Source of the DNA: Lachnospiraceae bacterium
GTDB taxonomy: Bacteria; Bacillota; Clostridia; Lachnospirales; Lachnospiraceae
Direction of reading: 5' to 3'
Length of the DNA: 64,000 bases
NCBI GenBank assembly: GCA_045130475.1
Contig: JBGUPU010000017.1
Location: 26,635-90,634, forward strand
Both the position numbers and the translations under genes were made by a program. Shown piece after piece: positions 1 to 64,000 of this stretch (position 1 is the stretch's first letter; the number at the start of each line of letters is the position of its first letter). The notes below the pieces were generated by a model that was given only the letters and a program-made list of their open reading frames with translations, was not told the origin of the DNA and ran no database searches.

Positions 1-2
1 CC

Positions 3-1178
3 CAGGAACTGGCCCACCGGGCGCAGCTTTCCCAGGACCGCAGCGCCGCCCTCCTTTCTCCTGCGGAAAAAGAATCTCTCTGGCAGGAGTTCCAAAAGCT
101 GATCCTCCAGATCAGGGAAAAGGAATTCACCCCGGTCATGTACTGCCGGCAGAAAGATGCACAGACAGCAGGTGCTCCGACAGAATTCTCTCTGGTGAAA
201 CTCACGCACTACGCCGACTGCACCGAGATCGAGTATGATTCCCCCTCTGCCCTTCTCGAGGATTTTTATGCGCGCAAAAACACCTACACCCGGATCCGGC
301 AGCGATCTGCGGACCTGCGCCACATCGTACAGACCATCCTCGAGCGCGATGTACACAAGTACGATCTTCAGTGCCGCCAGATCAAGGACACGGAAAAGAG
401 GGACAAATACAAAATCTACGGGGAGCTGCTCAATGCCTACGGCTACTCAGTTCCAGCCGGCGAAAAAAGCTGTGAAGTTCTGAACTACTATACAGGCGAG
501 AACCTCAGGATCCCGCTTGATCCCACTCTGACCCCCCAGCAGAACGCGCAGAAATATTTTGACCGCTATGCCCGCATGAAGCGTACCAATGAGGCGCTAA
601 CCCGCCTCACTGCGGAGGTCAAAGCAGAGATCGATCACCTCAGAAGCATCCAGAATGCCCTGGAATTCTCAACGACAGACGGTGACCTTTCCCAGATCCG
701 CCGCGAAATGGAGGAGAGCGGGTTCCTTCGCCGCAAATATACCGGGCGCAAAGACCAGCGCAGTGAAGGGAAAAAGGGACGTGCCCGCACCCCTCAGAGC
801 CTTCCGCTCCACTATCTGAGCAGCGACGGTTACGATATCTATGTCGGCAAAAACAACACACAGAACGATGAGATCACCTTCCGTATGGCAGACAGCCGGG
901 ATATCTGGTTCCATGCAAACGACATGCCGGGATCCCACGTCATCCTGCGTACAGGCGGACGGTCCATGGACGAGATCCCGGACCGCGTCTTCGAAGAAGC
1001 TGCATCTCTTGCCGCCTATTACTCCAGCGGCCGGGAACAGGGCAAGGTTGAGATCGACTACCTGGAACGCCGCAATGTCAAGAAGCCTTCCGGCGCTGCT
1101 CCCGGTTTTGTCGTGTATTACACCAACTATTCTATCCTCGCAAAGACTGACATCAGCGCCCTCCGCGAGGTGCCCTAA
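3..1178 (+). CDS. rqcH: NFACT/RqcH (FbpA/YloA-like) ribosome quality control protein, 5'-truncated by window edge
   Basis: Frame is open from position 3. Contains IPLDPTLTPQQNAQKYFDRY, YVGKNNTQNDEITF, WFHANDMPGSHVIL and AASLAAYYS, typical of NFACT-C/NFACT-R. Confidence 0.9.
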   Translation, partial: QELAHRAQLSQDRSAALLSPAEKESLWQEFQKLILQIREKEFTPVMYCRQKDAQTAGAPTEFSLVKLTHYADCTEIEYDSPSALLEDFYARKNTYTRIRQRSADLRHIVQTILERDVHKYDLQCRQIKDTEKRDKYKIYGELLNAYGYSVPAGEKSCEVLNYYTGENLRIPLDPTLTPQQNAQKYFDRYARMKRTNEALTRLTAEVKAEIDHLRSIQNALEFSTTDGDLSQIRREMEESGFLRRKYTGRKDQRSEGKKGRARTPQSLPLHYLSSDGYDIYVGKNNTQNDEITFRMADSRDIWFHANDMPGSHVILRTGGRSMDEIPDRVFEEAASLAAYYSSGREQGKVEIDYLERRNVKKPSGAAPGFVVYYTNYSILAKTDISALREVP

Positions 1179-1185
1179 GACAAGG

Positions 1186-1220
1186 AAAAACTCTGCAGGC
1201 CAATTCCTGCAGAGTTTTTT
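1186..1220. terminator. Bidirectional intrinsic terminator
   Basis: aaaaactctgcagg-N6-cctgcagagtttttt between convergent genes. Confidence 0.85.
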
Positions 1221-1301
1221 ATTACAGCTTTTTTTATACAGCTTTTATTACAGCTTATATTACAGTCTTTTATCCATTTCTTAATTTCACTTTATTACAG
1301 C
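1221..1301. repeat. Five degenerate copies of ATTACAGC in the intergenic spacer
   Basis: Copies at about 1221, 1236, 1247, 1259 and 1294; the last overlaps the stop codon of the flippase gene. Confidence 0.7.
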
Positions 1302-2968
1302 CAGCGAAGCTTCCTGAGCAGCCGCGCCATTGCCGCTCCCTTGGGAAGCCCCAGGATATCCTCCTCTGTAAAACTGCCGATCCGGATCAGGATAAAGAAG
1401 TAAACCGGGACAGCGACGAGAATGGCAGGGATGAGGGCGGCAAAATTCGCGAAATATTCTGCCAGCATGCGGGAGGCCAGCGTAAAGATCACGCGGTACA
1501 CCGCATAGGTGGCAGCGCCCATGATCAGTGCGCTGAAGAGGGGTTTCCAATAGACCTTGGCCGCATCGAGGCGCAGGCCCAGATAGCGGCGCAGGAACAA
1601 TTCATTGAGGGCAAAGATGATCGCCGCGTACAAGACACTTACGAAGACCATTGCGTAGATGCCCCAGTCGGTAAAGCGGAGGAATAATACCAGGGCCGCC
1701 GTCTGGATGATCAGAGATGCGCCCGCGCTGACGATGGGCATATTCATCTTTCCGATTGCCTGCAGGACCGCATTGGTGATCGTGCCGACCGATAAAAAGA
1801 TGACGGTTACCGCCTGCAGGGCCAGCAGGACCGACGCCAGTTCCAGCGTATCCCACTGCGGGAACATCAGCATGGTGACAGGGCGCGCCAGCACCATCAG
1901 TCCCACCGCGCAGGGAATGGAGATGATCAGGGCCATCCGGCTGGCATTGATCGAGCGGCGCTGGGTCTCCTTTGCGTCTCCTGCCGCGTAGGCCGTCGCA
2001 ATATTAGGGATGATGGCAGCGGACACAGCAGTAGCGACCGAGATGGGAATATTGGTGATCACCACCGCCTTATTGGAGAACAGACCGAACACCGTCGTTA
2101 CAGCTGCCTCGGGAAGTCTCTTGACATCGATCAGCATATTCAGATAGATCATCTGATCCAGTGTTGTTGTAAGATTCAGGATAAAACTGCTCGCGATAAA
2201 GGGAGTGATCACCAGGATCGTGCTCTTCATGATCCTGCCGTAGGATTCCGTATGTCCCGTATCAAAGGCGATCCTCTGAAAATATCCCTTCCTGTGCCGC
2301 AAATATGCGATCAGCATAAAGATCAGCGCTGTGGCCACACCGCAGCCGGTACCCATTGCGCTTCCCATTGCACCGCGGACTGCGCGTTCTGTCTGATTCG
2401 CGTGAATCGACGCTGTGCGGATCAAAAGGGAGGCTGCCCCGATACTGACTGCTGCATTGGCGATCTGCTCCAGGATCTGCGACACAGAAGTCTGAACCAT
2501 GGACTGGTTGGCCTGAAAATAACCGCGCACCGCCCCCAGGATGCCAAACAGAAATACGGTGGGTGCAAAGACCCTCAGGACAGGGACCGCATTGTGCTTT
2601 ACCAGAACACCCGCCCCGAAATACAGGAGCAGACTGCCTGCCGCACCTACGATCAGAGAATAGATCAGCGCGCAATGGAATGCACGCTGGGCATTCCTGT
2701 ACTGCCCCACTGCAATTTTGGTCGACATCTGCCTGGAGATCGCTGCCGGCAGCGAGTTGGAGGACAGGATCAGGATGATCATATAAATATTGTAGGCGGC
2801 ACCGTAATACCCGTTTCCTTCATCTCCTATGATCGCGGTCAAAGGCGCTCTGTACAGAAGTCCTATGATGCGCACAACGATCGTGGCGATCGCCAGGATC
2901 CCGGCCTGTACGGCGATACTGCTCCCCGCAGACTTTTCTTTTTTTATCCCCTTCTCTGCTTCCTGCAT
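1295..2968 (-). CDS. Polysaccharide biosynthesis protein / MurJ-like MOP flippase (SpoVB/YtgP family)
   Basis: RIIGLLYRAPLTAIIGDEGNGYY motif and about 14 hydrophobic segments. Start 2968 chosen for its AGGAG RBS; ORF extends to 3004. Confidence 0.85.
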   Translation of the reverse strand: MQEAEKGIKKEKSAGSSIAVQAGILAIATIVVRIIGLLYRAPLTAIIGDEGNGYYGAAYNIYMIILILSSNSLPAAISRQMSTKIAVGQYRNAQRAFHCALIYSLIVGAAGSLLLYFGAGVLVKHNAVPVLRVFAPTVFLFGILGAVRGYFQANQSMVQTSVSQILEQIANAAVSIGAASLLIRTASIHANQTERAVRGAMGSAMGTGCGVATALIFMLIAYLRHRKGYFQRIAFDTGHTESYGRIMKSTILVITPFIASSFILNLTTTLDQMIYLNMLIDVKRLPEAAVTTVFGLFSNKAVVITNIPISVATAVSAAIIPNIATAYAAGDAKETQRRSINASRMALIISIPCAVGLMVLARPVTMLMFPQWDTLELASVLLALQAVTVIFLSVGTITNAVLQAIGKMNMPIVSAGASLIIQTAALVLFLRFTDWGIYAMVFVSVLYAAIIFALNELFLRRYLGLRLDAAKVYWKPLFSALIMGAATYAVYRVIFTLASRMLAEYFANFAALIPAILVAVPVYFFILIRIGSFTEEDILGLPKGAAMARLLRKLRWL

Positions 2969-3173
2969 TTCTTCTCCTGCATCTTCAGCAATTCTTGCGG
3001 TCATGGCCTCGTATTCACAGACTAGCCCGGTAAAAACTGCGGAACGATCATCGTAAAAATCTTTCTCTTGTAAAAAACTCTCTCATAGTATTCCGGACAA
3101 GTATTCCGGACAAGCGGATTCCGGTATCCGGATAAATCTCTACCACTATAACATAAGTCAGAAAAAAATCCAC

Positions 3174-3211
3174 AAAAAACTGCGGCAGGATATAAAAGAC
3201 ATCCTGCCGCA
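3174..3211 (-). terminator. Intrinsic terminator downstream of glgA
   Basis: tgcggcaggat-N9-atcctgccgca with a T-run on the minus strand. Confidence 0.75.
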
Positions 3212-3304
3212 GTGGATTTGATCCGGTTGATCCGTCATGTGTCTGCAGGCTGTTTTCTTCAGCCGGCCGCTGTTTTTACAGCCGCCTTCCTTTGCCGAAT
3301 GACA

Positions 3305-4753
3305 TCAGCCGATGAGCCAGTCGTACATCTCCTGATACTTGGCAGCGGACTGCTTCCAGGAGAAGTCCGCACGCATTGCGCGCTCTACCATCTTGTTCCA
3401 CTCCAGGCGCTTGTCATAATAGACCTGCTCAGCGTAACGGATGGAGTGCATCATCTCATGCGCATTGTAGTTTGCGAATGTGAAGCCGGTACCGGTTCCC
3501 TCGAACTCATTGTAGGGCTCGACTGTATCCTTCAGACCGCCGGTCTCGCGGACGATCGGAAGCGTGCCGTAACGAAGGGACATCAGCTGGCTGAGTCCGC
3601 AGGGCTCGAACAGGGAAGGCATAAGGAATGCATCGGAAGAAGCATAAATCTTGTGGGACAGTTCATCCGAATAGTAGATGTTCGCAGAGATCTTGTCGTT
3701 GTACTTCCAGTCGAAGTAACGGAACATGTTCTCATAGCGCTCCTCGCCGGTACCCAGAACGACCATCTGGATCGCATCAAGGGAGAGAATCTCTTCGAGG
3801 ACATAGGCGATCAGGTCAAAGCCCTTCTGGTCTGTCAGCCGGGAGACAATACCGATCATGAAGCATTTCTCGTCGACCTTGAGTCCCAGTTCCTTCTGCA
3901 GAGCAAGTTTATTCTTGACTTTCATCTTGCGGAAGTTGTCAACCGTGTAAGGCTGAGGGATCTTCTTGTCATTGTCCGGAGAGAAATCTGTGTAATCGAT
4001 GCCGTTGATGATACCGCGCAGGTCATTGCTCCTTGCGTTCATCAGTCCGTCGAGGCCCTCGCCGTAGAACTGTGTCTTGATCTCCTCCGCGTAGGTCGGG
4101 GAAACGGTCGTGATGGCATCAGCATAAACCAGGCCGCCCTTGAGAAGGTTGGCATCCTTGTAAGCCTCCAGCTTGTCCGGTGTGAAATAATATCCGGAGA
4201 GGCCTGTAATGTCCTCGACATCACGCACATTCCACTTGCCCTGGAACTTCAGGTTGTGGATGGTCATTACAGACTTGATGCCCTGGAAAAACTCGTTGCC
4301 TGCAAAACGCTCTTTCAAGTATACAGGAACAAGGCCGGTCTGCCAGTCATGGCAGTGGATCAGGTCAGGGCGGAAATCGACTGTGGGAAGCGCGGACAGC
4401 ACTGCCTTGGAGAAGAAGGCAAAACGTGTAATCTCAAACAGCGGATCATCCGTATAAGGCTTGTCACTGGTGAAGAATCCTTCATTGTCGATAAAGTAGA
4501 AGGTGATGCCCTCAACTTCCGCCTTCAGTACGCCGACATACTCGCTCTTCCAGTGGAAGTCCATGTAGAAGTGTGTGACATACTCCATCTTGTCTTTCAT
4601 CTCCTGCTTCATGCAGGAATATTTGGGCATGATCACCCTGACATCATAATATTCTTTATCGAGTTCCTTGGGGAGAGAGCCGACAACGTCTGCCAGGCCG
4701 CCGGTCTTTATAAAAGGAACGCCCTCAGATGCCACAAAAAGAATCTTCTTCAT
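3305..4753 (-). CDS. glgA: Glycogen synthase
   Basis: N-terminal KTGGLADV, HCHDWQT, SRLTDQKG and PSLFEPCGLSQL motifs. Confidence 0.97.
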   Translation of the reverse strand: MKKILFVASEGVPFIKTGGLADVVGSLPKELDKEYYDVRVIMPKYSCMKQEMKDKMEYVTHFYMDFHWKSEYVGVLKAEVEGITFYFIDNEGFFTSDKPYTDDPLFEITRFAFFSKAVLSALPTVDFRPDLIHCHDWQTGLVPVYLKERFAGNEFFQGIKSVMTIHNLKFQGKWNVRDVEDITGLSGYYFTPDKLEAYKDANLLKGGLVYADAITTVSPTYAEEIKTQFYGEGLDGLMNARSNDLRGIINGIDYTDFSPDNDKKIPQPYTVDNFRKMKVKNKLALQKELGLKVDEKCFMIGIVSRLTDQKGFDLIAYVLEEILSLDAIQMVVLGTGEERYENMFRYFDWKYNDKISANIYYSDELSHKIYASSDAFLMPSLFEPCGLSQLMSLRYGTLPIVRETGGLKDTVEPYNEFEGTGTGFTFANYNAHEMMHSIRYAEQVYYDKRLEWNKMVERAMRADFSWKQSAAKYQEMYDWLIG

Positions 4754-4995
4754 ATTAAATGACCCCCTGTTACTGTAATGAGATTTGGGTATTTTTACTG
4801 CATTTGTGTGCCGGGAATGCTCCCGATTACACTAATCATTTTCCATTATACCTTATTTACAGGCATTTTGTTCAAAATTTTTATAAAAATCATAGTTTTT
4901 TTGTGACATGTTATGAAGGAAAAGCCGGCAGACCACACTGCCGGCTTTATTACGCACAGAAAAGGCAAGTATGAGGGCGTCAGACACAAAGCTTG

Positions 4996-5553
4996 TCATT
5001 GATCCCTCTCCCCGCCCACTTCCATGCGAAGATATCTGATCATGGCAGCATCCCGGATCCCCAGGATCTCCTGCACTGAAGAGGCATCCGTACCGCGCCG
5101 GAGCAGAGAGACCGCAAGCGCTTTCCGCAGATCCTCAGGCGAGACCCAGCCGCCCACGCCGGCTGCCTGCGCGTATTTCTTAACGACTTTCCAGACAGCC
5201 TGGCGGGTAAGGATCTGCCCGTCCCTTCCCGGAAAGAGCAGGGAGGACGGACCATCAACCTCTCTTCGCACTGCATAGAGATACTGCAGAAGGCAGTCCC
5301 TCGTCCTTTTTCCGAAAGGGATCATCCGCACTGACTGATCCTTCTCCGATAACAGTACACAGGAAATCTGCAGATCCAGGTTTTCCAGACGCAGCGGCAG
5401 CAGCTCCCGGACCTTGAGTCCGACGCCGCCGAGAAGTTCCAGGATCGCTCTGTCCCTTAATCCTGCCCTGGTCTGCTGATCCGGACAACTCAGGATCCTG
5501 AGCAGTTCTTCCTCCGTCAATATATTCGGTACTGAGCCGCGGGCTTCTTCCAT
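4996..5553 (-). CDS. XerD-like tyrosine recombinase catalytic domain only, with degenerate active site
   Basis: RDRAILELL, LTRQAVWKVVK and VQEILG match XerD. No N-terminal core-binding domain. RBS GGAAGGGG 6 nt before ATG 5553. Confidence 0.75.
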   Translation of the reverse strand: MEEARGSVPNILTEEELLRILSCPDQQTRAGLRDRAILELLGGVGLKVRELLPLRLENLDLQISCVLLSEKDQSVRMIPFGKRTRDCLLQYLYAVRREVDGPSSLLFPGRDGQILTRQAVWKVVKKYAQAAGVGGWVSPEDLRKALAVSLLRRGTDASSVQEILGIRDAAMIRYLRMEVGGERDQ

Positions 5554-5613
5554 TCTCAACCCCTTCCGTCACTAATGCCTTCCGGTCATTCCGGTCAATG
5601 CGCCTAAAAATGG

Positions 5614-5651
5614 AAAGTGCTGCGGATTCCTTACGGCCTTCCGCAGCACTA
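5614..5651 (-). terminator. Hairpin terminator downstream of rny
   Basis: agtgctgcgga ... tccgcagcact inverted repeat. Confidence 0.7.
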
Positions 5652-5699
5652 TACTTTTCATATTCTCAAAAGCTGAATAAATAATGATATTCTATGGTA

Positions 5700-7256
5700 T
5701 TATTTCGCATAATCCGTAACTCTGGACTCACGGATTACATTAACTTTGATCTGGCCGGGATATTCCATATCCGCTTCTATCTTCTTGGAAATATCTCTCG
5801 CCAGAATGACCATATCAGCATCAGTGATCTGTTCAGGAACTACCATCACGCGAACTTCTCTGCCTGCCTGAATGGCATAAGAATTACTGACCCCTTTAAA
5901 ACTGTTGGTGATTTCTTCTAATTGTTTCAGCCTTGTCGTATACGCCTCGAGAGTCTCTCTTCTGGCGCCGGGACGGGCTGCGGAAATTGTGTCTGCTGCC
6001 TGAACGATACATGCAATCAGGCTTGCCGGCTCAACATCGCCGTGGTGCGCTTCCACGGAATTGATAACTGTCTGTGATTCTTTATATTTTCTGCAGAGCT
6101 CGGCGCCAAGCTGTACATGAGATCCTTCCATCTCATGATCGACTGCCTTGCCGATATCATGCAGAAGTCCGGCGCGCTTCGCAAGGCGGACATCAAGTCC
6201 GAGCTCACTCGCCAGAAGACCGGATAACTGTGCAACCTCAATAGAATGCTTGAGTGCGTTCTGTCCGTAACTTGTGCGGAAACGCATCTTGCCCAGGAGA
6301 CGGACAAGTTCGGGATGGATCCCGTGTACACCGACTTCCAAAGTGGCGGCTTCTCCCTCTTCCTTGATCCTGGCATCTACCTCACGCTGTGCCTTGCCGA
6401 CCATTTCTTCGATCCTGGCAGGATGGATTCTGCCATCAACGATCAGCTTCTCCAGCGCGACACGTGCAACCTCGCGGCGGATCGGGTCAAATCCCGAAAT
6501 AACAACCGCTTCCGGTGTATCATCGATAATCAGATCGACGCCTGTCATCGTCTCAAGAGTACGAATATTGCGTCCTTCACGTCCGATGATCCTGCCCTTC
6601 ATCTCATCTCCGGGCAGCTGGACGACAGAAATTGTTGCCTCCGAAACATGATCTGCCGCACAGCGCTGAATGGCATTGATCACATATTCTTTGGCACGTT
6701 TTTCTGCTTCTTCCTTGGCTTCCGCCTCGATCTCTTTGATCATTCGCGCGGAATCCAGTTTCACTTCATCTTCAACAATTTTTAAAAGGTGTTCTTTTGC
6801 CTGTTCGGAGGTTAGGCCTGAAATTCGCTCGAGTTCCTGTAATCGCTGCTCATTCAGCAATGAAACTTCCTTCTGAAGTTTCTGCAGATTTTCTTCCTTA
6901 GCCGCAAGACTCTGTTCCCTGCGCTCCAGCTGTTCGACTTTGTTGTCCAGCTGCTCTTCCTTCTGCTGAATCCTGCGCTCATTTTTCTGAACTTCGTTGC
7001 GCCTGTTCTGGATCTCCTTTTCGAGTTCGTTCTTTGATTTGAACGTCTCCTCACGAATTTCCAGCATAGCTTCGCGTTTCTTGGATTCCGCTTCACGAAG
7101 GGCCTCATCAATAATCGTCCTTGCCCGTGCGTCTGCGCTGTCTACCTTGATCTCATCCTGCTTCCTGTGGTAATCGGAAGTGATGAACCAGGTGACGGGA
7201 ACTGCTGCAGCCAATGTCAGAATCACTGCAATCGCAATAATGATTCCTATCGACAT
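5700..7256 (-). CDS. rny: Ribonuclease Y
   Basis: N-terminal TM helix, coiled coil, KH motif [14 protein letters not shown] motif LLHDIGK, C-terminal ESRVTDYAK. Confidence 0.97.
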
Positions 7257-7375
7257 ACAGGAGCACCTCCATATTCAATTGAACTGTTTGCTTTATTGTA
7301 TAGAACACAACCCCGTCTCCCAGACAACAACGGGACTCACATTGTATCCTAACGAACAAACTCACAACAAATTAG

Positions 7376-7404
7376 ATTCTAAACTTAATGTGTGCAACTG
7401 TCAA
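7376..7404 (-). promoter_or_regulatory. Sigma-70 promoter for rny
   Basis: TTGACA-17 bp-TAGAAT on the minus strand. Confidence 0.75.
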
Positions 7405-7474
7405 GTCATTCCTGAAAGCACACATCCGCGCAGCCGGTCCGAAGAAAGGGCTGTCAGAGAGGAAAAAGCAGGGG

Positions 7475-8146
7475 TCACCAGTCTTCCATGCCGCCTGTCA
7501 GGCTCCGGATCAGATCCATCGGATATCCTTTTCTGTGCAAAAAGGCCATGGTCTTCTGCCGCTCCTCGTAGGTCGCCTGCGAGGAGTCAAACCCCCGCTT
7601 TTTCAAAAGCCTTATCACCTGGTCCCTCTGGGCTGCGGAAAGATTTTCCACCTCTTCGACAGCAGCAAAGGCTTCTTCGATCACCGTCTCCGGGATGCCT
7701 TTTCCGGCCAGATCCCGTATGATCCGGCTTTTGCTTCTGTCCTGAAAATGACTTCTCACATAGCTCTGCGCAAAGCGCCGGTCATCCAGATAGCCCGCCC
7801 TTCTGAGCTTCTCAACAGCCTCGTCAATGACAGAGGGAGGATAGCCTGCCTCCCGGAGCTTTTCCCTCATACGGTATTCGGAGTAATCTCTGCTCCCGAG
7901 CAGCCTTCCGCATCTCTGCATGCAGGCAGAGCGCAGGGACTGCAGGATCCCGGCGTAAGTGTCCTCTTCCACTTCCCCGCCTTCTTCCAGTCCCAGCCGC
8001 CTTGCCTTGGAGGAAGAAATGACAAAGCTGCTGCCGTCCTCCATGGTCACACGTACACGTCCGTGGGCGGGAGGAACAGACTCTCCGCTGCCCATCCTGT
8101 ACCGGGTCCTTCCCCGGATCTGTTCAATTGATATTATTGTATGCAC
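7475..8146 (-). CDS. recX: Regulatory protein RecX
   Basis: SRDYSEYRMREKL, GYLDDRRFAQSYV and LHRKGY motifs; lies downstream of recA. GTG start at 8146 after GAGGACAGG. Confidence 0.9.
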   Translation of the reverse strand: MHTIISIEQIRGRTRYRMGSGESVPPAHGRVRVTMEDGSSFVISSSKARRLGLEEGGEVEEDTYAGILQSLRSACMQRCGRLLGSRDYSEYRMREKLREAGYPPSVIDEAVEKLRRAGYLDDRRFAQSYVRSHFQDRSKSRIIRDLAGKGIPETVIEEAFAAVEEVENLSAAQRDQVIRLLKKRGFDSSQATYEERQKTMAFLHRKGYPMDLIRSLTGGMEDW

Positions 8147-8289
8147 GATCCTGTCCTCTTCGGATAGTCCCTTCAAATACAGGAAGCCGGGTCGGGCCTG
8201 CACAGTCGACCTGCACAGGCCCTTGCCGGCCTCATAAGTCCCCTTGGGGATCCGTCACTTTTTCATGCTGTCATGCTGTCTTATTCGTC

Positions 8290-9351
8290 TCAGTCCTCTG
8301 CGTCTTCCTCTCCGGGCTGCCCGGCGGGCACGGGCATCTTGGCTCCGTCCGGATCCAGATTGTAGTGTTCGCGCACCTTGCGGTCGATTTCAGCCAGCAG
8401 TTCCGGATGATCCAGCAGGAACTGCTTGGAATTCTCACGGCCCTGTCCTACCCGGCTGCCCTCATAGTTGTACCATGCACCGCTCTTGTTGACGATATCA
8501 CAGGCTGCGGCAAGATCGAGGACATCGCCGACATAAGAGATACCCTTGCCGTACATGATATCAAACTCGGCTTCCTTGAAGGGAGGAGCGATCTTGTTCT
8601 TGACGATCCTGACTCTTGTGCGGTTTCCGATGCTCTCACCGCTCTGCTTGAGCGTCTCGATCCGGCGCACGTCCATACGCACAGAGGCGTAGAACTTGAG
8701 CGCACGTCCGCCTGTGGTCACTTCGGGATTTCCGAACATGACACCGACTTTCTCACGAAGCTGGTTGATAAAGACCACGGAGCAGTTGGACTTGCTGATC
8801 ACGGCCGTAAGTTTGCGGAGAGCCTGCGACATAAGGCGGGCATGAAGGCCCACATGTGAATCACCCATGTCTCCATCGATTTCCGCCTTGGGTACCAGTG
8901 CGGCAACAGAGTCGACTACTACAATATCGATCGCACCAGAACGGACCATTGTCTCAGTGATCTCCAGCGCCTGCTCACCGCTGTCCGGCTGGGAAATATA
9001 CAGGTTGTCGATATCCACGCCGATATTTTTGGCATAGACAGGATCAAGCGCATGCTCTGCGTCGATGAAGCCTGCAATGCCGCCCCTTCTCTGCACCTCG
9101 GCGATCATGTGGAGTGTGACCGTCGTCTTACCGGAAGACTCCGGACCGTAGATCTCTATGATCCTGCCGCGCGGAATACCGCCCTGGCCAAGGGCAATAT
9201 CCAGACTAAGGGAACCTGTGGGGATTGTCTCTACACTCATCTGCGCAGCAGGGTCGCCCAGCTTCATCACTGCGCCTTTGCCAAACTGTTTCTCTATGTG
9301 CGAGAGCGCTGCATCCAGCGCCTTCTGTCTGTCATCTTTTGCAATAGCCAT
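8290..9351 (-). CDS. recA: Recombinase RecA
   Basis: [33 protein letters not shown] and GGRALKFY motifs. Confidence 0.99.
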
Positions 9352-9387
9352 TTTATATCTCCTTCATTCTCAGAACATTCAATTACA

Positions 9388-9399
9388 GAACATCCGTTC
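9388..9399. promoter_or_regulatory. LexA (SOS/Cheo) box at the recA transcription start
   Basis: GAACATCCGTTC matches the Firmicute consensus GAAC-N4-GTTC and lies just downstream of the -10 element. Confidence 0.85.
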
Positions 9400-9407
9400 G
9401 CCTAATC

Positions 9408-9436
9408 AGTATAGCATTCCGTTTTCATCCCTGCAA
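9408..9436 (-). promoter_or_regulatory. Sigma-70 promoter for recA
   Basis: TTGCAG-17 bp-TATACT on the minus strand. Confidence 0.75.
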
Positions 9437-9666
9437 GTATTATTTTTGCGGGGTTTTCAAAAAGAAAAAGAGCCGCACGCAAAATCCATCGATCCCTGCG
9501 TCCGACTCCGTTCATCCTCTATCATCCGTCTGTTCTATATGTATACTTGCCTGTCCAGAATGGATTTAAGTATAATCCAAAGACCGGCTCCGGTCAACGG
9601 TCCTCCCGTCTTCTGCCGGCACCGTCCGGATCTCTCCCGGGGAATCTTTCAGATGCAGGCACCCCT

Positions 9667-10422
9667 TCAGGGATACTGGACATCCAGATCCTCGATCTTA
9701 CCGGCCGTGAGGCGCACTGCCTCCATGATCTGCTCCGAAGTAACATCTCCTTCGCCGGCCAGTTCCATGGGCGTCACCTTTCTGCCCAGCTCTTCAGCCA
9801 GCTCATGCGCCTTGTCCGCCACCAGGTTGACCATATCTTCGATCTGCCTGTCTACAGCGTGATCGTCCAGCATTTCAGAGATCAGGTCCTCCATGCTGTC
9901 CATGATCCTCCTGCCCAGCTCGCCCTCCACTTCATCGGGGCTCTCAAGATAGCCGAGAAGCCTGACACCCGTCACCAGTGCCTCGTTGCCGGCGCCGATC
10001 AGTTCCTCGATGCTGACACCCTGTCCCGAATACAGACGGGCTATATCCACAACTTTTGACAGCATCTGTTCGCTGAGTTCCTTCTGCGCTGACCTCTCAC
10101 CTGCCATGGCGGAGATTTTCAGCGCGTCCAGGACAGAGTCGGTCATCTCGGGCACGGAATCGAGGATTTCCATATAAGAACTGAGGAAATCCCTCTCCTT
10201 TTCGGGAAGTTCATCCACATCGCCGGGCCGGGTGCCCACAATGATCTTGTTGGCCTTCAGATAGTCCTCGATCTGGGCCAGCTGGCTTTCCTCCAGGGAA
10301 ATCGACGAAAAAATGTCAGCGATCTCATCCCTGGAAATCACGCCGCCGCTGCCCCGCGCCTGTTTCAGCGTTTTCTGAAGCAGGGCCATAAATTCCTGTT
10401 CTTTCTGAACGTTGTTCTCCAT
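9667..10422 (-). CDS. Truncated sigma-70-like protein (regions 1.1, partial 2, and 3; no region 4)
   Basis: ARLYSGQGVSIEELIGAGNEAL resembles region 2.1-2.2 and ELGRKVTPMELA resembles region 3. The protein ends there. Confidence 0.7.
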   Translation of the reverse strand: MENNVQKEQEFMALLQKTLKQARGSGGVISRDEIADIFSSISLEESQLAQIEDYLKANKIIVGTRPGDVDELPEKERDFLSSYMEILDSVPEMTDSVLDALKISAMAGERSAQKELSEQMLSKVVDIARLYSGQGVSIEELIGAGNEALVTGVRLLGYLESPDEVEGELGRRIMDSMEDLISEMLDDHAVDRQIEDMVNLVADKAHELAEELGRKVTPMELAGEGDVTSEQIMEAVRLTAGKIEDLDVQYP

Positions 10423-10434
10423 AAATCTTTGTCC

Positions 10435-11328
10435 TTACATCTTAAGCATATGAGGAGTCTCGCCCTTTTTCACATGCACATGTGAAAAAAGATGGTCCTG
10501 GCAGTATTCAAGCCCGCCTTCGCATTTGCTGCAATAGCGGAATTCCAGCGAGTCGCCGTCCTTTTCAGTGCGGCCGCAGATCGCGCAGCGGTGGATCGTA
10601 TCCGCTCCCCTTGCGCTCTTCTTTCCCTCGGCGACCGAACGGCGGAACTTCTGTCTGCGCCGGACCTGCCCCGGCGATAAACTCATCCAGCTGCGGGAAC
10701 GCATGTACAAAAGGACCACATTCAGCAGGGCGGCCGCGATCACAAAGCGCTCGGCGCTGTTGCCTCCGATCATGCTCATGATCAGGAAGCCGGCATCGAT
10801 CCAGCCCAGGTATTTGACCTTGATCGGAAGGACAAAAAACAGGTAGACCTGTGCCTCCGGGAATGTCAGTGCGAAAGCCAGGAAAATTGACATATTAATA
10901 TAGTAGGTGCTGAAATAGGATGCCCCGTACTTGCTCAGAGTCGCCAGCTCAATTCCCGACAGTCCGCTCATCCGAAGGAAAACAACCCACAGAACCGCGC
11001 CCAGGATCGTCAAAAAAATGCCCAGGAAAATATAGACATTATATTTATAATCTCCCCAGACCCGTTCCAGCGCAGTTCCGATACTGTAATAAAAATACAG
11101 CATAATGGCGACAAAGAAGATATTTCCTCCGCCCATCGGGGGTACCAGAAGCCAGGACAGAATACGCCAGAACTGGCCGTTCAGCAGAGCCGTCACATCC
11201 AGTACGAGAAGGGAAAAAATCTCAGGTCTCACAAAATACAGCACATAGCCGACCACATAGAGGGCCACGAGTTTCAGCGACAGATTGCTGACAGCATACC
11301 TGCCGAATTTTTTTTCAAAATTACTCAT
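10435..11328 (-). CDS. Rhomboid-superfamily/Derlin-like membrane protein with C-terminal Zn finger
   Basis: About 6 TM helices, YFYYSIGTALERVWG motif, C-terminal CAICG...CSKC...YCQDH. ATG 11328 follows GGAGGA. Confidence 0.6.
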   Translation of the reverse strand: MSNFEKKFGRYAVSNLSLKLVALYVVGYVLYFVRPEIFSLLVLDVTALLNGQFWRILSWLLVPPMGGGNIFFVAIMLYFYYSIGTALERVWGDYKYNVYIFLGIFLTILGAVLWVVFLRMSGLSGIELATLSKYGASYFSTYYINMSIFLAFALTFPEAQVYLFFVLPIKVKYLGWIDAGFLIMSMIGGNSAERFVIAAALLNVVLLYMRSRSWMSLSPGQVRRRQKFRRSVAEGKKSARGADTIHRCAICGRTEKDGDSLEFRYCSKCEGGLEYCQDHLFSHVHVKKGETPHMLKM

Positions 11329-11674
11329 CAAGTTTCCTCCGGAACTTATTGCCGGCGCCTTTATTCCGGCGCACTGTTTCATCAGCATTTTATCATCCGG
11401 CACTGCGATTGTAAATGCCGCTTATACCGGCACATATCGGGCGCATATCAGGCGGGAACCCGGGCTGATCCCATTGGGCCCTGAGCACCTCTGACAGGCA
11501 GGGATCCTCCCCTTTACAGGCTCCGCGGGCAGCTGTTTACAGTAACTCATCAACATTTGTGCCGTTCTGTCGTTTTCAGCATCGTTGATTTTTAATCCAT
11601 GTTCTATTATAATAATTAGTTCAGAAAATACTCTAAATGATGCTTCTTATACAGACCGAAAGGAGTTATCAACT

Positions 11675-14600
11675 TTGATAGCAAAAGATTATACACTCGG
11701 CATTGATATCGGATCCACAACAGTCAAGATCGCTATTCTGGATCCTTCCTATAAAATCATGTTTGCCGACTACCGCCGGCACCATGCCGATATTCAGGGC
11801 ACACTGCGCGCACTGGTGCAGGATGCCCACACACAGCTCGGAGACATCACGGTCCACCCGGTCATCACAGGTTCCGGAGGACTGACACTGGCGACACATC
11901 TTCAGGTCCCCTTTGTCCAGGAGGTCGTCTCGGTCTCCACTGCCCTTGAGAAGATCGCGCCCAAAACCGATGTAGCCATAGAGCTTGGAGGCGAGGACGC
12001 CAAGATCATCTATTTTGAAAACGGCAGTATCGAACAGAGAATGAACGGAATCTGCGCAGGCGGCACAGGCTCTTTCATCGATCAGATGGCAAGCCTTCTG
12101 CAGACCGACGCCGCAGGACTCAACCGCTACGCACGCGGCTATCGCTCTCTTTATACCATCGCTGCCCGCTGCGGTGTATTCGCCAAATCCGACATCCAGC
12201 CCCTGATCAATGAAGGCGCGACCAAGGAAGACCTGGCCGCCTCCATCTTCCAGGCGGTTGTAAATCAGACCATCAGCGGACTCGCCTGCGGAAAACCCAT
12301 CCGGGGACATGTCGCCTTCCTGGGCGGCCCTCTCCACTTCCTTCCGGAGCTGAAGGCGGCTTTTGTGCGGACCCTGAATCTGGACGACGAGCACACCATA
12401 GATGTGGAAAACTCCCATCTGTTCGCCGCCATGGGAAGCGCCATGAACGCCGATGAGGACAATTATGTCCTTCTTTCCGAAATGGCTCAGCGTCTTTCCG
12501 GAAAACTCCATATGGAGTTTGAGATCGGACGAATGGACCCCCTCTTCTCCTCACAGGAGGAGTATGATGCGTTCTGCCGCCGCCACGAGAAGGCACGCGT
12601 CCAGCGCGCGGATCTCTCCCAATACCGCGGAAACTGCTTCCTCGGTATCGATGCCGGCTCAACGACCACCAAACTGGCCCTGGTCGGTGAGGACGGCTCC
12701 CTTCTCTACTCATTTTACAGCAATAATAACGGCAGCCCTGTCAGGACTGCGATCTCTTCCATTGCGGAAATCCACCGCCTGCTCCCCCCGGAGGCGAAAA
12801 TCGTCCGAAGCTGTTCCACAGGCTATGGCGAAGCCCTGCTCAAAGCAGCTTTCCTTCTGGATGAGGGCGAAGTAGAGACCATTGCCCACTACTATGCGGC
12901 CGCCTTCTTTGATCCTGAAGTCGACTGCATTCTCGATATCGGCGGACAGGACATGAAGTGCATCCGTATCAAGAATCATGCCGTCGACAATGTCCTGCTC
13001 AATGAGGCATGTTCATCAGGATGCGGCTCCTTCATCGAGACCTTTGCCAAATCCCTCAACTTCTCAGTGCAGGATTTCGCAAAGGCAGCTCTTTTCGCAG
13101 AGCATCCCATCGACCTGGGAACCCGCTGTACCGTTTTTATGAATTCCCGCGTCAAACAGGCGCAGAAGGAAGGAGCGGATGTCTCTGACATCTCCGCCGG
13201 ACTCGCCTATTCTGTCATCAAAAACGCCCTCTTCAAGGTGATCAAGGTATCCGATGCCTCCCAGCTGGGCAAAAATATCGTCGTCCAGGGCGGCACCTTC
13301 TACAACGACGCCGTACTTCGCAGCGTTGAGACCATTTCCGGCGGGCAGGTCACACGTCCCGACATCGCCGGCATCATGGGTGCATTCGGCGCTGCCCTGA
13401 TCGCCCGCGAGCGCTATAACGGCAGACAGAACACGTCCATGCTTTCCTTCGATGAGATCGAAAATCTCCAGTTTGAGACGACACTCACGACCTGCGGACG
13501 CTGCACCAACAACTGCCGCCTGACCATCAACCACTTCCTGCGCGGTGAAAGCACTGACATGACGGACAACGCCTCTGTCTTTGAGGACACCGTTCCCGTC
13601 ACCGGCGAAGGTTCAGGCCGTAAAAAGGAAACCGGACTTGCAGCCCGTGCCCTTGAAACAGGCCGCGGCGTAGCGGACAGGGCAGCGAAAGCCATCGAGG
13701 AGAGCGCCATCGGCGGAGCTGCCGGGCGTGCGAGAAACTCTGCATTTGAAACCGCAGGCCGCGCCAAAGATTCCGCCCTCGAGACTGCCGGGCGCGCAGC
13801 GAAGGCAATTGAGGAGAGTGCCATCGGCGGAGCTGCCACCAGAGCGTTCGAAACGGCCGGAAAGGCAAAAGATTCTGCCATTGAGACAGCGGAGCGCGCC
13901 AGGGAGACTGCCCTTGAGACTGCAGAGCGCGCCAAAGGCACAGCTCTTGAGACTGCCGGACGTGCAGCGAAGGCTCTGGGCGTGGACTCATCTGACAACA
14001 GTGAAAAACACGTCGGAGAAGAGAAGAAGGGCAAAGAAGACAAAAAGTTCAGAGAAGACAGGAAATCCAGGGAAAGCAAAAGATCCCGTGACAGCAGGAA
14101 GGCGAAAGAATCCCCTGCTCCGGCACAGGAGCGCCTGTTTATCTCCGGAAACCGCTGTGAGCGAGGCCTCGGCAAAGAAGCGACGCAGAACAACATGCCC
14201 AATCTCTATAAATACAAACTGGGCAGGATTTTCGGCTACCGTCCTCTTTCTGCCAGTGAGGCAAGACGCGGAACAGTCGGTATCCCCCGCGTCCTGAACA
14301 TGTATGAAGACTACCCCTTCTGGGCGACCTTCTTTACAAAGCTGGGCTACCGCGTGGTCCTCTCCCCGCTCTCGACTCACAGGATCTACGAGATGGGAAT
14401 TGAGTCCATCCCCAGCGAGTCCGCGTGCTACCCCGCCAAGATTGCCCACGGGCATATCATGTGGCTCATCGAAAAGGGTGTGGATTTTATCTTCTATCCG
14501 TCCCTGTTCTATGAGCGCCCTGAGTTCGCCTCTTCGGACAACCACTACAACTGCCCGATCGTCACCTCCTATCCGGAAAACATCCGCAACAACGTCGAGG

Positions 14601-16723
14601 AGATCACGGAAGGCAAAGTAAAGTTCCGCAACCCCTTCATGGCCTTCACCAGCGTGCATACCATTACGGACGCAATGGAGAAGGAATTCGGGGATGAGAT
14701 CCCTGTCGAAGAGATCCGGTCCGCCTGTGCCGCAGGCTGGGCAGAGCTGGAACAATCCCGCAGGGATATTCAGAAAAAGGGTGAGGAAGTCCTCAAATTC
14801 ATGGAGGAAAACCATGTCAAGGGCATCGTCCTGGCAGGCCGTCCCTACCATATTGACCCGGAGATCAACCACGGCATTCCTGAGATGATCACTTCCTATG
14901 GCATTGCCGTCCTCTCCGAGGACTCCATCTCCCACCTGTCCACACCGGACCGGCCGATCACAGTCCTGGACCAGTGGATGTACCACTCCCGCCTGTACGC
15001 GGCAGCCAACTACGTGCGCCTGCGCGATGATCTGGAGATGATCCAGCTCAACTCCTTCGGCTGCGGAATTGACGCAGTCACGACAGACCAGGTCAACGAC
15101 ATCCTGGCAGGATCCGACAAGATCTACACCTGCCTGAAGATCGATGAAGTCAACAACCTGGGCAGCGCCCGCATCCGTGTGCGCTCCCTGATCGCCGCCA
15201 TCCGTATCCGCGATGAAAAGAACACCAAACGCAGCATCCGCTCCACGGCCATCAAGAAAGTGCCCTTCACAGTGGAGATGCGCAAAAATTATACGATCCT
15301 GTGCCCGCAGATGTCGCCGATCCATTTCGACCTCCTCGAACCGGCCGTGCGTGCCTGCGGATACAACCTCGTGATACTTCCCAACGACAACCGCCGGGCT
15401 GTCGATTTCGGCCTCAAGTATGTCAACAACGATGCCTGCTATCCTTCCCTCTTTGTCGTCGGACAGATCATGGAAGCGCTTGACTCCGGACAATATGATC
15501 TGGACAGGACTGCGGTCCTGATGACCCAGACCGGCGGCGGCTGCCGTGCCTCCAACTACGTCGGCTTTATCCGCCGCGCACTGACAAAGGCCGGCATGGG
15601 ACAGATTCCCGTTGTCTCAGTCAATATGTCCGGTCTTGAGGAAAATCCGGGCTTCAAGCTTGACCTCAAGCTCATTACCCGCGCAGCCTATGCTATTGTC
15701 TTCGGTGATGTCATGATGCGCTGCGTCTACCGCATGCGTCCCTATGAGCTCAAAAAGGGCAATGTCGAGGCCAAGCATAAGAAATGGGTGCAGATCTGCA
15801 CCGATTTCCTGACTAAGACAAACGGCCTGAACCTTCCCAAGGTCCAACGGCTTGCGGTTCAGATGATCCGCGATTTCGACGCGATCCCGATCCGCGAGGA
15901 GCGCAAGCCCCGCGTCGGCATCGTCGGCGAGATCCTGGTCAAATACGCCCCCGCGGCCAACAACTATCTCGTGGATCTCCTCGAGCAGGAGGGGGCGGAG
16001 GCCACTGTTCCCGACCTGATGGGCTTCATGCTCTACTGTTTCTACAACCAGGTCTACAAGGCGGAACATCTGGGTACAAGCAAAAAGACCGCGCAGAAGA
16101 GCACGCTCGGCATCCGTGCCATCGAAGCCGCTCTGAAGCCCATTTACAGGGCTTACGAAAAGAGTGTCCACTTCGAAGCTCCTGCCAGCATTTATGACCT
16201 GGTAAAATTTGCCGAGCCCATCGTTTCCATCGGAAACGAAACCGGTGAAGGATGGTTCCTCACCGGAGAGATGATCGAGCTGATCAACGACGGTGTTGAA
16301 AATATCGTCTGCATTCAGCCCTTCGGGTGCCTTCCCAACCACGTGGTCGGCAAGGGCGTCATCAAGGCGATCCGCAGGGAATACCCGCTGGCCAATATCG
16401 CGGCCATCGACTACGATCCCGGAGCCAGTGAAGTAAACCAGCTCAACCGTATCAAACTGATGCTGGCCACCGCCCAGAAGAATATGGAGAAAAAGAAGGC
16501 AGGTCTTATTTCCGGTACAGACGAATCTGCTGACTACAGAGAATCCGAACGTGTCGCAAATGAGACCGCCCCCGAGATTGACAGCGAGAACGCCTCGATC
16601 GGCTGCGTCCCTGATACTGATCCTGTCAGTACACAGGCGCAGGGCAATGCTTCCCAAAGCAGGAAGGCCTCCGGCGCGCACCGCAGACCTCGGGGACTGG
16701 CCGGACTTTTCCGCAGAAAATAA
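11675..16723 (+). CDS. 2-hydroxyacyl-CoA dehydratase activase-related multidomain protein (two BadF/BadG/BcrA/BcrD ATPase modules plus DUF2229-type region)
   Basis: Two GIDxGSTTxK motifs, ELGGEDAK/DIGGQDMK, NGICAGGTGSF/NEACSSGCGSF, QLNSFGCG and IQPFGCLPNH. TTG start 11675 after AAGGAG. Confidence 0.9.
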   Translation: MIAKDYTLGIDIGSTTVKIAILDPSYKIMFADYRRHHADIQGTLRALVQDAHTQLGDITVHPVITGSGGLTLATHLQVPFVQEVVSVSTALEKIAPKTDVAIELGGEDAKIIYFENGSIEQRMNGICAGGTGSFIDQMASLLQTDAAGLNRYARGYRSLYTIAARCGVFAKSDIQPLINEGATKEDLAASIFQAVVNQTISGLACGKPIRGHVAFLGGPLHFLPELKAAFVRTLNLDDEHTIDVENSHLFAAMGSAMNADEDNYVLLSEMAQRLSGKLHMEFEIGRMDPLFSSQEEYDAFCRRHEKARVQRADLSQYRGNCFLGIDAGSTTTKLALVGEDGSLLYSFYSNNNGSPVRTAISSIAEIHRLLPPEAKIVRSCSTGYGEALLKAAFLLDEGEVETIAHYYAAAFFDPEVDCILDIGGQDMKCIRIKNHAVDNVLLNEACSSGCGSFIETFAKSLNFSVQDFAKAALFAEHPIDLGTRCTVFMNSRVKQAQKEGADVSDISAGLAYSVIKNALFKVIKVSDASQLGKNIVVQGGTFYNDAVLRSVETISGGQVTRPDIAGIMGAFGAALIARERYNGRQNTSMLSFDEIENLQFETTLTTCGRCTNNCRLTINHFLRGESTDMTDNASVFEDTVPVTGEGSGRKKETGLAARALETGRGVADRAAKAIEESAIGGAAGRARNSAFETAGRAKDSALETAGRAAKAIEESAIGGAATRAFETAGKAKDSAIETAERARETALETAERAKGTALETAGRAAKALGVDSSDNSEKHVGEEKKGKEDKKFREDRKSRESKRSRDSRKAKESPAPAQERLFISGNRCERGLGKEATQNNMPNLYKYKLGRIFGYRPLSASEARRGTVGIPRVLNMYEDYPFWATFFTKLGYRVVLSPLSTHRIYEMGIESIPSESACYPAKIAHGHIMWLIEKGVDFIFYPSLFYERPEFASSDNHYNCPIVTSYPENIRNNVEEITEGKVKFRNPFMAFTSVHTITDAMEKEFGDEIPVEEIRSACAAGWAELEQSRRDIQKKGEEVLKFMEENHVKGIVLAGRPYHIDPEINHGIPEMITSYGIAVLSEDSISHLSTPDRPITVLDQWMYHSRLYAAANYVRLRDDLEMIQLNSFGCGIDAVTTDQVNDILAGSDKIYTCLKIDEVNNLGSARIRVRSLIAAIRIRDEKNTKRSIRSTAIKKVPFTVEMRKNYTILCPQMSPIHFDLLEPAVRACGYNLVILPNDNRRAVDFGLKYVNNDACYPSLFVVGQIMEALDSGQYDLDRTAVLMTQTGGGCRASNYVGFIRRALTKAGMGQIPVVSVNMSGLEENPGFKLDLKLITRAAYAIVFGDVMMRCVYRMRPYELKKGNVEAKHKKWVQICTDFLTKTNGLNLPKVQRLAVQMIRDFDAIPIREERKPRVGIVGEILVKYAPAANNYLVDLLEQEGAEATVPDLMGFMLYCFYNQVYKAEHLGTSKKTAQKSTLGIRAIEAALKPIYRAYEKSVHFEAPASIYDLVKFAEPIVSIGNETGEGWFLTGEMIELINDGVENIVCIQPFGCLPNHVVGKGVIKAIRREYPLANIAAIDYDPGASEVNQLNRIKLMLATAQKNMEKKKAGLISGTDESADYRESERVANETAPEIDSENASIGCVPDTDPVSTQAQGNASQSRKASGAHRRPRGLAGLFRRK
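13630..13980 (+). repeat. In-frame degenerate 33-bp (11-aa) tandem repeats inside the activase gene
   Basis: SAFETAGRAKD, SALETAGRAAK, RAFETAGKAKD, SAIETAERARE, TALETAERAKG, TALETAGRAAK, plus AIEESAIGGAA twice. Confidence 0.9.
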
Positions 16724-16766
16724 TCACCCTGCGTATCCAGGTAAAATGATAAAAAACCGATAACAC

Positions 16767-16808
16767 AAAAAGGGCACCGGCGCCAGTGATTGACGTCGAT
16801 GCCTTTTT
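16767..16808. terminator. Imperfect bidirectional terminator after the activase gene
   Basis: aaaaagggcaccggcgcc ... gacgtcgatgccttttt stem with A/T tails on both sides. Confidence 0.65.
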
Positions 16809-16878
16809 CATGTCAAAAATGTATTGCAATGCCTTGTCCCGAAAGTAAAGGGGGAGGATTCTGCGCATAAGGAATGAT

Positions 16879-17075
16879 CCATGCCGACAGGTTCGCGGGA
16901 GCGTTCGAGCGAGCTCGACGCGTCTCATTGTTGACTGTATCTCTCACGCAATTCGCCATGCCGACAGGTTCGCAGCCTTCGGCTGCTCACTGTCGCGGCA
17001 TTCGCCGTATACATCCAAATCAATAATTCGCCGCGTTCGAGCGAGCTCGACGCGTCTCATTATTGATTTGTATGT
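16879..17075. repeat. REP-like palindromic repeat mosaic
   Basis: 18-bp CCATGCCGACAGGTTCGC at 16879 and 16956; 29-bp GCGTTCGAGCGAGCTCGACGCGTCTCATT at 16901 and 17033; 17-bp inverted repeat at 17011-17027/17059-17075; GCAGCC-TTC-GGCTGC hairpin at 16972. Confidence 0.85.
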
Positions 17076-17094
17076 GCATGGCTCATTGCTTACG

Positions 17095-17855
17095 CGCAAA
17101 ATCAAGGAAGAGTATTCATCTGCCGTCTTTCCCAACGGTCTTACTGCGACGAACACTCTTCCTCAGAAAACACCATCCAATGGACTTATCCTCCTTTTTG
17201 TCTGGCTCTCCGCTCTCTTTCCTCTTCTTCTTTGTACTGATTGTACTGTGATGTCCGCATTCAGATCTACGCTGCACTCTCTGGTGCTTTCTCCGGATCG
17301 ATAGCCTGCTTTCCTGGATTCCGACTCCTTTCGAAACTTACCTCCCATCGTCCTTCCTCTACTATCTGATTGATGCGATGATCCGGAAGAGGACTGTTCC
17401 ATCCTGTTCCCCATCCTGCATCTTTCCGGTTTCCGATTTCAGATTTTGTCGGGTTTTTATTCGTCCGGTGAATCCACTCTTCAGAACTGTGATCTTTCAA
17501 AATATCCGATGCTGTGATTCATCACTTCTCTTTGGTGTACTCAATTGCGGAAAATATTCAATTGTAACTGGTTAATAGAGCTTTGATTAACTGCTTCCGG
17601 TGGCATTTACCTCCCTTTCTTCTTCTTTTTTTCCGCCTCGTGACTGCCTGTCGGGATGTTCGAAATATAATGGGAGAAACCGGCGGCTGTCTGCCTTCCT
17701 GATCTCATCCTGCGAAACTGCTCTTTGAAGCAGCTCCCGTGCGGAGAGTCCTTTGAGACTTTCCGTTGATACGAACTGTCTCCGCTGGTGTCTGTGCTTA
17801 TTTAAAAGAAGATTGATTGGTGAGCTTCTCGTCACCTTTTCTTGAAGTACTTTAT
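17095..17855 (-). ncRNA. Candidate large structured non-coding RNA (unassigned)
   Basis: Perfect promoter immediately upstream, no credible long ORF, several stems with minus-strand G-U pairs, and 34 GGA motifs. The 3' end is uncertain. Confidence 0.5.
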
Positions 17856-17861
17856 GTGATT

Positions 17862-17890
17862 ATTATACATAGCGTTCCCGTATTTGTCAA
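17862..17890 (-). promoter_or_regulatory. Perfect consensus sigma-70 promoter facing into the 17.85-17.1 kb ORF-less region
   Basis: TTGACA-aatacgggaacgctatg (17 bp)-TATAAT with an AT-rich upstream tract. Confidence 0.9.
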
Positions 17891-18018
17891 TCAATTAGGG
17901 TAAACAAAAGTAAATTATCGGATTATTCAGTAAATTATATACAATTCACTGCTTTGTTCCTGATTTGATACAATTCATCAGGCTGCAGAAAGAGGACATC
18001 CTGCCCTGCTTTTCCGTC

Positions 18019-18056
18019 AAAAAAAGCGGCACCGCTGTATGTAAGAGCAGTGCCGC
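18019..18056 (-). terminator. Intrinsic terminator of glyA
   Basis: gcggcac ... gtgccgc stem followed by a T-run on the minus strand. Confidence 0.75.
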
Positions 18057-18137
18057 ATATGTTCATCTTTTCAATTTTCCGGTTTTCTCAAACTTCCAAT
18101 TTGAGAGCCGCTGTCACAAAGAATGCCGGCCGTTTGA

Positions 18138-19376
18138 TCAGTCCAGAGGATACTTTGCAGTGATCTTCGCGATGATCGCCTTGGCGGGCTCGATGCCTGC
18201 CTCTTTGTTCTTGATGACAAGAGCGATCGCCTCGGCAACCTGGTCCATATCATCCTCTTTGAGACCGCGGGTTGTCGCTGCAGGAGAACCAAGACGGATA
18301 CCGCTGGTCACGAAAGGAGAACGCTGTTCATTGGGGATGGTATTCTTGTTGGCAGTGATGTGCGCTTCGTCAAGCCACTTCTCGACTTCCTTGCCCGTGA
18401 GATCCTGCTTTGTGAGGTCAACGAGCATCAGGTGGTTGTCAGTGCCGCCGGATACGATATCCACGCCCCTCTTCTTCAGGCCTTCGCAGAGTGCAGCTGC
18501 ATTGTTGATGACCTGCTGCTGATAAATCTTGAAGGAAGGATCCAGTGCCTCTTTGAAGCAGACAGCTTTGGCTGCGATGACATGCTCGAGAGGACCGCCC
18601 TGGGTGCCGGGGAAGACGCACTTGTTGAAGTTGTACTTCTTTGCAGTCTCTTCCATTGCAAGGATCATGCCGCCTCTGGGGCCGCGCAGGGTCTTGTGGG
18701 TCGTTGTGGTAACAACATCCGCATAAGGGAAGGGACTGGGATGAAGGCCTGCCACGACGAGGCCGGCGATGTGGGCAATGTCAGCCATCAGGACTGCGCC
18801 GCAGGCATCAGCTGCTTCACGGAATTTCTTGAAATCGATGGTCCTGCAGTAAGCGGAAGCACCGGCGATGATCATTTTGGGCTTTGCCTCGATCGCAATC
18901 CTTTTGAGCTCATCGTAATCAATGAATCCATTCTCATCTACGCCGTAAGGTACGATATTGTAATATGTACCGGAGATATTGGCCGCGCTGCCGTGAGTCA
19001 GATGTCCGCCCTGATTGAGGTTCATACCCATGAGGGTATCACCGGGCTTAAGAATGGCGAACTCGACCGCAAGGTTTGCGGAAGCACCGGAGTGGGGCTG
19101 CACGTTGGCATAAGTGCATCCGAAGAGCTCTTTTGCCCGCTCGATGGCAATAGTCTCGACAACATCGATCACCTGGCATCCGCCGTAATAGCGCTTGCCG
19201 GAATAACCTTCCGCGTATTTGTTGGTAAGAGGGCTTCCCATTGCAGCCATAACAGCCTTACTGGTCCAGTTCTCGGACGCGATCAGCTCGATATGGTCAT
19301 TCTGGCGCTCTACTTCCTGCTCAATCGCAGCGGCAATTTCGGGATCGATCTTTCTGACTTCCTCGATTGAATACAT
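18138..19376 (-). CDS. glyA: Serine hydroxymethyltransferase
   Basis: ELIASEN, NKYAEGY, GGHLTHG and [14 protein letters not shown] (PLP lysine) motifs. Confidence 0.99.
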
Positions 19377-19731
19377 CTAATTCTCCCTTCTGGTACATTT
19401 GTAAGATTTCTATAATAGGATTTTATCCATAATATGCTGTATTTTGGATTATTTCATACAGAAACAAAGTATAACAAGAAGAATCCGGTTTCGCAAGCGC
19501 CAAAGATTCATAATTTGTGCCCCAATTCCTGTTTATTTTAGAAGTTTTTACCAATCTTCTGCTCTCTCATGCTTCCCCGGCATTTTCTTTATGCCCCGCC
19601 TTATGTCCCGGCGGCATATTTGCGAAGCGATATTATGAATTATTTATAAACGTTTCAAAAAGTTGTTGCCAATTTTCCTCTGAAGTTGTAACATGCCTGT
19701 AACCATGAAGTGGCTTTTTTTGTTCATAAAA

Positions 19732-19768
19732 ATATCTGATGAGGTTGTATTTTATATCTGATGAGGTT
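19732..19768 (+). repeat. 15-bp direct repeat (22-bp period) upstream of the PAP2-like gene
   Basis: ATATCTGATGAGGTT at 19732 and 19754. Confidence 0.8.
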
Positions 19769-19775
19769 TTTTGTT

Positions 19776-20525
19776 ATGAATAAGAGAATAATCAGTTTGA
19801 TCGGAGGACGTTTTGCAGGGGCCTTCCCCCTCAACAAGCTCAGAACGCTTCGCCCCATGTTCTTTTATATGATTGCCTATCTGGTCTCCTTTGGCCTGAT
19901 CGAACAGTGGAACCGCCTGCATTATACCGTTATTCATACGGTCGTTGATGACTTCATTCCGTTTTCGCCGGTTTTTGTCATCCCCTATATACTCTGGTTT
20001 CCTTACGTGGCGGGCTTCGGGCTCTTCCTCCTGATGGCAAATGAGGAGGCATATCACAGGTTCTGTACGGTGCTTGTCATCGGAATGACTGTTTTTATCG
20101 CGGTATCCGTGGTCTTTCCGAACATCCATCTGCTCCGCCCGGAAACTATGCCGGAGAACAATGTGTTCACTCACATGATCTCCCTGCTCTATCTGGCAGA
20201 CACACCGACAAACCTGACGCCCAGCATCCACGTATTCAACAGCCTGGCCGTGGTCACCGCCGCCTGGCAGTGGGACTGGCGCACTGAGACCGGACACAGC
20301 TTTTCCAACATGGTACGCGGCTTCTGGCGCATGTTCCTCACAGTGCTCGGGATCCTGATCACACTCTCAACAATGCTGATCAAGCAGCACTCCTTCTCGG
20401 ATGTTGCGATCGCAGGCGCCCTGTTCCTGTTCACTTATATTCTGGTCTATCGTCTGGATTTTGTATTCATCGGCGGAAAACGAATTCGCCGTCCGGCCCT
20501 TCGTCCGAGATCGGCGCGTTCCTGA
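19776..20525 (+). CDS. PAP2-superfamily membrane phosphatase/phosphotransferase (AUR1/IPC synthase-like)
   Basis: DDFIPFSPVFVIPY, DTPTNLTPSIHV and KQHSFSDV motifs; about 6 TM helices. Confidence 0.75.
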   Translation: MNKRIISLIGGRFAGAFPLNKLRTLRPMFFYMIAYLVSFGLIEQWNRLHYTVIHTVVDDFIPFSPVFVIPYILWFPYVAGFGLFLLMANEEAYHRFCTVLVIGMTVFIAVSVVFPNIHLLRPETMPENNVFTHMISLLYLADTPTNLTPSIHVFNSLAVVTAAWQWDWRTETGHSFSNMVRGFWRMFLTVLGILITLSTMLIKQHSFSDVAIAGALFLFTYILVYRLDFVFIGGKRIRRPALRPRSARS

Positions 20526-20538
20526 TCGATCACAAAAG

Positions 20539-20575
20539 CACAAAAAAGGATTGCCTCGGCAATCCTTTTTTTGTG
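20539..20575. terminator. Bidirectional intrinsic terminator
   Basis: cacaaaaaaggattgcc ... ggcaatcctttttttgtg inverted repeat. Confidence 0.9.
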
Positions 20576-20627
20576 TCCAGATTTCTGATATTTCTGTCTA
20601 AAATGTCTCAGCCTTACTTTCTCCGCA

Positions 20628-22151
20628 TCACTCCTCAGGTCTCTCCTCAAGGATGATGTTCATGCGGGCTGTGTTCTTTTTGACGCTGTATTCGTCAGGC
20701 CATGTAATGGAAGCAACACCTGCGGAATAAGTTTCCTCCATGCCTCCGCCGCCGCTGTCAGCCGCCTGGCGGAGGATGACCCAGTCTGTCCCCTCAGAGA
20801 GCTGCTGGTTGATCAGCTCTGCGATCTTGGACTCGGGCAGGTCTGTCTGGAAAGAACCCTTCATGCTGTCAAGCAGGGCGCTTGCATTGACGATCAGGGC
20901 CGGCGATGTCACCTTCTCAATGATGGCCTTCAGTACGGCCTCCTGGTCCTTGCCTCGCTGGTTGTCGCCGTCGGGGAAGCTGTAGCGCTCACGGCAGAAA
21001 GCCAGCGCCTCCCGGCCGTTGAGGTGGTTCCAGCCCTTATCGATATGTACTTTTTTGTCTGTGAAGCAGTCAAAATCGTAATCGGACCAGACATCCACGC
21101 CGTCAATCGCGTCCACAATATCGATCAGTGTCGTGAAATTGACGCGCACATAATAGGAAATGTCGATATTATAGAGGTTCTCCAGCGTCCGGATGGAGGC
21201 ATCTTCGCCGTAGATACCGGCATGAGTCAGCTTGTCCCGCATTCCATAGGAGACGTCCGGGATCTCCACATAATAATCGCGGGGCGTCGTTGTCATCAGG
21301 ATCTTTTTTGTCTTGGGATTGATCGTTACGATAATGTTGACATCGCTGCGGCTTGCCTGTGAGATATCACCCTTGACATCGATACCGCTGATCAGAAGGT
21401 GGAAAGGTTCTCCCGGTTCGACCGACTCATATTCCATCTCTGTGCGGATCTCATAGTTTTCGAGAACGCGGACATTTTCTGTATAGGCGTCGATGACCTC
21501 CTCCAGCACAGAGCCGTAGGCCTCTCTGTAGACAGCGGCATCCACTTCCTTTCCCAGAAGACCGCGGGCGGCTTCAAGCGCGGAGCTGTAGGATTTGTAC
21601 TGGATCTCTTCCACGCTCTCCAGGCCGGTCTCCCTCCGGATGCTCTCCAGAAGCGTATCCTTTTCATCCTTGGTAAGATCGTCCACAATACCGTATTGAT
21701 AGCCTTCCGTATCAGCCATCTCCTGTGCCGGGTCATCGGCACGGACAACAATATCGAGATAATCTGTCTTCAAGGTACTCTCGGCGTCCTTGAGCAGATG
21801 CATGGTCCGATACAGATAATTGCTTCCGACCAGCTGCACTATGATCATCAGGGCGCTGATCACAATGGCGACGATCCTGGTCCGCTTGCTGCGGATACTG
21901 ACCAGGAAAACGACCAGCAGCACAACAGCCGAAAGGATCGCAAATGCGGCCATAATGTACTTCCAGGGAATCATTCCCGTTCCGTTGAGCAGATAAATAA
22001 ACAGTGCCGCAGTGACAGCCTCGACCAGAGAGAGCACTGCGCCGATTGCCCTGAGTCTCGTGATAGAGACAGCGTTTTTGGATTTCTTTCTATTCTGTGA
22101 TGATTTATGATCTTTCTGCATGCTGGAACTCTTTTTTGTGTTTGTTGACAT
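20628..22151 (-). CDS. LCP (LytR-CpsA-Psr) family wall glycopolymer ligase
   Basis: Three N-terminal TM helices; SRSDVNII, TTPRDYYV, DKLTHAG and RERYSFPDGDNQRGKDQ motifs. Confidence 0.92.
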   Translation of the reverse strand: MSTNTKKSSSMQKDHKSSQNRKKSKNAVSITRLRAIGAVLSLVEAVTAALFIYLLNGTGMIPWKYIMAAFAILSAVVLLVVFLVSIRSKRTRIVAIVISALMIIVQLVGSNYLYRTMHLLKDAESTLKTDYLDIVVRADDPAQEMADTEGYQYGIVDDLTKDEKDTLLESIRRETGLESVEEIQYKSYSSALEAARGLLGKEVDAAVYREAYGSVLEEVIDAYTENVRVLENYEIRTEMEYESVEPGEPFHLLISGIDVKGDISQASRSDVNIIVTINPKTKKILMTTTPRDYYVEIPDVSYGMRDKLTHAGIYGEDASIRTLENLYNIDISYYVRVNFTTLIDIVDAIDGVDVWSDYDFDCFTDKKVHIDKGWNHLNGREALAFCRERYSFPDGDNQRGKDQEAVLKAIIEKVTSPALIVNASALLDSMKGSFQTDLPESKIAELINQQLSEGTDWVILRQAADSGGGGMEETYSAGVASITWPDEYSVKKNTARMNIILEERPEE

Positions 22152-22198
22152 TTTCTGCTACCTTATTATCCCGGAAGAATGATCCGGGAAGATCTTTC

Positions 22199-22894
22199 CT
22201 AACTTTTAAAGCCGGATTGAACCGATGTGACCAGGAAAGTGCCGTTATCGCGGATCACCATACCTGTCAGCCGGTTTCCGTAGACACATCCCGTGTCCAG
22301 AGCTATCATACCCGTTTCGGGCAGTACTGTCCAGACGTCTTCCTGTATTTTCCCGTAATGACTTCCCAGAAAATAGAGCGGCATGCGATAGGGTGTGTGC
22401 CCTGTAAGCACGATTTTTCCCTCATAATCTGTCTGACGTCCCCAGATCAGGGTTTCGATCGTATTCGCCGCAGGATCGGGATCTGTCATAGAAGCATGGA
22501 CACAGTTAAATTTCTCTGCCGCATAGTAATACGGCATTTTCTCGTACCAGTCAATGAACTCCCGGATCCGGTGCTTATGATGGAGGAAGGAATAAACAGT
22601 CTTTTCACCGCTGTTATAATACCACAGGTCTTTGTCCCTTCCGCCGTTATAAAGGGCATCGATCATCATCTGCTCATGGTTGCCCCGGATCAGGACGCAG
22701 CGGTCTCCCATTCTCTCCTTCAAGTCCCGCAGAAAAACGAAGGTCTCATAAATTTTAGGCCCTCTGTCAATCGTATCGCCCAGATTGACCAGTGTGTCAT
22801 TTTTTTCATCGAAGGCCATTTTCTGCAGGAGTTCTCTGCATTCATCATAGCAGCCATGTATATCTGTAATGACAATTGTCCTGCTGTCTCCCAC
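22199..22894 (-). CDS. Calcineurin-like metallophosphoesterase (Ser/Thr protein phosphatase-like)
   Basis: DIHG, GDTIDRG, GNHE, GHTP and DTGCVYG motifs. Confidence 0.9.
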   Translation of the reverse strand: MGDSRTIVITDIHGCYDECRELLQKMAFDEKNDTLVNLGDTIDRGPKIYETFVFLRDLKERMGDRCVLIRGNHEQMMIDALYNGGRDKDLWYYNSGEKTVYSFLHHKHRIREFIDWYEKMPYYYAAEKFNCVHASMTDPDPAANTIETLIWGRQTDYEGKIVLTGHTPYRMPLYFLGSHYGKIQEDVWTVLPETGMIALDTGCVYGNRLTGMVIRDNGTFLVTSVQSGFKS

Positions 22895-22963
22895 TGCCTT
22901 CTCCTTTCAAAGTCTTGTACTGCAGACCGTCGGGAGAACCCCTCCCCCGGGAACGGCCGGCTT

Positions 22964-23326
22964 TTATGTTCTGAAAAAGGGATCCTGCGTCTCCCCGTAT
23001 TCCTCATCCGCCCCGGCCTCTTCAGGCTCATCGGGCTCCCCGCCGGCAAAAACAAAGCTGCTGCCGGGCAGTTCCTTCTCCGCATCTGAGAGAACTGTAC
23101 GGAATCTGTCAAAATATACCGGATCCCCCTCCTGCAGTTCCTCCCATGCGGTAAAGCAGATGTGCAGGGGAGCGAAACCGTCTGTCAGTACATCATAGAG
23201 GGCATCCAGATTTCTGCCGTACCAGGAAGGAAGCCCCAGTGTCTTCTCCAGGCGGCGGTGAAGCGCTGTCCGGTCACTGACGCCGGACAGATCCGCTGTA
23301 TGATAATGCATTTCTTTATCCATCAT
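22964..23326 (-). CDS. Barstar-family ribonuclease inhibitor
   Basis: LGLPSWYGRNLDALYDVLT motif; ATGA overlap with the upstream RNase gene. Confidence 0.92.
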   Translation of the reverse strand: MMDKEMHYHTADLSGVSDRTALHRRLEKTLGLPSWYGRNLDALYDVLTDGFAPLHICFTAWEELQEGDPVYFDRFRTVLSDAEKELPGSSFVFAGGEPDEPEEAGADEEYGETQDPFFRT

Positions 23327-23976
23327 TTGCTCCCGTAAAGAAGTGTAAAGGTCTCATAATGGTCCTTCGTATAGTAGATCCGGCCGTCATCGGAGTAGAT
23401 GATCCTCTCCGGCCCCCTGCGTCTGGCTCCGAGAGTATTTATGTCACATTCGTGATAATTGCCGTCGGGCAGGATACCCTCATAGTTTCCGAAGCGGTCG
23501 CCGCCAATGCACATGCCGGGGACATAATCCTCCAGGGAGCCGCCGGACCATCCTTTCTGTCTCGCTTCCTTCTTTGTCATAAAATTATTCGGAAGTCTGC
23601 CGTAGGTATGAATATACAGGGCAACGTCATCTTTGGTCGTGTAGACACCGTTGACGTCAATCTGCCCGCCTTCGGAAAGCTGATCTTCTTTTTCGTAGGA
23701 CTGGTCCTCAGATCCGTCGTCATCCCCGCCTCCATAGTCGGACTCGGGGTCATAGGAATCCCCGTTTTCATCCGCGAGGGAGTCCTGCTGATCATCAAAG
23801 CCGCCCTCCGCCGGATTATCGGCGGCAGCTTCTACTTTCTGCAGTTCCTGTTCCTTATTCTTCTGCGCGCTGTCCGCCGCAGCGGCGGATTTTCCGCAGC
23901 CTCCTGCCGCTGCCAGCAGCAGGCAGAGAAGGGGGATCAGAAACCATCTTTTCCAGTTCTTGCATCGGTTTTTCAT
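23323..23976 (-). CDS. Barnase-like guanyl-specific RNase, lipoprotein
   Basis: Lipobox LAAAGGC, acidic linker, then LPNNFMTKKEA, GGDRFGNYEG, YHECDIN, RGPERIIYS and TKDHYETF (catalytic K/E/R/R/H equivalents present). Confidence 0.92.
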   Translation of the reverse strand: MKNRCKNWKRWFLIPLLCLLLAAAGGCGKSAAAADSAQKNKEQELQKVEAAADNPAEGGFDDQQDSLADENGDSYDPESDYGGGDDDGSEDQSYEKEDQLSEGGQIDVNGVYTTKDDVALYIHTYGRLPNNFMTKKEARQKGWSGGSLEDYVPGMCIGGDRFGNYEGILPDGNYHECDINTLGARRRGPERIIYSDDGRIYYTKDHYETFTLLYGSK

Positions 23977-24043
23977 ATCTGCTTGCTTTCTCCTTTTCCG
24001 GGTTCACCCGCTGCAGAAGGCCTTTCACAGGGGTCTTGTTTGT

Positions 24044-26767
24044 TTATTCTTTTCTGCTGCGGGGTGTGATCCTTCCATGTGCCTGAAGGACAGGCGTCAG
24101 GATCCTGATCACCTTTTCCGTCTCGATCGGTTTTGCGATAAAAGCATCCATACCCGCTTCCAGGCATTTGCGCATATCCTCTTCGAACACGTTGGCGGTC
24201 ATTGCCACGATCGGGATGCCGGCATGATCCAGATCCTGCATGCTCCTGATCCTGGAAGTAGCCTCATAGCCGTCCATGACAGGCATCTGTACATCCATCA
24301 GAATGGCATCATAATATCCCTTCTGCGAGATGGCAACCATACGGACCGCCTCGCGTCCGTTAACGGCACTTTCAACCGTAAAGCCGGCCTCCTCCAGAAG
24401 TTCACAGGCGATCTCCATATTGAGTTCATTGTCTTCGACCACCAGGATTCTCTTGCCATGGGGATCAAGCTCCACAAAGAGCTCGCCTGAAGAATAATCT
24501 CTTTCCTTTTCCGCATCAGAGCCGCTTTCAGTCTCCGACTGGTCAGATCGTACAGATTCGTTCGGTCCGGAATCGTTCTGCCTGTTGTCCAGTGCTTCTC
24601 TGCGTCCTCTGGATCTGTTCTCCACAATGATCCGGTCTTCTGCGCTGTCTTCCTCAACAGCATCCCATTCCTGCAGCCGCAGAGAAATATGGATGATCAC
24701 TTCCGTGCCGACACCCTGCTCAGTATTGACATCGATGGTGCCGCCCATGGTCTCCACGATTCCCTTGCAGATGGCCATTCCGAGGCCGTTGCCGGGCACT
24801 TTGCTGAGTGTGGAGCTGTACTCTCTTTCAAAGGGCTCAAAGATATGGCTTACAAACTCATCACTCATGCCGATGCCGTTGTCCCGGACACAGATCCGCA
24901 GGGCGGCATAGCCCTTGGGCGCAGGCTCTTCTTCCTCAATCTCCAGCGAGATCCTGCCGCCGACGCCGGTAAATTTTACAGCGTTGTTCAGGAGGTTCAG
25001 GAGAAGCTGGCGCATGACCAACGGGTCGTAATGATACTTCATCCCGCTTCCGCTGCCCATAACGACAGAAATGTCCTGATTCTTGTCTCTGATCTGCGGC
25101 AGCAGAGCGTCCTGTACATAGTTGACAGTGTCTTCGAGTGAGCAGTCGATCTCATGGAGCTCCATACGGCCGCTCTCGATCCGGCTCATATCCAGTATAT
25201 TGTTGATCAGCTCCAGCAGATGGTCTCCGGAATCCAGAATCTTTTCAAGGCAGTCCTCCACCCGCTCTTTCTCATCCAGATGTTTGAGGGCAATCCGCGT
25301 AAATCCCAGGATCGCGTTCATGGGCGTCCTTATATCATGAGACATGTTGGTCAGGAACAGGCTCTTTGCCCGGTCTGCGTTCCTCGCCCTCTCCAGAGCG
25401 TTTTCCAGAAGGCGTCTCTGCTGCTGTTCCATGCGGCGTTCATCCTCAATACAGGCAAAACCGATGACCACCTCGCGCAATGGCTCTTTTCTGCTTCCGA
25501 CCCGGACAAGCTTTGCCCTGTAATACTGGGGTCCCCGTGACCTTCCGGCACGGAATGTGAAGGAAAACAGGTCCTTCCCCTCCAGATTTCTGCGGAGTGT
25601 ATCAGCCTCCAGAAAATATTGGAACTTGCTCCCGTCCTGTTCGTAGACAGCCTTCTCCGAAAACAATTGTACAGACTCACTGAAGGAAGGCGCAAAACAA
25701 TCTGCATAAGTGGACATAATATGCTCATTGCGGCGGTAAACCTCATAGGTATCTGTATCCAGACTCAGGAAGAAGACAGTCGAATAGTCGATGGACAGGG
25801 CTGCGATCATATTCATGCGCCGCCGGTTTTCTATCTCGACAGACTTCTGCTCCGTGATATCCCGCATGAAAACCAGTCCTGTAACATCTCCGGAATTTTC
25901 ATCCTTTGTCAGCAGAATTGTCTCGCGGATGTAAACAGACCTGTTCAGTTTGTCCTTGACCTGGTAAGTGAGGACCACCTTATCGTTGCCCCTTCTGAAA
26001 GTTTCCAGAAGTGATTCACGGTTGACTGTGCGGGCATGGATTTCCCGATCCTTCTCGTCTACCACGCGCAGATTCCAGTTCTCTGACAGGATATTAAAGG
26101 GACCGGGCAGATCGACTCCGGGCACGTAATAAAAGAGATCCGGATTATCCAGTTCCGAGGCATAAATGATATTCTTTGTAATATTGAACTCAAAGACACC
26201 CGCCGCGTCTTCCAGCATGGCTCCTTTATATCTTTTTTCCTGTTCAAGACGACGGCGCAGCACATCCAGACTGTTTTCGATTTCTTCAGTAAAAGGTCCT
26301 TTATGGGGTATCGCGAAAGAAGTGCCGGAAGAGCTGCGGTCAGGTCCGGGTTTCGCCATCAGGACCCGCACCGGCTCACCGTCTTTTTCTTCCAGCAGAC
26401 GCACCTCGACCTTCATCCAGTTGTCCATACCGCGTCGCGGAAAGACAAAGCTGAAGCTTTCCTGCATCTTGAGCATATTCCGAATGTTCTCACGGCTGCC
26501 GGCCACTTCGCGCCAGGGAGTAAAAGCCGGCTCCGGAAGAAGGCGGCTGTTCAGTTTGTTAAAAACAGAGTACTTGTCCGTCTGTCGGATGATTTCTGTG
26601 AGAACAGGGTCTTCCTCCCTCTCGAACAGCAGCTCATAGCTGTCCTTTTCAAGATCCACGATAAAAGCCCTGATATAATCAGATAAAAATGAATGCAGGA
26701 GCAATTCCTTCGGAACAGAAAGATTCAGCCTGCCTGTGTACTTTTCTTTTCTGCTTTCTTTCTGCAT
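24044..26767 (-). CDS. Hybrid sensor histidine kinase/response regulator, cytoplasmic with PAS-like input region
   Basis: H-box [12 protein letters not shown]-box [11 protein letters not shown]-boxes DNGIGM and GNGLGM, receiver LMDVQMP. ATG 26767 follows GGAGGA. Confidence 0.93.
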
Positions 26768-26977
26768 AAACCCTGATCCTCCTGTATATGCTCCGCAGAG
26801 CATCAGATCGAGCCTGTAACCGCTTACGCCGCAGCAAGGGCGTCAGCCTGTAACAGCAGCGTGAAGAATGATAAGGTTCCACTTGACATCCGGCAATTGG
26901 GGTGATTATCCTAATAATCAGCACGTAACCGCAGGAAACTGCTCACATCGGCACAAAGCCGGACAATAGGGAAAAAC

Positions 26978-27421
26978 ATGAAAAAAATCACAATAGAAGG
27001 AACCTACACAAGGCCTAACGCTGTCTTCTATGACACCTATGTAAAAATCGGCCGTCAGAAATACGATTATACTGACATCACGGATGTGCGCTCCGTTTCC
27101 GCGCCTGCCCGCCTTGTCAACGGCCTGGTACAGCTTTCCCTGCGGGACGGCGGCGTCCTTCATGTGACATATTTTCTCAGGGATGTCGAAAATATGCGCA
27201 GAGCGATGCAGCTCATCATGCCCTATGTCCGCAAAAACAAGGAGTCTGAAGCAGCTTCCGCCTTCCTCGAGAGCGACCTGTTCGAAAAACAGACTCCCGA
27301 AGGAAAAAAGGAGCTCAGCATCGCCGACGAGATCCTCAAGCTCTCCCGCCTGCGCGACCAGGGCGATATCTCTCAGGAAGAATACGACCTGCTCAAGGCC
27401 CGTCTCATTGAAAAGGCATAA
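26978..27421 (+). CDS. SHOCT domain-containing protein
   Basis: C-terminal ADEILKLSRLRDQGDISQEEYDLLKARLI. Confidence 0.8.
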   Translation: MKKITIEGTYTRPNAVFYDTYVKIGRQKYDYTDITDVRSVSAPARLVNGLVQLSLRDGGVLHVTYFLRDVENMRRAMQLIMPYVRKNKESEAASAFLESDLFEKQTPEGKKELSIADEILKLSRLRDQGDISQEEYDLLKARLIEKA

Positions 27422-27455
27422 AGCAGAAAAGCATAAGCTCCTGCGTCTTTTACGT

Positions 27456-27695
27456 TTATTCCTCCTGCAGCCTTGTGATCAGCGCAAGAATGGCGTCCAC
27501 GGAATTAAAGTTTTCCGGCACAAGATCATTCACGTTGATGCTGATATCAAATGCATCATTGATTTCGCTGACGATAGAGATGATGTCAAAAGAATCGAGT
27601 AGCTGATCGTCGATCAGTGCAGTCTCGGTTTCAAAATCTATTTCCGGCCTGGTTTCTTCCAGGATCTCCATCAGTTCTTCTCTGTTCTCTTCCAT
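27456..27695 (-). CDS. Acyl/aminoacyl carrier protein (DltC-like)
   Basis: 79 aa, acidic, LLDSFD phosphopantetheine serine motif, PENFNSV. Confidence 0.9.
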   Translation of the reverse strand: MEENREELMEILEETRPEIDFETETALIDDQLLDSFDIISIVSEINDAFDISINVNDLVPENFNSVDAILALITRLQEE

Positions 27696-27730
27696 TTTCA
27701 GCTGTCAGCGCATTTTTGATCGTTTTTATC

Positions 27731-29314
27731 TTATAATGAAGCAAGTTTTATCCGGTCGATCTTGCCGTTCGCGTTGTGCGGCATGGCATCCAGCCGGATA
27801 TATTTTGATGGGTACATATATTTCGGGAGCTTTTCGCGCACCAGTTTCCCGATCTCCTTTTTCAGATCCTTCTCAGCCTGATAGTAGAATAAGATCTTCT
27901 GCTTTTCCTCATTGTAGACACAACAGCACTCGTCGATATCCGCAAGAGCTCCGAGGGTGATCTCGATCTCGCTCAGCTCGATCCTGTATCCCATGTGCTT
28001 GATCTGAAAATCCCTGCGGGAGACCCAGACAATGTTGCCGTCCTTATCATATCTGCCAAGGTCGCCCGTCCTGTACATAATCTCCCTATAGGCGGCGAAG
28101 GGATTCTGAACAAACACTTCTCCGGTCATCTGAGGATTTCCGTAGTATCCCTGTGAAAGCGTGCTGCTTACCACACAGATCTCTCCCCTTTCTTCCGTTC
28201 CCTGTACCATGGTGCCGTCCTCTTTGAGGAGGAAGACTTTAGCGTCAGGGAAGGGCCTGCCGGCGGGAAGCCTCGAATCATCTGCTAGTATTTTATCATA
28301 AATAAAGTATAAAAAGTTACCTGCTGTCTCTGTTGCTCCGTAAATATTAATAAATTCGGTCTCCGGGAGCAGCTCCTTCCAGTAATTCAGCTGTCTGACA
28401 GGCATCTGTTCTCCCACGAAAAAGACTTTTTCCAGCGCTTTGGGAATCCCGAACATATTCAGGCTGTCCGTATTGGCCGCCAGGGACAGGGCGGAAGGCA
28501 CCCAGATGATCTTCGTGATCTTCTGCTCGTTCAGATAATTGATCAGATACTGCGGGAAAGAGAAAAACTGTTTGGGAATAATATGTACAGTCAGTCCGCA
28601 TTTGAGACAGCTGAACAGGTCCTTGGTCGACGCGTCAAAATAAAAGGGAAGCTGATTGCCGAGAATATCCCTCTCCCCAAATCCGAACATCTCCGTAAAC
28701 AGATCTATAAAGCCGGTCATGGCAGCATGGCTCTTGACTACGAGCTTGGGCTCACCGGTCGTACCCGATGTAAAAATCCCGTAGAGAGGATCAAAGGAAC
28801 AGCTTTTGGCAATCTGTGCCGCAGCGAAGCTGTCCAATTCCTCCTGTAGGCCCTGTGGACAGACAGCGTCCGCTGCTATGCCGGCACCTGTGTCTTTCTC
28901 CGGACTCTGATAGACGTCTGAGAAAAGGAGTCTCTCACTGCCGTACTTCTCTATGCCGCAGCTGACCGCGCCGATGAAATCGACTGTTCCCAGCATTTTT
29001 TCAATTCGTGCATCCGGCAGAGAGGAATCCACCGGCACATAGAAGTTGCCGCTGTAGACACATGCCAGCATGCAGACCAGGGAGTTGATGTCCCTCCCGC
29101 CGATCACACAGACAGGACGCCGCGTCAAAAAGCCTGCAGCTTTCGCGATCCGCATTCCATAGGCTGCCGCCTTCCGGCGCAGTTCGGAGAAGGTGATCGT
29201 GTCCTCCCCGCACACAAAAGCGGCTTTATCAGGCAGTCTCTCAGCAGTTTTTTCAAGGTACTCCAGTATATTTCTCACATTGCTCATAGTAATGACTCTC
29301 TGTTCCGAAAGCAC
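27731..29314 (-). CDS. Stand-alone amino acid adenylation domain (DltA-like)
   Basis: FTSGTTGEPK, YGATE, YRTGDLG, QIKHMGYRIEL and NANGKIDR motifs. Confidence 0.9.
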   Translation of the reverse strand: MLSEQRVITMSNVRNILEYLEKTAERLPDKAAFVCGEDTITFSELRRKAAAYGMRIAKAAGFLTRRPVCVIGGRDINSLVCMLACVYSGNFYVPVDSSLPDARIEKMLGTVDFIGAVSCGIEKYGSERLLFSDVYQSPEKDTGAGIAADAVCPQGLQEELDSFAAAQIAKSCSFDPLYGIFTSGTTGEPKLVVKSHAAMTGFIDLFTEMFGFGERDILGNQLPFYFDASTKDLFSCLKCGLTVHIIPKQFFSFPQYLINYLNEQKITKIIWVPSALSLAANTDSLNMFGIPKALEKVFFVGEQMPVRQLNYWKELLPETEFINIYGATETAGNFLYFIYDKILADDSRLPAGRPFPDAKVFLLKEDGTMVQGTEERGEICVVSSTLSQGYYGNPQMTGEVFVQNPFAAYREIMYRTGDLGRYDKDGNIVWVSRRDFQIKHMGYRIELSEIEITLGALADIDECCCVYNEEKQKILFYYQAEKDLKKEIGKLVREKLPKYMYPSKYIRLDAMPHNANGKIDRIKLASL

Positions 29315-29353
29315 ATACAGCCCTGCCCCGCATCAGAGGAGGCAGGAATCTCA

Positions 29354-30976
29354 TCAAAACTGCGCATAAATAAACGAAGACAAAGTAAAGCCGGGACCGT
29401 ACATGCCGAAAACAATGATCGCCGCAATTGCAGTCAGGTACACGATCCAGCGGAAAGGGAATTGCTGTGCGGCAATGATTCCCCGGACTGTCTGCCCTCT
29501 CTCATTGATGATGTCCACTGCCGCAACCAGCAGGATCATCAGCAGCATAAGCCCGAAATTGCGCTCGTCAACGCCCAGGTCATAGAGACTTCCGTCGAAG
29601 AAGATCCACGGGTTAAAGGAAGAGAACGTCGCCTTCAGAGCCCGCAAAACAGCTCCCATGTCCGGCACTACGTCAACATAGCGGCCTATGGAAAGGATCG
29701 TCAGCGTGCGGACCATCTGGAAAAGCTTCCAGCCCGCAGCTTCCTCCCGGACGCGGCAGATCCTCCGAAGATACGCGTAGGGTTTCTCAAAAAGCGTCTC
29801 CGTGGAGACAAAGACAGCCTGGTAGAGGCCGTAGCAGACGAATTTCCAGCTGGCACCGTGCCAGATACCAACCAGGACGAAGACGATAAAGGACGCCAGG
29901 AAGGAAGGGAATACCTTGCCGAAATAGGGGCTGACTCTCTTTTTCAGGGCCTTCTGCATCTTTGCAAAGGGTTTTGAGAGGGCGATCGGATAAAAGACAT
30001 AGTCTTTCATCCAGCTGCCCAGAGAGATATGCCATCTCTGCCAGAACTCGGAAACACTCCGGGACATATAGGGCTGCCGGAAGTTTTCCTTAAGATTCAC
30101 GCCGAACATCCGGGATGCGCCGAAGACGATGTCCATGCCGCCGGAAAAATCACAGTAAAGCTGCATACTGTACAGAAGGATGCCCACGATCATGGTGAAA
30201 CCGGCATAGCGGCTGGTGTCGAAGTTTCCGAACACTTCATTGACGATGATGGCGGCGCGGTCCGCGATGATCATCTTTTTGAAAAAGCCCCACAGCATGC
30301 GGAGAATGCCATCCCGGAAATTCATCTCGTCAAATTTGTGCGGCTCATAGAGCTGACGGCCCAGATCATCAAAGCGGTTGATCGGTCCCTGAAGGACAGA
30401 GGGGAAATAGGTCGTAAACAATGCCAGACGAAAGATGCTGCGCTCGGCGCCGTATTTTCCCCGATAGACATCGATCAGATATCCCATGGTCTGGAATGTA
30501 TAAAATGAAAGGCCCAGAGGAAGCAGGAAGCTGACTTCCGGAAGGCGCCCCGAAGCATGGAAGCCCTCCAGCAGACCATTCATATTAGCGGTGAGGAAAT
30601 TGCCGTATTTGAGGACGATCAGGATACCGAAATTGATCAGAAGGACCAGTACCAGGACCCTCTTCTTTTTCTTCTGTCCGGCGGCCTTGACAGCCCTTTT
30701 TTCCTCGCGGGAAAGCCTGACCGCCTTTTCCCCTTTTCCCCTGCCTTTGAGCTGCCTGTTCACCTGCCTCTGGATGTTGTCGATGGCCACTGCGCCTGCA
30801 AAAGTCGTCACGATCGTGACCAGCACATAGATACAGGCCTTGAAACCACCGCCCGCAAAATAATACCAGGCGCTGGAGACCAGAAGGACCATCCATTTAA
30901 ATCTGTCGGGCACAAGATAGTAGACTGCCAGCGAAACTGTAAGAAACAGAATAAACTGCCATGAAAAAAAAGCCAT
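29354..30976 (-). CDS. MBOAT O-acyltransferase (DltB/AlgI-like)
   Basis: PLGLSFYTFQ, YCDFSG, FWQRWHISLGSW and LVGIWHGA (catalytic His) motifs. Confidence 0.93.
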   Translation of the reverse strand: MAFFSWQFILFLTVSLAVYYLVPDRFKWMVLLVSSAWYYFAGGGFKACIYVLVTIVTTFAGAVAIDNIQRQVNRQLKGRGKGEKAVRLSREEKRAVKAAGQKKKKRVLVLVLLINFGILIVLKYGNFLTANMNGLLEGFHASGRLPEVSFLLPLGLSFYTFQTMGYLIDVYRGKYGAERSIFRLALFTTYFPSVLQGPINRFDDLGRQLYEPHKFDEMNFRDGILRMLWGFFKKMIIADRAAIIVNEVFGNFDTSRYAGFTMIVGILLYSMQLYCDFSGGMDIVFGASRMFGVNLKENFRQPYMSRSVSEFWQRWHISLGSWMKDYVFYPIALSKPFAKMQKALKKRVSPYFGKVFPSFLASFIVFVLVGIWHGASWKFVCYGLYQAVFVSTETLFEKPYAYLRRICRVREEAAGWKLFQMVRTLTILSIGRYVDVVPDMGAVLRALKATFSSFNPWIFFDGSLYDLGVDERNFGLMLLMILLVAAVDIINERGQTVRGIIAAQQFPFRWIVYLTAIAAIIVFGMYGPGFTLSSFIYAQF

Positions 30977-30994
30977 GCGAACCTCCCGCTGCCG

Positions 30995-32542
30995 TCATTG
31001 ATAGTCGTGTGTACAGCCAAATTCGCTGCTGTTGATATCTATCCAGCAGGAATCCATCAGCTCACCGGTCGACTTGTCAAAAACCGCAAAATGCAGACCG
31101 CGGTTGTCAGAGGTGTATTCCAGTGCGTTGACTTTGATCGAGGCATCGCTCAGGATCCTTCCTGTTTCTTCCTCGACCCTTCCGCTTGAGACCGTGTAGT
31201 GCAGATCGCCGGCAGTCCCCTCATAGGAATCGGCTGCGTCCTCCTCTCCCGGCACAGTCTCGTACAGGATCTCGCCGCCATCGATCACAGCGAGCCAGGA
31301 GCGGTTCTCCAGCCTGCTCAGATCCTGTCGGATGCCAAAGCTCTGTATGACAGAGGCTGTGTCCTGCGTGAGGATGGAATTATCAACCTTCCCGTTCAGG
31401 GTGATCAGGACCAGGGCGTCTTCCACAGGACTTCCTTCCGACTGACAGGCATCGCTCCTGAGCGTAGCTGCGTAGTCCTGCAGATGCTGCGCCGTGCGCA
31501 GAGAGTCGCGCATCCTGTTGACAGGATATCTCTTCAGGTCCCGGTCGATCACATCATAGGCGCTGCCGCCTCCTCTTCTGTCAGGCAGATCATAGTGCTC
31601 CTTCATGTATTTCCCCAGAAGAGAGGTGAAACGGGCTGCGCCCCAGCGGTTGAGGTGCTCGCCGTCCATGGCATCTGTCTGAAGGTCAAATCCCAGTTTT
31701 TTCCATTCGGCAAAATAATCGAGATAAGGAATATTGTTTTTTGCGGCGAATATTCCAAGCTCGCGGGAGGCTGTCCAGCGATGATTATATCCGGTCTGGC
31801 TGAAGAACTTGTTTTGGCCCAGAGCCGGAATATTGATGAGCAGAAGCTCTGTGTTGTTTTCCCTGCACAGATCGATGGTCTTCTGCAGATAATTGACGGA
31901 AGATTCGGGCAGGACTGCGCCCTCTACTTTTTGCGGGTCTTCAAAAGGAATGAGGCTTTCCACACGGCTGGTCACCTTGCAGCCATACACCAGTTCCTTG
32001 GCCTGGGGCAGTGCGTCCTGATAAGTCACTTCCTGCCATCTGCTGTGATAGGCGATCAGCGGGAACAGGATGGGGTTGAGGTCCTCTCCCTCTTGGGCAA
32101 GTTCTCTGATCATCGCGATCCGGTTTTTGCGGAAGTAGGGCATGGTATCCGTAATGTAGTGGATATACTCTGATTTCATCGTCTCCTGATCGGCCCATGC
32201 CAGGTTGCAGTCTATGACGATCAGGTCGGGATGATCCTTTTCGATCGACTCCCTGGCCAGGCAGTAGGAGGCCTCGATGGACTGATTGCTCGTAGCCAGG
32301 TTATAGGAGGCAATTCCGAAATCCCGGTAGAGTTCCATCGGGTAGATCGCATAAAGAGCAAAGGAAGACCCCAGGAAGGTCACGTCAAAGGTATCGTCCG
32401 GATAGTCATAATATCGGCCGCACAGATTGTCCTCCTGCACCAGCTTCAGGGCACTGTCCAGACGCATTACCATCGCGGCAAGGAGCGCAAGAAATACGAC
32501 AGCTCCGACAGCGCGCTTGAGCCATGTTTTCAGGTTCGCCAT
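30995..32542 (-). CDS. SGNH-hydrolase-like (DltD/AlgJ-type) extracytoplasmic protein with C-terminal ILEI-like domain
   Basis: N-terminal anchor, GSS and DGEH catalytic motifs; C-terminal RSWLAVIDGG and RGLHFAVFDKSTGE. Confidence 0.7.
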   Translation of the reverse strand: MANLKTWLKRAVGAVVFLALLAAMVMRLDSALKLVQEDNLCGRYYDYPDDTFDVTFLGSSFALYAIYPMELYRDFGIASYNLATSNQSIEASYCLARESIEKDHPDLIVIDCNLAWADQETMKSEYIHYITDTMPYFRKNRIAMIRELAQEGEDLNPILFPLIAYHSRWQEVTYQDALPQAKELVYGCKVTSRVESLIPFEDPQKVEGAVLPESSVNYLQKTIDLCRENNTELLLINIPALGQNKFFSQTGYNHRWTASRELGIFAAKNNIPYLDYFAEWKKLGFDLQTDAMDGEHLNRWGAARFTSLLGKYMKEHYDLPDRRGGGSAYDVIDRDLKRYPVNRMRDSLRTAQHLQDYAATLRSDACQSEGSPVEDALVLITLNGKVDNSILTQDTASVIQSFGIRQDLSRLENRSWLAVIDGGEILYETVPGEEDAADSYEGTAGDLHYTVSSGRVEEETGRILSDASIKVNALEYTSDNRGLHFAVFDKSTGELMDSCWIDINSSEFGCTHDYQ

Positions 32543-32756
32543 CTATCCTCCTTTTCGGAACCGCGGAAACACCCGGGATCCGGAAAAATCTCACATAATG
32601 ATCAGCCCTGTTCTGTATGTCTTTAGTTGTTTACACGAAGCCAAAAAACGCACAGAGCCATCCAAAAGTTTACAGTCTCAAAAATGCCTTTTCAATCCTT
32701 TACCCGTATTTTATCAGAATTTTCATAAAAACAGGAAAGCGATCTCTATGGTTAAC

Positions 32757-32789
32757 AAAAAAGAGCTCCTGCCTTTCGGCAGAAGCTCC
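32757..32789 (-). terminator. Intrinsic terminator of galE
   Basis: gagct-ctgcc-tttc-ggcag-agctc stem with an A-run on plus (T-run on minus). Confidence 0.7.
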
Positions 32790-32816
32790 AGCATTCATTA
32801 ATGTATTCAATTGTAT

Positions 32817-33845
32817 TCAGCTTTCCACGTATCCGTCAGGATTTTGGGACTGCCATCTCCATGCGTCCGTGCACATATCCTGCAGATTCTTCTCTGCAGA
32901 CCAGCCGAGGATCTCCTTTGCCTTGGAAGGGTCGGAATAGCAGGTCGCGATGTCGCCGGGGCGGCGGGGATCGATGACATAGGGAAGTTCTTTCCCGCAG
33001 GCCTCGGAGAAGGCACGGATGATATCAAGGACGCTGTAGCCGATGCCTGTGCCGAGGTTGAAGACGTTGACACCCTCCAGCTTCTGCAGGCCCTCGATGG
33101 CCTTCACATGGCCCCTGGCCAGATCGACGACATGGATATAATCGCGGACGCCGGTGCCGTCAGGTGTGTCGTAGTCATTGCCGAACACATGGACCATCTC
33201 CAGCTTGCCGGAAGCGACCTGGGCGACATAGGGCAGCAGGTTGTTGGGGATGCCCTTGGGGTCCTCTCCGATGAGGCCGCTCACATGGGCGCCGATCGGA
33301 TTGAAATAACGCAGCAGCATGACGCGCCACTCATTGTCCGCGCGCCAGATATCGGTCAGGATGCGCTCCTGCATGGATTTTGTCTCTCCATAGGGATTGG
33401 TTGTAATGCCCTTGGGGCACTCCTCGGTGATCGGCACGAAGGCGGGATCGCCGTAGACCGTCGCGGACGAGGAAAAGACGATCTTCTTGCAGCCGTGGTT
33501 TCTCATCACATCGCAGAGAGTCAGTGTAGAATCCAGATTGTTGCGATAGTATTCGATCGGCATACGGGTGGATTCTCCGACTGCCTTGTAGCCCGCGAAA
33601 TGGATCACGGCCTCGATCTGCTCCTTCTCAAAGATGGCCTCGAGTCCCGCGCGGTCACAAATGTCCTGTTTATAGAACTTCGGGCGTTTTCCAGTAATGG
33701 TCTCAATGCGGTCAACGACCATCTCCTTGGCATTATAGAGATTATCCGCGATCACCACCTCATATCCTGCATCCAGAAGCTCTACTACTGTGTGGCTTCC
33801 GATAAATCCAGCTCCGCCTGTCACAAGAATTGCCATTTTATCCAT
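32817..33845 (-). CDS. galE: UDP-glucose 4-epimerase
   Basis: GGAGFIGSH, FSSSATVYG, YGETK and LRYFNPIGAH motifs. Confidence 0.97.
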   Translation of the reverse strand: MDKMAILVTGGAGFIGSHTVVELLDAGYEVVIADNLYNAKEMVVDRIETITGKRPKFYKQDICDRAGLEAIFEKEQIEAVIHFAGYKAVGESTRMPIEYYRNNLDSTLTLCDVMRNHGCKKIVFSSSATVYGDPAFVPITEECPKGITTNPYGETKSMQERILTDIWRADNEWRVMLLRYFNPIGAHVSGLIGEDPKGIPNNLLPYVAQVASGKLEMVHVFGNDYDTPDGTGVRDYIHVVDLARGHVKAIEGLQKLEGVNVFNLGTGIGYSVLDIIRAFSEACGKELPYVIDPRRPGDIATCYSDPSKAKEILGWSAEKNLQDMCTDAWRWQSQNPDGYVES

Positions 33846-33995
33846 CCGGGCGCTTCTCCCGCTCCTGCATCCTTTTCCTTTTTCTTGACTGCGTTCTCAA
33901 AAAAGGCTTCAGCATTTACAGGTCAGCTGCCTCTCTCCTTTCCATATTATCCGTGTTCAAACACATCATTTCATGATCCTGTTATGCTTCATAGT

Positions 33996-35756
33996 CTACA
34001 CTGTTTCCGCAAAATGTTCAAACTGAATATGTCCCTCCGGCGTGTCCGCAAATACGGCGCAGTGCTCGAGCACCCTGGCAAATACCAGACCGATTTCCTC
34101 CTCGATGATGCGGTCCAGCTTTGCGCGCAGGCCGGCGCGCAGTTCTTCGTCCTGCACTGCCGCGATCCTGTCCGGTGCAAAGTCGGGATATCTGTTCAGG
34201 AAGGCCCGTGCCCATTGAGCATGGGGTGCAGTCTGTGCATTGTCCAGAAGATCCTGGAAATCCCTGCCCTCCATGATCATTGCAGCGAGAGTATCCATCT
34301 CGGACAGAAGACGGGCCGGAAGGACGGCCAGGCCCATGACCTCGATCAGACCGATGTTTTCCTTTTTAATATGGTGCAGTTCCTGATGGGGATGGAAAAT
34401 GCCAAGCGGATACTCCTGCGTTGTTCGGTTGTTCCTCAGGACCAGATCCAGCTCGTAGACAAGATCGCTTCCATCCTCAGCCGGTGTCCCGGGAACCCGG
34501 ATCCCGCAGGCTGCGGCATCGCGCATTCTGGCAATGGGCGTGATCGTATTGTGCGGCGTGCCCTCTGTAAAAGCGAAGACACCGGCGGACTCATCCGAAT
34601 ATCCTCTCCAGGCAGTAAGGATCCTGTCCGCAAGCTCCACAAGCCTCTCGGGATCTCTGCCGTCCAGTCGGATGACGGACATGGGCCAGTCCACAATTCC
34701 TGCGGCGATATCGGGAAAACCTTCAAAGCGCAGCTGCTCTCTGCAGCCCGCCTTTGCCATCGCAAATGTATAATTGCCGCCCTGATAATGCTCATGGGTC
34801 AGGATCGATCCGCCGACAATAGGCAGATCTGCATTGGAACCGATGGTGTAATGCGGGAAGATCTTCAAAAACTGCAGGAGCCGTTCAAAGGTGGCGCGCT
34901 CGATCTTCATGGGGCGATGCTCGCCGGAGAGCACGATGCAGTGTTCATTATAATAAACATAGGGAGAATACTGCATATACCACTGCTCTCCCGCCAGAGA
35001 CAGGGGGATCAGGCGGATATTCTGCCTGGCCGGATGGTCCAGACGCCCTGCATAGCCGACATTCTGAGTGCAGAGCAGGCACCTGGGATACTTGTCTCCC
35101 TGCTTTCCCGTCAGGGCCGCAGCGATCGCTTTGGGATCCTTCTCGGGTTTGGAGAGATTGATCGTGATGTCAAGATCCCCATAGCGGGTAGGCGCGATCC
35201 ACTTTTTATCTTTTACGATGCGGTAGCGCCGGATATAGTCGACATCCTGGCTCAGCTTATAAAAATAGTCTGTCGCCAGGCGGGGAGACTTGCGGTATCT
35301 GGCGGCCATGACCCGGATCACCTCACAAGGGCGGGGAGTCAGACAGCCCATGATCCTGGTGTCAAAGAGGTCCCTGCTGGCAATCCCTCCGTCAATGATC
35401 CCCCGCTCTGCGGCGTCATCCAGAAGGACCTGCAGGATTGCGGAGAGCTCCGCACCGTCCTCCTCTTTCCGGCCTGCGGCGGCCGGACTGTCCGCATTGG
35501 CCGCATCGGAATCGGTCTCCCGGCTCTGTAGATCGGCGGCAGCCAGAAAATCCTCTGCCGGGCCCTGTTCCAGGGGCATGTATTCCCCGGGCGGATCGAT
35601 CTGCATCAGATCAAAAATACTGTTAGCGGTAAAGACCGCATCGTCTGCAGTGATGAGGCCTCTCTTCATACCATAGTGAACCAGGGCGGTCACAGCCGCC
35701 GCGGCTCCGCTTTCTCTATCCATCTTTTCCATAATTGTGCAGCTGTTTCCAGACAT
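33996..35756 (-). CDS. galT: Galactose-1-phosphate uridylyltransferase (Firmicute type)
   Basis: ITINLSKPEKDPK, YSPYVYYNEHCI, GSNADLPIVGGSILTHEHYQGG and HIKKENIGLIEVMG motifs. Confidence 0.95.
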   Translation of the reverse strand: MSGNSCTIMEKMDRESGAAAAVTALVHYGMKRGLITADDAVFTANSIFDLMQIDPPGEYMPLEQGPAEDFLAAADLQSRETDSDAANADSPAAAGRKEEDGAELSAILQVLLDDAAERGIIDGGIASRDLFDTRIMGCLTPRPCEVIRVMAARYRKSPRLATDYFYKLSQDVDYIRRYRIVKDKKWIAPTRYGDLDITINLSKPEKDPKAIAAALTGKQGDKYPRCLLCTQNVGYAGRLDHPARQNIRLIPLSLAGEQWYMQYSPYVYYNEHCIVLSGEHRPMKIERATFERLLQFLKIFPHYTIGSNADLPIVGGSILTHEHYQGGNYTFAMAKAGCREQLRFEGFPDIAAGIVDWPMSVIRLDGRDPERLVELADRILTAWRGYSDESAGVFAFTEGTPHNTITPIARMRDAAACGIRVPGTPAEDGSDLVYELDLVLRNNRTTQEYPLGIFHPHQELHHIKKENIGLIEVMGLAVLPARLLSEMDTLAAMIMEGRDFQDLLDNAQTAPHAQWARAFLNRYPDFAPDRIAAVQDEELRAGLRAKLDRIIEEEIGLVFARVLEHCAVFADTPEGHIQFEHFAETV

Positions 35757-35988
35757 CCCATCCTCCTGTTTTCACCCGATTCAGTTATTCTGTCTCTGTT
35801 CCGGTCCCCCCATACAGCTGCCGCCTGCGCGCAGCTGTCATTCAGGATTCTCTATGTTTTTATTGTGCAATTGCCTCTTTTAAAAGACAATGAACAAAAG
35901 TATCCGATATATGTATATTTGTAACAACTTATATTTCCGGTACAAAAAAAATGCACAAAAAAATCACAGATGGTTTCTGCCCAACTGC

Positions 35989-36017
35989 TTGACAAATCCA
36001 CTTTCTTTCCATATTAT
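35989..36017 (+). promoter_or_regulatory. Sigma-70 promoter for the PTS EIIC-like gene
   Basis: TTGACA-17 bp-TATTAT. Confidence 0.7.
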
Positions 36018-36134
36018 TGACAGCGACACGACAGCTGACAAGACAGCTGTTTTTGCAACCTGTAAATCGATAATCATTCCGGTGGAGAAACTTACAGGCT
36101 GTTTTATTCAATCGAAAGGAAAAGGAATTAAGAA

Positions 36135-37196
36135 ATGGCAAAAAAGAAGCAGGGTTTCCTCGCCCGCAAAAATGTCGTGATTTCTGCGAGGCGCTATGGA
36201 ATTGACGCTCTCGGTGCTATGGCGCAGGGTCTCTTTGCGTCCCTCCTGATCGGTACAATCCTGAACACAATAGGCACACAGCTGGGAATCGAGGCCATAG
36301 TCAATGTCGGCAAATACGCTTCGTCCATGAGCGGCCCCGCCATGGCAGTCGCAATCGGATTTGCCCTGCAGGCGCCCCCGCTGGTGCTCTTCTCACTGGC
36401 TACAGTCGGTGCAGCAGCAAACGAACTGGGCGGCGCGGGCGGTCCTCTGTCCGTTCTGATCATTGCCATCATCGCCGCTGAGCTGGGCAAGATCGTCTCC
36501 AAAGAGACCAAGGTCGATATTCTGGTCACTCCCCTTGTGACGATCCTCTCCGGCGTAGGGCTCGCGGCTCTGATCGCTCCCGCCATCGGCAAGGCAGCTT
36601 CCAGCGTCGGCGCGATCATCATGTGGGCGACCAACCAGCAGCCCTTCCTCATGGGCATCCTGGTTTCCGTCATTGTCGGAATCGCCCTGACACTGCCCAT
36701 CTCTTCTGCAGCCATCTGCGCGGCACTCAGCCTGACCGGCCTTGCCGGCGGAGCCGCTGTCGCCGGGTGCTGTGCACAGATGATCGGCTTTGCCTTCATG
36801 TCCTTTAAGGAAAACAAATGGGGCGGCCTTGTTTCCCAGGGTATCGGCACCTCCATGCTGCAGATGGGAAACATCGTCCGCAATCCCCTGATCTGGATTC
36901 CTCCCATCATAACCTCTGCCATCACAGGCCCCATTGCCACCTGCCTCTTCAAGATGCAGATGAACGGCGCACCCGTCGCCTCCGGCATGGGTACATGCGG
37001 ACTTGTCGGACAGATCGGTGTCTACACCGGCTGGGTCAATGACATTGCCGCCGGCACCAAGGCCGCCATTACTGCCGGGGACTGGATCGGGCTCATCCTG
37101 ATCTGCTTCGTCCTCCCCGCAGTCCTCACTCCCCTGATCGCCATCCCCTTCCGCAAATCCGGACTGATCAAGGACGGCGACCTCAAGCTCGACTGA
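36135..37196 (+). CDS. PTS EIIC_2-type (PfoR-like) membrane protein
   Basis: MAQGLFASLLIG, LTLPISSAA, GTSMLQMGNI and SGMGTCGLVG motifs; about 10 TM helices. Confidence 0.8.
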   Translation: MAKKKQGFLARKNVVISARRYGIDALGAMAQGLFASLLIGTILNTIGTQLGIEAIVNVGKYASSMSGPAMAVAIGFALQAPPLVLFSLATVGAAANELGGAGGPLSVLIIAIIAAELGKIVSKETKVDILVTPLVTILSGVGLAALIAPAIGKAASSVGAIIMWATNQQPFLMGILVSVIVGIALTLPISSAAICAALSLTGLAGGAAVAGCCAQMIGFAFMSFKENKWGGLVSQGIGTSMLQMGNIVRNPLIWIPPIITSAITGPIATCLFKMQMNGAPVASGMGTCGLVGQIGVYTGWVNDIAAGTKAAITAGDWIGLILICFVLPAVLTPLIAIPFRKSGLIKDGDLKLD

Positions 37197-37254
37197 TAAT
37201 CAATAAGACATATCTGCACTTTCTCATGAATTCATTAAAATGTGTAAACAACCC

Positions 37255-37299
37255 AAAAGCCTCCTCTGCAGCGATCTGCAGAGGAGGCTTTCTTTTTTT
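37255..37299. terminator. Bidirectional intrinsic terminator
   Basis: aaagcctcctctgcag-cgat-ctgcagaggaggcttt. Confidence 0.9.
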
Positions 37300-37371
37300 A
37301 TTCATGACTCGCAGGCGAGTCTTATATTCTATAGTGCATGATTTCTATAGTGCATGAGTGCATGGATATAA

Positions 37372-38331
37372 TTATTCTTCAAGTGCCCGGAGCTGGCCGG
37401 CAGCCTCTTCAAGGGACTGACCGAAGCGGCCGTACTGCTGGACCAGTTCCTGCATGGTGCTTCGCACACGGGCGGCAGCCTGCAGGCGTGCATTCTCCTG
37501 CTCCTGCAGGAGGGTGAGGTCCTCGCGGGTCTTCTCCAGTTCATCGCGGGCATTCTGTGTCTGCTGACGGTACTGCTCCGTATCGGCGGCCAGCTTGTCC
37601 GCGAAACTCTTCTCCACGGCGGCCAGCTTCTTTTTGACGTTCTCGCCGTTCTGACGAGCGGTATCCAGCTGTGCTTTGAGCTTTTTGTTTTCTTCCGCAG
37701 TCGTGTTCAGGGATTTCTGAAGAGCATTTACCTCCGCTTTTGCCTCCGCAAGCTGCTGCTCAAGGCCGGACCTGGTCCTGGTCAGTTCCCCCTGCATGGT
37801 CTCCCGTGTCTGCGCGAGCTCTTTGCGGAAGCGCTCCACCGCCTTGTCCGACTCCGCCTTGCTCCTGCGGAGGGCTGCAAGCTCCTCTGTCAGCTTATCG
37901 GCGCGGCTCTTCTCAGCGCCGAAACGCTTGGCAGCGGAATTCTCTGCTGCGGCTGCCCGCTGGGCCTGATCGCGCAGACCCGCTGCATCTGTTTCCAGCG
38001 CACTGATCCTGGATGCAGACTGCTGCACGGCTCCCTGCATCTCGTCCAGCTCCTGCAGGGCACGGTCGCGGTGCGATTCCAGCTCCTGCACCTGCCCCTC
38101 CAGCTCTTTCACACGGCTTTTTTCCTTAAAATAATCATCCGCCAGGTTGAGCTGCAGCATTACATTCCGCATATCATTCGGCAGTTTCCAGTAAGCTGCG
38201 TCATCCGAAAAGTTTTTCAGTTTCTCATTCAGATAAGAGGCGACTTCGCGCAGATATGCCTCGCTCTCCACGCCGCTGAGTGTGAGAGTCTTGCCTCCGA
38301 TCGTAATATCAATATCATTTTTTGCTGCCAT
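37372..38331 (-). CDS. zapA: Cell division protein ZapA with long C-terminal coiled coil
   Basis: ITIGGKTLTLSGVESEAYLREVASYLNEK and LNLADDYFK motifs. ATG 38331 follows GGAGGA. Confidence 0.75.
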   Translation of the reverse strand: MAAKNDIDITIGGKTLTLSGVESEAYLREVASYLNEKLKNFSDDAAYWKLPNDMRNVMLQLNLADDYFKEKSRVKELEGQVQELESHRDRALQELDEMQGAVQQSASRISALETDAAGLRDQAQRAAAAENSAAKRFGAEKSRADKLTEELAALRRSKAESDKAVERFRKELAQTRETMQGELTRTRSGLEQQLAEAKAEVNALQKSLNTTAEENKKLKAQLDTARQNGENVKKKLAAVEKSFADKLAADTEQYRQQTQNARDELEKTREDLTLLQEQENARLQAAARVRSTMQELVQQYGRFGQSLEEAAGQLRALEE

Positions 38332-38689
38332 AGAGCGTGTCCTCCCGGAATCCATAGTGCCATCGGCTGCCGCCGCTGCGAAAGCGGGTATGCCGCAACT
38401 ATTGTAACACACCTCGGACCACTTTCACAGACTGTTTTAGAGGGCCGGTTTACTTCAGTGACAGGAAAAAAAGCGTTGGACAGGCGCATTGAATTAACAT
38501 AAAGATAACATGTGCGCCCCTTTTTTTCATTGACGCTCAATCCTCTTGCTGTTATTTTAGAAGATGGTTTTTTATAATTTTTACATGAACCATACTTTAT
38601 AATAGTTTCGTTTTACAAAAAAGATTATAAAAGAACAGAGCGGTATCTTCCGTTTACAGCCGGAATAATCACGGCATAAAGGAGAAATT

Positions 38690-40543
38690 ATGAATTTTTT
38701 TAGCGCATTGACGCTGCTGGGCGGTCTTGCCATGTTCCTCTATGGCATGCGCCTGATGGGCGACGGACTCAAGGAAAGCTCCTCCGGCACCCTCAAACAA
38801 ATCATGGAGCGCGTGACGAACAACTCCTTCAAGGCCTTCCTTCTCGGTGTTGCCGTCACAGCAATCATTCAGTCATCGACAGCTACCATCGTGATCACAT
38901 CAGGTCTGGTCGGAGCCGGCCTTCTCACTCTCCGCCAGTCTCTGGGCATCATCATCGGTGCCAACGTAGGTACTACTGTCACCGGCCAGATCATCCGACT
39001 GCTCGATATGGATGCAGGCGGTTCCTGGCTGCAGATCTTTCAGCCTTCCTCACTGGCACCCATCGCCCTCATCATCGGTATTATCATGATCATGGGCATG
39101 GATAAACGGCTGCGAAATGCCCGCCAGATCGGCAACATTGCCATCGGCTTCGGTATTCTGTTTTCCGGACTTCTGAATATGACATCTGCAGTGAGTGCCC
39201 TTTCGGACTCTCCCTTCATTCAGAACCTCTTCACCAGTATCGGAGAAAACCCTCTCGCAGGCTATGCCGCAGGTACAGGTGTCGCTTTTGTCCTGCAGAG
39301 TTCCTCTGCCACGATCGGTATCCTGCAGGCTTTCTCGTCTTCGGGCCTACTGATCTGGCACGGCGTCTATCCCATCATCGTCGGCGTCTACCTGGGCGAC
39401 TGCGTGACGACCGCCATCGTATGTTCCATCGGCGCCAGCCCGGATTCACGCCGCGTCGGTATCATCAACATCGCATACAACCTGATCAAGTCCGCCTATG
39501 TCCTGATTGGAGTTGCGATCGCACACTACGCAGGATTTCTTGACGGTCTGTGGAACCAGGTGGTCAACTCCAGTCTGATCGCCAACACCAACACACTTTT
39601 CAACGTCGTGTGTGCCCTGCTTATCCTCCCCGTAATTCCATTACTGGAGAAGCTCAGCTATCGTCTGGTCAAAGATGTTCCCGTGGAAGCAGACAAATAT
39701 CAGGAGAAGTTCGAAGCACTCAACCCTAATTTCTTCAATACACCTGCGATCGCCCTGAGCAGCTGCTATGACCTGCTTTTGACACAGTTCCAGCTTGCCA
39801 AAAAGAATATCATCCTCGCTTACGGACTGCTCTCCAATTACGATGAGAAGATCTATCAGGAGATCCAGGAGGACGAGGTCTATATCGATAAGTTTGCGGA
39901 CCGTATCAGTGCCTATCTGGTCTCTCTGCTGCCCCACTTGAAGGATGATCTGCACACAAGCATCCTCGATGAGTATTACAGAGTTTTCACGGAGTTTGAG
40001 CGTCTGGGCGACCATGCGGTCAACATCTCCGATAATGCCAGAAGCCTCGCTGACAACAATATGGCCTTTTCCGACACTGCCATGGGCGATCTGGACGTGC
40101 TGATGAAGCTGCTCGAGCAGATCCTGGATGAAACCGAACTGGCCTTCAAGAAGCGCGACATCAACGCGGCCTACCGGATCCAGCCTCTACGCAAAGTCGC
40201 AGCAGACATGGTCCTGGAGCTCAAGGAGAGTCACCTTGCCCGCATGGGACAGGGTACCTGCAATGTCTTCCTTGATCCCAACTTCGAGAACCTGCTCTCC
40301 GACATGATCCGTATCGCGGACGTCAGTTCCAACGTAGGCGAAGCAGTCATCGTCCGTGTCCGTCCCGAAGTCGCCAGCCGGGAACACACCTACTTTGCAG
40401 ACCTGCGCCACGAGAACGAGGATTACAACCGCATCTACCAGGAATCCCGCAAAAAGTACTTCGATATGCTTCCTGAAAATGCGTTCGGAGAATCCGGTTC
40501 CAACCGCAAGAACACTGCCCAGCCCCAGTTCAACGATGCCTGA
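38690..40543 (+). CDS. Na+/Pi cotransporter with C-terminal PhoU-like domain
   Basis: TAIIQSSTAT, GANVGTT, second QSSSAT repeat, and ERLGDHAVNI motifs. Confidence 0.92.
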   Translation: MNFFSALTLLGGLAMFLYGMRLMGDGLKESSSGTLKQIMERVTNNSFKAFLLGVAVTAIIQSSTATIVITSGLVGAGLLTLRQSLGIIIGANVGTTVTGQIIRLLDMDAGGSWLQIFQPSSLAPIALIIGIIMIMGMDKRLRNARQIGNIAIGFGILFSGLLNMTSAVSALSDSPFIQNLFTSIGENPLAGYAAGTGVAFVLQSSSATIGILQAFSSSGLLIWHGVYPIIVGVYLGDCVTTAIVCSIGASPDSRRVGIINIAYNLIKSAYVLIGVAIAHYAGFLDGLWNQVVNSSLIANTNTLFNVVCALLILPVIPLLEKLSYRLVKDVPVEADKYQEKFEALNPNFFNTPAIALSSCYDLLLTQFQLAKKNIILAYGLLSNYDEKIYQEIQEDEVYIDKFADRISAYLVSLLPHLKDDLHTSILDEYYRVFTEFERLGDHAVNISDNARSLADNNMAFSDTAMGDLDVLMKLLEQILDETELAFKKRDINAAYRIQPLRKVAADMVLELKESHLARMGQGTCNVFLDPNFENLLSDMIRIADVSSNVGEAVIVRVRPEVASREHTYFADLRHENEDYNRIYQESRKKYFDMLPENAFGESGSNRKNTAQPQFNDA

Positions 40544-40612
40544 GGCAGCTTCCCTTTAAAGAAGCAGGCCCCCCTGCAGAACTCCGCGCAGGGCAAAATC
40601 AAATCCGCAAAA

Positions 40613-40658
40613 AACGTCTCTTCCGCTGCAATTGCACAGAAGAGACGTTCTTTTTTTT
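40613..40658 (+). terminator. Intrinsic terminator
   Basis: aacgtctcttc ... gaagagacgtt followed by T8. Confidence 0.8.
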
Positions 40659-40737
40659 CTTTATGATCCTGACAAGGCATACCGGCATGAAAACCCGGAT
40701 CCTGACCCAAACCAGTCTTTTTTCTGAATGCTCCGGC

Positions 40738-41307
40738 TCAGACCATTTCCTCCGGCACAGAGAATCTGCCGTCTTTGAGCTCCGCCGTATACAAGGCGCA
40801 GTTTCCTATGTACTTTGACCAGTAACTGCACCTGGAATCCGGGGTCAGATACTCCAGGAGGCCTTTCATGAGGAGTGCATGGGTGGAGATCAGGATATTG
40901 CCGTCCAGGTGCCGGATCCCTTCCAGAAAGCGGCCCGCCCTCTCAACAACTGCCGGCAGCTGTTCCATCCCTTCCGGCGCAGGATTGTGCACAAAATCGC
41001 TGAAAAAAGTAACCAGCTCCGCGGGAAGATGTGTCAGGTCAGTACCCTCAAAGGGACCGTAATCCATCTCGATCAAAAGCTCGTCGACCACCGGCTCCAC
41101 GCCCGGCACAACGATGGCAGCCGTCTGCACTGCGCGGCCGAGCGGACTGGTAAACACATGGTCAAACCGGACATCCCGGAGCCTGTCCGCCGCCTCCTTC
41201 GCCTGGCGGATCCCCTCTTCATTGAGCGGGATATCACTCCTTCCCTGCAGAAGATTGGCATGATTCATTTGTGTTTTTCCGTGTCGGATGATATAGATCT
41301 TTCCCAT
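40738..41307 (-). CDS. Histidine phosphatase (phosphoglycerate mutase-like) family protein
   Basis: RHGKT, TSPLGRA, EMDYG and ISTHA motifs. Confidence 0.9.
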   Translation of the reverse strand: MGKIYIIRHGKTQMNHANLLQGRSDIPLNEEGIRQAKEAADRLRDVRFDHVFTSPLGRAVQTAAIVVPGVEPVVDELLIEMDYGPFEGTDLTHLPAELVTFFSDFVHNPAPEGMEQLPAVVERAGRFLEGIRHLDGNILISTHALLMKGLLEYLTPDSRCSYWSKYIGNCALYTAELKDGRFSVPEEMV

Positions 41308-41375
41308 TTTTTCTCAACTCCTGCAGCTGCATCCGCAATTCCGTTCTATCCTTTTTCCTTTCCGGGCTGGCGGGA

Positions 41376-42689
41376 TCAGATCTCTCCGATCAGGAAGGCG
41401 TCTACCGCTTCCCCTGCAGGGACAGACACCCCGGCCGGAATCTCGGCAAGGGCATTGCTGCCTGCCAGACTGCTGAGCACCTGATTGCCCTGTCCACCGG
41501 TTATTTCCATCTCATGCACCGCCGCTGTCAGATCCACTTTTCCTCTCAGCAGACGGGATGACTGGTTTTTGCGGCTGTAGTCCTTTGCCAGGCGCACACG
41601 GAGCCGGGCGGGAATACACGCATCCGCCCGGATCCCCATCTGCCTGCGCAGTACAGGCAGAACAACAGCATAAAAAGCGGTCATGCAGGCGGCCGGGTTT
41701 CCGGAGAGGCCAAAGACAGGGATGATCCTGTCCTCTTCCGCCTGTTCAGCCGCATCCATATCCGTCCCGTTTTTTTCCGGGAAGAAGTCCGGATCATCTG
41801 CAGTCCTCTGCCGCCTGCAGATCCCATAGGCTCCCGCCATGCCGGGCTTGAGCGCCAGGCCATGGGCCAGGATCTGTACACCGGCTTTTTCCATGGCCTT
41901 GGGTGTACAGTCGAAATCTCCCACGGAGACACCGCCGGAGAGGATCACCGCATCACATCCCGCATATGCCTCCATGATCATTTTTGCGATCACGTCCGCG
42001 TCATCCATGGCTGTCCCTATATAGACGGTCTGACAGCCGGCCAGCTCACAGGCTGCCTGCAGAGAATAGCGGTTGGAATTGTAGATCCGACCGGGCGCCG
42101 GCGCCTGGTTTTCCTCCAGGATCTCGGTTCCTGTAGATATGACAGCGACCACAGGCTTTCTGTAAACAGCGGGTGCAAAAATCCCCTGTGCGGCAAGGGT
42201 ACCGGCAAGGCCGGCATCGATCCGTACGCCGGGATGACACAGGACGGTTCCTTTCCGTACATCCTCCCCTGCATAAACCACATTGGAACCGGATTTCACA
42301 GGAGTGTCAATGGTGACCTCTTCATCCGTAAAATGCGTCCTCTCAAAGGGCAGGACCGCATCTGCTCCTTCCGGTACAGGCGCCCCTGTCATCAAATGGA
42401 CAGCCGTCCCCTCGGTGACAGGTACGTGCGGCACATCTCCCGCAGCAATATAATCCACGATCCGGAGGGTCACCGGGGACTGCGGGGAAGCATTCTCCAC
42501 ATCCGCGGCCCGAAAGGCATATCCGTCATACGGCGAACGGTCAAAAGGAGGAATGTCCGCCTGCGCGGCCACCTCCCGGGCCAGCACCCTTCCTGCGCAG
42601 GCACTCAGTGCAGCTTTCTCTGTATCGACAGGCACGACTCGCTCCATGAGCGCGTCCCGCACTTTCGTATAATCACATCTTTCCAGCAT
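41376..42689 (-). CDS. moeA: Molybdopterin molybdotransferase (gephyrin-like)
   Basis: PPFDRSPYDGYA, MTGAPVP, STGTE, SGGVSVGDFD and LSGNP motifs. Confidence 0.92.
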   Translation of the reverse strand: MLERCDYTKVRDALMERVVPVDTEKAALSACAGRVLAREVAAQADIPPFDRSPYDGYAFRAADVENASPQSPVTLRIVDYIAAGDVPHVPVTEGTAVHLMTGAPVPEGADAVLPFERTHFTDEEVTIDTPVKSGSNVVYAGEDVRKGTVLCHPGVRIDAGLAGTLAAQGIFAPAVYRKPVVAVISTGTEILEENQAPAPGRIYNSNRYSLQAACELAGCQTVYIGTAMDDADVIAKMIMEAYAGCDAVILSGGVSVGDFDCTPKAMEKAGVQILAHGLALKPGMAGAYGICRRQRTADDPDFFPEKNGTDMDAAEQAEEDRIIPVFGLSGNPAACMTAFYAVVLPVLRRQMGIRADACIPARLRVRLAKDYSRKNQSSRLLRGKVDLTAAVHEMEITGGQGNQVLSSLAGSNALAEIPAGVSVPAGEAVDAFLIGEI

Positions 42690-42790
42690 AGAACTATCCC
42701 TTCAAAGACCGATTTCCGGCAGCTGTTCAGGTCTTCCGTCTCCTGAACAATAAGAATATCCGATTGTTTTCAGCAGAACATGATCCTGTC

Positions 42791-44179
42791 CTATTCTGAA
42801 AACTGCAGTACATATTTCCCGTCTCCTGTACACTGCAGGGAACCTGAGAAAAGGACGCGCGCCGCCTCGACAAGGTAGGCAGTATCTTTGGATCCCGCCG
42901 TCTCACAGGGGGAATGCATGGCAAGCTGAGGCAACCCTACATCAACAGAATTGAGGGACACCTGTCCCTGGGCAATACTTCCGAGCGTGGTACCGCCGAC
43001 CAGATCAGACCGGTTTGAAAAGGTCTGATAAGGGACACCTGCCTTTTTGCAGACAGCGCGGAAAATGGCGCCGGAAACTGCATCTGTGATATATCTCTGT
43101 GCGGCATTGTATTTGATCACGATCCCTTCGTTCATATAGGGACGATTGGTCGGATCGGATTTATCGGGATGATTGGGATGGACCGCGTGGGCATTGTCCG
43201 CCGAGACCATAAAGCTGGAGGCGACGGCACGCATATAGTCCTCCTCTGTGCGTCCCAGTGACGCATTGATCCTGTGCAGGACATCGTACAGGAAGGTTCC
43301 GCCGGCACCCTGTTTAGAACCGCTGCCGACCTCTTCGTTGTCAAAGACACAGTGCACCGCAATGCTCCCGGCCGGCTTTGCCCGCAGGATACCCTGCAGA
43401 GAAGAAAAAGCACACTGCAGATCATCCAGGCGGCCGCTCGCTATATATTCCTTTTCCATCCCCACATAGCCGGCTTTCGTCCTGGAGTACAGGTAAAGGT
43501 CCGTATCCAGGATCTGCTCCGGGCTGACACCGGCTTCCCCGGCGATCAGACGCAGGAATCGATCCCTGGTATCACCCGCCGAAACATCTCCCTCTTCTGC
43601 CGGCTGTTTCTTTTTGATTTCCCCAAGAAGAGGCAGCAGATCTTTCTGGACATTGAATTTATATCCCTCATTTACCTGGCGGTTAAAATGGATGGCCAGA
43701 TTGGGGATGATCAGAAGATCCCTGTCGATATTGACGAGCTTCGTCTCAATCCCGTCTTCTGTCTCAACGACCACTCTGCCGGCGACAGAAAGCGGGCGGT
43801 CCAGCCAGGGCGCGTAGAGCGCTCCGCCGTATCGCTCCACATTCAGCTTGATATACTTGTTCTCTGCCGTGATGTCCGCATTGGGCTTGATCTTGAACAC
43901 GGGCGAATCTACGTGGCTGGCCATGATCTGAAATCCTGTGAAGTCCTTCTCGGGAATCCTGAACGCGATCAGGGCGGAATCATTGCGGGTCACATAATAG
44001 GCTCCCTTCGCCTGCAGATCCCAGTGCCTGCTCTCGCAAAGTTCTGTAAACCCTGCCTTCTCCAATGCCGCCTTCATATTTTTGACAGCGAAAAAAGCGA
44101 CCGGACTGTGATCCAGAAAATCAAACAGTTCCGCATTCGTTTTTTCAAAATCCAGATTCCGGTTCAGGTTCTCATTCAT
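42791..44179 (-). CDS. M18 family (aspartyl) aminopeptidase
   Basis: ASHVDSP, GRLDDL, FDNEEVGS, SADNAHAVHPN and LAMHSPCE motifs. Confidence 0.93.
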   Translation of the reverse strand: MNENLNRNLDFEKTNAELFDFLDHSPVAFFAVKNMKAALEKAGFTELCESRHWDLQAKGAYYVTRNDSALIAFRIPEKDFTGFQIMASHVDSPVFKIKPNADITAENKYIKLNVERYGGALYAPWLDRPLSVAGRVVVETEDGIETKLVNIDRDLLIIPNLAIHFNRQVNEGYKFNVQKDLLPLLGEIKKKQPAEEGDVSAGDTRDRFLRLIAGEAGVSPEQILDTDLYLYSRTKAGYVGMEKEYIASGRLDDLQCAFSSLQGILRAKPAGSIAVHCVFDNEEVGSGSKQGAGGTFLYDVLHRINASLGRTEEDYMRAVASSFMVSADNAHAVHPNHPDKSDPTNRPYMNEGIVIKYNAAQRYITDAVSGAIFRAVCKKAGVPYQTFSNRSDLVGGTTLGSIAQGQVSLNSVDVGLPQLAMHSPCETAGSKDTAYLVEAARVLFSGSLQCTGDGKYVLQFSE

Positions 44180-44266
44180 GTCCATTCCTCCAGTCATTGA
44201 TCTGTTCTTCATCGCGGCTGCAATACCGCGGGTGGATTTTGAATAAAGCCGCTCTGTCTGCATCCG

Positions 44267-44815
44267 TCACCAGATGCGCAGGAGGTATCCCCCGACAATA
44301 TCGATCAGGAAAAAGACAGCCGGGATCAGGCAGAGAGCGCGGTATACTTTTTCCGGAAGTCTGTCCCGCAGTCTTTCTGCCATGGGTACGGCAGCATAGA
44401 TGAGAAAGACACCCGAAAAAGCAAACAACAGGATGGAGCGAAGACAGATATATCCGTTGATATTGCCCCAGTTCCAGATCTCCGTGTTGTAGTCCCAGAG
44501 GCGCAGTCCGTCAAAGAAAGTATACAGGACCCAGCCGGTCAGATACTCAACGACCGCGCTGACCAGGGCACTCATGAGAAAAACAGCCGGCATGGATTTT
44601 TTAAAACGAATGGCAAAAAGACAGATGAACACGGCGCCGAATCCGTAGATCGGGAGCCATGGTCCCAAGCCCTGTCCACGCTGCACGAACATACCGTCAT
44701 TGAGACGGTAAAAGAGCATCTCATAAATCCATCCGACAATTCCAAAAACCCAAAAAATCAATGCCAGACAACAGATTGTATCGCTGTTTCGCAAGTCTTT
44801 CAGATCCAGTTCCAT
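44267..44815 (-). CDS. Putative ABC transporter permease (CmpB/DUF1113-like)
   Basis: GWIYE, GPWLPIYGFG, RLWDY and NINGYICL motifs. Confidence 0.8.
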   Translation of the reverse strand: MELDLKDLRNSDTICCLALIFWVFGIVGWIYEMLFYRLNDGMFVQRGQGLGPWLPIYGFGAVFICLFAIRFKKSMPAVFLMSALVSAVVEYLTGWVLYTFFDGLRLWDYNTEIWNWGNINGYICLRSILLFAFSGVFLIYAAVPMAERLRDRLPEKVYRALCLIPAVFFLIDIVGGYLLRIW

Positions 44816-45015
44816 TTTTTCTCCTTTGTTCTCATTCCAGACCAGCAGTCTTTACCATTATAGCGCAGAACTTCCCTGTTTTTTCTTTTTTCTCCCAAGA
44901 TTTGTTGTGAGATACAAAATTTTTCCGGGCTGTCCCGGAGAAAACTGTCTAACAGTCTGGTAATTTCCCTGATTTGTGCTACAATGGCATTTGCTGTGTA
45001 CAGGAGGATAATCAC

Positions 45016-45933
45016 ATGAAAAACAGCTCGATTTTGCAGGATAATCGCTTCAAAGTATTTTTTGCCGTATTTGTCATGATCGGATGGTCATTGGCTTATC
45101 CGCTGATCAAACTCGGCTACCAGGAATTTCAGATCGACGGCACAGATCTTGGCGGCAAAATCCTCTTTGCCGGTGTGCGCTTTTTCTGCGCAGGCACAGC
45201 AGTGACACTATACTGCCATTTCAAAAAAATCAAATCCAATATCACTGACAAGGGCGACATCGGATGGCTCATACTCCTGGGCATCGTAAATACTGCGCTG
45301 CATTACATGTTTGCTTACATCGGACTCGGCTACAACAGCAGTGCCAGGTCCACGATCCTTGATTCCATGGGCGGCTTTATCCTGATCCTGCTCTCGACCC
45401 TGATCTTTCCGGATGACAGGATGAACTGGAGAAAAGCTCTGGGAATCATTCTGGGCATAGCCGGTATTATCTCCATCAACATTCAGCCGGGCGCTGATTT
45501 CTTTTCGGATATCACATTTATGGGAGACGGCATGATCCTGCTCAACGCCTGCTGTACAGCCTTTGGCGGTCTGATCACCAGGGTCGTATCCCGCAGAATG
45601 GACATCACACGGGCGACCGGGTACAGTATGCAGATCGGCGGCGGACTCCTTCTTCTGACCGCGCTGTTAGTCCGCCCGAAGACAGCTTGGGTATTCACTG
45701 CCAAAGGTGTCTTCATCCTCATCTGCCTGATCACGATTTCCGCAGTGTGCTTTGCGATCTACAATGCCCTTTTGTCCTACCATCCAATCAGCCAGATTGC
45801 CATCTACAATGCCCTGATCCCGGTTCTGGGCGTTATCTTCGCCGCACTCCTTCTGCACGAAGAGCTCAGGCTCCAGTACATCATCGCAGTCATACTGGTC
45901 GCGGTCGGAATACATGTAGTAAACAGCCGGTAA
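45016..45933 (+). CDS. DMT/EamA family transporter
   Basis: About 10 TM helices in two EamA repeats; FAGVRFFCAG motif. ATG follows AGGAGG. Confidence 0.88.
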   Translation: MKNSSILQDNRFKVFFAVFVMIGWSLAYPLIKLGYQEFQIDGTDLGGKILFAGVRFFCAGTAVTLYCHFKKIKSNITDKGDIGWLILLGIVNTALHYMFAYIGLGYNSSARSTILDSMGGFILILLSTLIFPDDRMNWRKALGIILGIAGIISINIQPGADFFSDITFMGDGMILLNACCTAFGGLITRVVSRRMDITRATGYSMQIGGGLLLLTALLVRPKTAWVFTAKGVFILICLITISAVCFAIYNALLSYHPISQIAIYNALIPVLGVIFAALLLHEELRLQYIIAVILVAVGIHVVNSR

Positions 45934-45957
45934 GTCCTCGATTTTTACATTCCGGAC

Positions 45958-45986
45958 TTGCTTTCGTATAATAAAAGCGCTATAAT
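45958..45986 (+). promoter_or_regulatory. Sigma-70 promoter for the TPP riboswitch-thiC unit
   Basis: TTGCTT-17 bp-TATAAT. Confidence 0.7.
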
Positions 45987-46029
45987 GTTCATTGTTGTGA
46001 CGGACAAAATTGACCGTCCGTACAAAAAA

Positions 46030-46125
46030 GAGAATACAGACGGGAGCTTGTGTTACAGGCTGAGAGGAAGGCAGAACCTTCGACCGATAACCTGATTTGG
46101 ATAATGCCAACGTAGGGATGACTGG
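46030..46125 (+). ncRNA. TPP (THI-box) riboswitch
   Basis: GGAGCT...GGCTGAGAGGAAG...TTCGACC...ACCTGATTTGGATAATGCCAACGTAGG, upstream of thiC. Confidence 0.95.
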
Positions 46126-46150
46126 TTCAGATTATTATTTCGGTTAAAAG

Positions 46151-46176
46151 AAGCTGCCTGTATGGCAGCTTTTTTT
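46151..46176 (+). terminator. Riboswitch expression-platform terminator
   Basis: aagctgcc-tgtat-ggcagctt followed by a T-run. Confidence 0.85.
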
Positions 46177-46349
46177 ATGACATGGCCTGTATAATATTTT
46201 TTCCGCCTTGCGGCGGACGCGGGCCGGTCGTGGGCAGAGGGAGGCAATGCCGCCTCTACCCTATTTAATCCTCAAAGCGGCAAACTGGGGGCACCACTTT
46301 TTTGCCGCTCTATAAAATCATAGTACAGTTTTACTTCAAGGAGGAAATC

Positions 46350-47717
46350 ATGAGAGAAACTATGACAGCGGCTGGAATGACTGCCGCAGGCGCCGCATCT
46401 GAGAACAAACGCCCATATACGACGCAGATGGATGCGGCCAGAAAAGGCATCGTCACGGATCAGATCCGTGCAGTCGCAGAAAAAGAATTCATGACGACAG
46501 ACAATCTGATGAAACTTGTCGCCGATGGCAAAGTCGCCATTCCGGCCAACCGTCTGCATACCACGCTGAACCCCGAGGGTGTCGGCAGCATGCTCCGCAC
46601 CAAGATCAACGTAAACCTGGGCGTCTCCAGAGACTGCAAGGATTACAATATAGAGATGGAAAAGGTCATGAGCGCCGTCAATATGGGCGCTGAAGCGATC
46701 ATGGATCTGTCGAGCCACGGCAATACACAGCCCTTCCGTCAGAAGCTGACCCACGAGTGTCCTGCCATGATCGGAACCGTCCCCGTCTATGACAGTGTCA
46801 TCCATTATCAAAGAGATCTGGCGACACTGACCGCACAGGATTTCATCGATGTGGTGCGCCTGCACGCTGAAGACGGTGTGGATTTTGTCACCCTGCACTG
46901 CGGCATCACCCGCAAGACCATCGACCAGATCCGCAAGCATAAGAGAAAGATGAATATCGTCAGCCGCGGAGGAAGTCTCGTCTTCGCATGGATGAGCATG
47001 ACTGGCGAAGAAAATCCCTTCTACGAATATTTCGACCAGATTCTCGATATATGCGAGGAATACGACGTGACCATCTCTCTGGGAGATGCCTGCCGCCCCG
47101 GCTGCCTCGCGGACGCTACCGACGTCTGCCAGATTGAAGAGCTCGTCCGCCTGGGAGAGCTGACAAAGCGCGCCTGGGAACACAACGTCCAGGTCATGGT
47201 GGAAGGCCCCGGCCATGTGCCGCTTGACCAGATTGCAGCCAATATGAAGGTACAGCAGACCATCTGCATGGGCGCTCCCTTCTATGTACTGGGACCCCTG
47301 GTCACCGATATCGCTCCCGGCTACGACCACATCACATCCGCCATCGGCGGCGCAGTGGCTGCTATGAACGGTGCTGCTTTCCTGTGCTATGTCACCCCTG
47401 CGGAACATCTGGCTCTGCCCAATGTGGATGACGTCAAGCAGGGAATCATCGCCTCCAAAATTGCCGCCCACGCAGCGGATATCGCAAAGGGGATCCCACA
47501 TGCACGAGACATCGACGACAGGATGGGCGACGCCCGCCGGGTCCTGGACTGGGATGCCCAGTTCGAATGTGCCCTGGATCCCGAGACCGCAAAGGCCATC
47601 CGCGATTCTCGCCGTCCCGAGGACGACCACAGCGACACCTGCAGCATGTGCGGAAAATTCTGCGCAGTCCGCAGCATGAACAAAGCCCTTGCCGGCGAAT
47701 ACATCGACATCCTGTAG
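46350..47717 (+). CDS. thiC: Phosphomethylpyrimidine synthase
   Basis: [34 protein letters not shown] and C-terminal CSMCGKFC; TPP riboswitch upstream. Confidence 0.96.
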
Positions 47718-47750
47718 TTACTCAAATAAAAATGTATTCCCGTTTAAGGA

Positions 47751-47790
47751 GGCTGTGGAGAAAACACTCAATTTCTTCACAGCCATTTTT
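47751..47790 (+). terminator. Intrinsic terminator of thiC
   Basis: ggctgtggagaa ... ttcttcacagcc followed by attttt. Confidence 0.7.
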
Positions 47791-47919
47791 CAGTATCTGA
47801 CAGCGTAATGATGACCTTCGACTTCTCCCCCTCAGGTCTTTTAGTCTGCTTCCTGAATCCCTATCACAGCCCATTTGTTATCATTCTTTACAGGTCACTT
47901 ACGCTTAAAAAAAATGTGC

Positions 47920-48234
47920 TCATCCCGAAAGACAGATCTTCCGCAGCAGCTCCATTGCTGCTGGAAGATCTTCGGGAGAACCTGTCCTGACCCGGCGGTT
48001 TTCCGGCACGGCAAGGTTAAATTCACTGGTGCAGGCAATCGGACATCCGTGGATGACCAGAAGCGCGGCATATCGGATCCCGCTCTTTGCAGTGACAAAT
48101 CTCACTTCCGGCAAAAGACCGGGAAGACTGGCCAGCAGCTCATCGCGGTCATATTGCAGGTTGCACGCACCGCAGCAGCGCACACCGACTTCAGGGAGCT
48201 TTTTTTCAGTAACAGTATTTTCGGAAGCATTCAT
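47920..48234 (-). CDS. Small hypothetical protein with CGxC(N)xxYDR and GCxxxC motifs
   Basis: VGVRCCGACNLQYDR and IHGCPIAC; GGAGG RBS. Resembles a conserved clostridial family of unknown function. Confidence 0.65.
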   Translation of the reverse strand: MNASENTVTEKKLPEVGVRCCGACNLQYDRDELLASLPGLLPEVRFVTAKSGIRYAALLVIHGCPIACTSEFNLAVPENRRVRTGSPEDLPAAMELLRKICLSG

Positions 48235-48590
48235 AGGGAGCTTTTTACCTCCGGTTAAAGATAATCAAGATCCTCAGATCCTGGCATTTTCATATATTTC
48301 CATCGGCAGCGCCAGCATTTCCATGATCTTCAGCTCATCCGCCGCATCATGAAAGCCGTTGTGTTTCTCATTGTTTTTTTTAAATAAACCAATTGACGCA
48401 CTTCACTCTCTAAAGATATGTCACAAGCCAGTTTTTTTCAAGCAAAGCACCCTTTCTCACTTGTATTCGCTTGTATTATCCCCTTGCTTATATGCAGTTC
48501 TTACTTTATTTCTCACATATAAAAAAGGCGCTTCGAGGGATCAGAAACTCTCTCAAAGCGCTCATTTATCAGTAGTTTTTTATGATTGCC

Positions 48591-49253
48591 TTATGCGGGA
48601 TATTTGGGGCTCATGCCATACTGATTCTCCCCGGGCTGGCTGTCCGTGCACTCGAATACGAGCAGGACGATCTGTCCGATGCAGGGAATCAGGTTCAGAA
48701 GGAACCATAAACCGGTCCTTCCGATATCATGCATTCTGCGCCAGAAAACCGCAGTGGAAGGAAGGAATATTGCCAGGGAGAAAATGTTCTGCAGAATATT
48801 CGTCCCGCCGCTCTCAGGGGCTCCGAAAATCATATTTCCGACAAAACCCAGAACCAGCTGGCAAATGCATACAAAGAGGGTGAAGAACCAGTACTCACTT
48901 CTGCGCGCGCGTCCGCTGAAAACGATATATTTGGATAAGCAGGTCTGTACCGCCTCCGTAAAGCCCATCATGGGAAGAGGATCCGATACATGATTGGAGT
49001 AGGAGGTATTTCCCGTGTTATAAGTGCTGCCTGTGCTGTAGGTGTTTCCTGCATTATAGGAGCTGCTGCCCGCAGAGGCGGAAGAAGCAGTGCTCTGCTG
49101 CTCCGGCTGCCCATAGGAATACTCCTGCGTCTGTTCTGCCTGTGAGGTTTCGTTAACCTGCTGAGAAATCGCCTGCATATGGGGCGCTCCGCAGTTCTCA
49201 CAGAATTTTGCATCATCAGGAATCTGCATTCCGCAGTTCTCACAAAAACCCAT
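48591..49253 (-). CDS. DUF805 membrane protein with N-terminal double zinc ribbon
   Basis: FCENCG..IPDDAKFCENCG; FSGRARRSEYW and RRMHDIGRTG motifs. Confidence 0.9.
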   Translation of the reverse strand: MGFCENCGMQIPDDAKFCENCGAPHMQAISQQVNETSQAEQTQEYSYGQPEQQSTASSASAGSSSYNAGNTYSTGSTYNTGNTSYSNHVSDPLPMMGFTEAVQTCLSKYIVFSGRARRSEYWFFTLFVCICQLVLGFVGNMIFGAPESGGTNILQNIFSLAIFLPSTAVFWRRMHDIGRTGLWFLLNLIPCIGQIVLLVFECTDSQPGENQYGMSPKYPA

Positions 49254-49482
49254 ATTTTTAAAATCCTTTCATTCAAATACTAAATAAAATACTCTAATTC
49301 TCTTCCGGTATTGCTGAATCCCGGCTCTTGAACAAGGTTCTGTGCCAGAAAAATCCGCAGGCTGCTCTTTCGAAACCCGCATCCTGTTTGACACGAAAGC
49401 ATCTTACCACTAAATCATTTCAATAAAAAGAGATTTTTGCAATGAATTCACATTTAATTCAGGATTCAGTGGTCGTAAACAC

Positions 49483-50286
49483 CTAACCTCTCAGCCATTT
49501 GATCCTCTTTGCTGTATATTTCTCGATATCCTTCCATAGGCTGTAGAGCTGGCGCTTATGCGAGCAGAGTTTCTCGGTGCAGTTCTGACAGTGCAGATAT
49601 CCGTTTGTCACAGGTGAAAATCGTTCCGGATGCAGATAGAAGGTGATCTCCCAGCGAAGCATCAGGATCAGCGACATGGCCAGAAGTGACCATGAGTAGG
49701 TTTTTCGGACGAAAAACATGGGCGTAAAAATCATGGCGTAGTCCCAGTTGTAAATGCGGCAGGAACTGCAGCATTTGTTCTTCATAAACCAGCTCTGGAA
49801 CGGACAGAAAAAGAGGATGCAGATCATGTCGCAGACAGAATAGGCGCAGCTGATCAGGATCATGATCCCATCATCGAAAATCCCGGACATGTGAAGCGCC
49901 CCGAAAACGCCATTGAAACAAATCCAGATAAGAGCGACCAGCATGGTCCCGTTGTTGTCCGGAATCTGTATAATGGTCTCGCCTGTGCGGATATAGTTTC
50001 CTGCAAACTGTTTCTGACTTCCCGGGCTTTCCAGCCTGGAAGGGAAAAAGCGCAGGATCATTTCCACTGCAAAGACCAGCCACAGGATTCCCAGGATTAC
50101 AGGCCTGCCCTCCAGGAGTTTGGTAATCTCTACTCCGGAACCTCCCATGTTCAGCCGGTATCGAACATAGAAAACAAGGACAGCCAGCAAAAGCATCGAT
50201 CTATACACGAGTCGAAAATAGTGATATGTACTCACCGGCGTCAGTTTTACCCGTCTTTTTTCCCTGCGCGCAGTCTTTTTTGCCAT
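49483..50286 (-). CDS. Conserved hypothetical membrane protein with Cys clusters
   Basis: About 6 TM helices; CDMICILFFCPFQ, KCCSSCRIYNWD and HCQNCTEKLC. Confidence 0.7.
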   Translation of the reverse strand: MAKKTARREKRRVKLTPVSTYHYFRLVYRSMLLLAVLVFYVRYRLNMGGSGVEITKLLEGRPVILGILWLVFAVEMILRFFPSRLESPGSQKQFAGNYIRTGETIIQIPDNNGTMLVALIWICFNGVFGALHMSGIFDDGIMILISCAYSVCDMICILFFCPFQSWFMKNKCCSSCRIYNWDYAMIFTPMFFVRKTYSWSLLAMSLILMLRWEITFYLHPERFSPVTNGYLHCQNCTEKLCSHKRQLYSLWKDIEKYTAKRIKWLRG

Positions 50287-50357
50287 TTTGTCCTCCCTAA
50301 GCTGCGATTGGTAAGCAGACCACTCAATAATAAGCCACAGCTGGTATCTTCACGAAA

Positions 50358-50897
50358 TCAATCTTCAATAATATACGCGTCGACAATCTCACCGAAGAAG
50401 GTGACATGAGGATCCTTGTTGGCGCCTGTTGCAGTGCTGTCAACGTCCTGCGGATACATAGATCTGTTGATCTCCTCGCTCAGGGCGGAGAGGTCCTGGA
50501 TCTGGGAGTACATCACCCTGCACTCCAGGGTCAGGGGAAATTCCTTCACTGCAGGAACAGAGACCTTCTCACCGTCTACCAGAGTAAGCTCGGCTTCCGA
50601 AATCTTGTCTGTGTTCCTGCCGCTTTTGCCGCCGCAGATTCCCAGAATCTTTTTATCAAAATCACCGACGGGGATACTGACAGTGAATTCAGGATTCTGT
50701 GCCAGCTGTTTTCTGGTAAAACGCCCCTCGCGTATATAGGCCGCAAAAACAGGCTTTCCCCAGTTCACGCCGATGGTCCCCCAGCCGATCACCATGGAGT
50801 TGACCTTCTCAGCCTTTGTATTTAAAAGGATTCCGCCCGGAAGAGCCTTTATAATCATATTTGCGTAATCACTGAATTCAACTTTTCTTCTTTCCAT
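50358..50897 (-). CDS. Flavin reductase family protein
   Basis: NSMVIGWG, FTVSIP, CGGKSGRNTDK, LECRV and HVTFFGEI motifs. Confidence 0.88.
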   Translation of the reverse strand: MERRKVEFSDYANMIIKALPGGILLNTKAEKVNSMVIGWGTIGVNWGKPVFAAYIREGRFTRKQLAQNPEFTVSIPVGDFDKKILGICGGKSGRNTDKISEAELTLVDGEKVSVPAVKEFPLTLECRVMYSQIQDLSALSEEINRSMYPQDVDSTATGANKDPHVTFFGEIVDAYIIED

Positions 50898-51044
50898 TTT
50901 TGTGCCTCCTGCTTTCCTTTTTGAGAAACAACATTTTCCTGCTTGCTTCAGATAATACCCTTCTATCATACCATAACAGACAAGGCTGACAAATAATCAG
51001 GCGTATCATCCCTCTCGGAAAAAAAAGAAAGATTGTTCGTACGC

Positions 51045-51073
51045 AAAAAGGGATGCCGCTGCCGCAGCATCCC
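51045..51073 (-). terminator. Intrinsic terminator of the GH32 gene
   Basis: gggatgc ... gcatccc stem with a T-run on the minus strand. Confidence 0.65.
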
Positions 51074-51122
51074 GCATTTTATAGTCTGAAAAACAGTATG
51101 AGACAACTGTCCGAAAACAGTG

Positions 51123-52751
51123 TCATACAAGAATATCGTATTTCTCCAGATTCCGGAATGTCGCTGTTCCGCCTTTTGCAAAGAACTGCACACCAGCGTC
51201 TCCATCAAAATCAGGATATACATTTCCTGTCATGACATGGCGGCCGCCGTTGATGAAAACCTCGATCGTACTGATATCCAGGAAGAATCTCAGATCGATG
51301 GAATCTGTCTGCTCGATCGGGCAGACTCTGTGGTCAACATCTTTTTCCTGGCCGGAGAAAGGAATACCGGACTTGCTGCGGTCAAAAATAATCTGTGCTT
51401 TCTCTGCATCATAGTAGACGAGGGTCTCGTGTTCGCTGCCGCAGAAGAGCTTGACGCCGGCCTGCGCCGCGGTACCGGGCTCAATCGTCACCTTCAGCTC
51501 GATGGTTTTGCCGCTGACACCGTCGATGGACCTGCTGCCGTCTGTAACAGCAAAAGAATCTGAGACGACTTTATTCTGGCGATAGCCTTCAATCTCACGG
51601 ACCGGTCTCTGGATAAAGTGTCCGTTTTCGTAGGACAGCTCGCGGGGAAGGGAATAGGTGCCGGCCCACCCCTCTTCCCGGGTAGGGAAGTTGCGGTCCC
51701 ACATCTCCTTCCAGGCGATCATGATGCAGCGGTCATCCGGCATTCTGAGTGTCTGGGCTGCATAGAAATCAAAGCCGTTATCCAGTTCCCCGATCTCATC
51801 GATCCTGAAACGTCCGTTTTCAAAGTTCATCTCTCCCAGCAGATAGACGCCGGAGTGAACATTCTGATAGGATGTACCAATCTGCGGGAGATTCTGCGGG
51901 CTGGTCAGTACGACCTCCTGCCCGGAAAGGACGATATAGTCGGGACACTCATAGGCACCGTCCAGACAATAAAAAGCGTCGTCCAGTTGAATCTGCCCTT
52001 CCGTTTCCTGGTCTAGCAGATGCCCGACATAATCCCAGTGCAGGAGATCTTTGCTGCGCGCAAGAATCATGTTGCCGAATCCTGCCTTCTTCTCTTCTTC
52101 CTGGTCAGTGACCGGATCCATCGAAGGAGGTTTTACGCCCAGGATGGCTCCCGATGCGTGAACGACCCCTTCAAAGCTATCTTCTCCGTCTCCCAACGGC
52201 TTCCCGCTTTTTTCACCGCTTCCGCCGGATGCCTCAGCCAGAGCCCTGGCCTCCTTCAGTTCTTCCCTGGTCAGCACACGCGCGCCTGCGATGAAGTAAT
52301 AATAACCATCCTTCTGGAAGATGCGCGGATCGCGGCAGTCCGTCTCTGTGACCTCGAGGTCCAGCATTGCAGATGTCAGGATCGGATTATCTTTGTTTTT
52401 TTCAAAATGGATGCCTCCGTCTTTGGAAACAGCAAGACACTGCCTCTGGCGCTCCGGCTGGGCGGCAGTATACATCAGCCATAAATCACCGTCTTTTTCT
52501 ACGGTGCTGCCCGAACAGCATCCGCAGACCACTTCATACTCCTGGTCCGGTACAAGCACGACGGGCAGGGTCTCCCATTTCACAAAATCCGTGGTGGTAA
52601 AGTGTCCCCAGTGCATGGTTCCCCATTCTGCTTTGTGCGGATAATGTTGAAAAAAGAGGTGCGCTTTTCCATTGTAAAATATCGTTCCGTTGGGGTCATT
52701 TGACCAGCCTGAGGGTACACTTGCATGGTATGTAGGCCTGTAGCTCTGCAT
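51123..52751 (-). CDS. GH32 beta-fructofuranosidase / sucrose-6-phosphate hydrolase, cytoplasmic
   Basis: WSNDPNG, WGH, CRDP, YECPD and DFYAAQT motifs; no signal peptide. Confidence 0.92.
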   Translation of the reverse strand: MQSYRPTYHASVPSGWSNDPNGTIFYNGKAHLFFQHYPHKAEWGTMHWGHFTTTDFVKWETLPVVLVPDQEYEVVCGCCSGSTVEKDGDLWLMYTAAQPERQRQCLAVSKDGGIHFEKNKDNPILTSAMLDLEVTETDCRDPRIFQKDGYYYFIAGARVLTREELKEARALAEASGGSGEKSGKPLGDGEDSFEGVVHASGAILGVKPPSMDPVTDQEEEKKAGFGNMILARSKDLLHWDYVGHLLDQETEGQIQLDDAFYCLDGAYECPDYIVLSGQEVVLTSPQNLPQIGTSYQNVHSGVYLLGEMNFENGRFRIDEIGELDNGFDFYAAQTLRMPDDRCIMIAWKEMWDRNFPTREEGWAGTYSLPRELSYENGHFIQRPVREIEGYRQNKVVSDSFAVTDGSRSIDGVSGKTIELKVTIEPGTAAQAGVKLFCGSEHETLVYYDAEKAQIIFDRSKSGIPFSGQEKDVDHRVCPIEQTDSIDLRFFLDISTIEVFINGGRHVMTGNVYPDFDGDAGVQFFAKGGTATFRNLEKYDILV

Positions 52752-53054
52752 CAGTTCTCTCCTTTTCCGGCTCCTGATTGTCAGTCCTTCCGGCAATTTC
52801 TCGTCCCGGCACTGTATCCTGCTGCATTTTCTCTATGACAAAGGATCCGATCTGTAATTGTATGTAACAACACGCTTGTACATTTTGTCCGATTCACACG
52901 AAAAAATATACTTTGTCCTGTTCCATTATACCTCTATTCCGAATAATGTAAAACACAATCACGTACAGACTCCCATCCGGCAGCATGTCCGAGATGATCC
53001 GCAGGGTTCCCTGAACCGCTAAACAAACAGGCTTCGATTCTCCGTCTGTGCACT

Positions 53055-53084
53055 AAAAAACAGGGCAGAATGTCTCTGCCCTGT
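53055..53084 (-). terminator. Intrinsic terminator of the DUF1653 gene
   Basis: cagggcaga ... tctgccctg with a T6 tail on the minus strand. Confidence 0.75.
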
Positions 53085-53180
53085 CGTCATCATGAATGCT
53101 TTTCCTGTTTTATTCCCGGCAGCCGCATTCACAGCCCGGGAAACATGAAATCCTGCCCGTCTTCTTAAGGGTGGTCCCCA

Positions 53181-53438
53181 TTACGCATCATCCCAGTTGT
53201 GGATCGCGTCCGCGATCCTGCTGAAGCGGGGATGCTCAATTCCGTCAATCTCAACTGCCTCATTCCACATAGCCGCCGGCCTTACCCACACATCTTCATC
53301 ACCATACAGCGCACGATAGACAACCATGGGCTCGGAGGTCTCCGAATGCTTCGCGACGTAGAGAACCTCATACTCTTTGCCCTTGAAATGCCGATATTTA
53401 CCCGGAAGGATCGTATTTAATGCCTGTTCAAAGTCCAT
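53181..53438 (-). CDS. DUF1653 domain protein
   Basis: GKYRHFKGKEYEV, HSETSEPMVVYRALYG and WVRP motifs. Confidence 0.9.
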   Translation of the reverse strand: MDFEQALNTILPGKYRHFKGKEYEVLYVAKHSETSEPMVVYRALYGDEDVWVRPAAMWNEAVEIDGIEHPRFSRIADAIHNWDDA

Positions 53439-53581
53439 AATCTTCCCCTTTCTCTTGTAAATGACTATCAATGTGACGAATGAATACTATCCGGCACGGA
53501 GCCTTTTACAGCCGTGCCATTGAAGAAAAGCGGTGAAATTCAAACTGCCTGGACACCGCCCCAGTGTTTTTATATACAATA

Positions 53582-53610
53582 ATCTTAACCATATTGCGTG
53601 TAAAAATCAA
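53582..53610 (-). promoter_or_regulatory. Probable sigma-70 promoter for the DUF1653 gene, with a ~135-nt structured leader
   Basis: TTGATT-17 bp-TAAGAT on the minus strand. Confidence 0.5.
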
Positions 53611-53703
53611 TAGCGGCAGACCGGGAAGAGTTCCTGCGGCTCTGGTCATGTAATTTACAAAGATTTTGACTTTTACATCATTATATCCAGGCACATTTTT
53701 AGT

Positions 53704-54174
53704 TCATGTGCCGGTTTTCCTTGCCAATTCCAGGTATCTCCTGAACACCGGCCGAATCGGGGGAGAGATCTCTTCGAGCCTGATCTCTTCAGGAGAAAAG
53801 TAACGGATCTCTTCCAGTTCTTCCTCCTGGGGAAAAGGTTCTCCGCTGTAATCCCTGCATATATAAATGATCTCAACGTTGGAAACTTCGTCCCCGTTGG
53901 GATAGATATAATGCGTTTCCGGGCCGGAATTGATATAGAAGAGCTCCAGTTTTCCCGCAGTGATCCGCATTTCCTCATACAGCTCGCGCCGCGCACAGTC
54001 TTCCACGCGCTCATCGATCTCCACAGCTCCGCCGGAGTATCCCCAGAGATGATTGTCCGTGCGTTTCCCCAGAAGGAGCTGTCCCTTGTCATTCACACAG
54101 ATGATGCTGGCTGCGCACTGGATCAGTGTCCTGTGTCCGACAATCTGCCTCAGGTCCTGTATATATCCGCTCAT
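53704..54174 (-). CDS. NUDIX hydrolase
   Basis: Nudix box GGAVEIDERVEDCARRELYEE; ATGA overlap with tdk. Confidence 0.92.
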   Translation of the reverse strand: MSGYIQDLRQIVGHRTLIQCAASIICVNDKGQLLLGKRTDNHLWGYSGGAVEIDERVEDCARRELYEEMRITAGKLELFYINSGPETHYIYPNGDEVSNVEIIYICRDYSGEPFPQEEELEEIRYFSPEEIRLEEISPPIRPVFRRYLELARKTGT

Positions 54175-54761
54175 TTAAAAATTCTTCCTTCCTTGAAATG
54201 TTTCCTGCAAAGAGATACATAGGACTCGTTGCCGCCGATCATGATCTGTTCGCCGGTCCGGACAACCTTCCCGTCCTTGATCCGGGTATTGTAGTGGGCG
54301 CGTCTCCCGCACCAGCAGACCGTGGGAACTTCCTCAATGATATCAGCAATCTCCATCAGCCTTTTTGAGCCCTCAAACAGGTGACTGGTAAAATCAGTGC
54401 GAAGCCCGTAACACAGGACAGGTATATCATAAAAATCCACTATGTCGGAGAGCAGATCCACTTCTTCCGCAGACACAAACTGTGCCTCGTCTACAATGAC
54501 GGCGGCCAGCTTCTTCTCTTGCAGAGCCATTTGGACACTGCTCCCTTCCGTTTTCATCTCTTCCAGGAACTCATCGACAAAGCTGCACTTGTCTTCCAGC
54601 CCGATCCGGGACCGGATCAGCCTTTCCCCGTCCCTTGTATCGGTCCGCGGTTTCAGCAGGACCGGTATCTGACCTTTTTCCTCATAATTGTATTTGACCA
54701 TCAGGGCGTTCGCCGTTTTTGAAGATCCCATCGCCCCGTATCTGAAATATAGTTTTGCCAT
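54171..54761 (-). CDS. tdk: Thymidine kinase
   Basis: YGAMGSSKT, VDEAQF, YGLRTDF, CWCG and YVSLCRKHF motifs. Confidence 0.96.
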   Translation of the reverse strand: MAKLYFRYGAMGSSKTANALMVKYNYEEKGQIPVLLKPRTDTRDGERLIRSRIGLEDKCSFVDEFLEEMKTEGSSVQMALQEKKLAAVIVDEAQFVSAEEVDLLSDIVDFYDIPVLCYGLRTDFTSHLFEGSKRLMEIADIIEEVPTVCWCGRRAHYNTRIKDGKVVRTGEQIMIGGNESYVSLCRKHFKEGRIFK

Positions 54762-54961
54762 AATCCAACCTCAATCCGGTCTTTCATTCTTGTGGTCATG
54801 GGCAAGTGCCCGCAAACATGTGTGAATAAACTTCGCAATGTTACACCCATAAGCAAACCTGATGTAACGCAGTTTTTTCTTTTACGTCATTAAGTATAAA
54901 GAAATGTGATATTCCTTTTCAAGCTGTTTATAAAGTATGTTTCCCGAACAAGGAGGTAATC

Positions 54962-55786
54962 GTGAAAAAATCATTTTTCAATAAGTCAAAGGTCTTCGCC
55001 GCCATGTTCAGTGCGATTACATGTGCGGCAGTAATAGGAATTTCCGGGTGTTCCCCGGCAGGCAGCTCAGCCGACACGAGCAGCCTTACGACTACTGTAG
55101 TGCAGGCACAGGAAACTTCTCCGGTGTCGGGAACTGTATCCACTCCCGATACAGTGACAGTATCCGCAAAGGGAAGTACAAGTGCTGTGCCTGACCGAGC
55201 AGAACTGCACTTCGGAATCCGGACTCAGGCTGATACTGCTGAAGAAGCTCAGAAGGACAACAGTAAAAATGTCGATGCAGTTGTCAAGGTACTGAAAAAG
55301 AACGGGATCAAAGAAGAGAAGATCCAGACCTCTATGTATGATGTCAGTCCTCAGTACGACTGGAATACGGGTGATGGCAGCAAAGTCATAGGCTACAGCG
55401 CCTTCAGCAATCTGTCAGTCAAAGATGTCGCGATCGATGATGCCGGAAAGCTGATCACGGCCTGCACTAATGCCGGAGCAAACGAGTTCAACGGCATCTC
55501 CTACAGTAGCACACAGTATGATGCCTTATATGCGGAGGCTTTAAAGAAAGCAGTTGCTGCCGCACAGGTAAAGGCCCAGGTCCTGGCCGAAGCCGCCGGC
55601 AGGAAACTCGGCGATGTAAAGACGCTCTCTGAGGGCTATCAGGATATGACCTACGCAAATACCAGTGAAAAGGTATATGCCGCTGCGGGAATGGGCGCTG
55701 CGGAAGACAGTGCACCAAGCGCAAATATCCTGCCCGGACAGGCAGAGATCACGGCAAATGTCACTGTGACCTATATCCTTCAGTAA
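54962..55786 (+). CDS. SIMPL (DUF541) domain lipoprotein
   Basis: Lipobox GISGC; PDRAELHFGI and ALKKAVAAAQVKAQVLAEAAG motifs. GTG start after AAGGAGGT. Confidence 0.88.
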   Translation: MKKSFFNKSKVFAAMFSAITCAAVIGISGCSPAGSSADTSSLTTTVVQAQETSPVSGTVSTPDTVTVSAKGSTSAVPDRAELHFGIRTQADTAEEAQKDNSKNVDAVVKVLKKNGIKEEKIQTSMYDVSPQYDWNTGDGSKVIGYSAFSNLSVKDVAIDDAGKLITACTNAGANEFNGISYSSTQYDALYAEALKKAVAAAQVKAQVLAEAAGRKLGDVKTLSEGYQDMTYANTSEKVYAAAGMGAAEDSAPSANILPGQAEITANVTVTYILQ

Positions 55787-55804
55787 AAAATACCACACAG
55801 CCAT

Positions 55805-55851
55805 AAAAGGAGCTGCCGAATATCGTTTATGATATTCAGCAGCTCCTTTTT
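55805..55851. terminator. Bidirectional intrinsic terminator
   Basis: aaaaggagctgc ... gcagctcctttt. Confidence 0.85.
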
Positions 55852-55890
55852 AATACTTCAATCAGTTTTCAATCATTCAGCCACGGCAGT

Positions 55891-57012
55891 TCACTTTTTA
55901 TCAGATTTGATATAATCCGCATAAGAACGGGGAGGTCCGGGCTTCTCGCTGGCGAAGCCGCACCAGCGGTAAATACATTCCTGGACATAGCGTTTCATCA
56001 ACTTGTCATCCTCATTCCTGTAGGGGGAGCACTCGATCCGCATCTCCATCTCGTTGGAGGGAGTGATTTTGATCAGTTTATAGATGATCTTCCCTGCGCT
56101 GTTATAGCCTGTCACAACTGCGCGCGAAAAACCCGCGCTCTTTTCATACTCATCGAGCAGTACTTTTCTGGAAGATGTAATTTCTGTACCCTCCGCCGCA
56201 AGAGCAGCGTCCTTTGCTGCGGAAAGATTCAGATTATCGTTTCTCTGATAAAGGGAAAATGTCAGAGATGATCCTCCGGTTCCCGTAAAGGTATGCGACT
56301 CGATATTTGTACCAAGCGGGGTGGAAACTCTGTCAAAACTGCTTCTGACAGAATTGTACAGGTTGGGAGGATAGCTGAAAAAGAACCCGGAAGTATCAGA
56401 ATAGTAGGAACGATACTGTTCCGGAACCAGATTTAAACTATAGTCCTCCTCCTGGCCAGGATCGATTGTAAACAAAGAAGCAGTCTCAGCCTGATTCTGC
56501 CCGGACTGTACCGGTTCAGAAGGCTGCGTCGCGTCGGCCGGCTGTACCGGTTCAGAAGGCTGCGTCGCGTCGGCTGGCTGTACCGGTTCAGAAGGCTGCG
56601 TCGCGTCGGCTGGCTGGGCAGCCGGCTCAACAGAAAGGGCTTCAAGGACAAAAGCCCGGCTGATGTCGTTGCTCTCGTCCGACTTGACCGTATAGTTTTC
56701 CGAGGTTTCAAAAGACTGGTAACCATCCGCTTCAAATAAAAGCTTATATTGTCCGGGGGGAAGTTCCACTTCAAAATATCCGTCCTGGCCTGTTGTATCT
56801 GAATTGTCGTGGGAAGTATATTTCTCTCCCTCCTCATCAATGGGAGTTACATCTACCCCGCGAATCGGGATGCCCGTTACCGAATCCTGCACATATCCGC
56901 TGACGGTGCCGACATCGTCCGCAGGATTCCTTGTAAACAGATAAGCACCCCCCATGATCAGAACCGCAAGCAGCGCAATGAGGATTCCAACAGTACTGTT
57001 TTTGTTACGCAT
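55891..57012 (-). CDS. Membrane-anchored extracellular protein with carboxypeptidase-regulatory/Cna-B-like domain and Pro/Gln repeat linker
   Basis: One N-terminal TM helix; VSGYVQDSVTGIPIRGV and GYFEVELPPGQYKLLFEADGY; then a repeat linker and a C-terminal globular domain. Confidence 0.7.
   Translation of the reverse strand: MRNKNSTVGILIALLAVLIMGGAYLFTRNPADDVGTVSGYVQDSVTGIPIRGVDVTPIDEEGEKYTSHDNSDTTGQDGYFEVELPPGQYKLLFEADGYQSFETSENYTVKSDESNDISRAFVLEALSVEPAAQPADATQPSEPVQPADATQPSEPVQPADATQPSEPVQSGQNQAETASLFTIDPGQEEDYSLNLVPEQYRSYYSDTSGFFFSYPPNLYNSVRSSFDRVSTPLGTNIESHTFTGTGGSSLTFSLYQRNDNLNLSAAKDAALAAEGTEITSSRKVLLDEYEKSAGFSRAVVTGYNSAGKIIYKLIKITPSNEMEMRIECSPYRNEDDKLMKRYVQECIYRWCGFASEKPGPPRSYADYIKSDKK
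56506..56613 (-). repeat. 3 x 36-bp in-frame tandem repeat (QPADATQPSEPV)
   Basis: ctgtaccggttcagaaggctgcgtcgcgtcggc(c/t)gg three times. Confidence 0.95.
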
Positions 57013-57134
57013 AATAAAGGCCTTCCCGGGACACGCCCGTCCGACAGACAATTTGTTTCCTGCACCTGAAATCATTCAGAGAGAGAAAAAACTTGTCCTA
57101 AACACAATCCGCAAGGGAAAACAAACTCAGAGAA

Positions 57135-57917
57135 TCAGCTTTCCACGCTGTTAATTTTAAAATATAACATGATTCCGGAGAGAATGGAACAGATAGCAAT
57201 CAGCAGCAGCAGAAAACGCCAGCAGTAGAGAATATAGGCCGGATCCGAGTGGAAAATATCCAGTTCCTGGCTGGGCGGCAGCAGACTGTTGAGGTCCGCT
57301 ATGGATCCCAGGGCATAAAACCCCCATCGCGCGGTCGTAAAGTTGGCCGCCTTTTCCATGATCCCGTCCAGGTCAAACAGGCAGCCGCTCAGCAGCAGCT
57401 GGGCGATCAGGATCACAGGAATAATCGTCATGATGGATGTGATACTGTTGATCAGCATACCCATCAGAAATCCCAGCATGTCTGCGCTCATGGTGATCAG
57501 AAAAAAGGTAAGACAAAAGTCCAGGCTCCGGTTTCCCAGAACGATTCCGGTATTTTTAAAATCAAAAAAAGAACTGAACACAAAAGCACAGACAACGGAC
57601 TCAACAGCACTCAGGAAGAGCTGAATAAAAAAATTGGCAGAGACGTAGGTTTTCACAGGCAGGTATTTGTCAAGATCATCAAGAAGATAGTCGCGCTCTG
57701 AATAAAAAAGGGCGATCGAATTAAAGAGCCCGCACCAGATACTGCACATCAGCACTGAAAACAGGCATGCCTTAGTGGCGCCATATGATTCAAATACATC
57801 TTTTTTGACAGCATAACATGTGATCGTAATGATCGCGGCGGTCATAATCGTATTTCCGATCAGATTGGATGCCTTTGTGGAAATCCACCTGCGGATATAA
57901 TCAAAGAAATCAGCCAT
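57135..57917 (-). CDS. ABC-2 type transporter permease
   Basis: About 6 TM helices; IWCGLFNSI, ERDY, PVILIAQLLLSG and ARWGFYALG motifs. Confidence 0.8.
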   Translation of the reverse strand: MADFFDYIRRWISTKASNLIGNTIMTAAIITITCYAVKKDVFESYGATKACLFSVLMCSIWCGLFNSIALFYSERDYLLDDLDKYLPVKTYVSANFFIQLFLSAVESVVCAFVFSSFFDFKNTGIVLGNRSLDFCLTFFLITMSADMLGFLMGMLINSITSIMTIIPVILIAQLLLSGCLFDLDGIMEKAANFTTARWGFYALGSIADLNSLLPPSQELDIFHSDPAYILYCWRFLLLLIAICSILSGIMLYFKINSVES

Positions 57918-57989
57918 AAAAACCTTCTTCTCTCCTGAATTTTTATCCTGAATAAGACAGCTCAGGCAAGTGGGTTCATCCCTCCGCAG

Positions 57990-58760
57990 TCAGCCCCTGC
58001 TGTTTGCTCGGAATGCAGCAAATTTTCGGATAAAGTAGTCCGCCTCCCCGCGGCCGCCTTCATCGGCCGCGTTGACTCTGGACAATATATCGACATAGTC
58101 TTTCACTTCAAAAAAACTGCGTATATATTGGGGACTGCCGGCATAGGCAATCCCGCCGCATTTTGCAGAACTCTTGACCAATACAATGACACGATCGTAG
58201 AGCTCAATATTCACAATATTGTGGGAAATGATAATCGTTGTTTTGTTTTCTCTGCGCGTGATGGCGCAGAGTTTTGATACCAGATCTCTTGAAACCCCGC
58301 AGTCCAGTCCGGTATCGATTTCATCGGCAATGATGATATTTTTCCCGCGGACCAGTTCTTTCGCAATAGAAACGCGCTGCATCTGCCCGCCCGACAGCCG
58401 GCGGATCTCATTATCCTTTACCGACTGCAGCCCCATATCCTGCACATATCGCTTCACTACACTTTCAAGATCTTTTTTCGAATAGAGCCTGGAAAACAAT
58501 GCAGACCAGTAGATGGCTTCCTGCGCTGTCTCGCGGACATTCAGGGCCGGATGCTGGGGAATGTAAGCAATTTCCTCGCGCCGGTAGTCAGTCACCTGTC
58601 CGTCAAAAGAAGTCGTACCTATCAAACATTTGATCAGGGTGCTCTTTCCCGCACCGGATGTGCCGATAATCAGTGTTGTCTTCCCTTTGGGAAAGACAAG
58701 GTGTATATCCTTGAGCGCTGCTTTTCCGGAATACAGTTTTTCTTTAATATCAACACGCAT
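57990..58760 (-). CDS. ABC transporter ATP-binding protein
   Basis: Walker A GTSGAGKST, signature LSGGQ, Walker B IIADE, and H-loop ISH. Confidence 0.93.
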   Translation of the reverse strand: MRVDIKEKLYSGKAALKDIHLVFPKGKTTLIIGTSGAGKSTLIKCLIGTTSFDGQVTDYRREEIAYIPQHPALNVRETAQEAIYWSALFSRLYSKKDLESVVKRYVQDMGLQSVKDNEIRRLSGGQMQRVSIAKELVRGKNIIIADEIDTGLDCGVSRDLVSKLCAITRRENKTTIIISHNIVNIELYDRVIVLVKSSAKCGGIAYAGSPQYIRSFFEVKDYVDILSRVNAADEGGRGEADYFIRKFAAFRANSRG

Positions 58761-58825
58761 CTCTGCTGTTCCTTTCCAGTGGTGTGATGAGCAAAGACCA
58801 CTCCTGAAGGTGTGTCCCTTCTGTC

Positions 58826-59377
58826 TTACCAGTGATTGAAGCTGCAGATTTCTTCGGTGGTCTTGCGGACCTTTTTGCGGGGAGCTTTTTCCTCTGCACT
58901 GTATCCTACTGCAAGAACAATACGGACCTCACTGCCCTCGGGAATTCCAAAATACTCTTCCATCTTCTTCTGGTCGTTCAGACCGAGGATACAGGTGGAG
59001 AGTCCCAGCTCCAGCGCCTGGTAGCACATATTCATGGCTGCCATGCCTATATCACCCTGGGCAAATCTCTGTGTGTCTCCATAGTGCGCTTTTACAAAAG
59101 GCATCACTTTCGCAGGCTGTTCCACCAAAATGATATAGGCCGGAACCTGTTTGCGGAAGGGAACACCTGTCGCGCCGCCTTCTACCACGAGGGCATCGCA
59201 GAGCTTCTCTTTTGCTTCAGGCTCATCAACGACAATAAACCTCCAGGGCTGCGCATTGCATCCGCTGGGTGAAAGGCGTCCTGCCTCCACCAGCTTCATA
59301 AGATCCTCTCTCGATACGGGGCGGTCAGAATAAGCCCTGCAGCTCTCTCTCTTTTCAAGCATTTCCTGAAATGTCAT
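58826..59377 (-). CDS. Nitroreductase family protein
   Basis: RESCRAY, SPSGCNAQPWRF and ALELGLSTC motifs. Confidence 0.92.
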   Translation of the reverse strand: MTFQEMLEKRESCRAYSDRPVSREDLMKLVEAGRLSPSGCNAQPWRFIVVDEPEAKEKLCDALVVEGGATGVPFRKQVPAYIILVEQPAKVMPFVKAHYGDTQRFAQGDIGMAAMNMCYQALELGLSTCILGLNDQKKMEEYFGIPEGSEVRIVLAVGYSAEEKAPRKKVRKTTEEICSFNHW

Positions 59378-59505
59378 TTTCGTAATCCTCCATTGTTAGT
59401 TGTTATTGCCTTGTGTTTATCTAAGTTTACATAAACCCCCGGATCAAGTGATTCGGGCATATTCTCGAATCTTTTCTTCAAAGCGGATCGTCATCCTGTA
59501 TTGTC

Positions 59506-60684
59506 TCAGCCAAGGCTGGCGGTAAAGCCCGCTATTCTGTCCACTGCAATCTTCAGGTTGTCCAGCGAATTGGCAAAGGAGAGCCTGAAATGCCCTTCGC
59601 CGTATTCACCGAAGGATGTGCCCCATGCGGCGGCAACGCCCGCCTCCCGCAGGAGTCTGGTACAGAAGGTGTGGCTGTCGAGTCCAAAGGACTCTATATT
59701 GGGGAAGGCGTAGAAGGCGCCGCCCGGTGTTGGGCAGGTGACGCCGGGAATCTCATTGAGGGCCGGGACCACCCAGTCCCGTCTCTCCAGGAATGCGTCC
59801 CGCATCCTGCTCACATCGTCCTGAGGCCCGGTTACAGCAGCCAGGGCTGCCCTCTGCGTAAAGGAAGCGGTACAGGAATTGGAATTGACCATGAGCATCT
59901 CGACCCCTTTTGCAAGTTCGGGGTGCATGATCCCGTAGCCGATCCGCCAGCCGGTCATGGCATAGGCCTTGGAGAAGCCGTCCAGGATTATAGTGCGGTC
60001 CTGAAAACCGGGAACTGCCGCGATGGAAAAAGGCTTTTCCCCGAAGACCAGCCTGTCATAGATCTCATCTGAAAGGATCATGATATCAGGCCTGTCCCGC
60101 AGAATCCCGGCAACTTCCTCGATATCTTTGCGCGTCATCAGCCCTCCTGTGGGATTGCCGGGATTATTGATGATGACCAGCTTCGTTTTCGGCGTGATAC
60201 TTGCCCGGAAATGATCCAGATCGATCCGGAAATCATTTTTGTCGAGAAGAGGGACAGGGACCGGCTTTCCTCCTGCAAAACGGATGCAGGACTCATAGAT
60301 CGGAAAACCGGGATTCGGATACAGGACTTCATCACCGGGCGACACCAGCATCAGCATAGTAAAAAACATGATCGGTTTGCCGCCGGGGACAATGATGATA
60401 TGATCCGGGGACAGATCAAGTCCCTTCCGCTCCCCGGCTTCCCGGGCGATCGCAGCCCGCACATCAGGATAGCCCGGTGCCGGACTGTATCCGGTGTAAC
60501 CCGCCTTCATGGCTTCATAGGCTGCCTGGATGATGTGATCCGGTGTGGCAAAATCGGGCTGGCCGATCTCACAGTGGATCACACTGCGCCCCTGCGCCTC
60601 CAGCGCATTGGCCTCTGCCAGGATCTGAAAGGCAGATTCTGCATGAAGCCTGTCCATACGTTCTGCAATGATATTCTCAAACAT
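59506..60684 (-). CDS. PLP-dependent class I/II aminotransferase (aspartate aminotransferase-like)
   Basis: EIGQPDF, NNPGNPTG, SDEIY, GFSKAYAMTGWRIG and RLSFA motifs. Confidence 0.93.
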   Translation of the reverse strand: MFENIIAERMDRLHAESAFQILAEANALEAQGRSVIHCEIGQPDFATPDHIIQAAYEAMKAGYTGYSPAPGYPDVRAAIAREAGERKGLDLSPDHIIIVPGGKPIMFFTMLMLVSPGDEVLYPNPGFPIYESCIRFAGGKPVPVPLLDKNDFRIDLDHFRASITPKTKLVIINNPGNPTGGLMTRKDIEEVAGILRDRPDIMILSDEIYDRLVFGEKPFSIAAVPGFQDRTIILDGFSKAYAMTGWRIGYGIMHPELAKGVEMLMVNSNSCTASFTQRAALAAVTGPQDDVSRMRDAFLERRDWVVPALNEIPGVTCPTPGGAFYAFPNIESFGLDSHTFCTRLLREAGVAAAWGTSFGEYGEGHFRLSFANSLDNLKIAVDRIAGFTASLG

Positions 60685-61028
60685 CTTCCACCTCCGGTTA
60701 AATACCTGCTCACACATCCGCCCCTGTCCGCACTCTGTTCCCAAAAGAAGCAGTGCAGAGCAGGGGCTCTTTAACGGCTCTTAATTGATCTTTCACTCAA
60801 AAGCGGCCTGTAACCAAACCTCCGCCGCAGCCGGCCAGCCGGCAGGTTTTCTGATCCTGCTGTATCATGCTGATCTTCCGGTCACTCATTGATGAAACTT
60901 TAAACAATAAACACTGACATCAATAAATAATCCTTGACACAGTCATGTACGCTGAACAGACACAAAAACTGTAACCCCGGAAAGGATTTTAAAAAAATTT
61001 TGATACCTGCGGGATCATGGAAAGAAGG

Positions 61029-61535
61029 TCAGAAGCTGATCTCCAGCTGACCCGAGTTGTTGATCACATCGAGCGCAGTCTGCGCCCTTGCCAGTTCATC
61101 AGATACTTTTGCCAGATCATCGGCCGCCTTCTCCAGGTCATAATTGGTATAGGTATACTCGATGATCTTGGTCGACTGGTAACCGTTCGAGACCCTCTCC
61201 TTGGGAAGGAAAGAAGCCATTTCCGTGAGCTTGCGCTTTCTCTCGCTCAGCTGGGGGATATAGACCAGCAGCTCATCCACGGTCATATTAAACTCAGGGA
61301 TCACGGTCCCGATATTAAAGCAGTTGATCGCATGTTTGACCTTCCGGATCTTCGCTTCGATCCGGCACTGCTCCTCCTGTGTCTGCAGATAATTGTAGAC
61401 TGGTCTTGCAGACTCAAGATCCTCATCTACTGCAGCAGTGAAGCGGTAGCCTTTCACTTCCTTGGCCCGCAGCACTTTCAGGTCCTCATTCAGCTTTCTG
61501 AGAATTTTTGAAGCTTCCGCGCATGTATAGTACAT
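61029..61535 (-). CDS. Conserved coiled-coil protein, distantly DIP1984/DUF6847-like
   Basis: Pattern AEAxxxL...KIRKVKHAIN.FN...MTVDE...IIEY...YD...AQ.ALD.IN; GGAGG RBS. Confidence 0.55.
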   Translation of the reverse strand: MYYTCAEASKILRKLNEDLKVLRAKEVKGYRFTAAVDEDLESARPVYNYLQTQEEQCRIEAKIRKVKHAINCFNIGTVIPEFNMTVDELLVYIPQLSERKRKLTEMASFLPKERVSNGYQSTKIIEYTYTNYDLEKAADDLAKVSDELARAQTALDVINNSGQLEISF

Positions 61536-61581
61536 TGTTACCCTCCTGTTTTTCACTCTTCTAAATTATCGACAGGATTTT

Positions 61582-62649
61582 TCAATCTTCGACCGGCAAC
61601 CACTCAAATACCAGATCGTCCCCGGTTTCGGACTGATCTTCGTGCCATGTAAAGGTACCGTCTTCGTGGAAGACAATGGTACCGGTACCATCCCCATACT
61701 CCTGCTCCTGGCTCACGATGTCGCCGTTTTCGTCATAGGTGACATAGGACTTTGCGCAGCCCATATACTCGATAGTCAGCGTTTCCGGATCCATGCGTCC
61801 TGAGATATCCCAGTGTGCCGCTTCCGCGGCACTGCCTGCCCAGTCAATAGTGACCACGGCATCTTCGTATCCAAGGCATTCTACAGAGGCCTGCGCCCTG
61901 TCACACTGATACTTTCCTACGAAATTCATTACCGGATTCTGCCAGTCCGGATCCTCTTCAAACACAGCGGCATAGTCTGCGCTCTCATCCAGAAGGACAG
62001 TGATCTGTGCGTCCGTTGAGAAATCTTTGCCGTTCTTAGTCCATTTCACAAAGACATTTCCCGCCTGGGGCCACGCGATAAAGGTATAGGTGACCGGTTC
62101 TGCAAGGTTGATCTGGGAAGACTGGAGGGGATACTCTGTGTTGATCTCAGGAGTTTCCTCGCCCTCATTGAGGTTCATATTGCCCATGCCTTCTGTGTTG
62201 ACGGTTACAATAATACTGGCATCCTGCATATCTGCATCTGCGGTAAAGTGATAAGTCTCACCTCCGTCAATGGCAAGAAGAAGACCTTCCGCGCCCTCTT
62301 CCGAGACGGTGACAGAAAGATCATCCTTGCTGCCGGAAGAAGTCAGAGTACCGCGAAGGGTGTTCCCCTCCTCCTTGAGCGTACCGCCCCAGGAGTCCTC
62401 GATCGGGTCTTCTCCGATCATACAGCCGACATACCAGCCAGGATCATCGATATCATCCATCCAGGTAATCGAGAGCATGTTATCGTTTTCATCCGCAAAA
62501 TATCCCTGGCGGGTCCATGCGGAGGATCCGACCTCTTCGTTTTCGGTCTCTGCTTCCTTCTTTTCATCCGTCTTCGCGCTGCTGCAGCCTGCAAGGGCAA
62601 AAAGCAGCAGAACAGACAGGAACAGGCAGAGGAACTTTTTCATCTTCAT
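61582..62649 (-). CDS. Acidic lipoprotein of unknown function with a bacterial repeat (InlB B-repeat-like) segment
   Basis: Lipobox LAGC; YTFIAWPQAGNVFVKWTKNG...YAAVFE segment. Confidence 0.65.
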   Translation of the reverse strand: MKMKKFLCLFLSVLLLFALAGCSSAKTDEKKEAETENEEVGSSAWTRQGYFADENDNMLSITWMDDIDDPGWYVGCMIGEDPIEDSWGGTLKEEGNTLRGTLTSSGSKDDLSVTVSEEGAEGLLLAIDGGETYHFTADADMQDASIIVTVNTEGMGNMNLNEGEETPEINTEYPLQSSQINLAEPVTYTFIAWPQAGNVFVKWTKNGKDFSTDAQITVLLDESADYAAVFEEDPDWQNPVMNFVGKYQCDRAQASVECLGYEDAVVTIDWAGSAAEAAHWDISGRMDPETLTIEYMGCAKSYVTYDENGDIVSQEQEYGDGTGTIVFHEDGTFTWHEDQSETGDDLVFEWLPVED

Positions 62650-62746
62650 ATCATTTTCTCCTCGTACGATAATCACGCAGCCCTCATCAGAGGGCTGCTT
62701 TCTTGTGTCACATAGGACAGTTTCAGGCCGCAGGGACACAGAAGAA

Positions 62747-64000
62747 TCATAATGTCCGTTTGTCGATATAGGACAGGCGGAATTTGGAATACATTATTTT
62801 CTGGCTCGTGTACAGGCCGTAATAGCCGGAGACGACATAGCTGATCACACAGGCCAGCAGGAAGTAGGCAGATCCCTCAAACCCGAACATCTCACAGCAG
62901 ATGATAAAAGAGGATATGGGACTGTTGGTGACTCCGCAGAAAACCGCTCCCATGCCGACCGCTGCACTGAGCGCAGGCGAAAATCCGGACAGAGCGCCGA
63001 AGAGCCTTCCGAAGGCCGCGCCGATAAAGAAGGAGGGGACGATCTCGCCTCCCTTATATCCTGCGCAGATGGACAGGATCGTAAAGACCATTTTAAATAA
63101 AAAAGCCAGTTTCGAGCCTTCACCGGCAATAAAGGACTGAATATGTACGCTTCCTGCGCCGTTGTAGACCTGTCCGCGGGAAAGCCAGGTATAAAGGAGT
63201 AAGACAGAACCCAGAATCAGGGCGCGTACATAACCGTTTTTAAGAAATTTTTCAGCAATGTGTTCCCCTGCCTGTAGAGTCGCACAGAAAATCCAGGACA
63301 AAAATCCGGAGAACAGGGCAAGAATCAGCACGCTGATGCAGGATTTGATTCCGAGAGCCGGAATATTCCCCAGTTCATAAAAGGGAGAAGATCCGCCCAT
63401 TTTTACGGCGACGCCATGGGCGACAAAAGAAGCGATCGTGCAAGGAAGAAGTGAGGAATAATGCATGATTCCGACACTGACCACTTCCATGGGAAAAACC
63501 GCCGCCGCAAGCGGCGTCCCGAACATAGCGGAGAAAGCAGCTGACATGCCGGTCATAATCAGTGTCTTCCGATCCCTCTCTGAAAACCGAAAAGCGGATG
63601 CAATATAGTGTCCGATCGATCCGCCCAGCTGAAGCGCGGCACCTTCCCGTCCTACAGAAGCGCCGACCAGATGGGAGATCGTCGTTGCGATAAAGATCAG
63701 CGGTGCCATACGCAGCGGAACCGTCTCTCCGCTCTGAATCGAGGAGATGATGAGATTGGTCCCTCCCTCTGCACCACGTCCGGTCCGGCGGTAAAGGAAA
63801 AGGATCACAACCGCCCCGAAAGGAAGCAGCCATAGAATCTGCGGATGGGCCAGCCTGAGCTCCGTCACATGGTCTATGCACTCATGAAAAAGCGCGCCGA
63901 TGGCTCCGATCAAAAGTCCGCATAAAACCGCGAAAGTGATAAACAGGAAAGTATGGATCGTTCTTTCTGTGTTGTGCTGTATTTTGTGAACTGCTGTTTT
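62747..64000 (-). CDS. CLC-family channel/antiporter (EriC-like), 5'-truncated by window edge
   Basis: SVGREGAALQLG, FGTPLAAAVFPMEV and GGEIVP motifs; frame stays open up to position 64000. Confidence 0.9.
   Translation of the reverse strand, partial: KTAVHKIQHNTERTIHTFLFITFAVLCGLLIGAIGALFHECIDHVTELRLAHPQILWLLPFGAVVILFLYRRTGRGAEGGTNLIISSIQSGETVPLRMAPLIFIATTISHLVGASVGREGAALQLGGSIGHYIASAFRFSERDRKTLIMTGMSAAFSAMFGTPLAAAVFPMEVVSVGIMHYSSLLPCTIASFVAHGVAVKMGGSSPFYELGNIPALGIKSCISVLILALFSGFLSWIFCATLQAGEHIAEKFLKNGYVRALILGSVLLLYTWLSRGQVYNGAGSVHIQSFIAGEGSKLAFLFKMVFTILSICAGYKGGEIVPSFFIGAAFGRLFGALSGFSPALSAAVGMGAVFCGVTNSPISSFIICCEMFGFEGSAYFLLACVISYVVSGYYGLYTSQKIMYSKFRLSYIDKRTL

Follow-up and report, generated by a model that had tools for sequence, protein, structure and literature searches.

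A large, abundant and probably noncoding structured RNA encoded beside glyA in ruminant-gut Lachnospiraceae

The DNA analyzed here, a 64,000-nucleotide stretch of a Lachnospiraceae genome (hereafter, the window), contains an intergenic region of about 750 nt that follows glyA and is headed by a consensus promoter, raising the question of what this region encodes. The first-pass annotation, made from the sequence alone, had proposed an abundant, stand-alone structured RNA transcribed from the minus strand. Comparison with homologous loci and with public metatranscriptomes makes it very probable that the region indeed specifies a real, independent structured noncoding RNA.

The transcription unit and its expression

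The glyA ORF ends at 18138 and, as noted in the first pass, is followed by its own terminator (18019-18056), which consists of a hairpin (18056-18026) and a T-run (18025-18019). Further along the minus strand lies a sigma-70/SigA-type promoter (17890-17862) with the −35 box TTGACA (17890-17885), a 17-nt spacer and the −10 box TATAAT (17867-17862), which scored 12/12 in the promoter scan. The exact TTGACA-17-TATAAT combination occurs only once in the 64-kb window (0 in 100 shuffles) and is identical in 27 of the 27 fetched loci that include upstream DNA. The AT-rich tract described upstream of the promoter corresponds to a conserved A/T-rich element (AATTGTA...TGACTGAATAWTCCGATAAT; 17946-17891, minus strand), where homology between species begins, the DNA upstream of 17946 in the minus-strand sense being unalignable; this element may represent an UP element or a site bound by a regulator.

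The primary transcript, of about 755 nt (17855-17100, minus strand), is purine-rich (A 35%, G 26.5%) and ends at an intrinsic terminator (17164-17097, minus strand) made of a 17-bp stem (17164-17148/17120-17104) that encloses a 5-bp hairpin (17138-17123) and is followed by a U-rich tail. The shorter stem with an inner hairpin that had been drawn at 17162-17151/17117-17106 is the core of this terminator stem, in which all cells of the alignment pair, with one compensatory pair plus G-U/A-U exchanges; between-species homology stops at the terminator.

Assembled RNA contigs cover positions 17845-17157 with near-zero flanks and, in rumen and sheep-gut metatranscriptomes, reach a word depth of 10^3-10^5. 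At the 5' boundary, where a start site near 17855 had been predicted, RNA contigs stop sharply at 17843-17845, with one extending to 17855; RNA contigs are absent from 17848-18137 and below ~17134, and depth past the terminator is at most ~25 vs. 10^4-10^5 within the RNA body. Contigs joined to poly(A) span 17842/17844 to 17112/17102, the poly(A) being attached on the 3' side in two of them (L010 and L015). In random-primed libraries, 3' coverage fades from 17200 and ceases at 17157-17134, which could reflect 3' trimming instead of hairpin priming bias. The fall in depth may mark a mature 3' end at ~17200, but an edge effect of random priming beside the 22-bp hairpin seems no less likely, given that the poly(A)-joined contigs include the terminator hairpin. 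The region thus has what defines an independent bacterial transcription unit, namely, its own promoter, its own intrinsic terminator and transcript boundaries that match them. Because the RNA data are unstranded assembled contigs, the depth of which is a rough measure of expression, the strand and exact ends of the RNA are inferred rather than measured. The minus strand is indicated by the poly(A) on the 3' side in L010 and L015, by the consensus folding energy (alifold, −303 vs. −269 on the opposite strand) and by the excess of G-U over A-C cells when the whole RNA is read on the minus strand (235 vs. 19), so that the strand asymmetry first noticed in three stems holds globally.

The abundance of this RNA exceeds that of the neighboring mRNAs by thousands-fold. 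At 95% identity or more, RNA runs X29 and X30 gave depths of 8 × 10^3 to 2.8 × 10^4 in the pair of bins that contain the RNA vs. ~1 or less in all other bins of the surrounding 20 kb, and contigs exactly matching the window had depths of 4,750-6,660 vs. ~2 or less for glyA. In DNA metagenomes, depth over the RNA (15.3) was that of the flanks (15.3-16.1). The RNA is present in a single chromosomal copy, yet eight or more RNA runs, drawn from several studies, show it at 10^3-10^4 times the level of its flanks, as expected under the original proposal of an abundant stand-alone transcript.

The next gene, noted in the first pass as ending near 16.7 kb, is a convergent ORF (11585-16723, plus strand). 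In every RNA-bearing locus with flanks, the RNA unit is located between glyA and a convergent BcrAD/DUF2229 gene; the Pfam labels of the called neighbors are glyA, a PAP2-like membrane protein and the BcrAD/DUF2229 ORF. No gene follows on the strand of the RNA in the window or in any homologous locus with flanks, so the first pass was right to argue that the RNA is not a leader. A cis-regulatory leader (riboswitch, T-box or attenuator) was accordingly rejected, the next gene being convergent everywhere and RNA depth falling to about zero past the terminator. The neighboring genes are uninformative with regard to function because the synteny may simply reflect close relatedness.

Conservation and fold

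The RNA unit was found in 27 other fetched loci, which represent ~14 sequence lineages with 73-93% identity, and all its carriers are uncultured ruminant-gut Lachnospiraceae. Searches with nhmmer returned one copy per RNA-bearing locus, and there were no paralogs within the window or the homologous loci. The identity of the RNA (78-93%) is about equal to that of glyA at the nucleotide level (83-92%), and the spacers show no detectable similarity. All aligned sequences come from one clade, with glyA at least 83% nucleotide-identical. When more distant relatives were sought through GlyA homologs, the best 120 matches were all at least 93% identical and one new lineage was gained. Public databases list the antisense strand of the RNA under 26 or more 'hypothetical protein' clusters, and a profile of this antisense product was the more productive route (26 clusters, three new lineages).

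The most conserved block (CAGUUACAAUUGAAUAUUUUCCGCAAUUGAGUACA..GAGAAGUGAUGAAUCACAGCAUCGGAUAUUUUGAA; 17570-17496, minus strand) coincides with the maximum of pooled RNA depth (~1.9 × 10^5), is almost variant-free and contains long invariant runs in alignments A1 and A3. Long invariant runs are also located in predicted loops and junctions, e.g. CAUCACAGUACAAUCAGUACA, GAAUAAAAACCCGACA and UCGGAAACCGGAAA, a pattern that RNAs engaged in specific contacts with proteins or in tertiary contacts typically show.

The alignment of 17 sequences supports a multi-domain fold, with 97.8% of the cells paired. Changes on both sides were observed in 35 pairs and 91 cells; shuffles (0/500) gave 15.6 ± 2.5 pairs and 25.5 ± 4.3 cells, and slid controls gave 9-13 pairs, although the shuffle tests are inflated because the sequences share ancestry within one clade. 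A set of 12 sequences gave the same picture, and the z-score of single-sequence folding was −2.3. The search for homologs with compensatory changes, which the first-pass annotation had put forward as a check, thus yielded both, and the compensatory base-pair changes beyond controls are those generally expected of a structured noncoding RNA.

In the predicted fold (all coordinates on the minus strand), the 5'-proximal hairpin GGUGAC-GAGAA-GCUCACC (17836-17819) is invariant in 16 sequences, the sole variable position being in the loop. It is followed by a 5' domain (17811-17622) that is closed by CUUCUU (17811-17806)/AAGAAG (17627-17622), with 3 covarying pairs, and contains a hairpin CGGAAAGUCU/GGACUCUCCG (17765-17742), with 7, a hairpin AGCUGCUU-CAAA-GAGCAGUU (17737-17714), with 2, and a variable hairpin near 17700-17680, the stem of which is kept even though its sequence is unrelated between lineages. 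The core domain (17551-17209) is predicted to be closed by UCCGC (17551-17547)/GCGGA (17213-17209) and by a long helix (17525-17504/17266-17248). It includes helices 17494-17482/17308-17296 (10 covarying pairs) and 17474-17471/17320-17317 (3) as well as hairpin 17426-17368 (6). The two core closing helices are invariant across sequences and, like many other helices, offer no covariation test for that reason. A 3' tail hairpin (17206-17172), invariant in 17 sequences, carries a Shine-Dalgarno-like sequence AAAGGAGGA (17197-17189) and precedes the terminator.

Among the four helices originally drawn, two, the terminator stem and the hairpin placed at 17735-17716 (here 17737-17714), were borne out. 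The proposed 15-bp long-range helix is compatible with the alignment in part: its 9-bp segment UUCCGGAUC/GAUCCGGAG can pair in all sequences, with wobble and no compensatory changes, whereas its GAUAGU/GCUAUC segment pairs poorly, and the helix as a whole competes with covarying helices. The GCGGAGA/UCUCCGC stem is contradicted, being paired in 84.5% of the cells and broken in divergent sequences, with covariation favoring the 17765-17742 hairpin in its place.

Coding potential and known RNA families

No conserved ORF was detected in the RNA: stop-free frames vary by species, 1-nt indels occur inside invariant blocks, and those short ORFs that are shared vary at codon positions 1 and 2, mostly non-synonymously. 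The ORFs are mechanical ones, the translations of which contain no Pfam domains, in agreement with the earlier reading of a region without a credible protein gene. An mRNA for a protein or a small protein, an alternative that the first-pass annotation had named as a possible refutation, was rejected on comparative grounds, given the lack of an in-frame conserved ORF, the non-synonymous changes and the lack of a Pfam match; likewise, the lack of a Pfam match and of a conserved frame led us to reject a decayed or frameshifted protein gene.

None of the 4227 models of Rfam 15, which we take to include OLE, ROOL, GOLLD, raiA, HEARO, 6S, RNase P, tmRNA, SRP and T-box, reached its gathering threshold on 17100-17855. 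Ranked by E-value, the top matches to the RNA of the window were to unrelated eukaryotic or archaeal families at E of 1.4 or higher, and no family matched the RNA in 14 homologous loci at threshold or at E ≤ 1. ARAGORN found no tRNA and no tmRNA, which would combine a tRNA-like domain with a reading frame for a tag peptide, in 16500-18200. These results agree with the reported lack of hallmarks of known families. A C/D-box or k-turn reading of GUGAUGA...CUGA, considered in view of a weak sR2 match (E = 1.4), was dropped, with CUGA unconserved and its flanks unpaired. Plasmid, phage and viral-contig collections contained no match to the RNA, so an origin from a plasmid or phage was rejected as well, and literature searches by word and by sequence string returned no paper matching the RNA. 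Within the reach of these searches, the RNA looks like it belongs to no described family and forms a new one without a detectable relative.

Several known systems nevertheless share features with it. OLE is a ~600-nt stand-alone structured RNA of Firmicutes with many invariant nucleotides and a patchy phylogenetic range; it ranks with the most abundant transcripts and functions in an RNP (PMC3413148; PMC12286853). The new RNA is also large, stand-alone, structured, abundant and rich in invariant nucleotides, but it has no Rfam match, its sequence and helix layout are unrelated to those of OLE, no gene for an OLE-associated protein (oapA and others) adjoins it according to the Pfam labels of called genes, and its host belongs to a mesophilic rumen clade. 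ROOL and GOLLD are large, ornate and highly expressed RNAs, the former first discovered in rumen metagenomes, that form RNA-only homo-oligomeric cages (PMC12286853; PMC5737381). Similarly, the new RNA is large, highly expressed and of rumen origin, and it contains self-complementary invariant motifs (CAAUUG twice, GUAC twice, and AGAUCU) that could in principle mediate self-association. ROOL and GOLLD are frequently located in prophages or beside tRNA clusters, whereas the new RNA occupies a fixed chromosomal position, has no nearby tRNA and matches neither a covariance model nor phage, viral or plasmid sequences. With the housekeeping 6S, RNase P, tmRNA and SRP RNAs it shares a strong consensus promoter, a very high steady-state level and high conservation, but it is two to four times the length of 6S or SRP RNA, matches no Rfam or ARAGORN model, lacks a tag ORF and, among the sequences found, is confined to one clade.

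An Rfam element in the vicinity, Clostridiales-1 (RF01699), directly follows the RNA both in the window, where it scores 34.7 bits, and in one other locus, L028, where it scores above threshold (58.1 bits). It occupies the same intergenic region but is a separate element of ~130-190 nt outside the conserved RNA, multi-copy in DNA and absent from most homologous loci; in L017, it is on the other side and on the other strand.

Competing explanations and mode of action

A sponge of the CsrB/RsmZ type, with repeated GGA titrating a GGA-binding regulator such as CsrA and the abundance of the RNA setting the level of free regulator, would fit the abundance and the motif content. GGA occurs 34 times (21.7 ± 3.0 in dinucleotide shuffles, 0/1000) and CAGGA[UAC]G, the consensus of the CsrB repeat, 4 times (0.42 expected), three CAGGAUG copies being invariant, and GGA is present in predicted apical loops at 17400, at 17191 and, in most sequences, at 17132. 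However, the purine-rich composition by itself raises the GGA count, most GGA are in predicted stems, several of which covary, and about 3 are in predicted apical loops compared to roughly 18 or more in CsrB. Furthermore, conservation extends over long non-repetitive blocks beyond short motifs, the fold is multi-domain rather than a string of GGA-loop hairpins, and, to our knowledge, no sponge of this type has been described in Firmicutes, so we regard this explanation as unlikely. Action in trans as a base-pairing RNA or as an RNA sponge, in which the conserved single-stranded blocks would pair with mRNAs, sRNAs or, through the SD-like sites, the 3' end of 16S rRNA, is less likely again: the invariant unpaired blocks and three SD-like sites (AAAGGAGGA, GGNAGGUA and GAGGUAAGUUUC) are consistent with it, but most species have imperfect versions of two of these sites (GGUAGG, GGAAGG), the predicted fold pairs one with GCCACC, and base-pairing RNAs usually conserve short seeds only, not ~750 nt.

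An mRNA or dual-function RNA is quite improbable, even though the 3' tail has features suggestive of translation. There, a perfect SD, AAAGGAGGA, precedes by 9-10 nt the UUG of a 5-codon mini-ORF (UUG GAU GGU GUU NNC stop; 17180-17163, minus strand), the stop of which is kept in 17 sequences (UGA in 7, UAA in 8, UAG in 2, never UGG); a micro-peptide could be made from this ORF or from ORFs of 11-21 aa, or translation of the mini-ORF could modulate the adjacent terminator in the manner of a leader peptide. Structure explains the stop pattern equally well, since the nucleotides of the stop codon also contribute two R-U pairs to the foot of the terminator stem, and there is no following gene for an attenuator to control. 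Of 12 sequences, 11-12 keep three short ORFs open (MVFSEEECSSQ, MNHSIGYFERSQF and MQDGEQDG...), but most of the changes within short ORFs are non-synonymous and affect codon position 1 or 2, and one ORF lacks its start codon in L013. A 21-aa ORF after GGGAGG (17606-17541) was rejected, its ATG being replaced by ACG in four lineages and the region being deleted in more distant relatives. Moreover, 5-20 codons would not require ~700 nt of covarying structure. That there is no functional RNA gene at all, only a transcribed pseudogene, a mobile-element remnant, or an artifact of DNA contamination or assembly, would be compatible with the adjoining repeat-like Clostridiales-1 element and with contig depth being a poor measure of expression. 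This explanation is close to refuted, given that the RNA equals glyA in conservation amid scrambled spacers, shows compensatory changes, retains the consensus promoter in 27 loci, has translations that match no protein family, and, although single-copy in DNA, exceeds its flanks 10^3-10^4-fold in the RNA runs mentioned above.

The explanation we consider probable, with a scaffold-type action included in it, is that the region is a gene of its own that specifies a large, stable, structured noncoding RNA. The housekeeping sigma factor would initiate at ~17855 from the consensus promoter and the intrinsic terminator would halt transcription at ~17100; the ~755-nt product would then fold into the 5' hairpin, the 5' domain, the larger core domain with its long-range closing helices, the 3' tail hairpin and the terminator hairpin, and accumulate to the levels of a stable RNA. 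Functions as mRNA, leader, antisense RNA or simple sponge seem unlikely to us. Most likely, it works through its folded shape and long invariant unpaired blocks and, much like OLE, ROOL and GOLLD, would form the core of a ribonucleoprotein or of an assembly made only of RNA, for which the long invariant runs in loops and junctions speak; provided that the RNA is real, the chances of such a scaffold role appear even or slightly better. A more far-reaching possibility, which we advance tentatively and consider rather doubtful, is a new class of large RNA with its own biochemical role (a ribozyme, the core of an RNP not yet described, or a self-assembling particle), which, rRNA aside, would be one of the most abundant transcripts in a dominant clade of rumen Lachnospiraceae and would have distant, differently built relatives in other rumen bacteria. 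Such relatives are hinted at by some high-depth RNA contigs that skip segments of 88-137 nt.

Large orphan noncoding RNAs are already known as a phenomenon, and what would be new here is a family without a detectable relative. Few bacterial noncoding RNAs longer than ~500 nt have an elaborate conserved structure, and those that are understood proved to be ribozymes, RNP cores or RNA-only cages; hence, a further one, backed by covariation and extreme expression, opens a directly testable question as to its role. The RNA may also matter for rumen physiology, and might serve as an activity marker for the clade, because this clade is uncultured yet very common in the ruminant gut. There are practical aspects as well: besides the antisense 'hypothetical protein' entries, the RNA takes a large share of the non-rRNA reads in rumen metatranscriptomes, and its sequence turns up as a contaminant in RNA-seq libraries prepared from rumen material, both poly(A)-selected ones and those meant for other organisms.

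Genomic context and lineage distribution of the RNA

On the minus strand, the glyA ORF (19376-18138) is followed by a hairpin (18056-18026), a run of seven T's (18025-18019) and an A/T-rich tract leading to a promoter, TTGACA-17 nt-TATAAT (17890-17862), that matches the consensus exactly (scan score 12/12). This is the only exact site of its kind in the whole 64-kb window, and none occurred in 100 dinucleotide-preserving shuffles. The 755 nt past the promoter are purine-rich (35% A, 26.5% G) and end, on the same strand, in a terminator: a 5-bp hairpin nested within a 17-bp stem (17164-17148/17120-17104), with a U-rich tail behind it. The next gene, a convergent ORF of 1712 aa on the plus strand (BcrAD_BadFG/DUF2229, 11585-16723), combines BcrAD_BadFG ATPase and DUF2229 domains with a long repetitive Ala/Glu/Arg-rich insert (ETAGRAK... 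units; faint LEA_4 match). ORF, hairpin, T-run and promoter scan all agree with the coordinates and the arrangement of promoter, glyA terminator and convergent neighbour proposed in the first-pass annotation. Upstream of glyA by a few genes, a barnase-like ribonuclease (PF00545) stands next to a barstar (PF01337), at 312-1324 in locus L001 and about 22964-23976 of the window (minus strand).

The RNA was found in six uncultured rumen Lachnospiraceae/Eubacteriales MAGs by an exact-pattern scan of species-representative genomes, and in 13 further contigs by a metagenome scan; viral contigs and plasmid and phage collections gave no match. GlyA homologues, as a second route, gave matches saturated with near-identical proteins and one added lineage. 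The plus strand of 17100-17860 is pyrimidine-rich with long stop-free frames, so that gene callers annotate antisense ORFs. A profile of these pseudo-proteins recovered 26 clusters of 'hypothetical proteins', and all seven contigs fetched with it carry the RNA, three new lineages (73-78% identity) among them. Thus, at least 26 public 'hypothetical protein' clusters (P0121-P0146, 75-258 aa) are artefacts of the RNA gene.

Homology between lineages is confined to 17946-about 17094, a stretch comprising the upstream element and promoter, the RNA and its terminator, and the order glyA, RNA unit, convergent BcrAD/DUF2229 gene is kept in every locus with flanks. Identity between lineages is about equal for the RNA (78-93%) and glyA DNA (83-92%), and true spacers have no detectable similarity. 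The promoter consensus is letter-perfect in 27 of the 27 fetched loci that reach it. Each RNA-bearing locus has one copy, and no paralogue was found in the window. The phylogenetic range is narrow in the data so far, and all carriers seen are uncultured. In several RNA sequencing runs, high-depth contigs have joints between 17570 and 17659/17707 and between 17254/17258 and 17353/17358, skipping segments of 88-137 nt (17571-17658/17707 and 17255-17357); the same samples thus contain transcripts of relatives without these segments, which points to a family wider than the 17 aligned sequences, with more distant, differently built members.

Abundance and ends of the transcript

The window DNA is present in cattle and sheep metagenomes and metatranscriptomes; its source is a ruminant-gut bacterium. 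In DNA metagenomes, depth over the RNA gene equals that of its flanks (e.g. 15.3 vs. 15.3-16.1 in run X1), as expected of single-copy chromosomal DNA. The RNA runs were all analyzed as unstranded contigs, so that depth is rough and strand inferred. X19 contains a contig of 631 nt (17198-17828) at a depth of 61, vs. about 1 for glyA. In X29 and X30, pooled word depth is 10^4-2 × 10^5 across 17140-17843 and about 0 on both sides; across 20 kb (8001-28000) at ≥95% identity, the two RNA bins reach 8 × 10^3-2.8 × 10^4, whereas all other bins are at most about 1. Window-identical contigs from RNA runs have depths of 4,750-6,660. Runs X40 and X41, labelled with other organisms, contain the RNA and none of its flanks, a further sign of its abundance. 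The promoter falls in the strength class typical of stable RNAs, and the transcript accumulates at stable-RNA levels.

At the 5' side, high-depth contigs end at 17843-17845, and a single low-depth contig extends to 17855. Such libraries usually lose the first ~10 nt of a transcript, and the contig ends are thus consistent with transcription starting at A17855, seven bases past the −10 box. At the 3' side, depth declines from about 17200 and ends at 17157-17134, with adapter junctions at these places. We read this pattern as termination at the hairpin combined with poor random priming within the 22-bp hairpin; alternatively, the RNA may be trimmed to about 17200. Two poly(A)-joined chimeric contigs, from a rumen metatranscriptome rich in eukaryotes, start at 17842/17844 and extend to 17112 and 17102. 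In these contigs (L010 730-1150, L015 742-1873), the RNA is fused via A-runs to AT-rich, eukaryote-like mRNA. Given these fusions and the presence in X40 and X41, the RNA is a frequent passenger of poly(A)-selected and other-organism libraries.

Conserved fold and relation to known families

Rfam 15 has no model that matches the RNA at threshold; in permissive mode, the best matches had E ≥ 1.4 and belonged to irrelevant families, and the 14 homologous loci likewise gave no family for it. ARAGORN found no tRNA or tmRNA there, and full-text literature searches by topic and sequence strings did not find the RNA, although a paper beyond the literature covered may exist. The sole Rfam match above the gathering threshold in the window is a TPP riboswitch (RF00059, 46032-46136, plus strand, 61.1 bits).

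About 20 nt past the terminator lies an element resembling Clostridiales-1 (RF01699; 16955-17082, minus strand; 34.7 bits, below the threshold of 48), with a partial duplicate at 16879-16934. The homologous locus L028 has a copy above threshold (58.1 bits; 4929-5115, plus strand) in the same position relative to the RNA. Such an element is also present in L030 (1-159, minus strand) and in L017 (869-1019, minus strand), where both its side of the RNA and its strand are switched. Most lineages lack the element, and in metagenome DNA it is covered 4-18 times as deeply as the flanks; its behaviour is thus that of a multi-copy, mobile repeat, not that of a fixed sRNA gene.

RNAalifold was applied to alignments of 12 (A1) and 17 (A3) sequences. 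In the predicted minus-strand fold, the first element is a 5' hairpin (17836-17819). The 5' domain that follows has CUUCUU/AAGAAG (17811-17806/17627-17622) as its closing helix and holds two hairpins, 17765-17742 and 17737-17714. Two helices close the core domain, UCCGC/GCGGA (17551-17547/17213-17209) and a long one (17525-17504/17266-17248); inside it lie two further helices (17494-17482/17308-17296 and 17474-17471/17320-17317) and one hairpin (17426-17368). A 3' tail hairpin (17206-17172) and the terminator complete the fold. In A3, 97.8% of cells (base-pair positions counted per sequence) hold standard pairs. Double-sided changes occur in 35 pairs and 91 cells, compared to 15.6±2.5 pairs and 25.5±4.3 cells in column shuffles (0/500 reach the observed values) and just 9-13 pairs when 3' partners were slid by 1-3 columns, controls that are biased in favour of the structure because it was derived from the tested alignment itself. 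The best-supported helices have 10, 7, 3, 3, 3 and 3 covarying pairs, and A1 gave the same picture. Both long-range closing helices and many others show no variation at all; they are thus predicted, and beyond the reach of covariation. In a variable hairpin near 17700-17680, the stem is kept with sequence unrelated between lineages. For folding of a single sequence, the z-score is modest (−2.3). The multi-domain fold is maintained by selection. From the excess of G-U over A-C cells (235 vs. 19 in the minus-strand reading), the alifold energy (−303 vs. −269 for the opposite strand), the direction of promoter and terminator and the 3' poly(A) of the chimeric contigs, we infer that the minus strand is transcribed and folds.

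Among the helices proposed in the first-pass annotation, two are confirmed: the AGCUGCUU-CAAA-GAGCAGUU hairpin and the stem of the terminator. The proposed long-range helix of 15 bp has a 9-bp part, UUCCGGAUC/GAUCCGGAG, that is paired in 12 of 12 sequences with wobble changes only; the second part pairs poorly, and the helix competes with others showing compensatory changes. GCGGAGA/UCUCCGC, paired in 84.5%, breaks in divergent sequences and gives way to CGGAAAGUCU/GGACUCUCCG.

Coding potential and possible function

Stop-free stretches vary from species to species, and 1-base indels inside otherwise invariant blocks would put the same conserved nucleotides in different frames. Pfam searches of the ORFs in the 755 nt, which are mechanical only, gave no match. 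A 21-aa ORF after GGGAGG (17606-17541) was rejected as a gene, its ATG being ACG in four lineages. In the short ORFs open in 11-12 sequences, changes fall chiefly at first and second codon positions. By these sequence criteria, the RNA is not coding. The observation made in the first-pass annotation is confirmed and its reading as a stand-alone structured RNA supported. The RNA represents a new family; it is large, structured and very abundant, and its carriers are uncultured rumen Lachnospiraceae of a common clade. RNAs of such kind are seldom found, and this one lends itself to immediate testing.

RNase P, SRP and OLE act via shape and specific contacts, and ROOL and GOLLD form RNA-only assemblies (PMC12286853; PMC3413148). 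The RNA resembles these in its profile of promoter, abundance, fold and long invariant blocks, which fall in predicted loops and junctions, and differs from seed-type base-pairing RNAs and motif-repeat sponges. We therefore prefer a role as the scaffold, or the core, of an assembly made of RNA and protein or of RNA, to which, given that the RNA is real, we assign about an even chance. The main rival, a CsrB-like sponge, would account for the excess of GGA (34 vs. 21.7±3.0) and CAGGA[UAC]G (4 vs. 0.42), but the GGA-type motifs are mostly in stems, with about three in apical loops. A minor rival is translation of a five-codon mini-ORF (UUG GAU GGU GUU NNC; element 17163-17197, minus strand) located 9-10 nt past AAAGGAGGA, an invariant Shine-Dalgarno-like sequence (17197-17189, minus strand). 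Its stop codon is always kept (UGA in 7, UAA in 8 and UAG in 2 sequences, UGG in none); however, the stop codon and the terminator stem overlap at the foot of the stem, where the two purines of the codon form R-U pairs that account equally well for this pattern. The layout of AAAGGAGGA, mini-ORF and terminator is like that of a leader peptide and attenuator, yet no gene lies downstream. The invariant self-complementary motifs (CAAUUG twice, GUAC twice, AGAUCU) would be putative sites of self-association.
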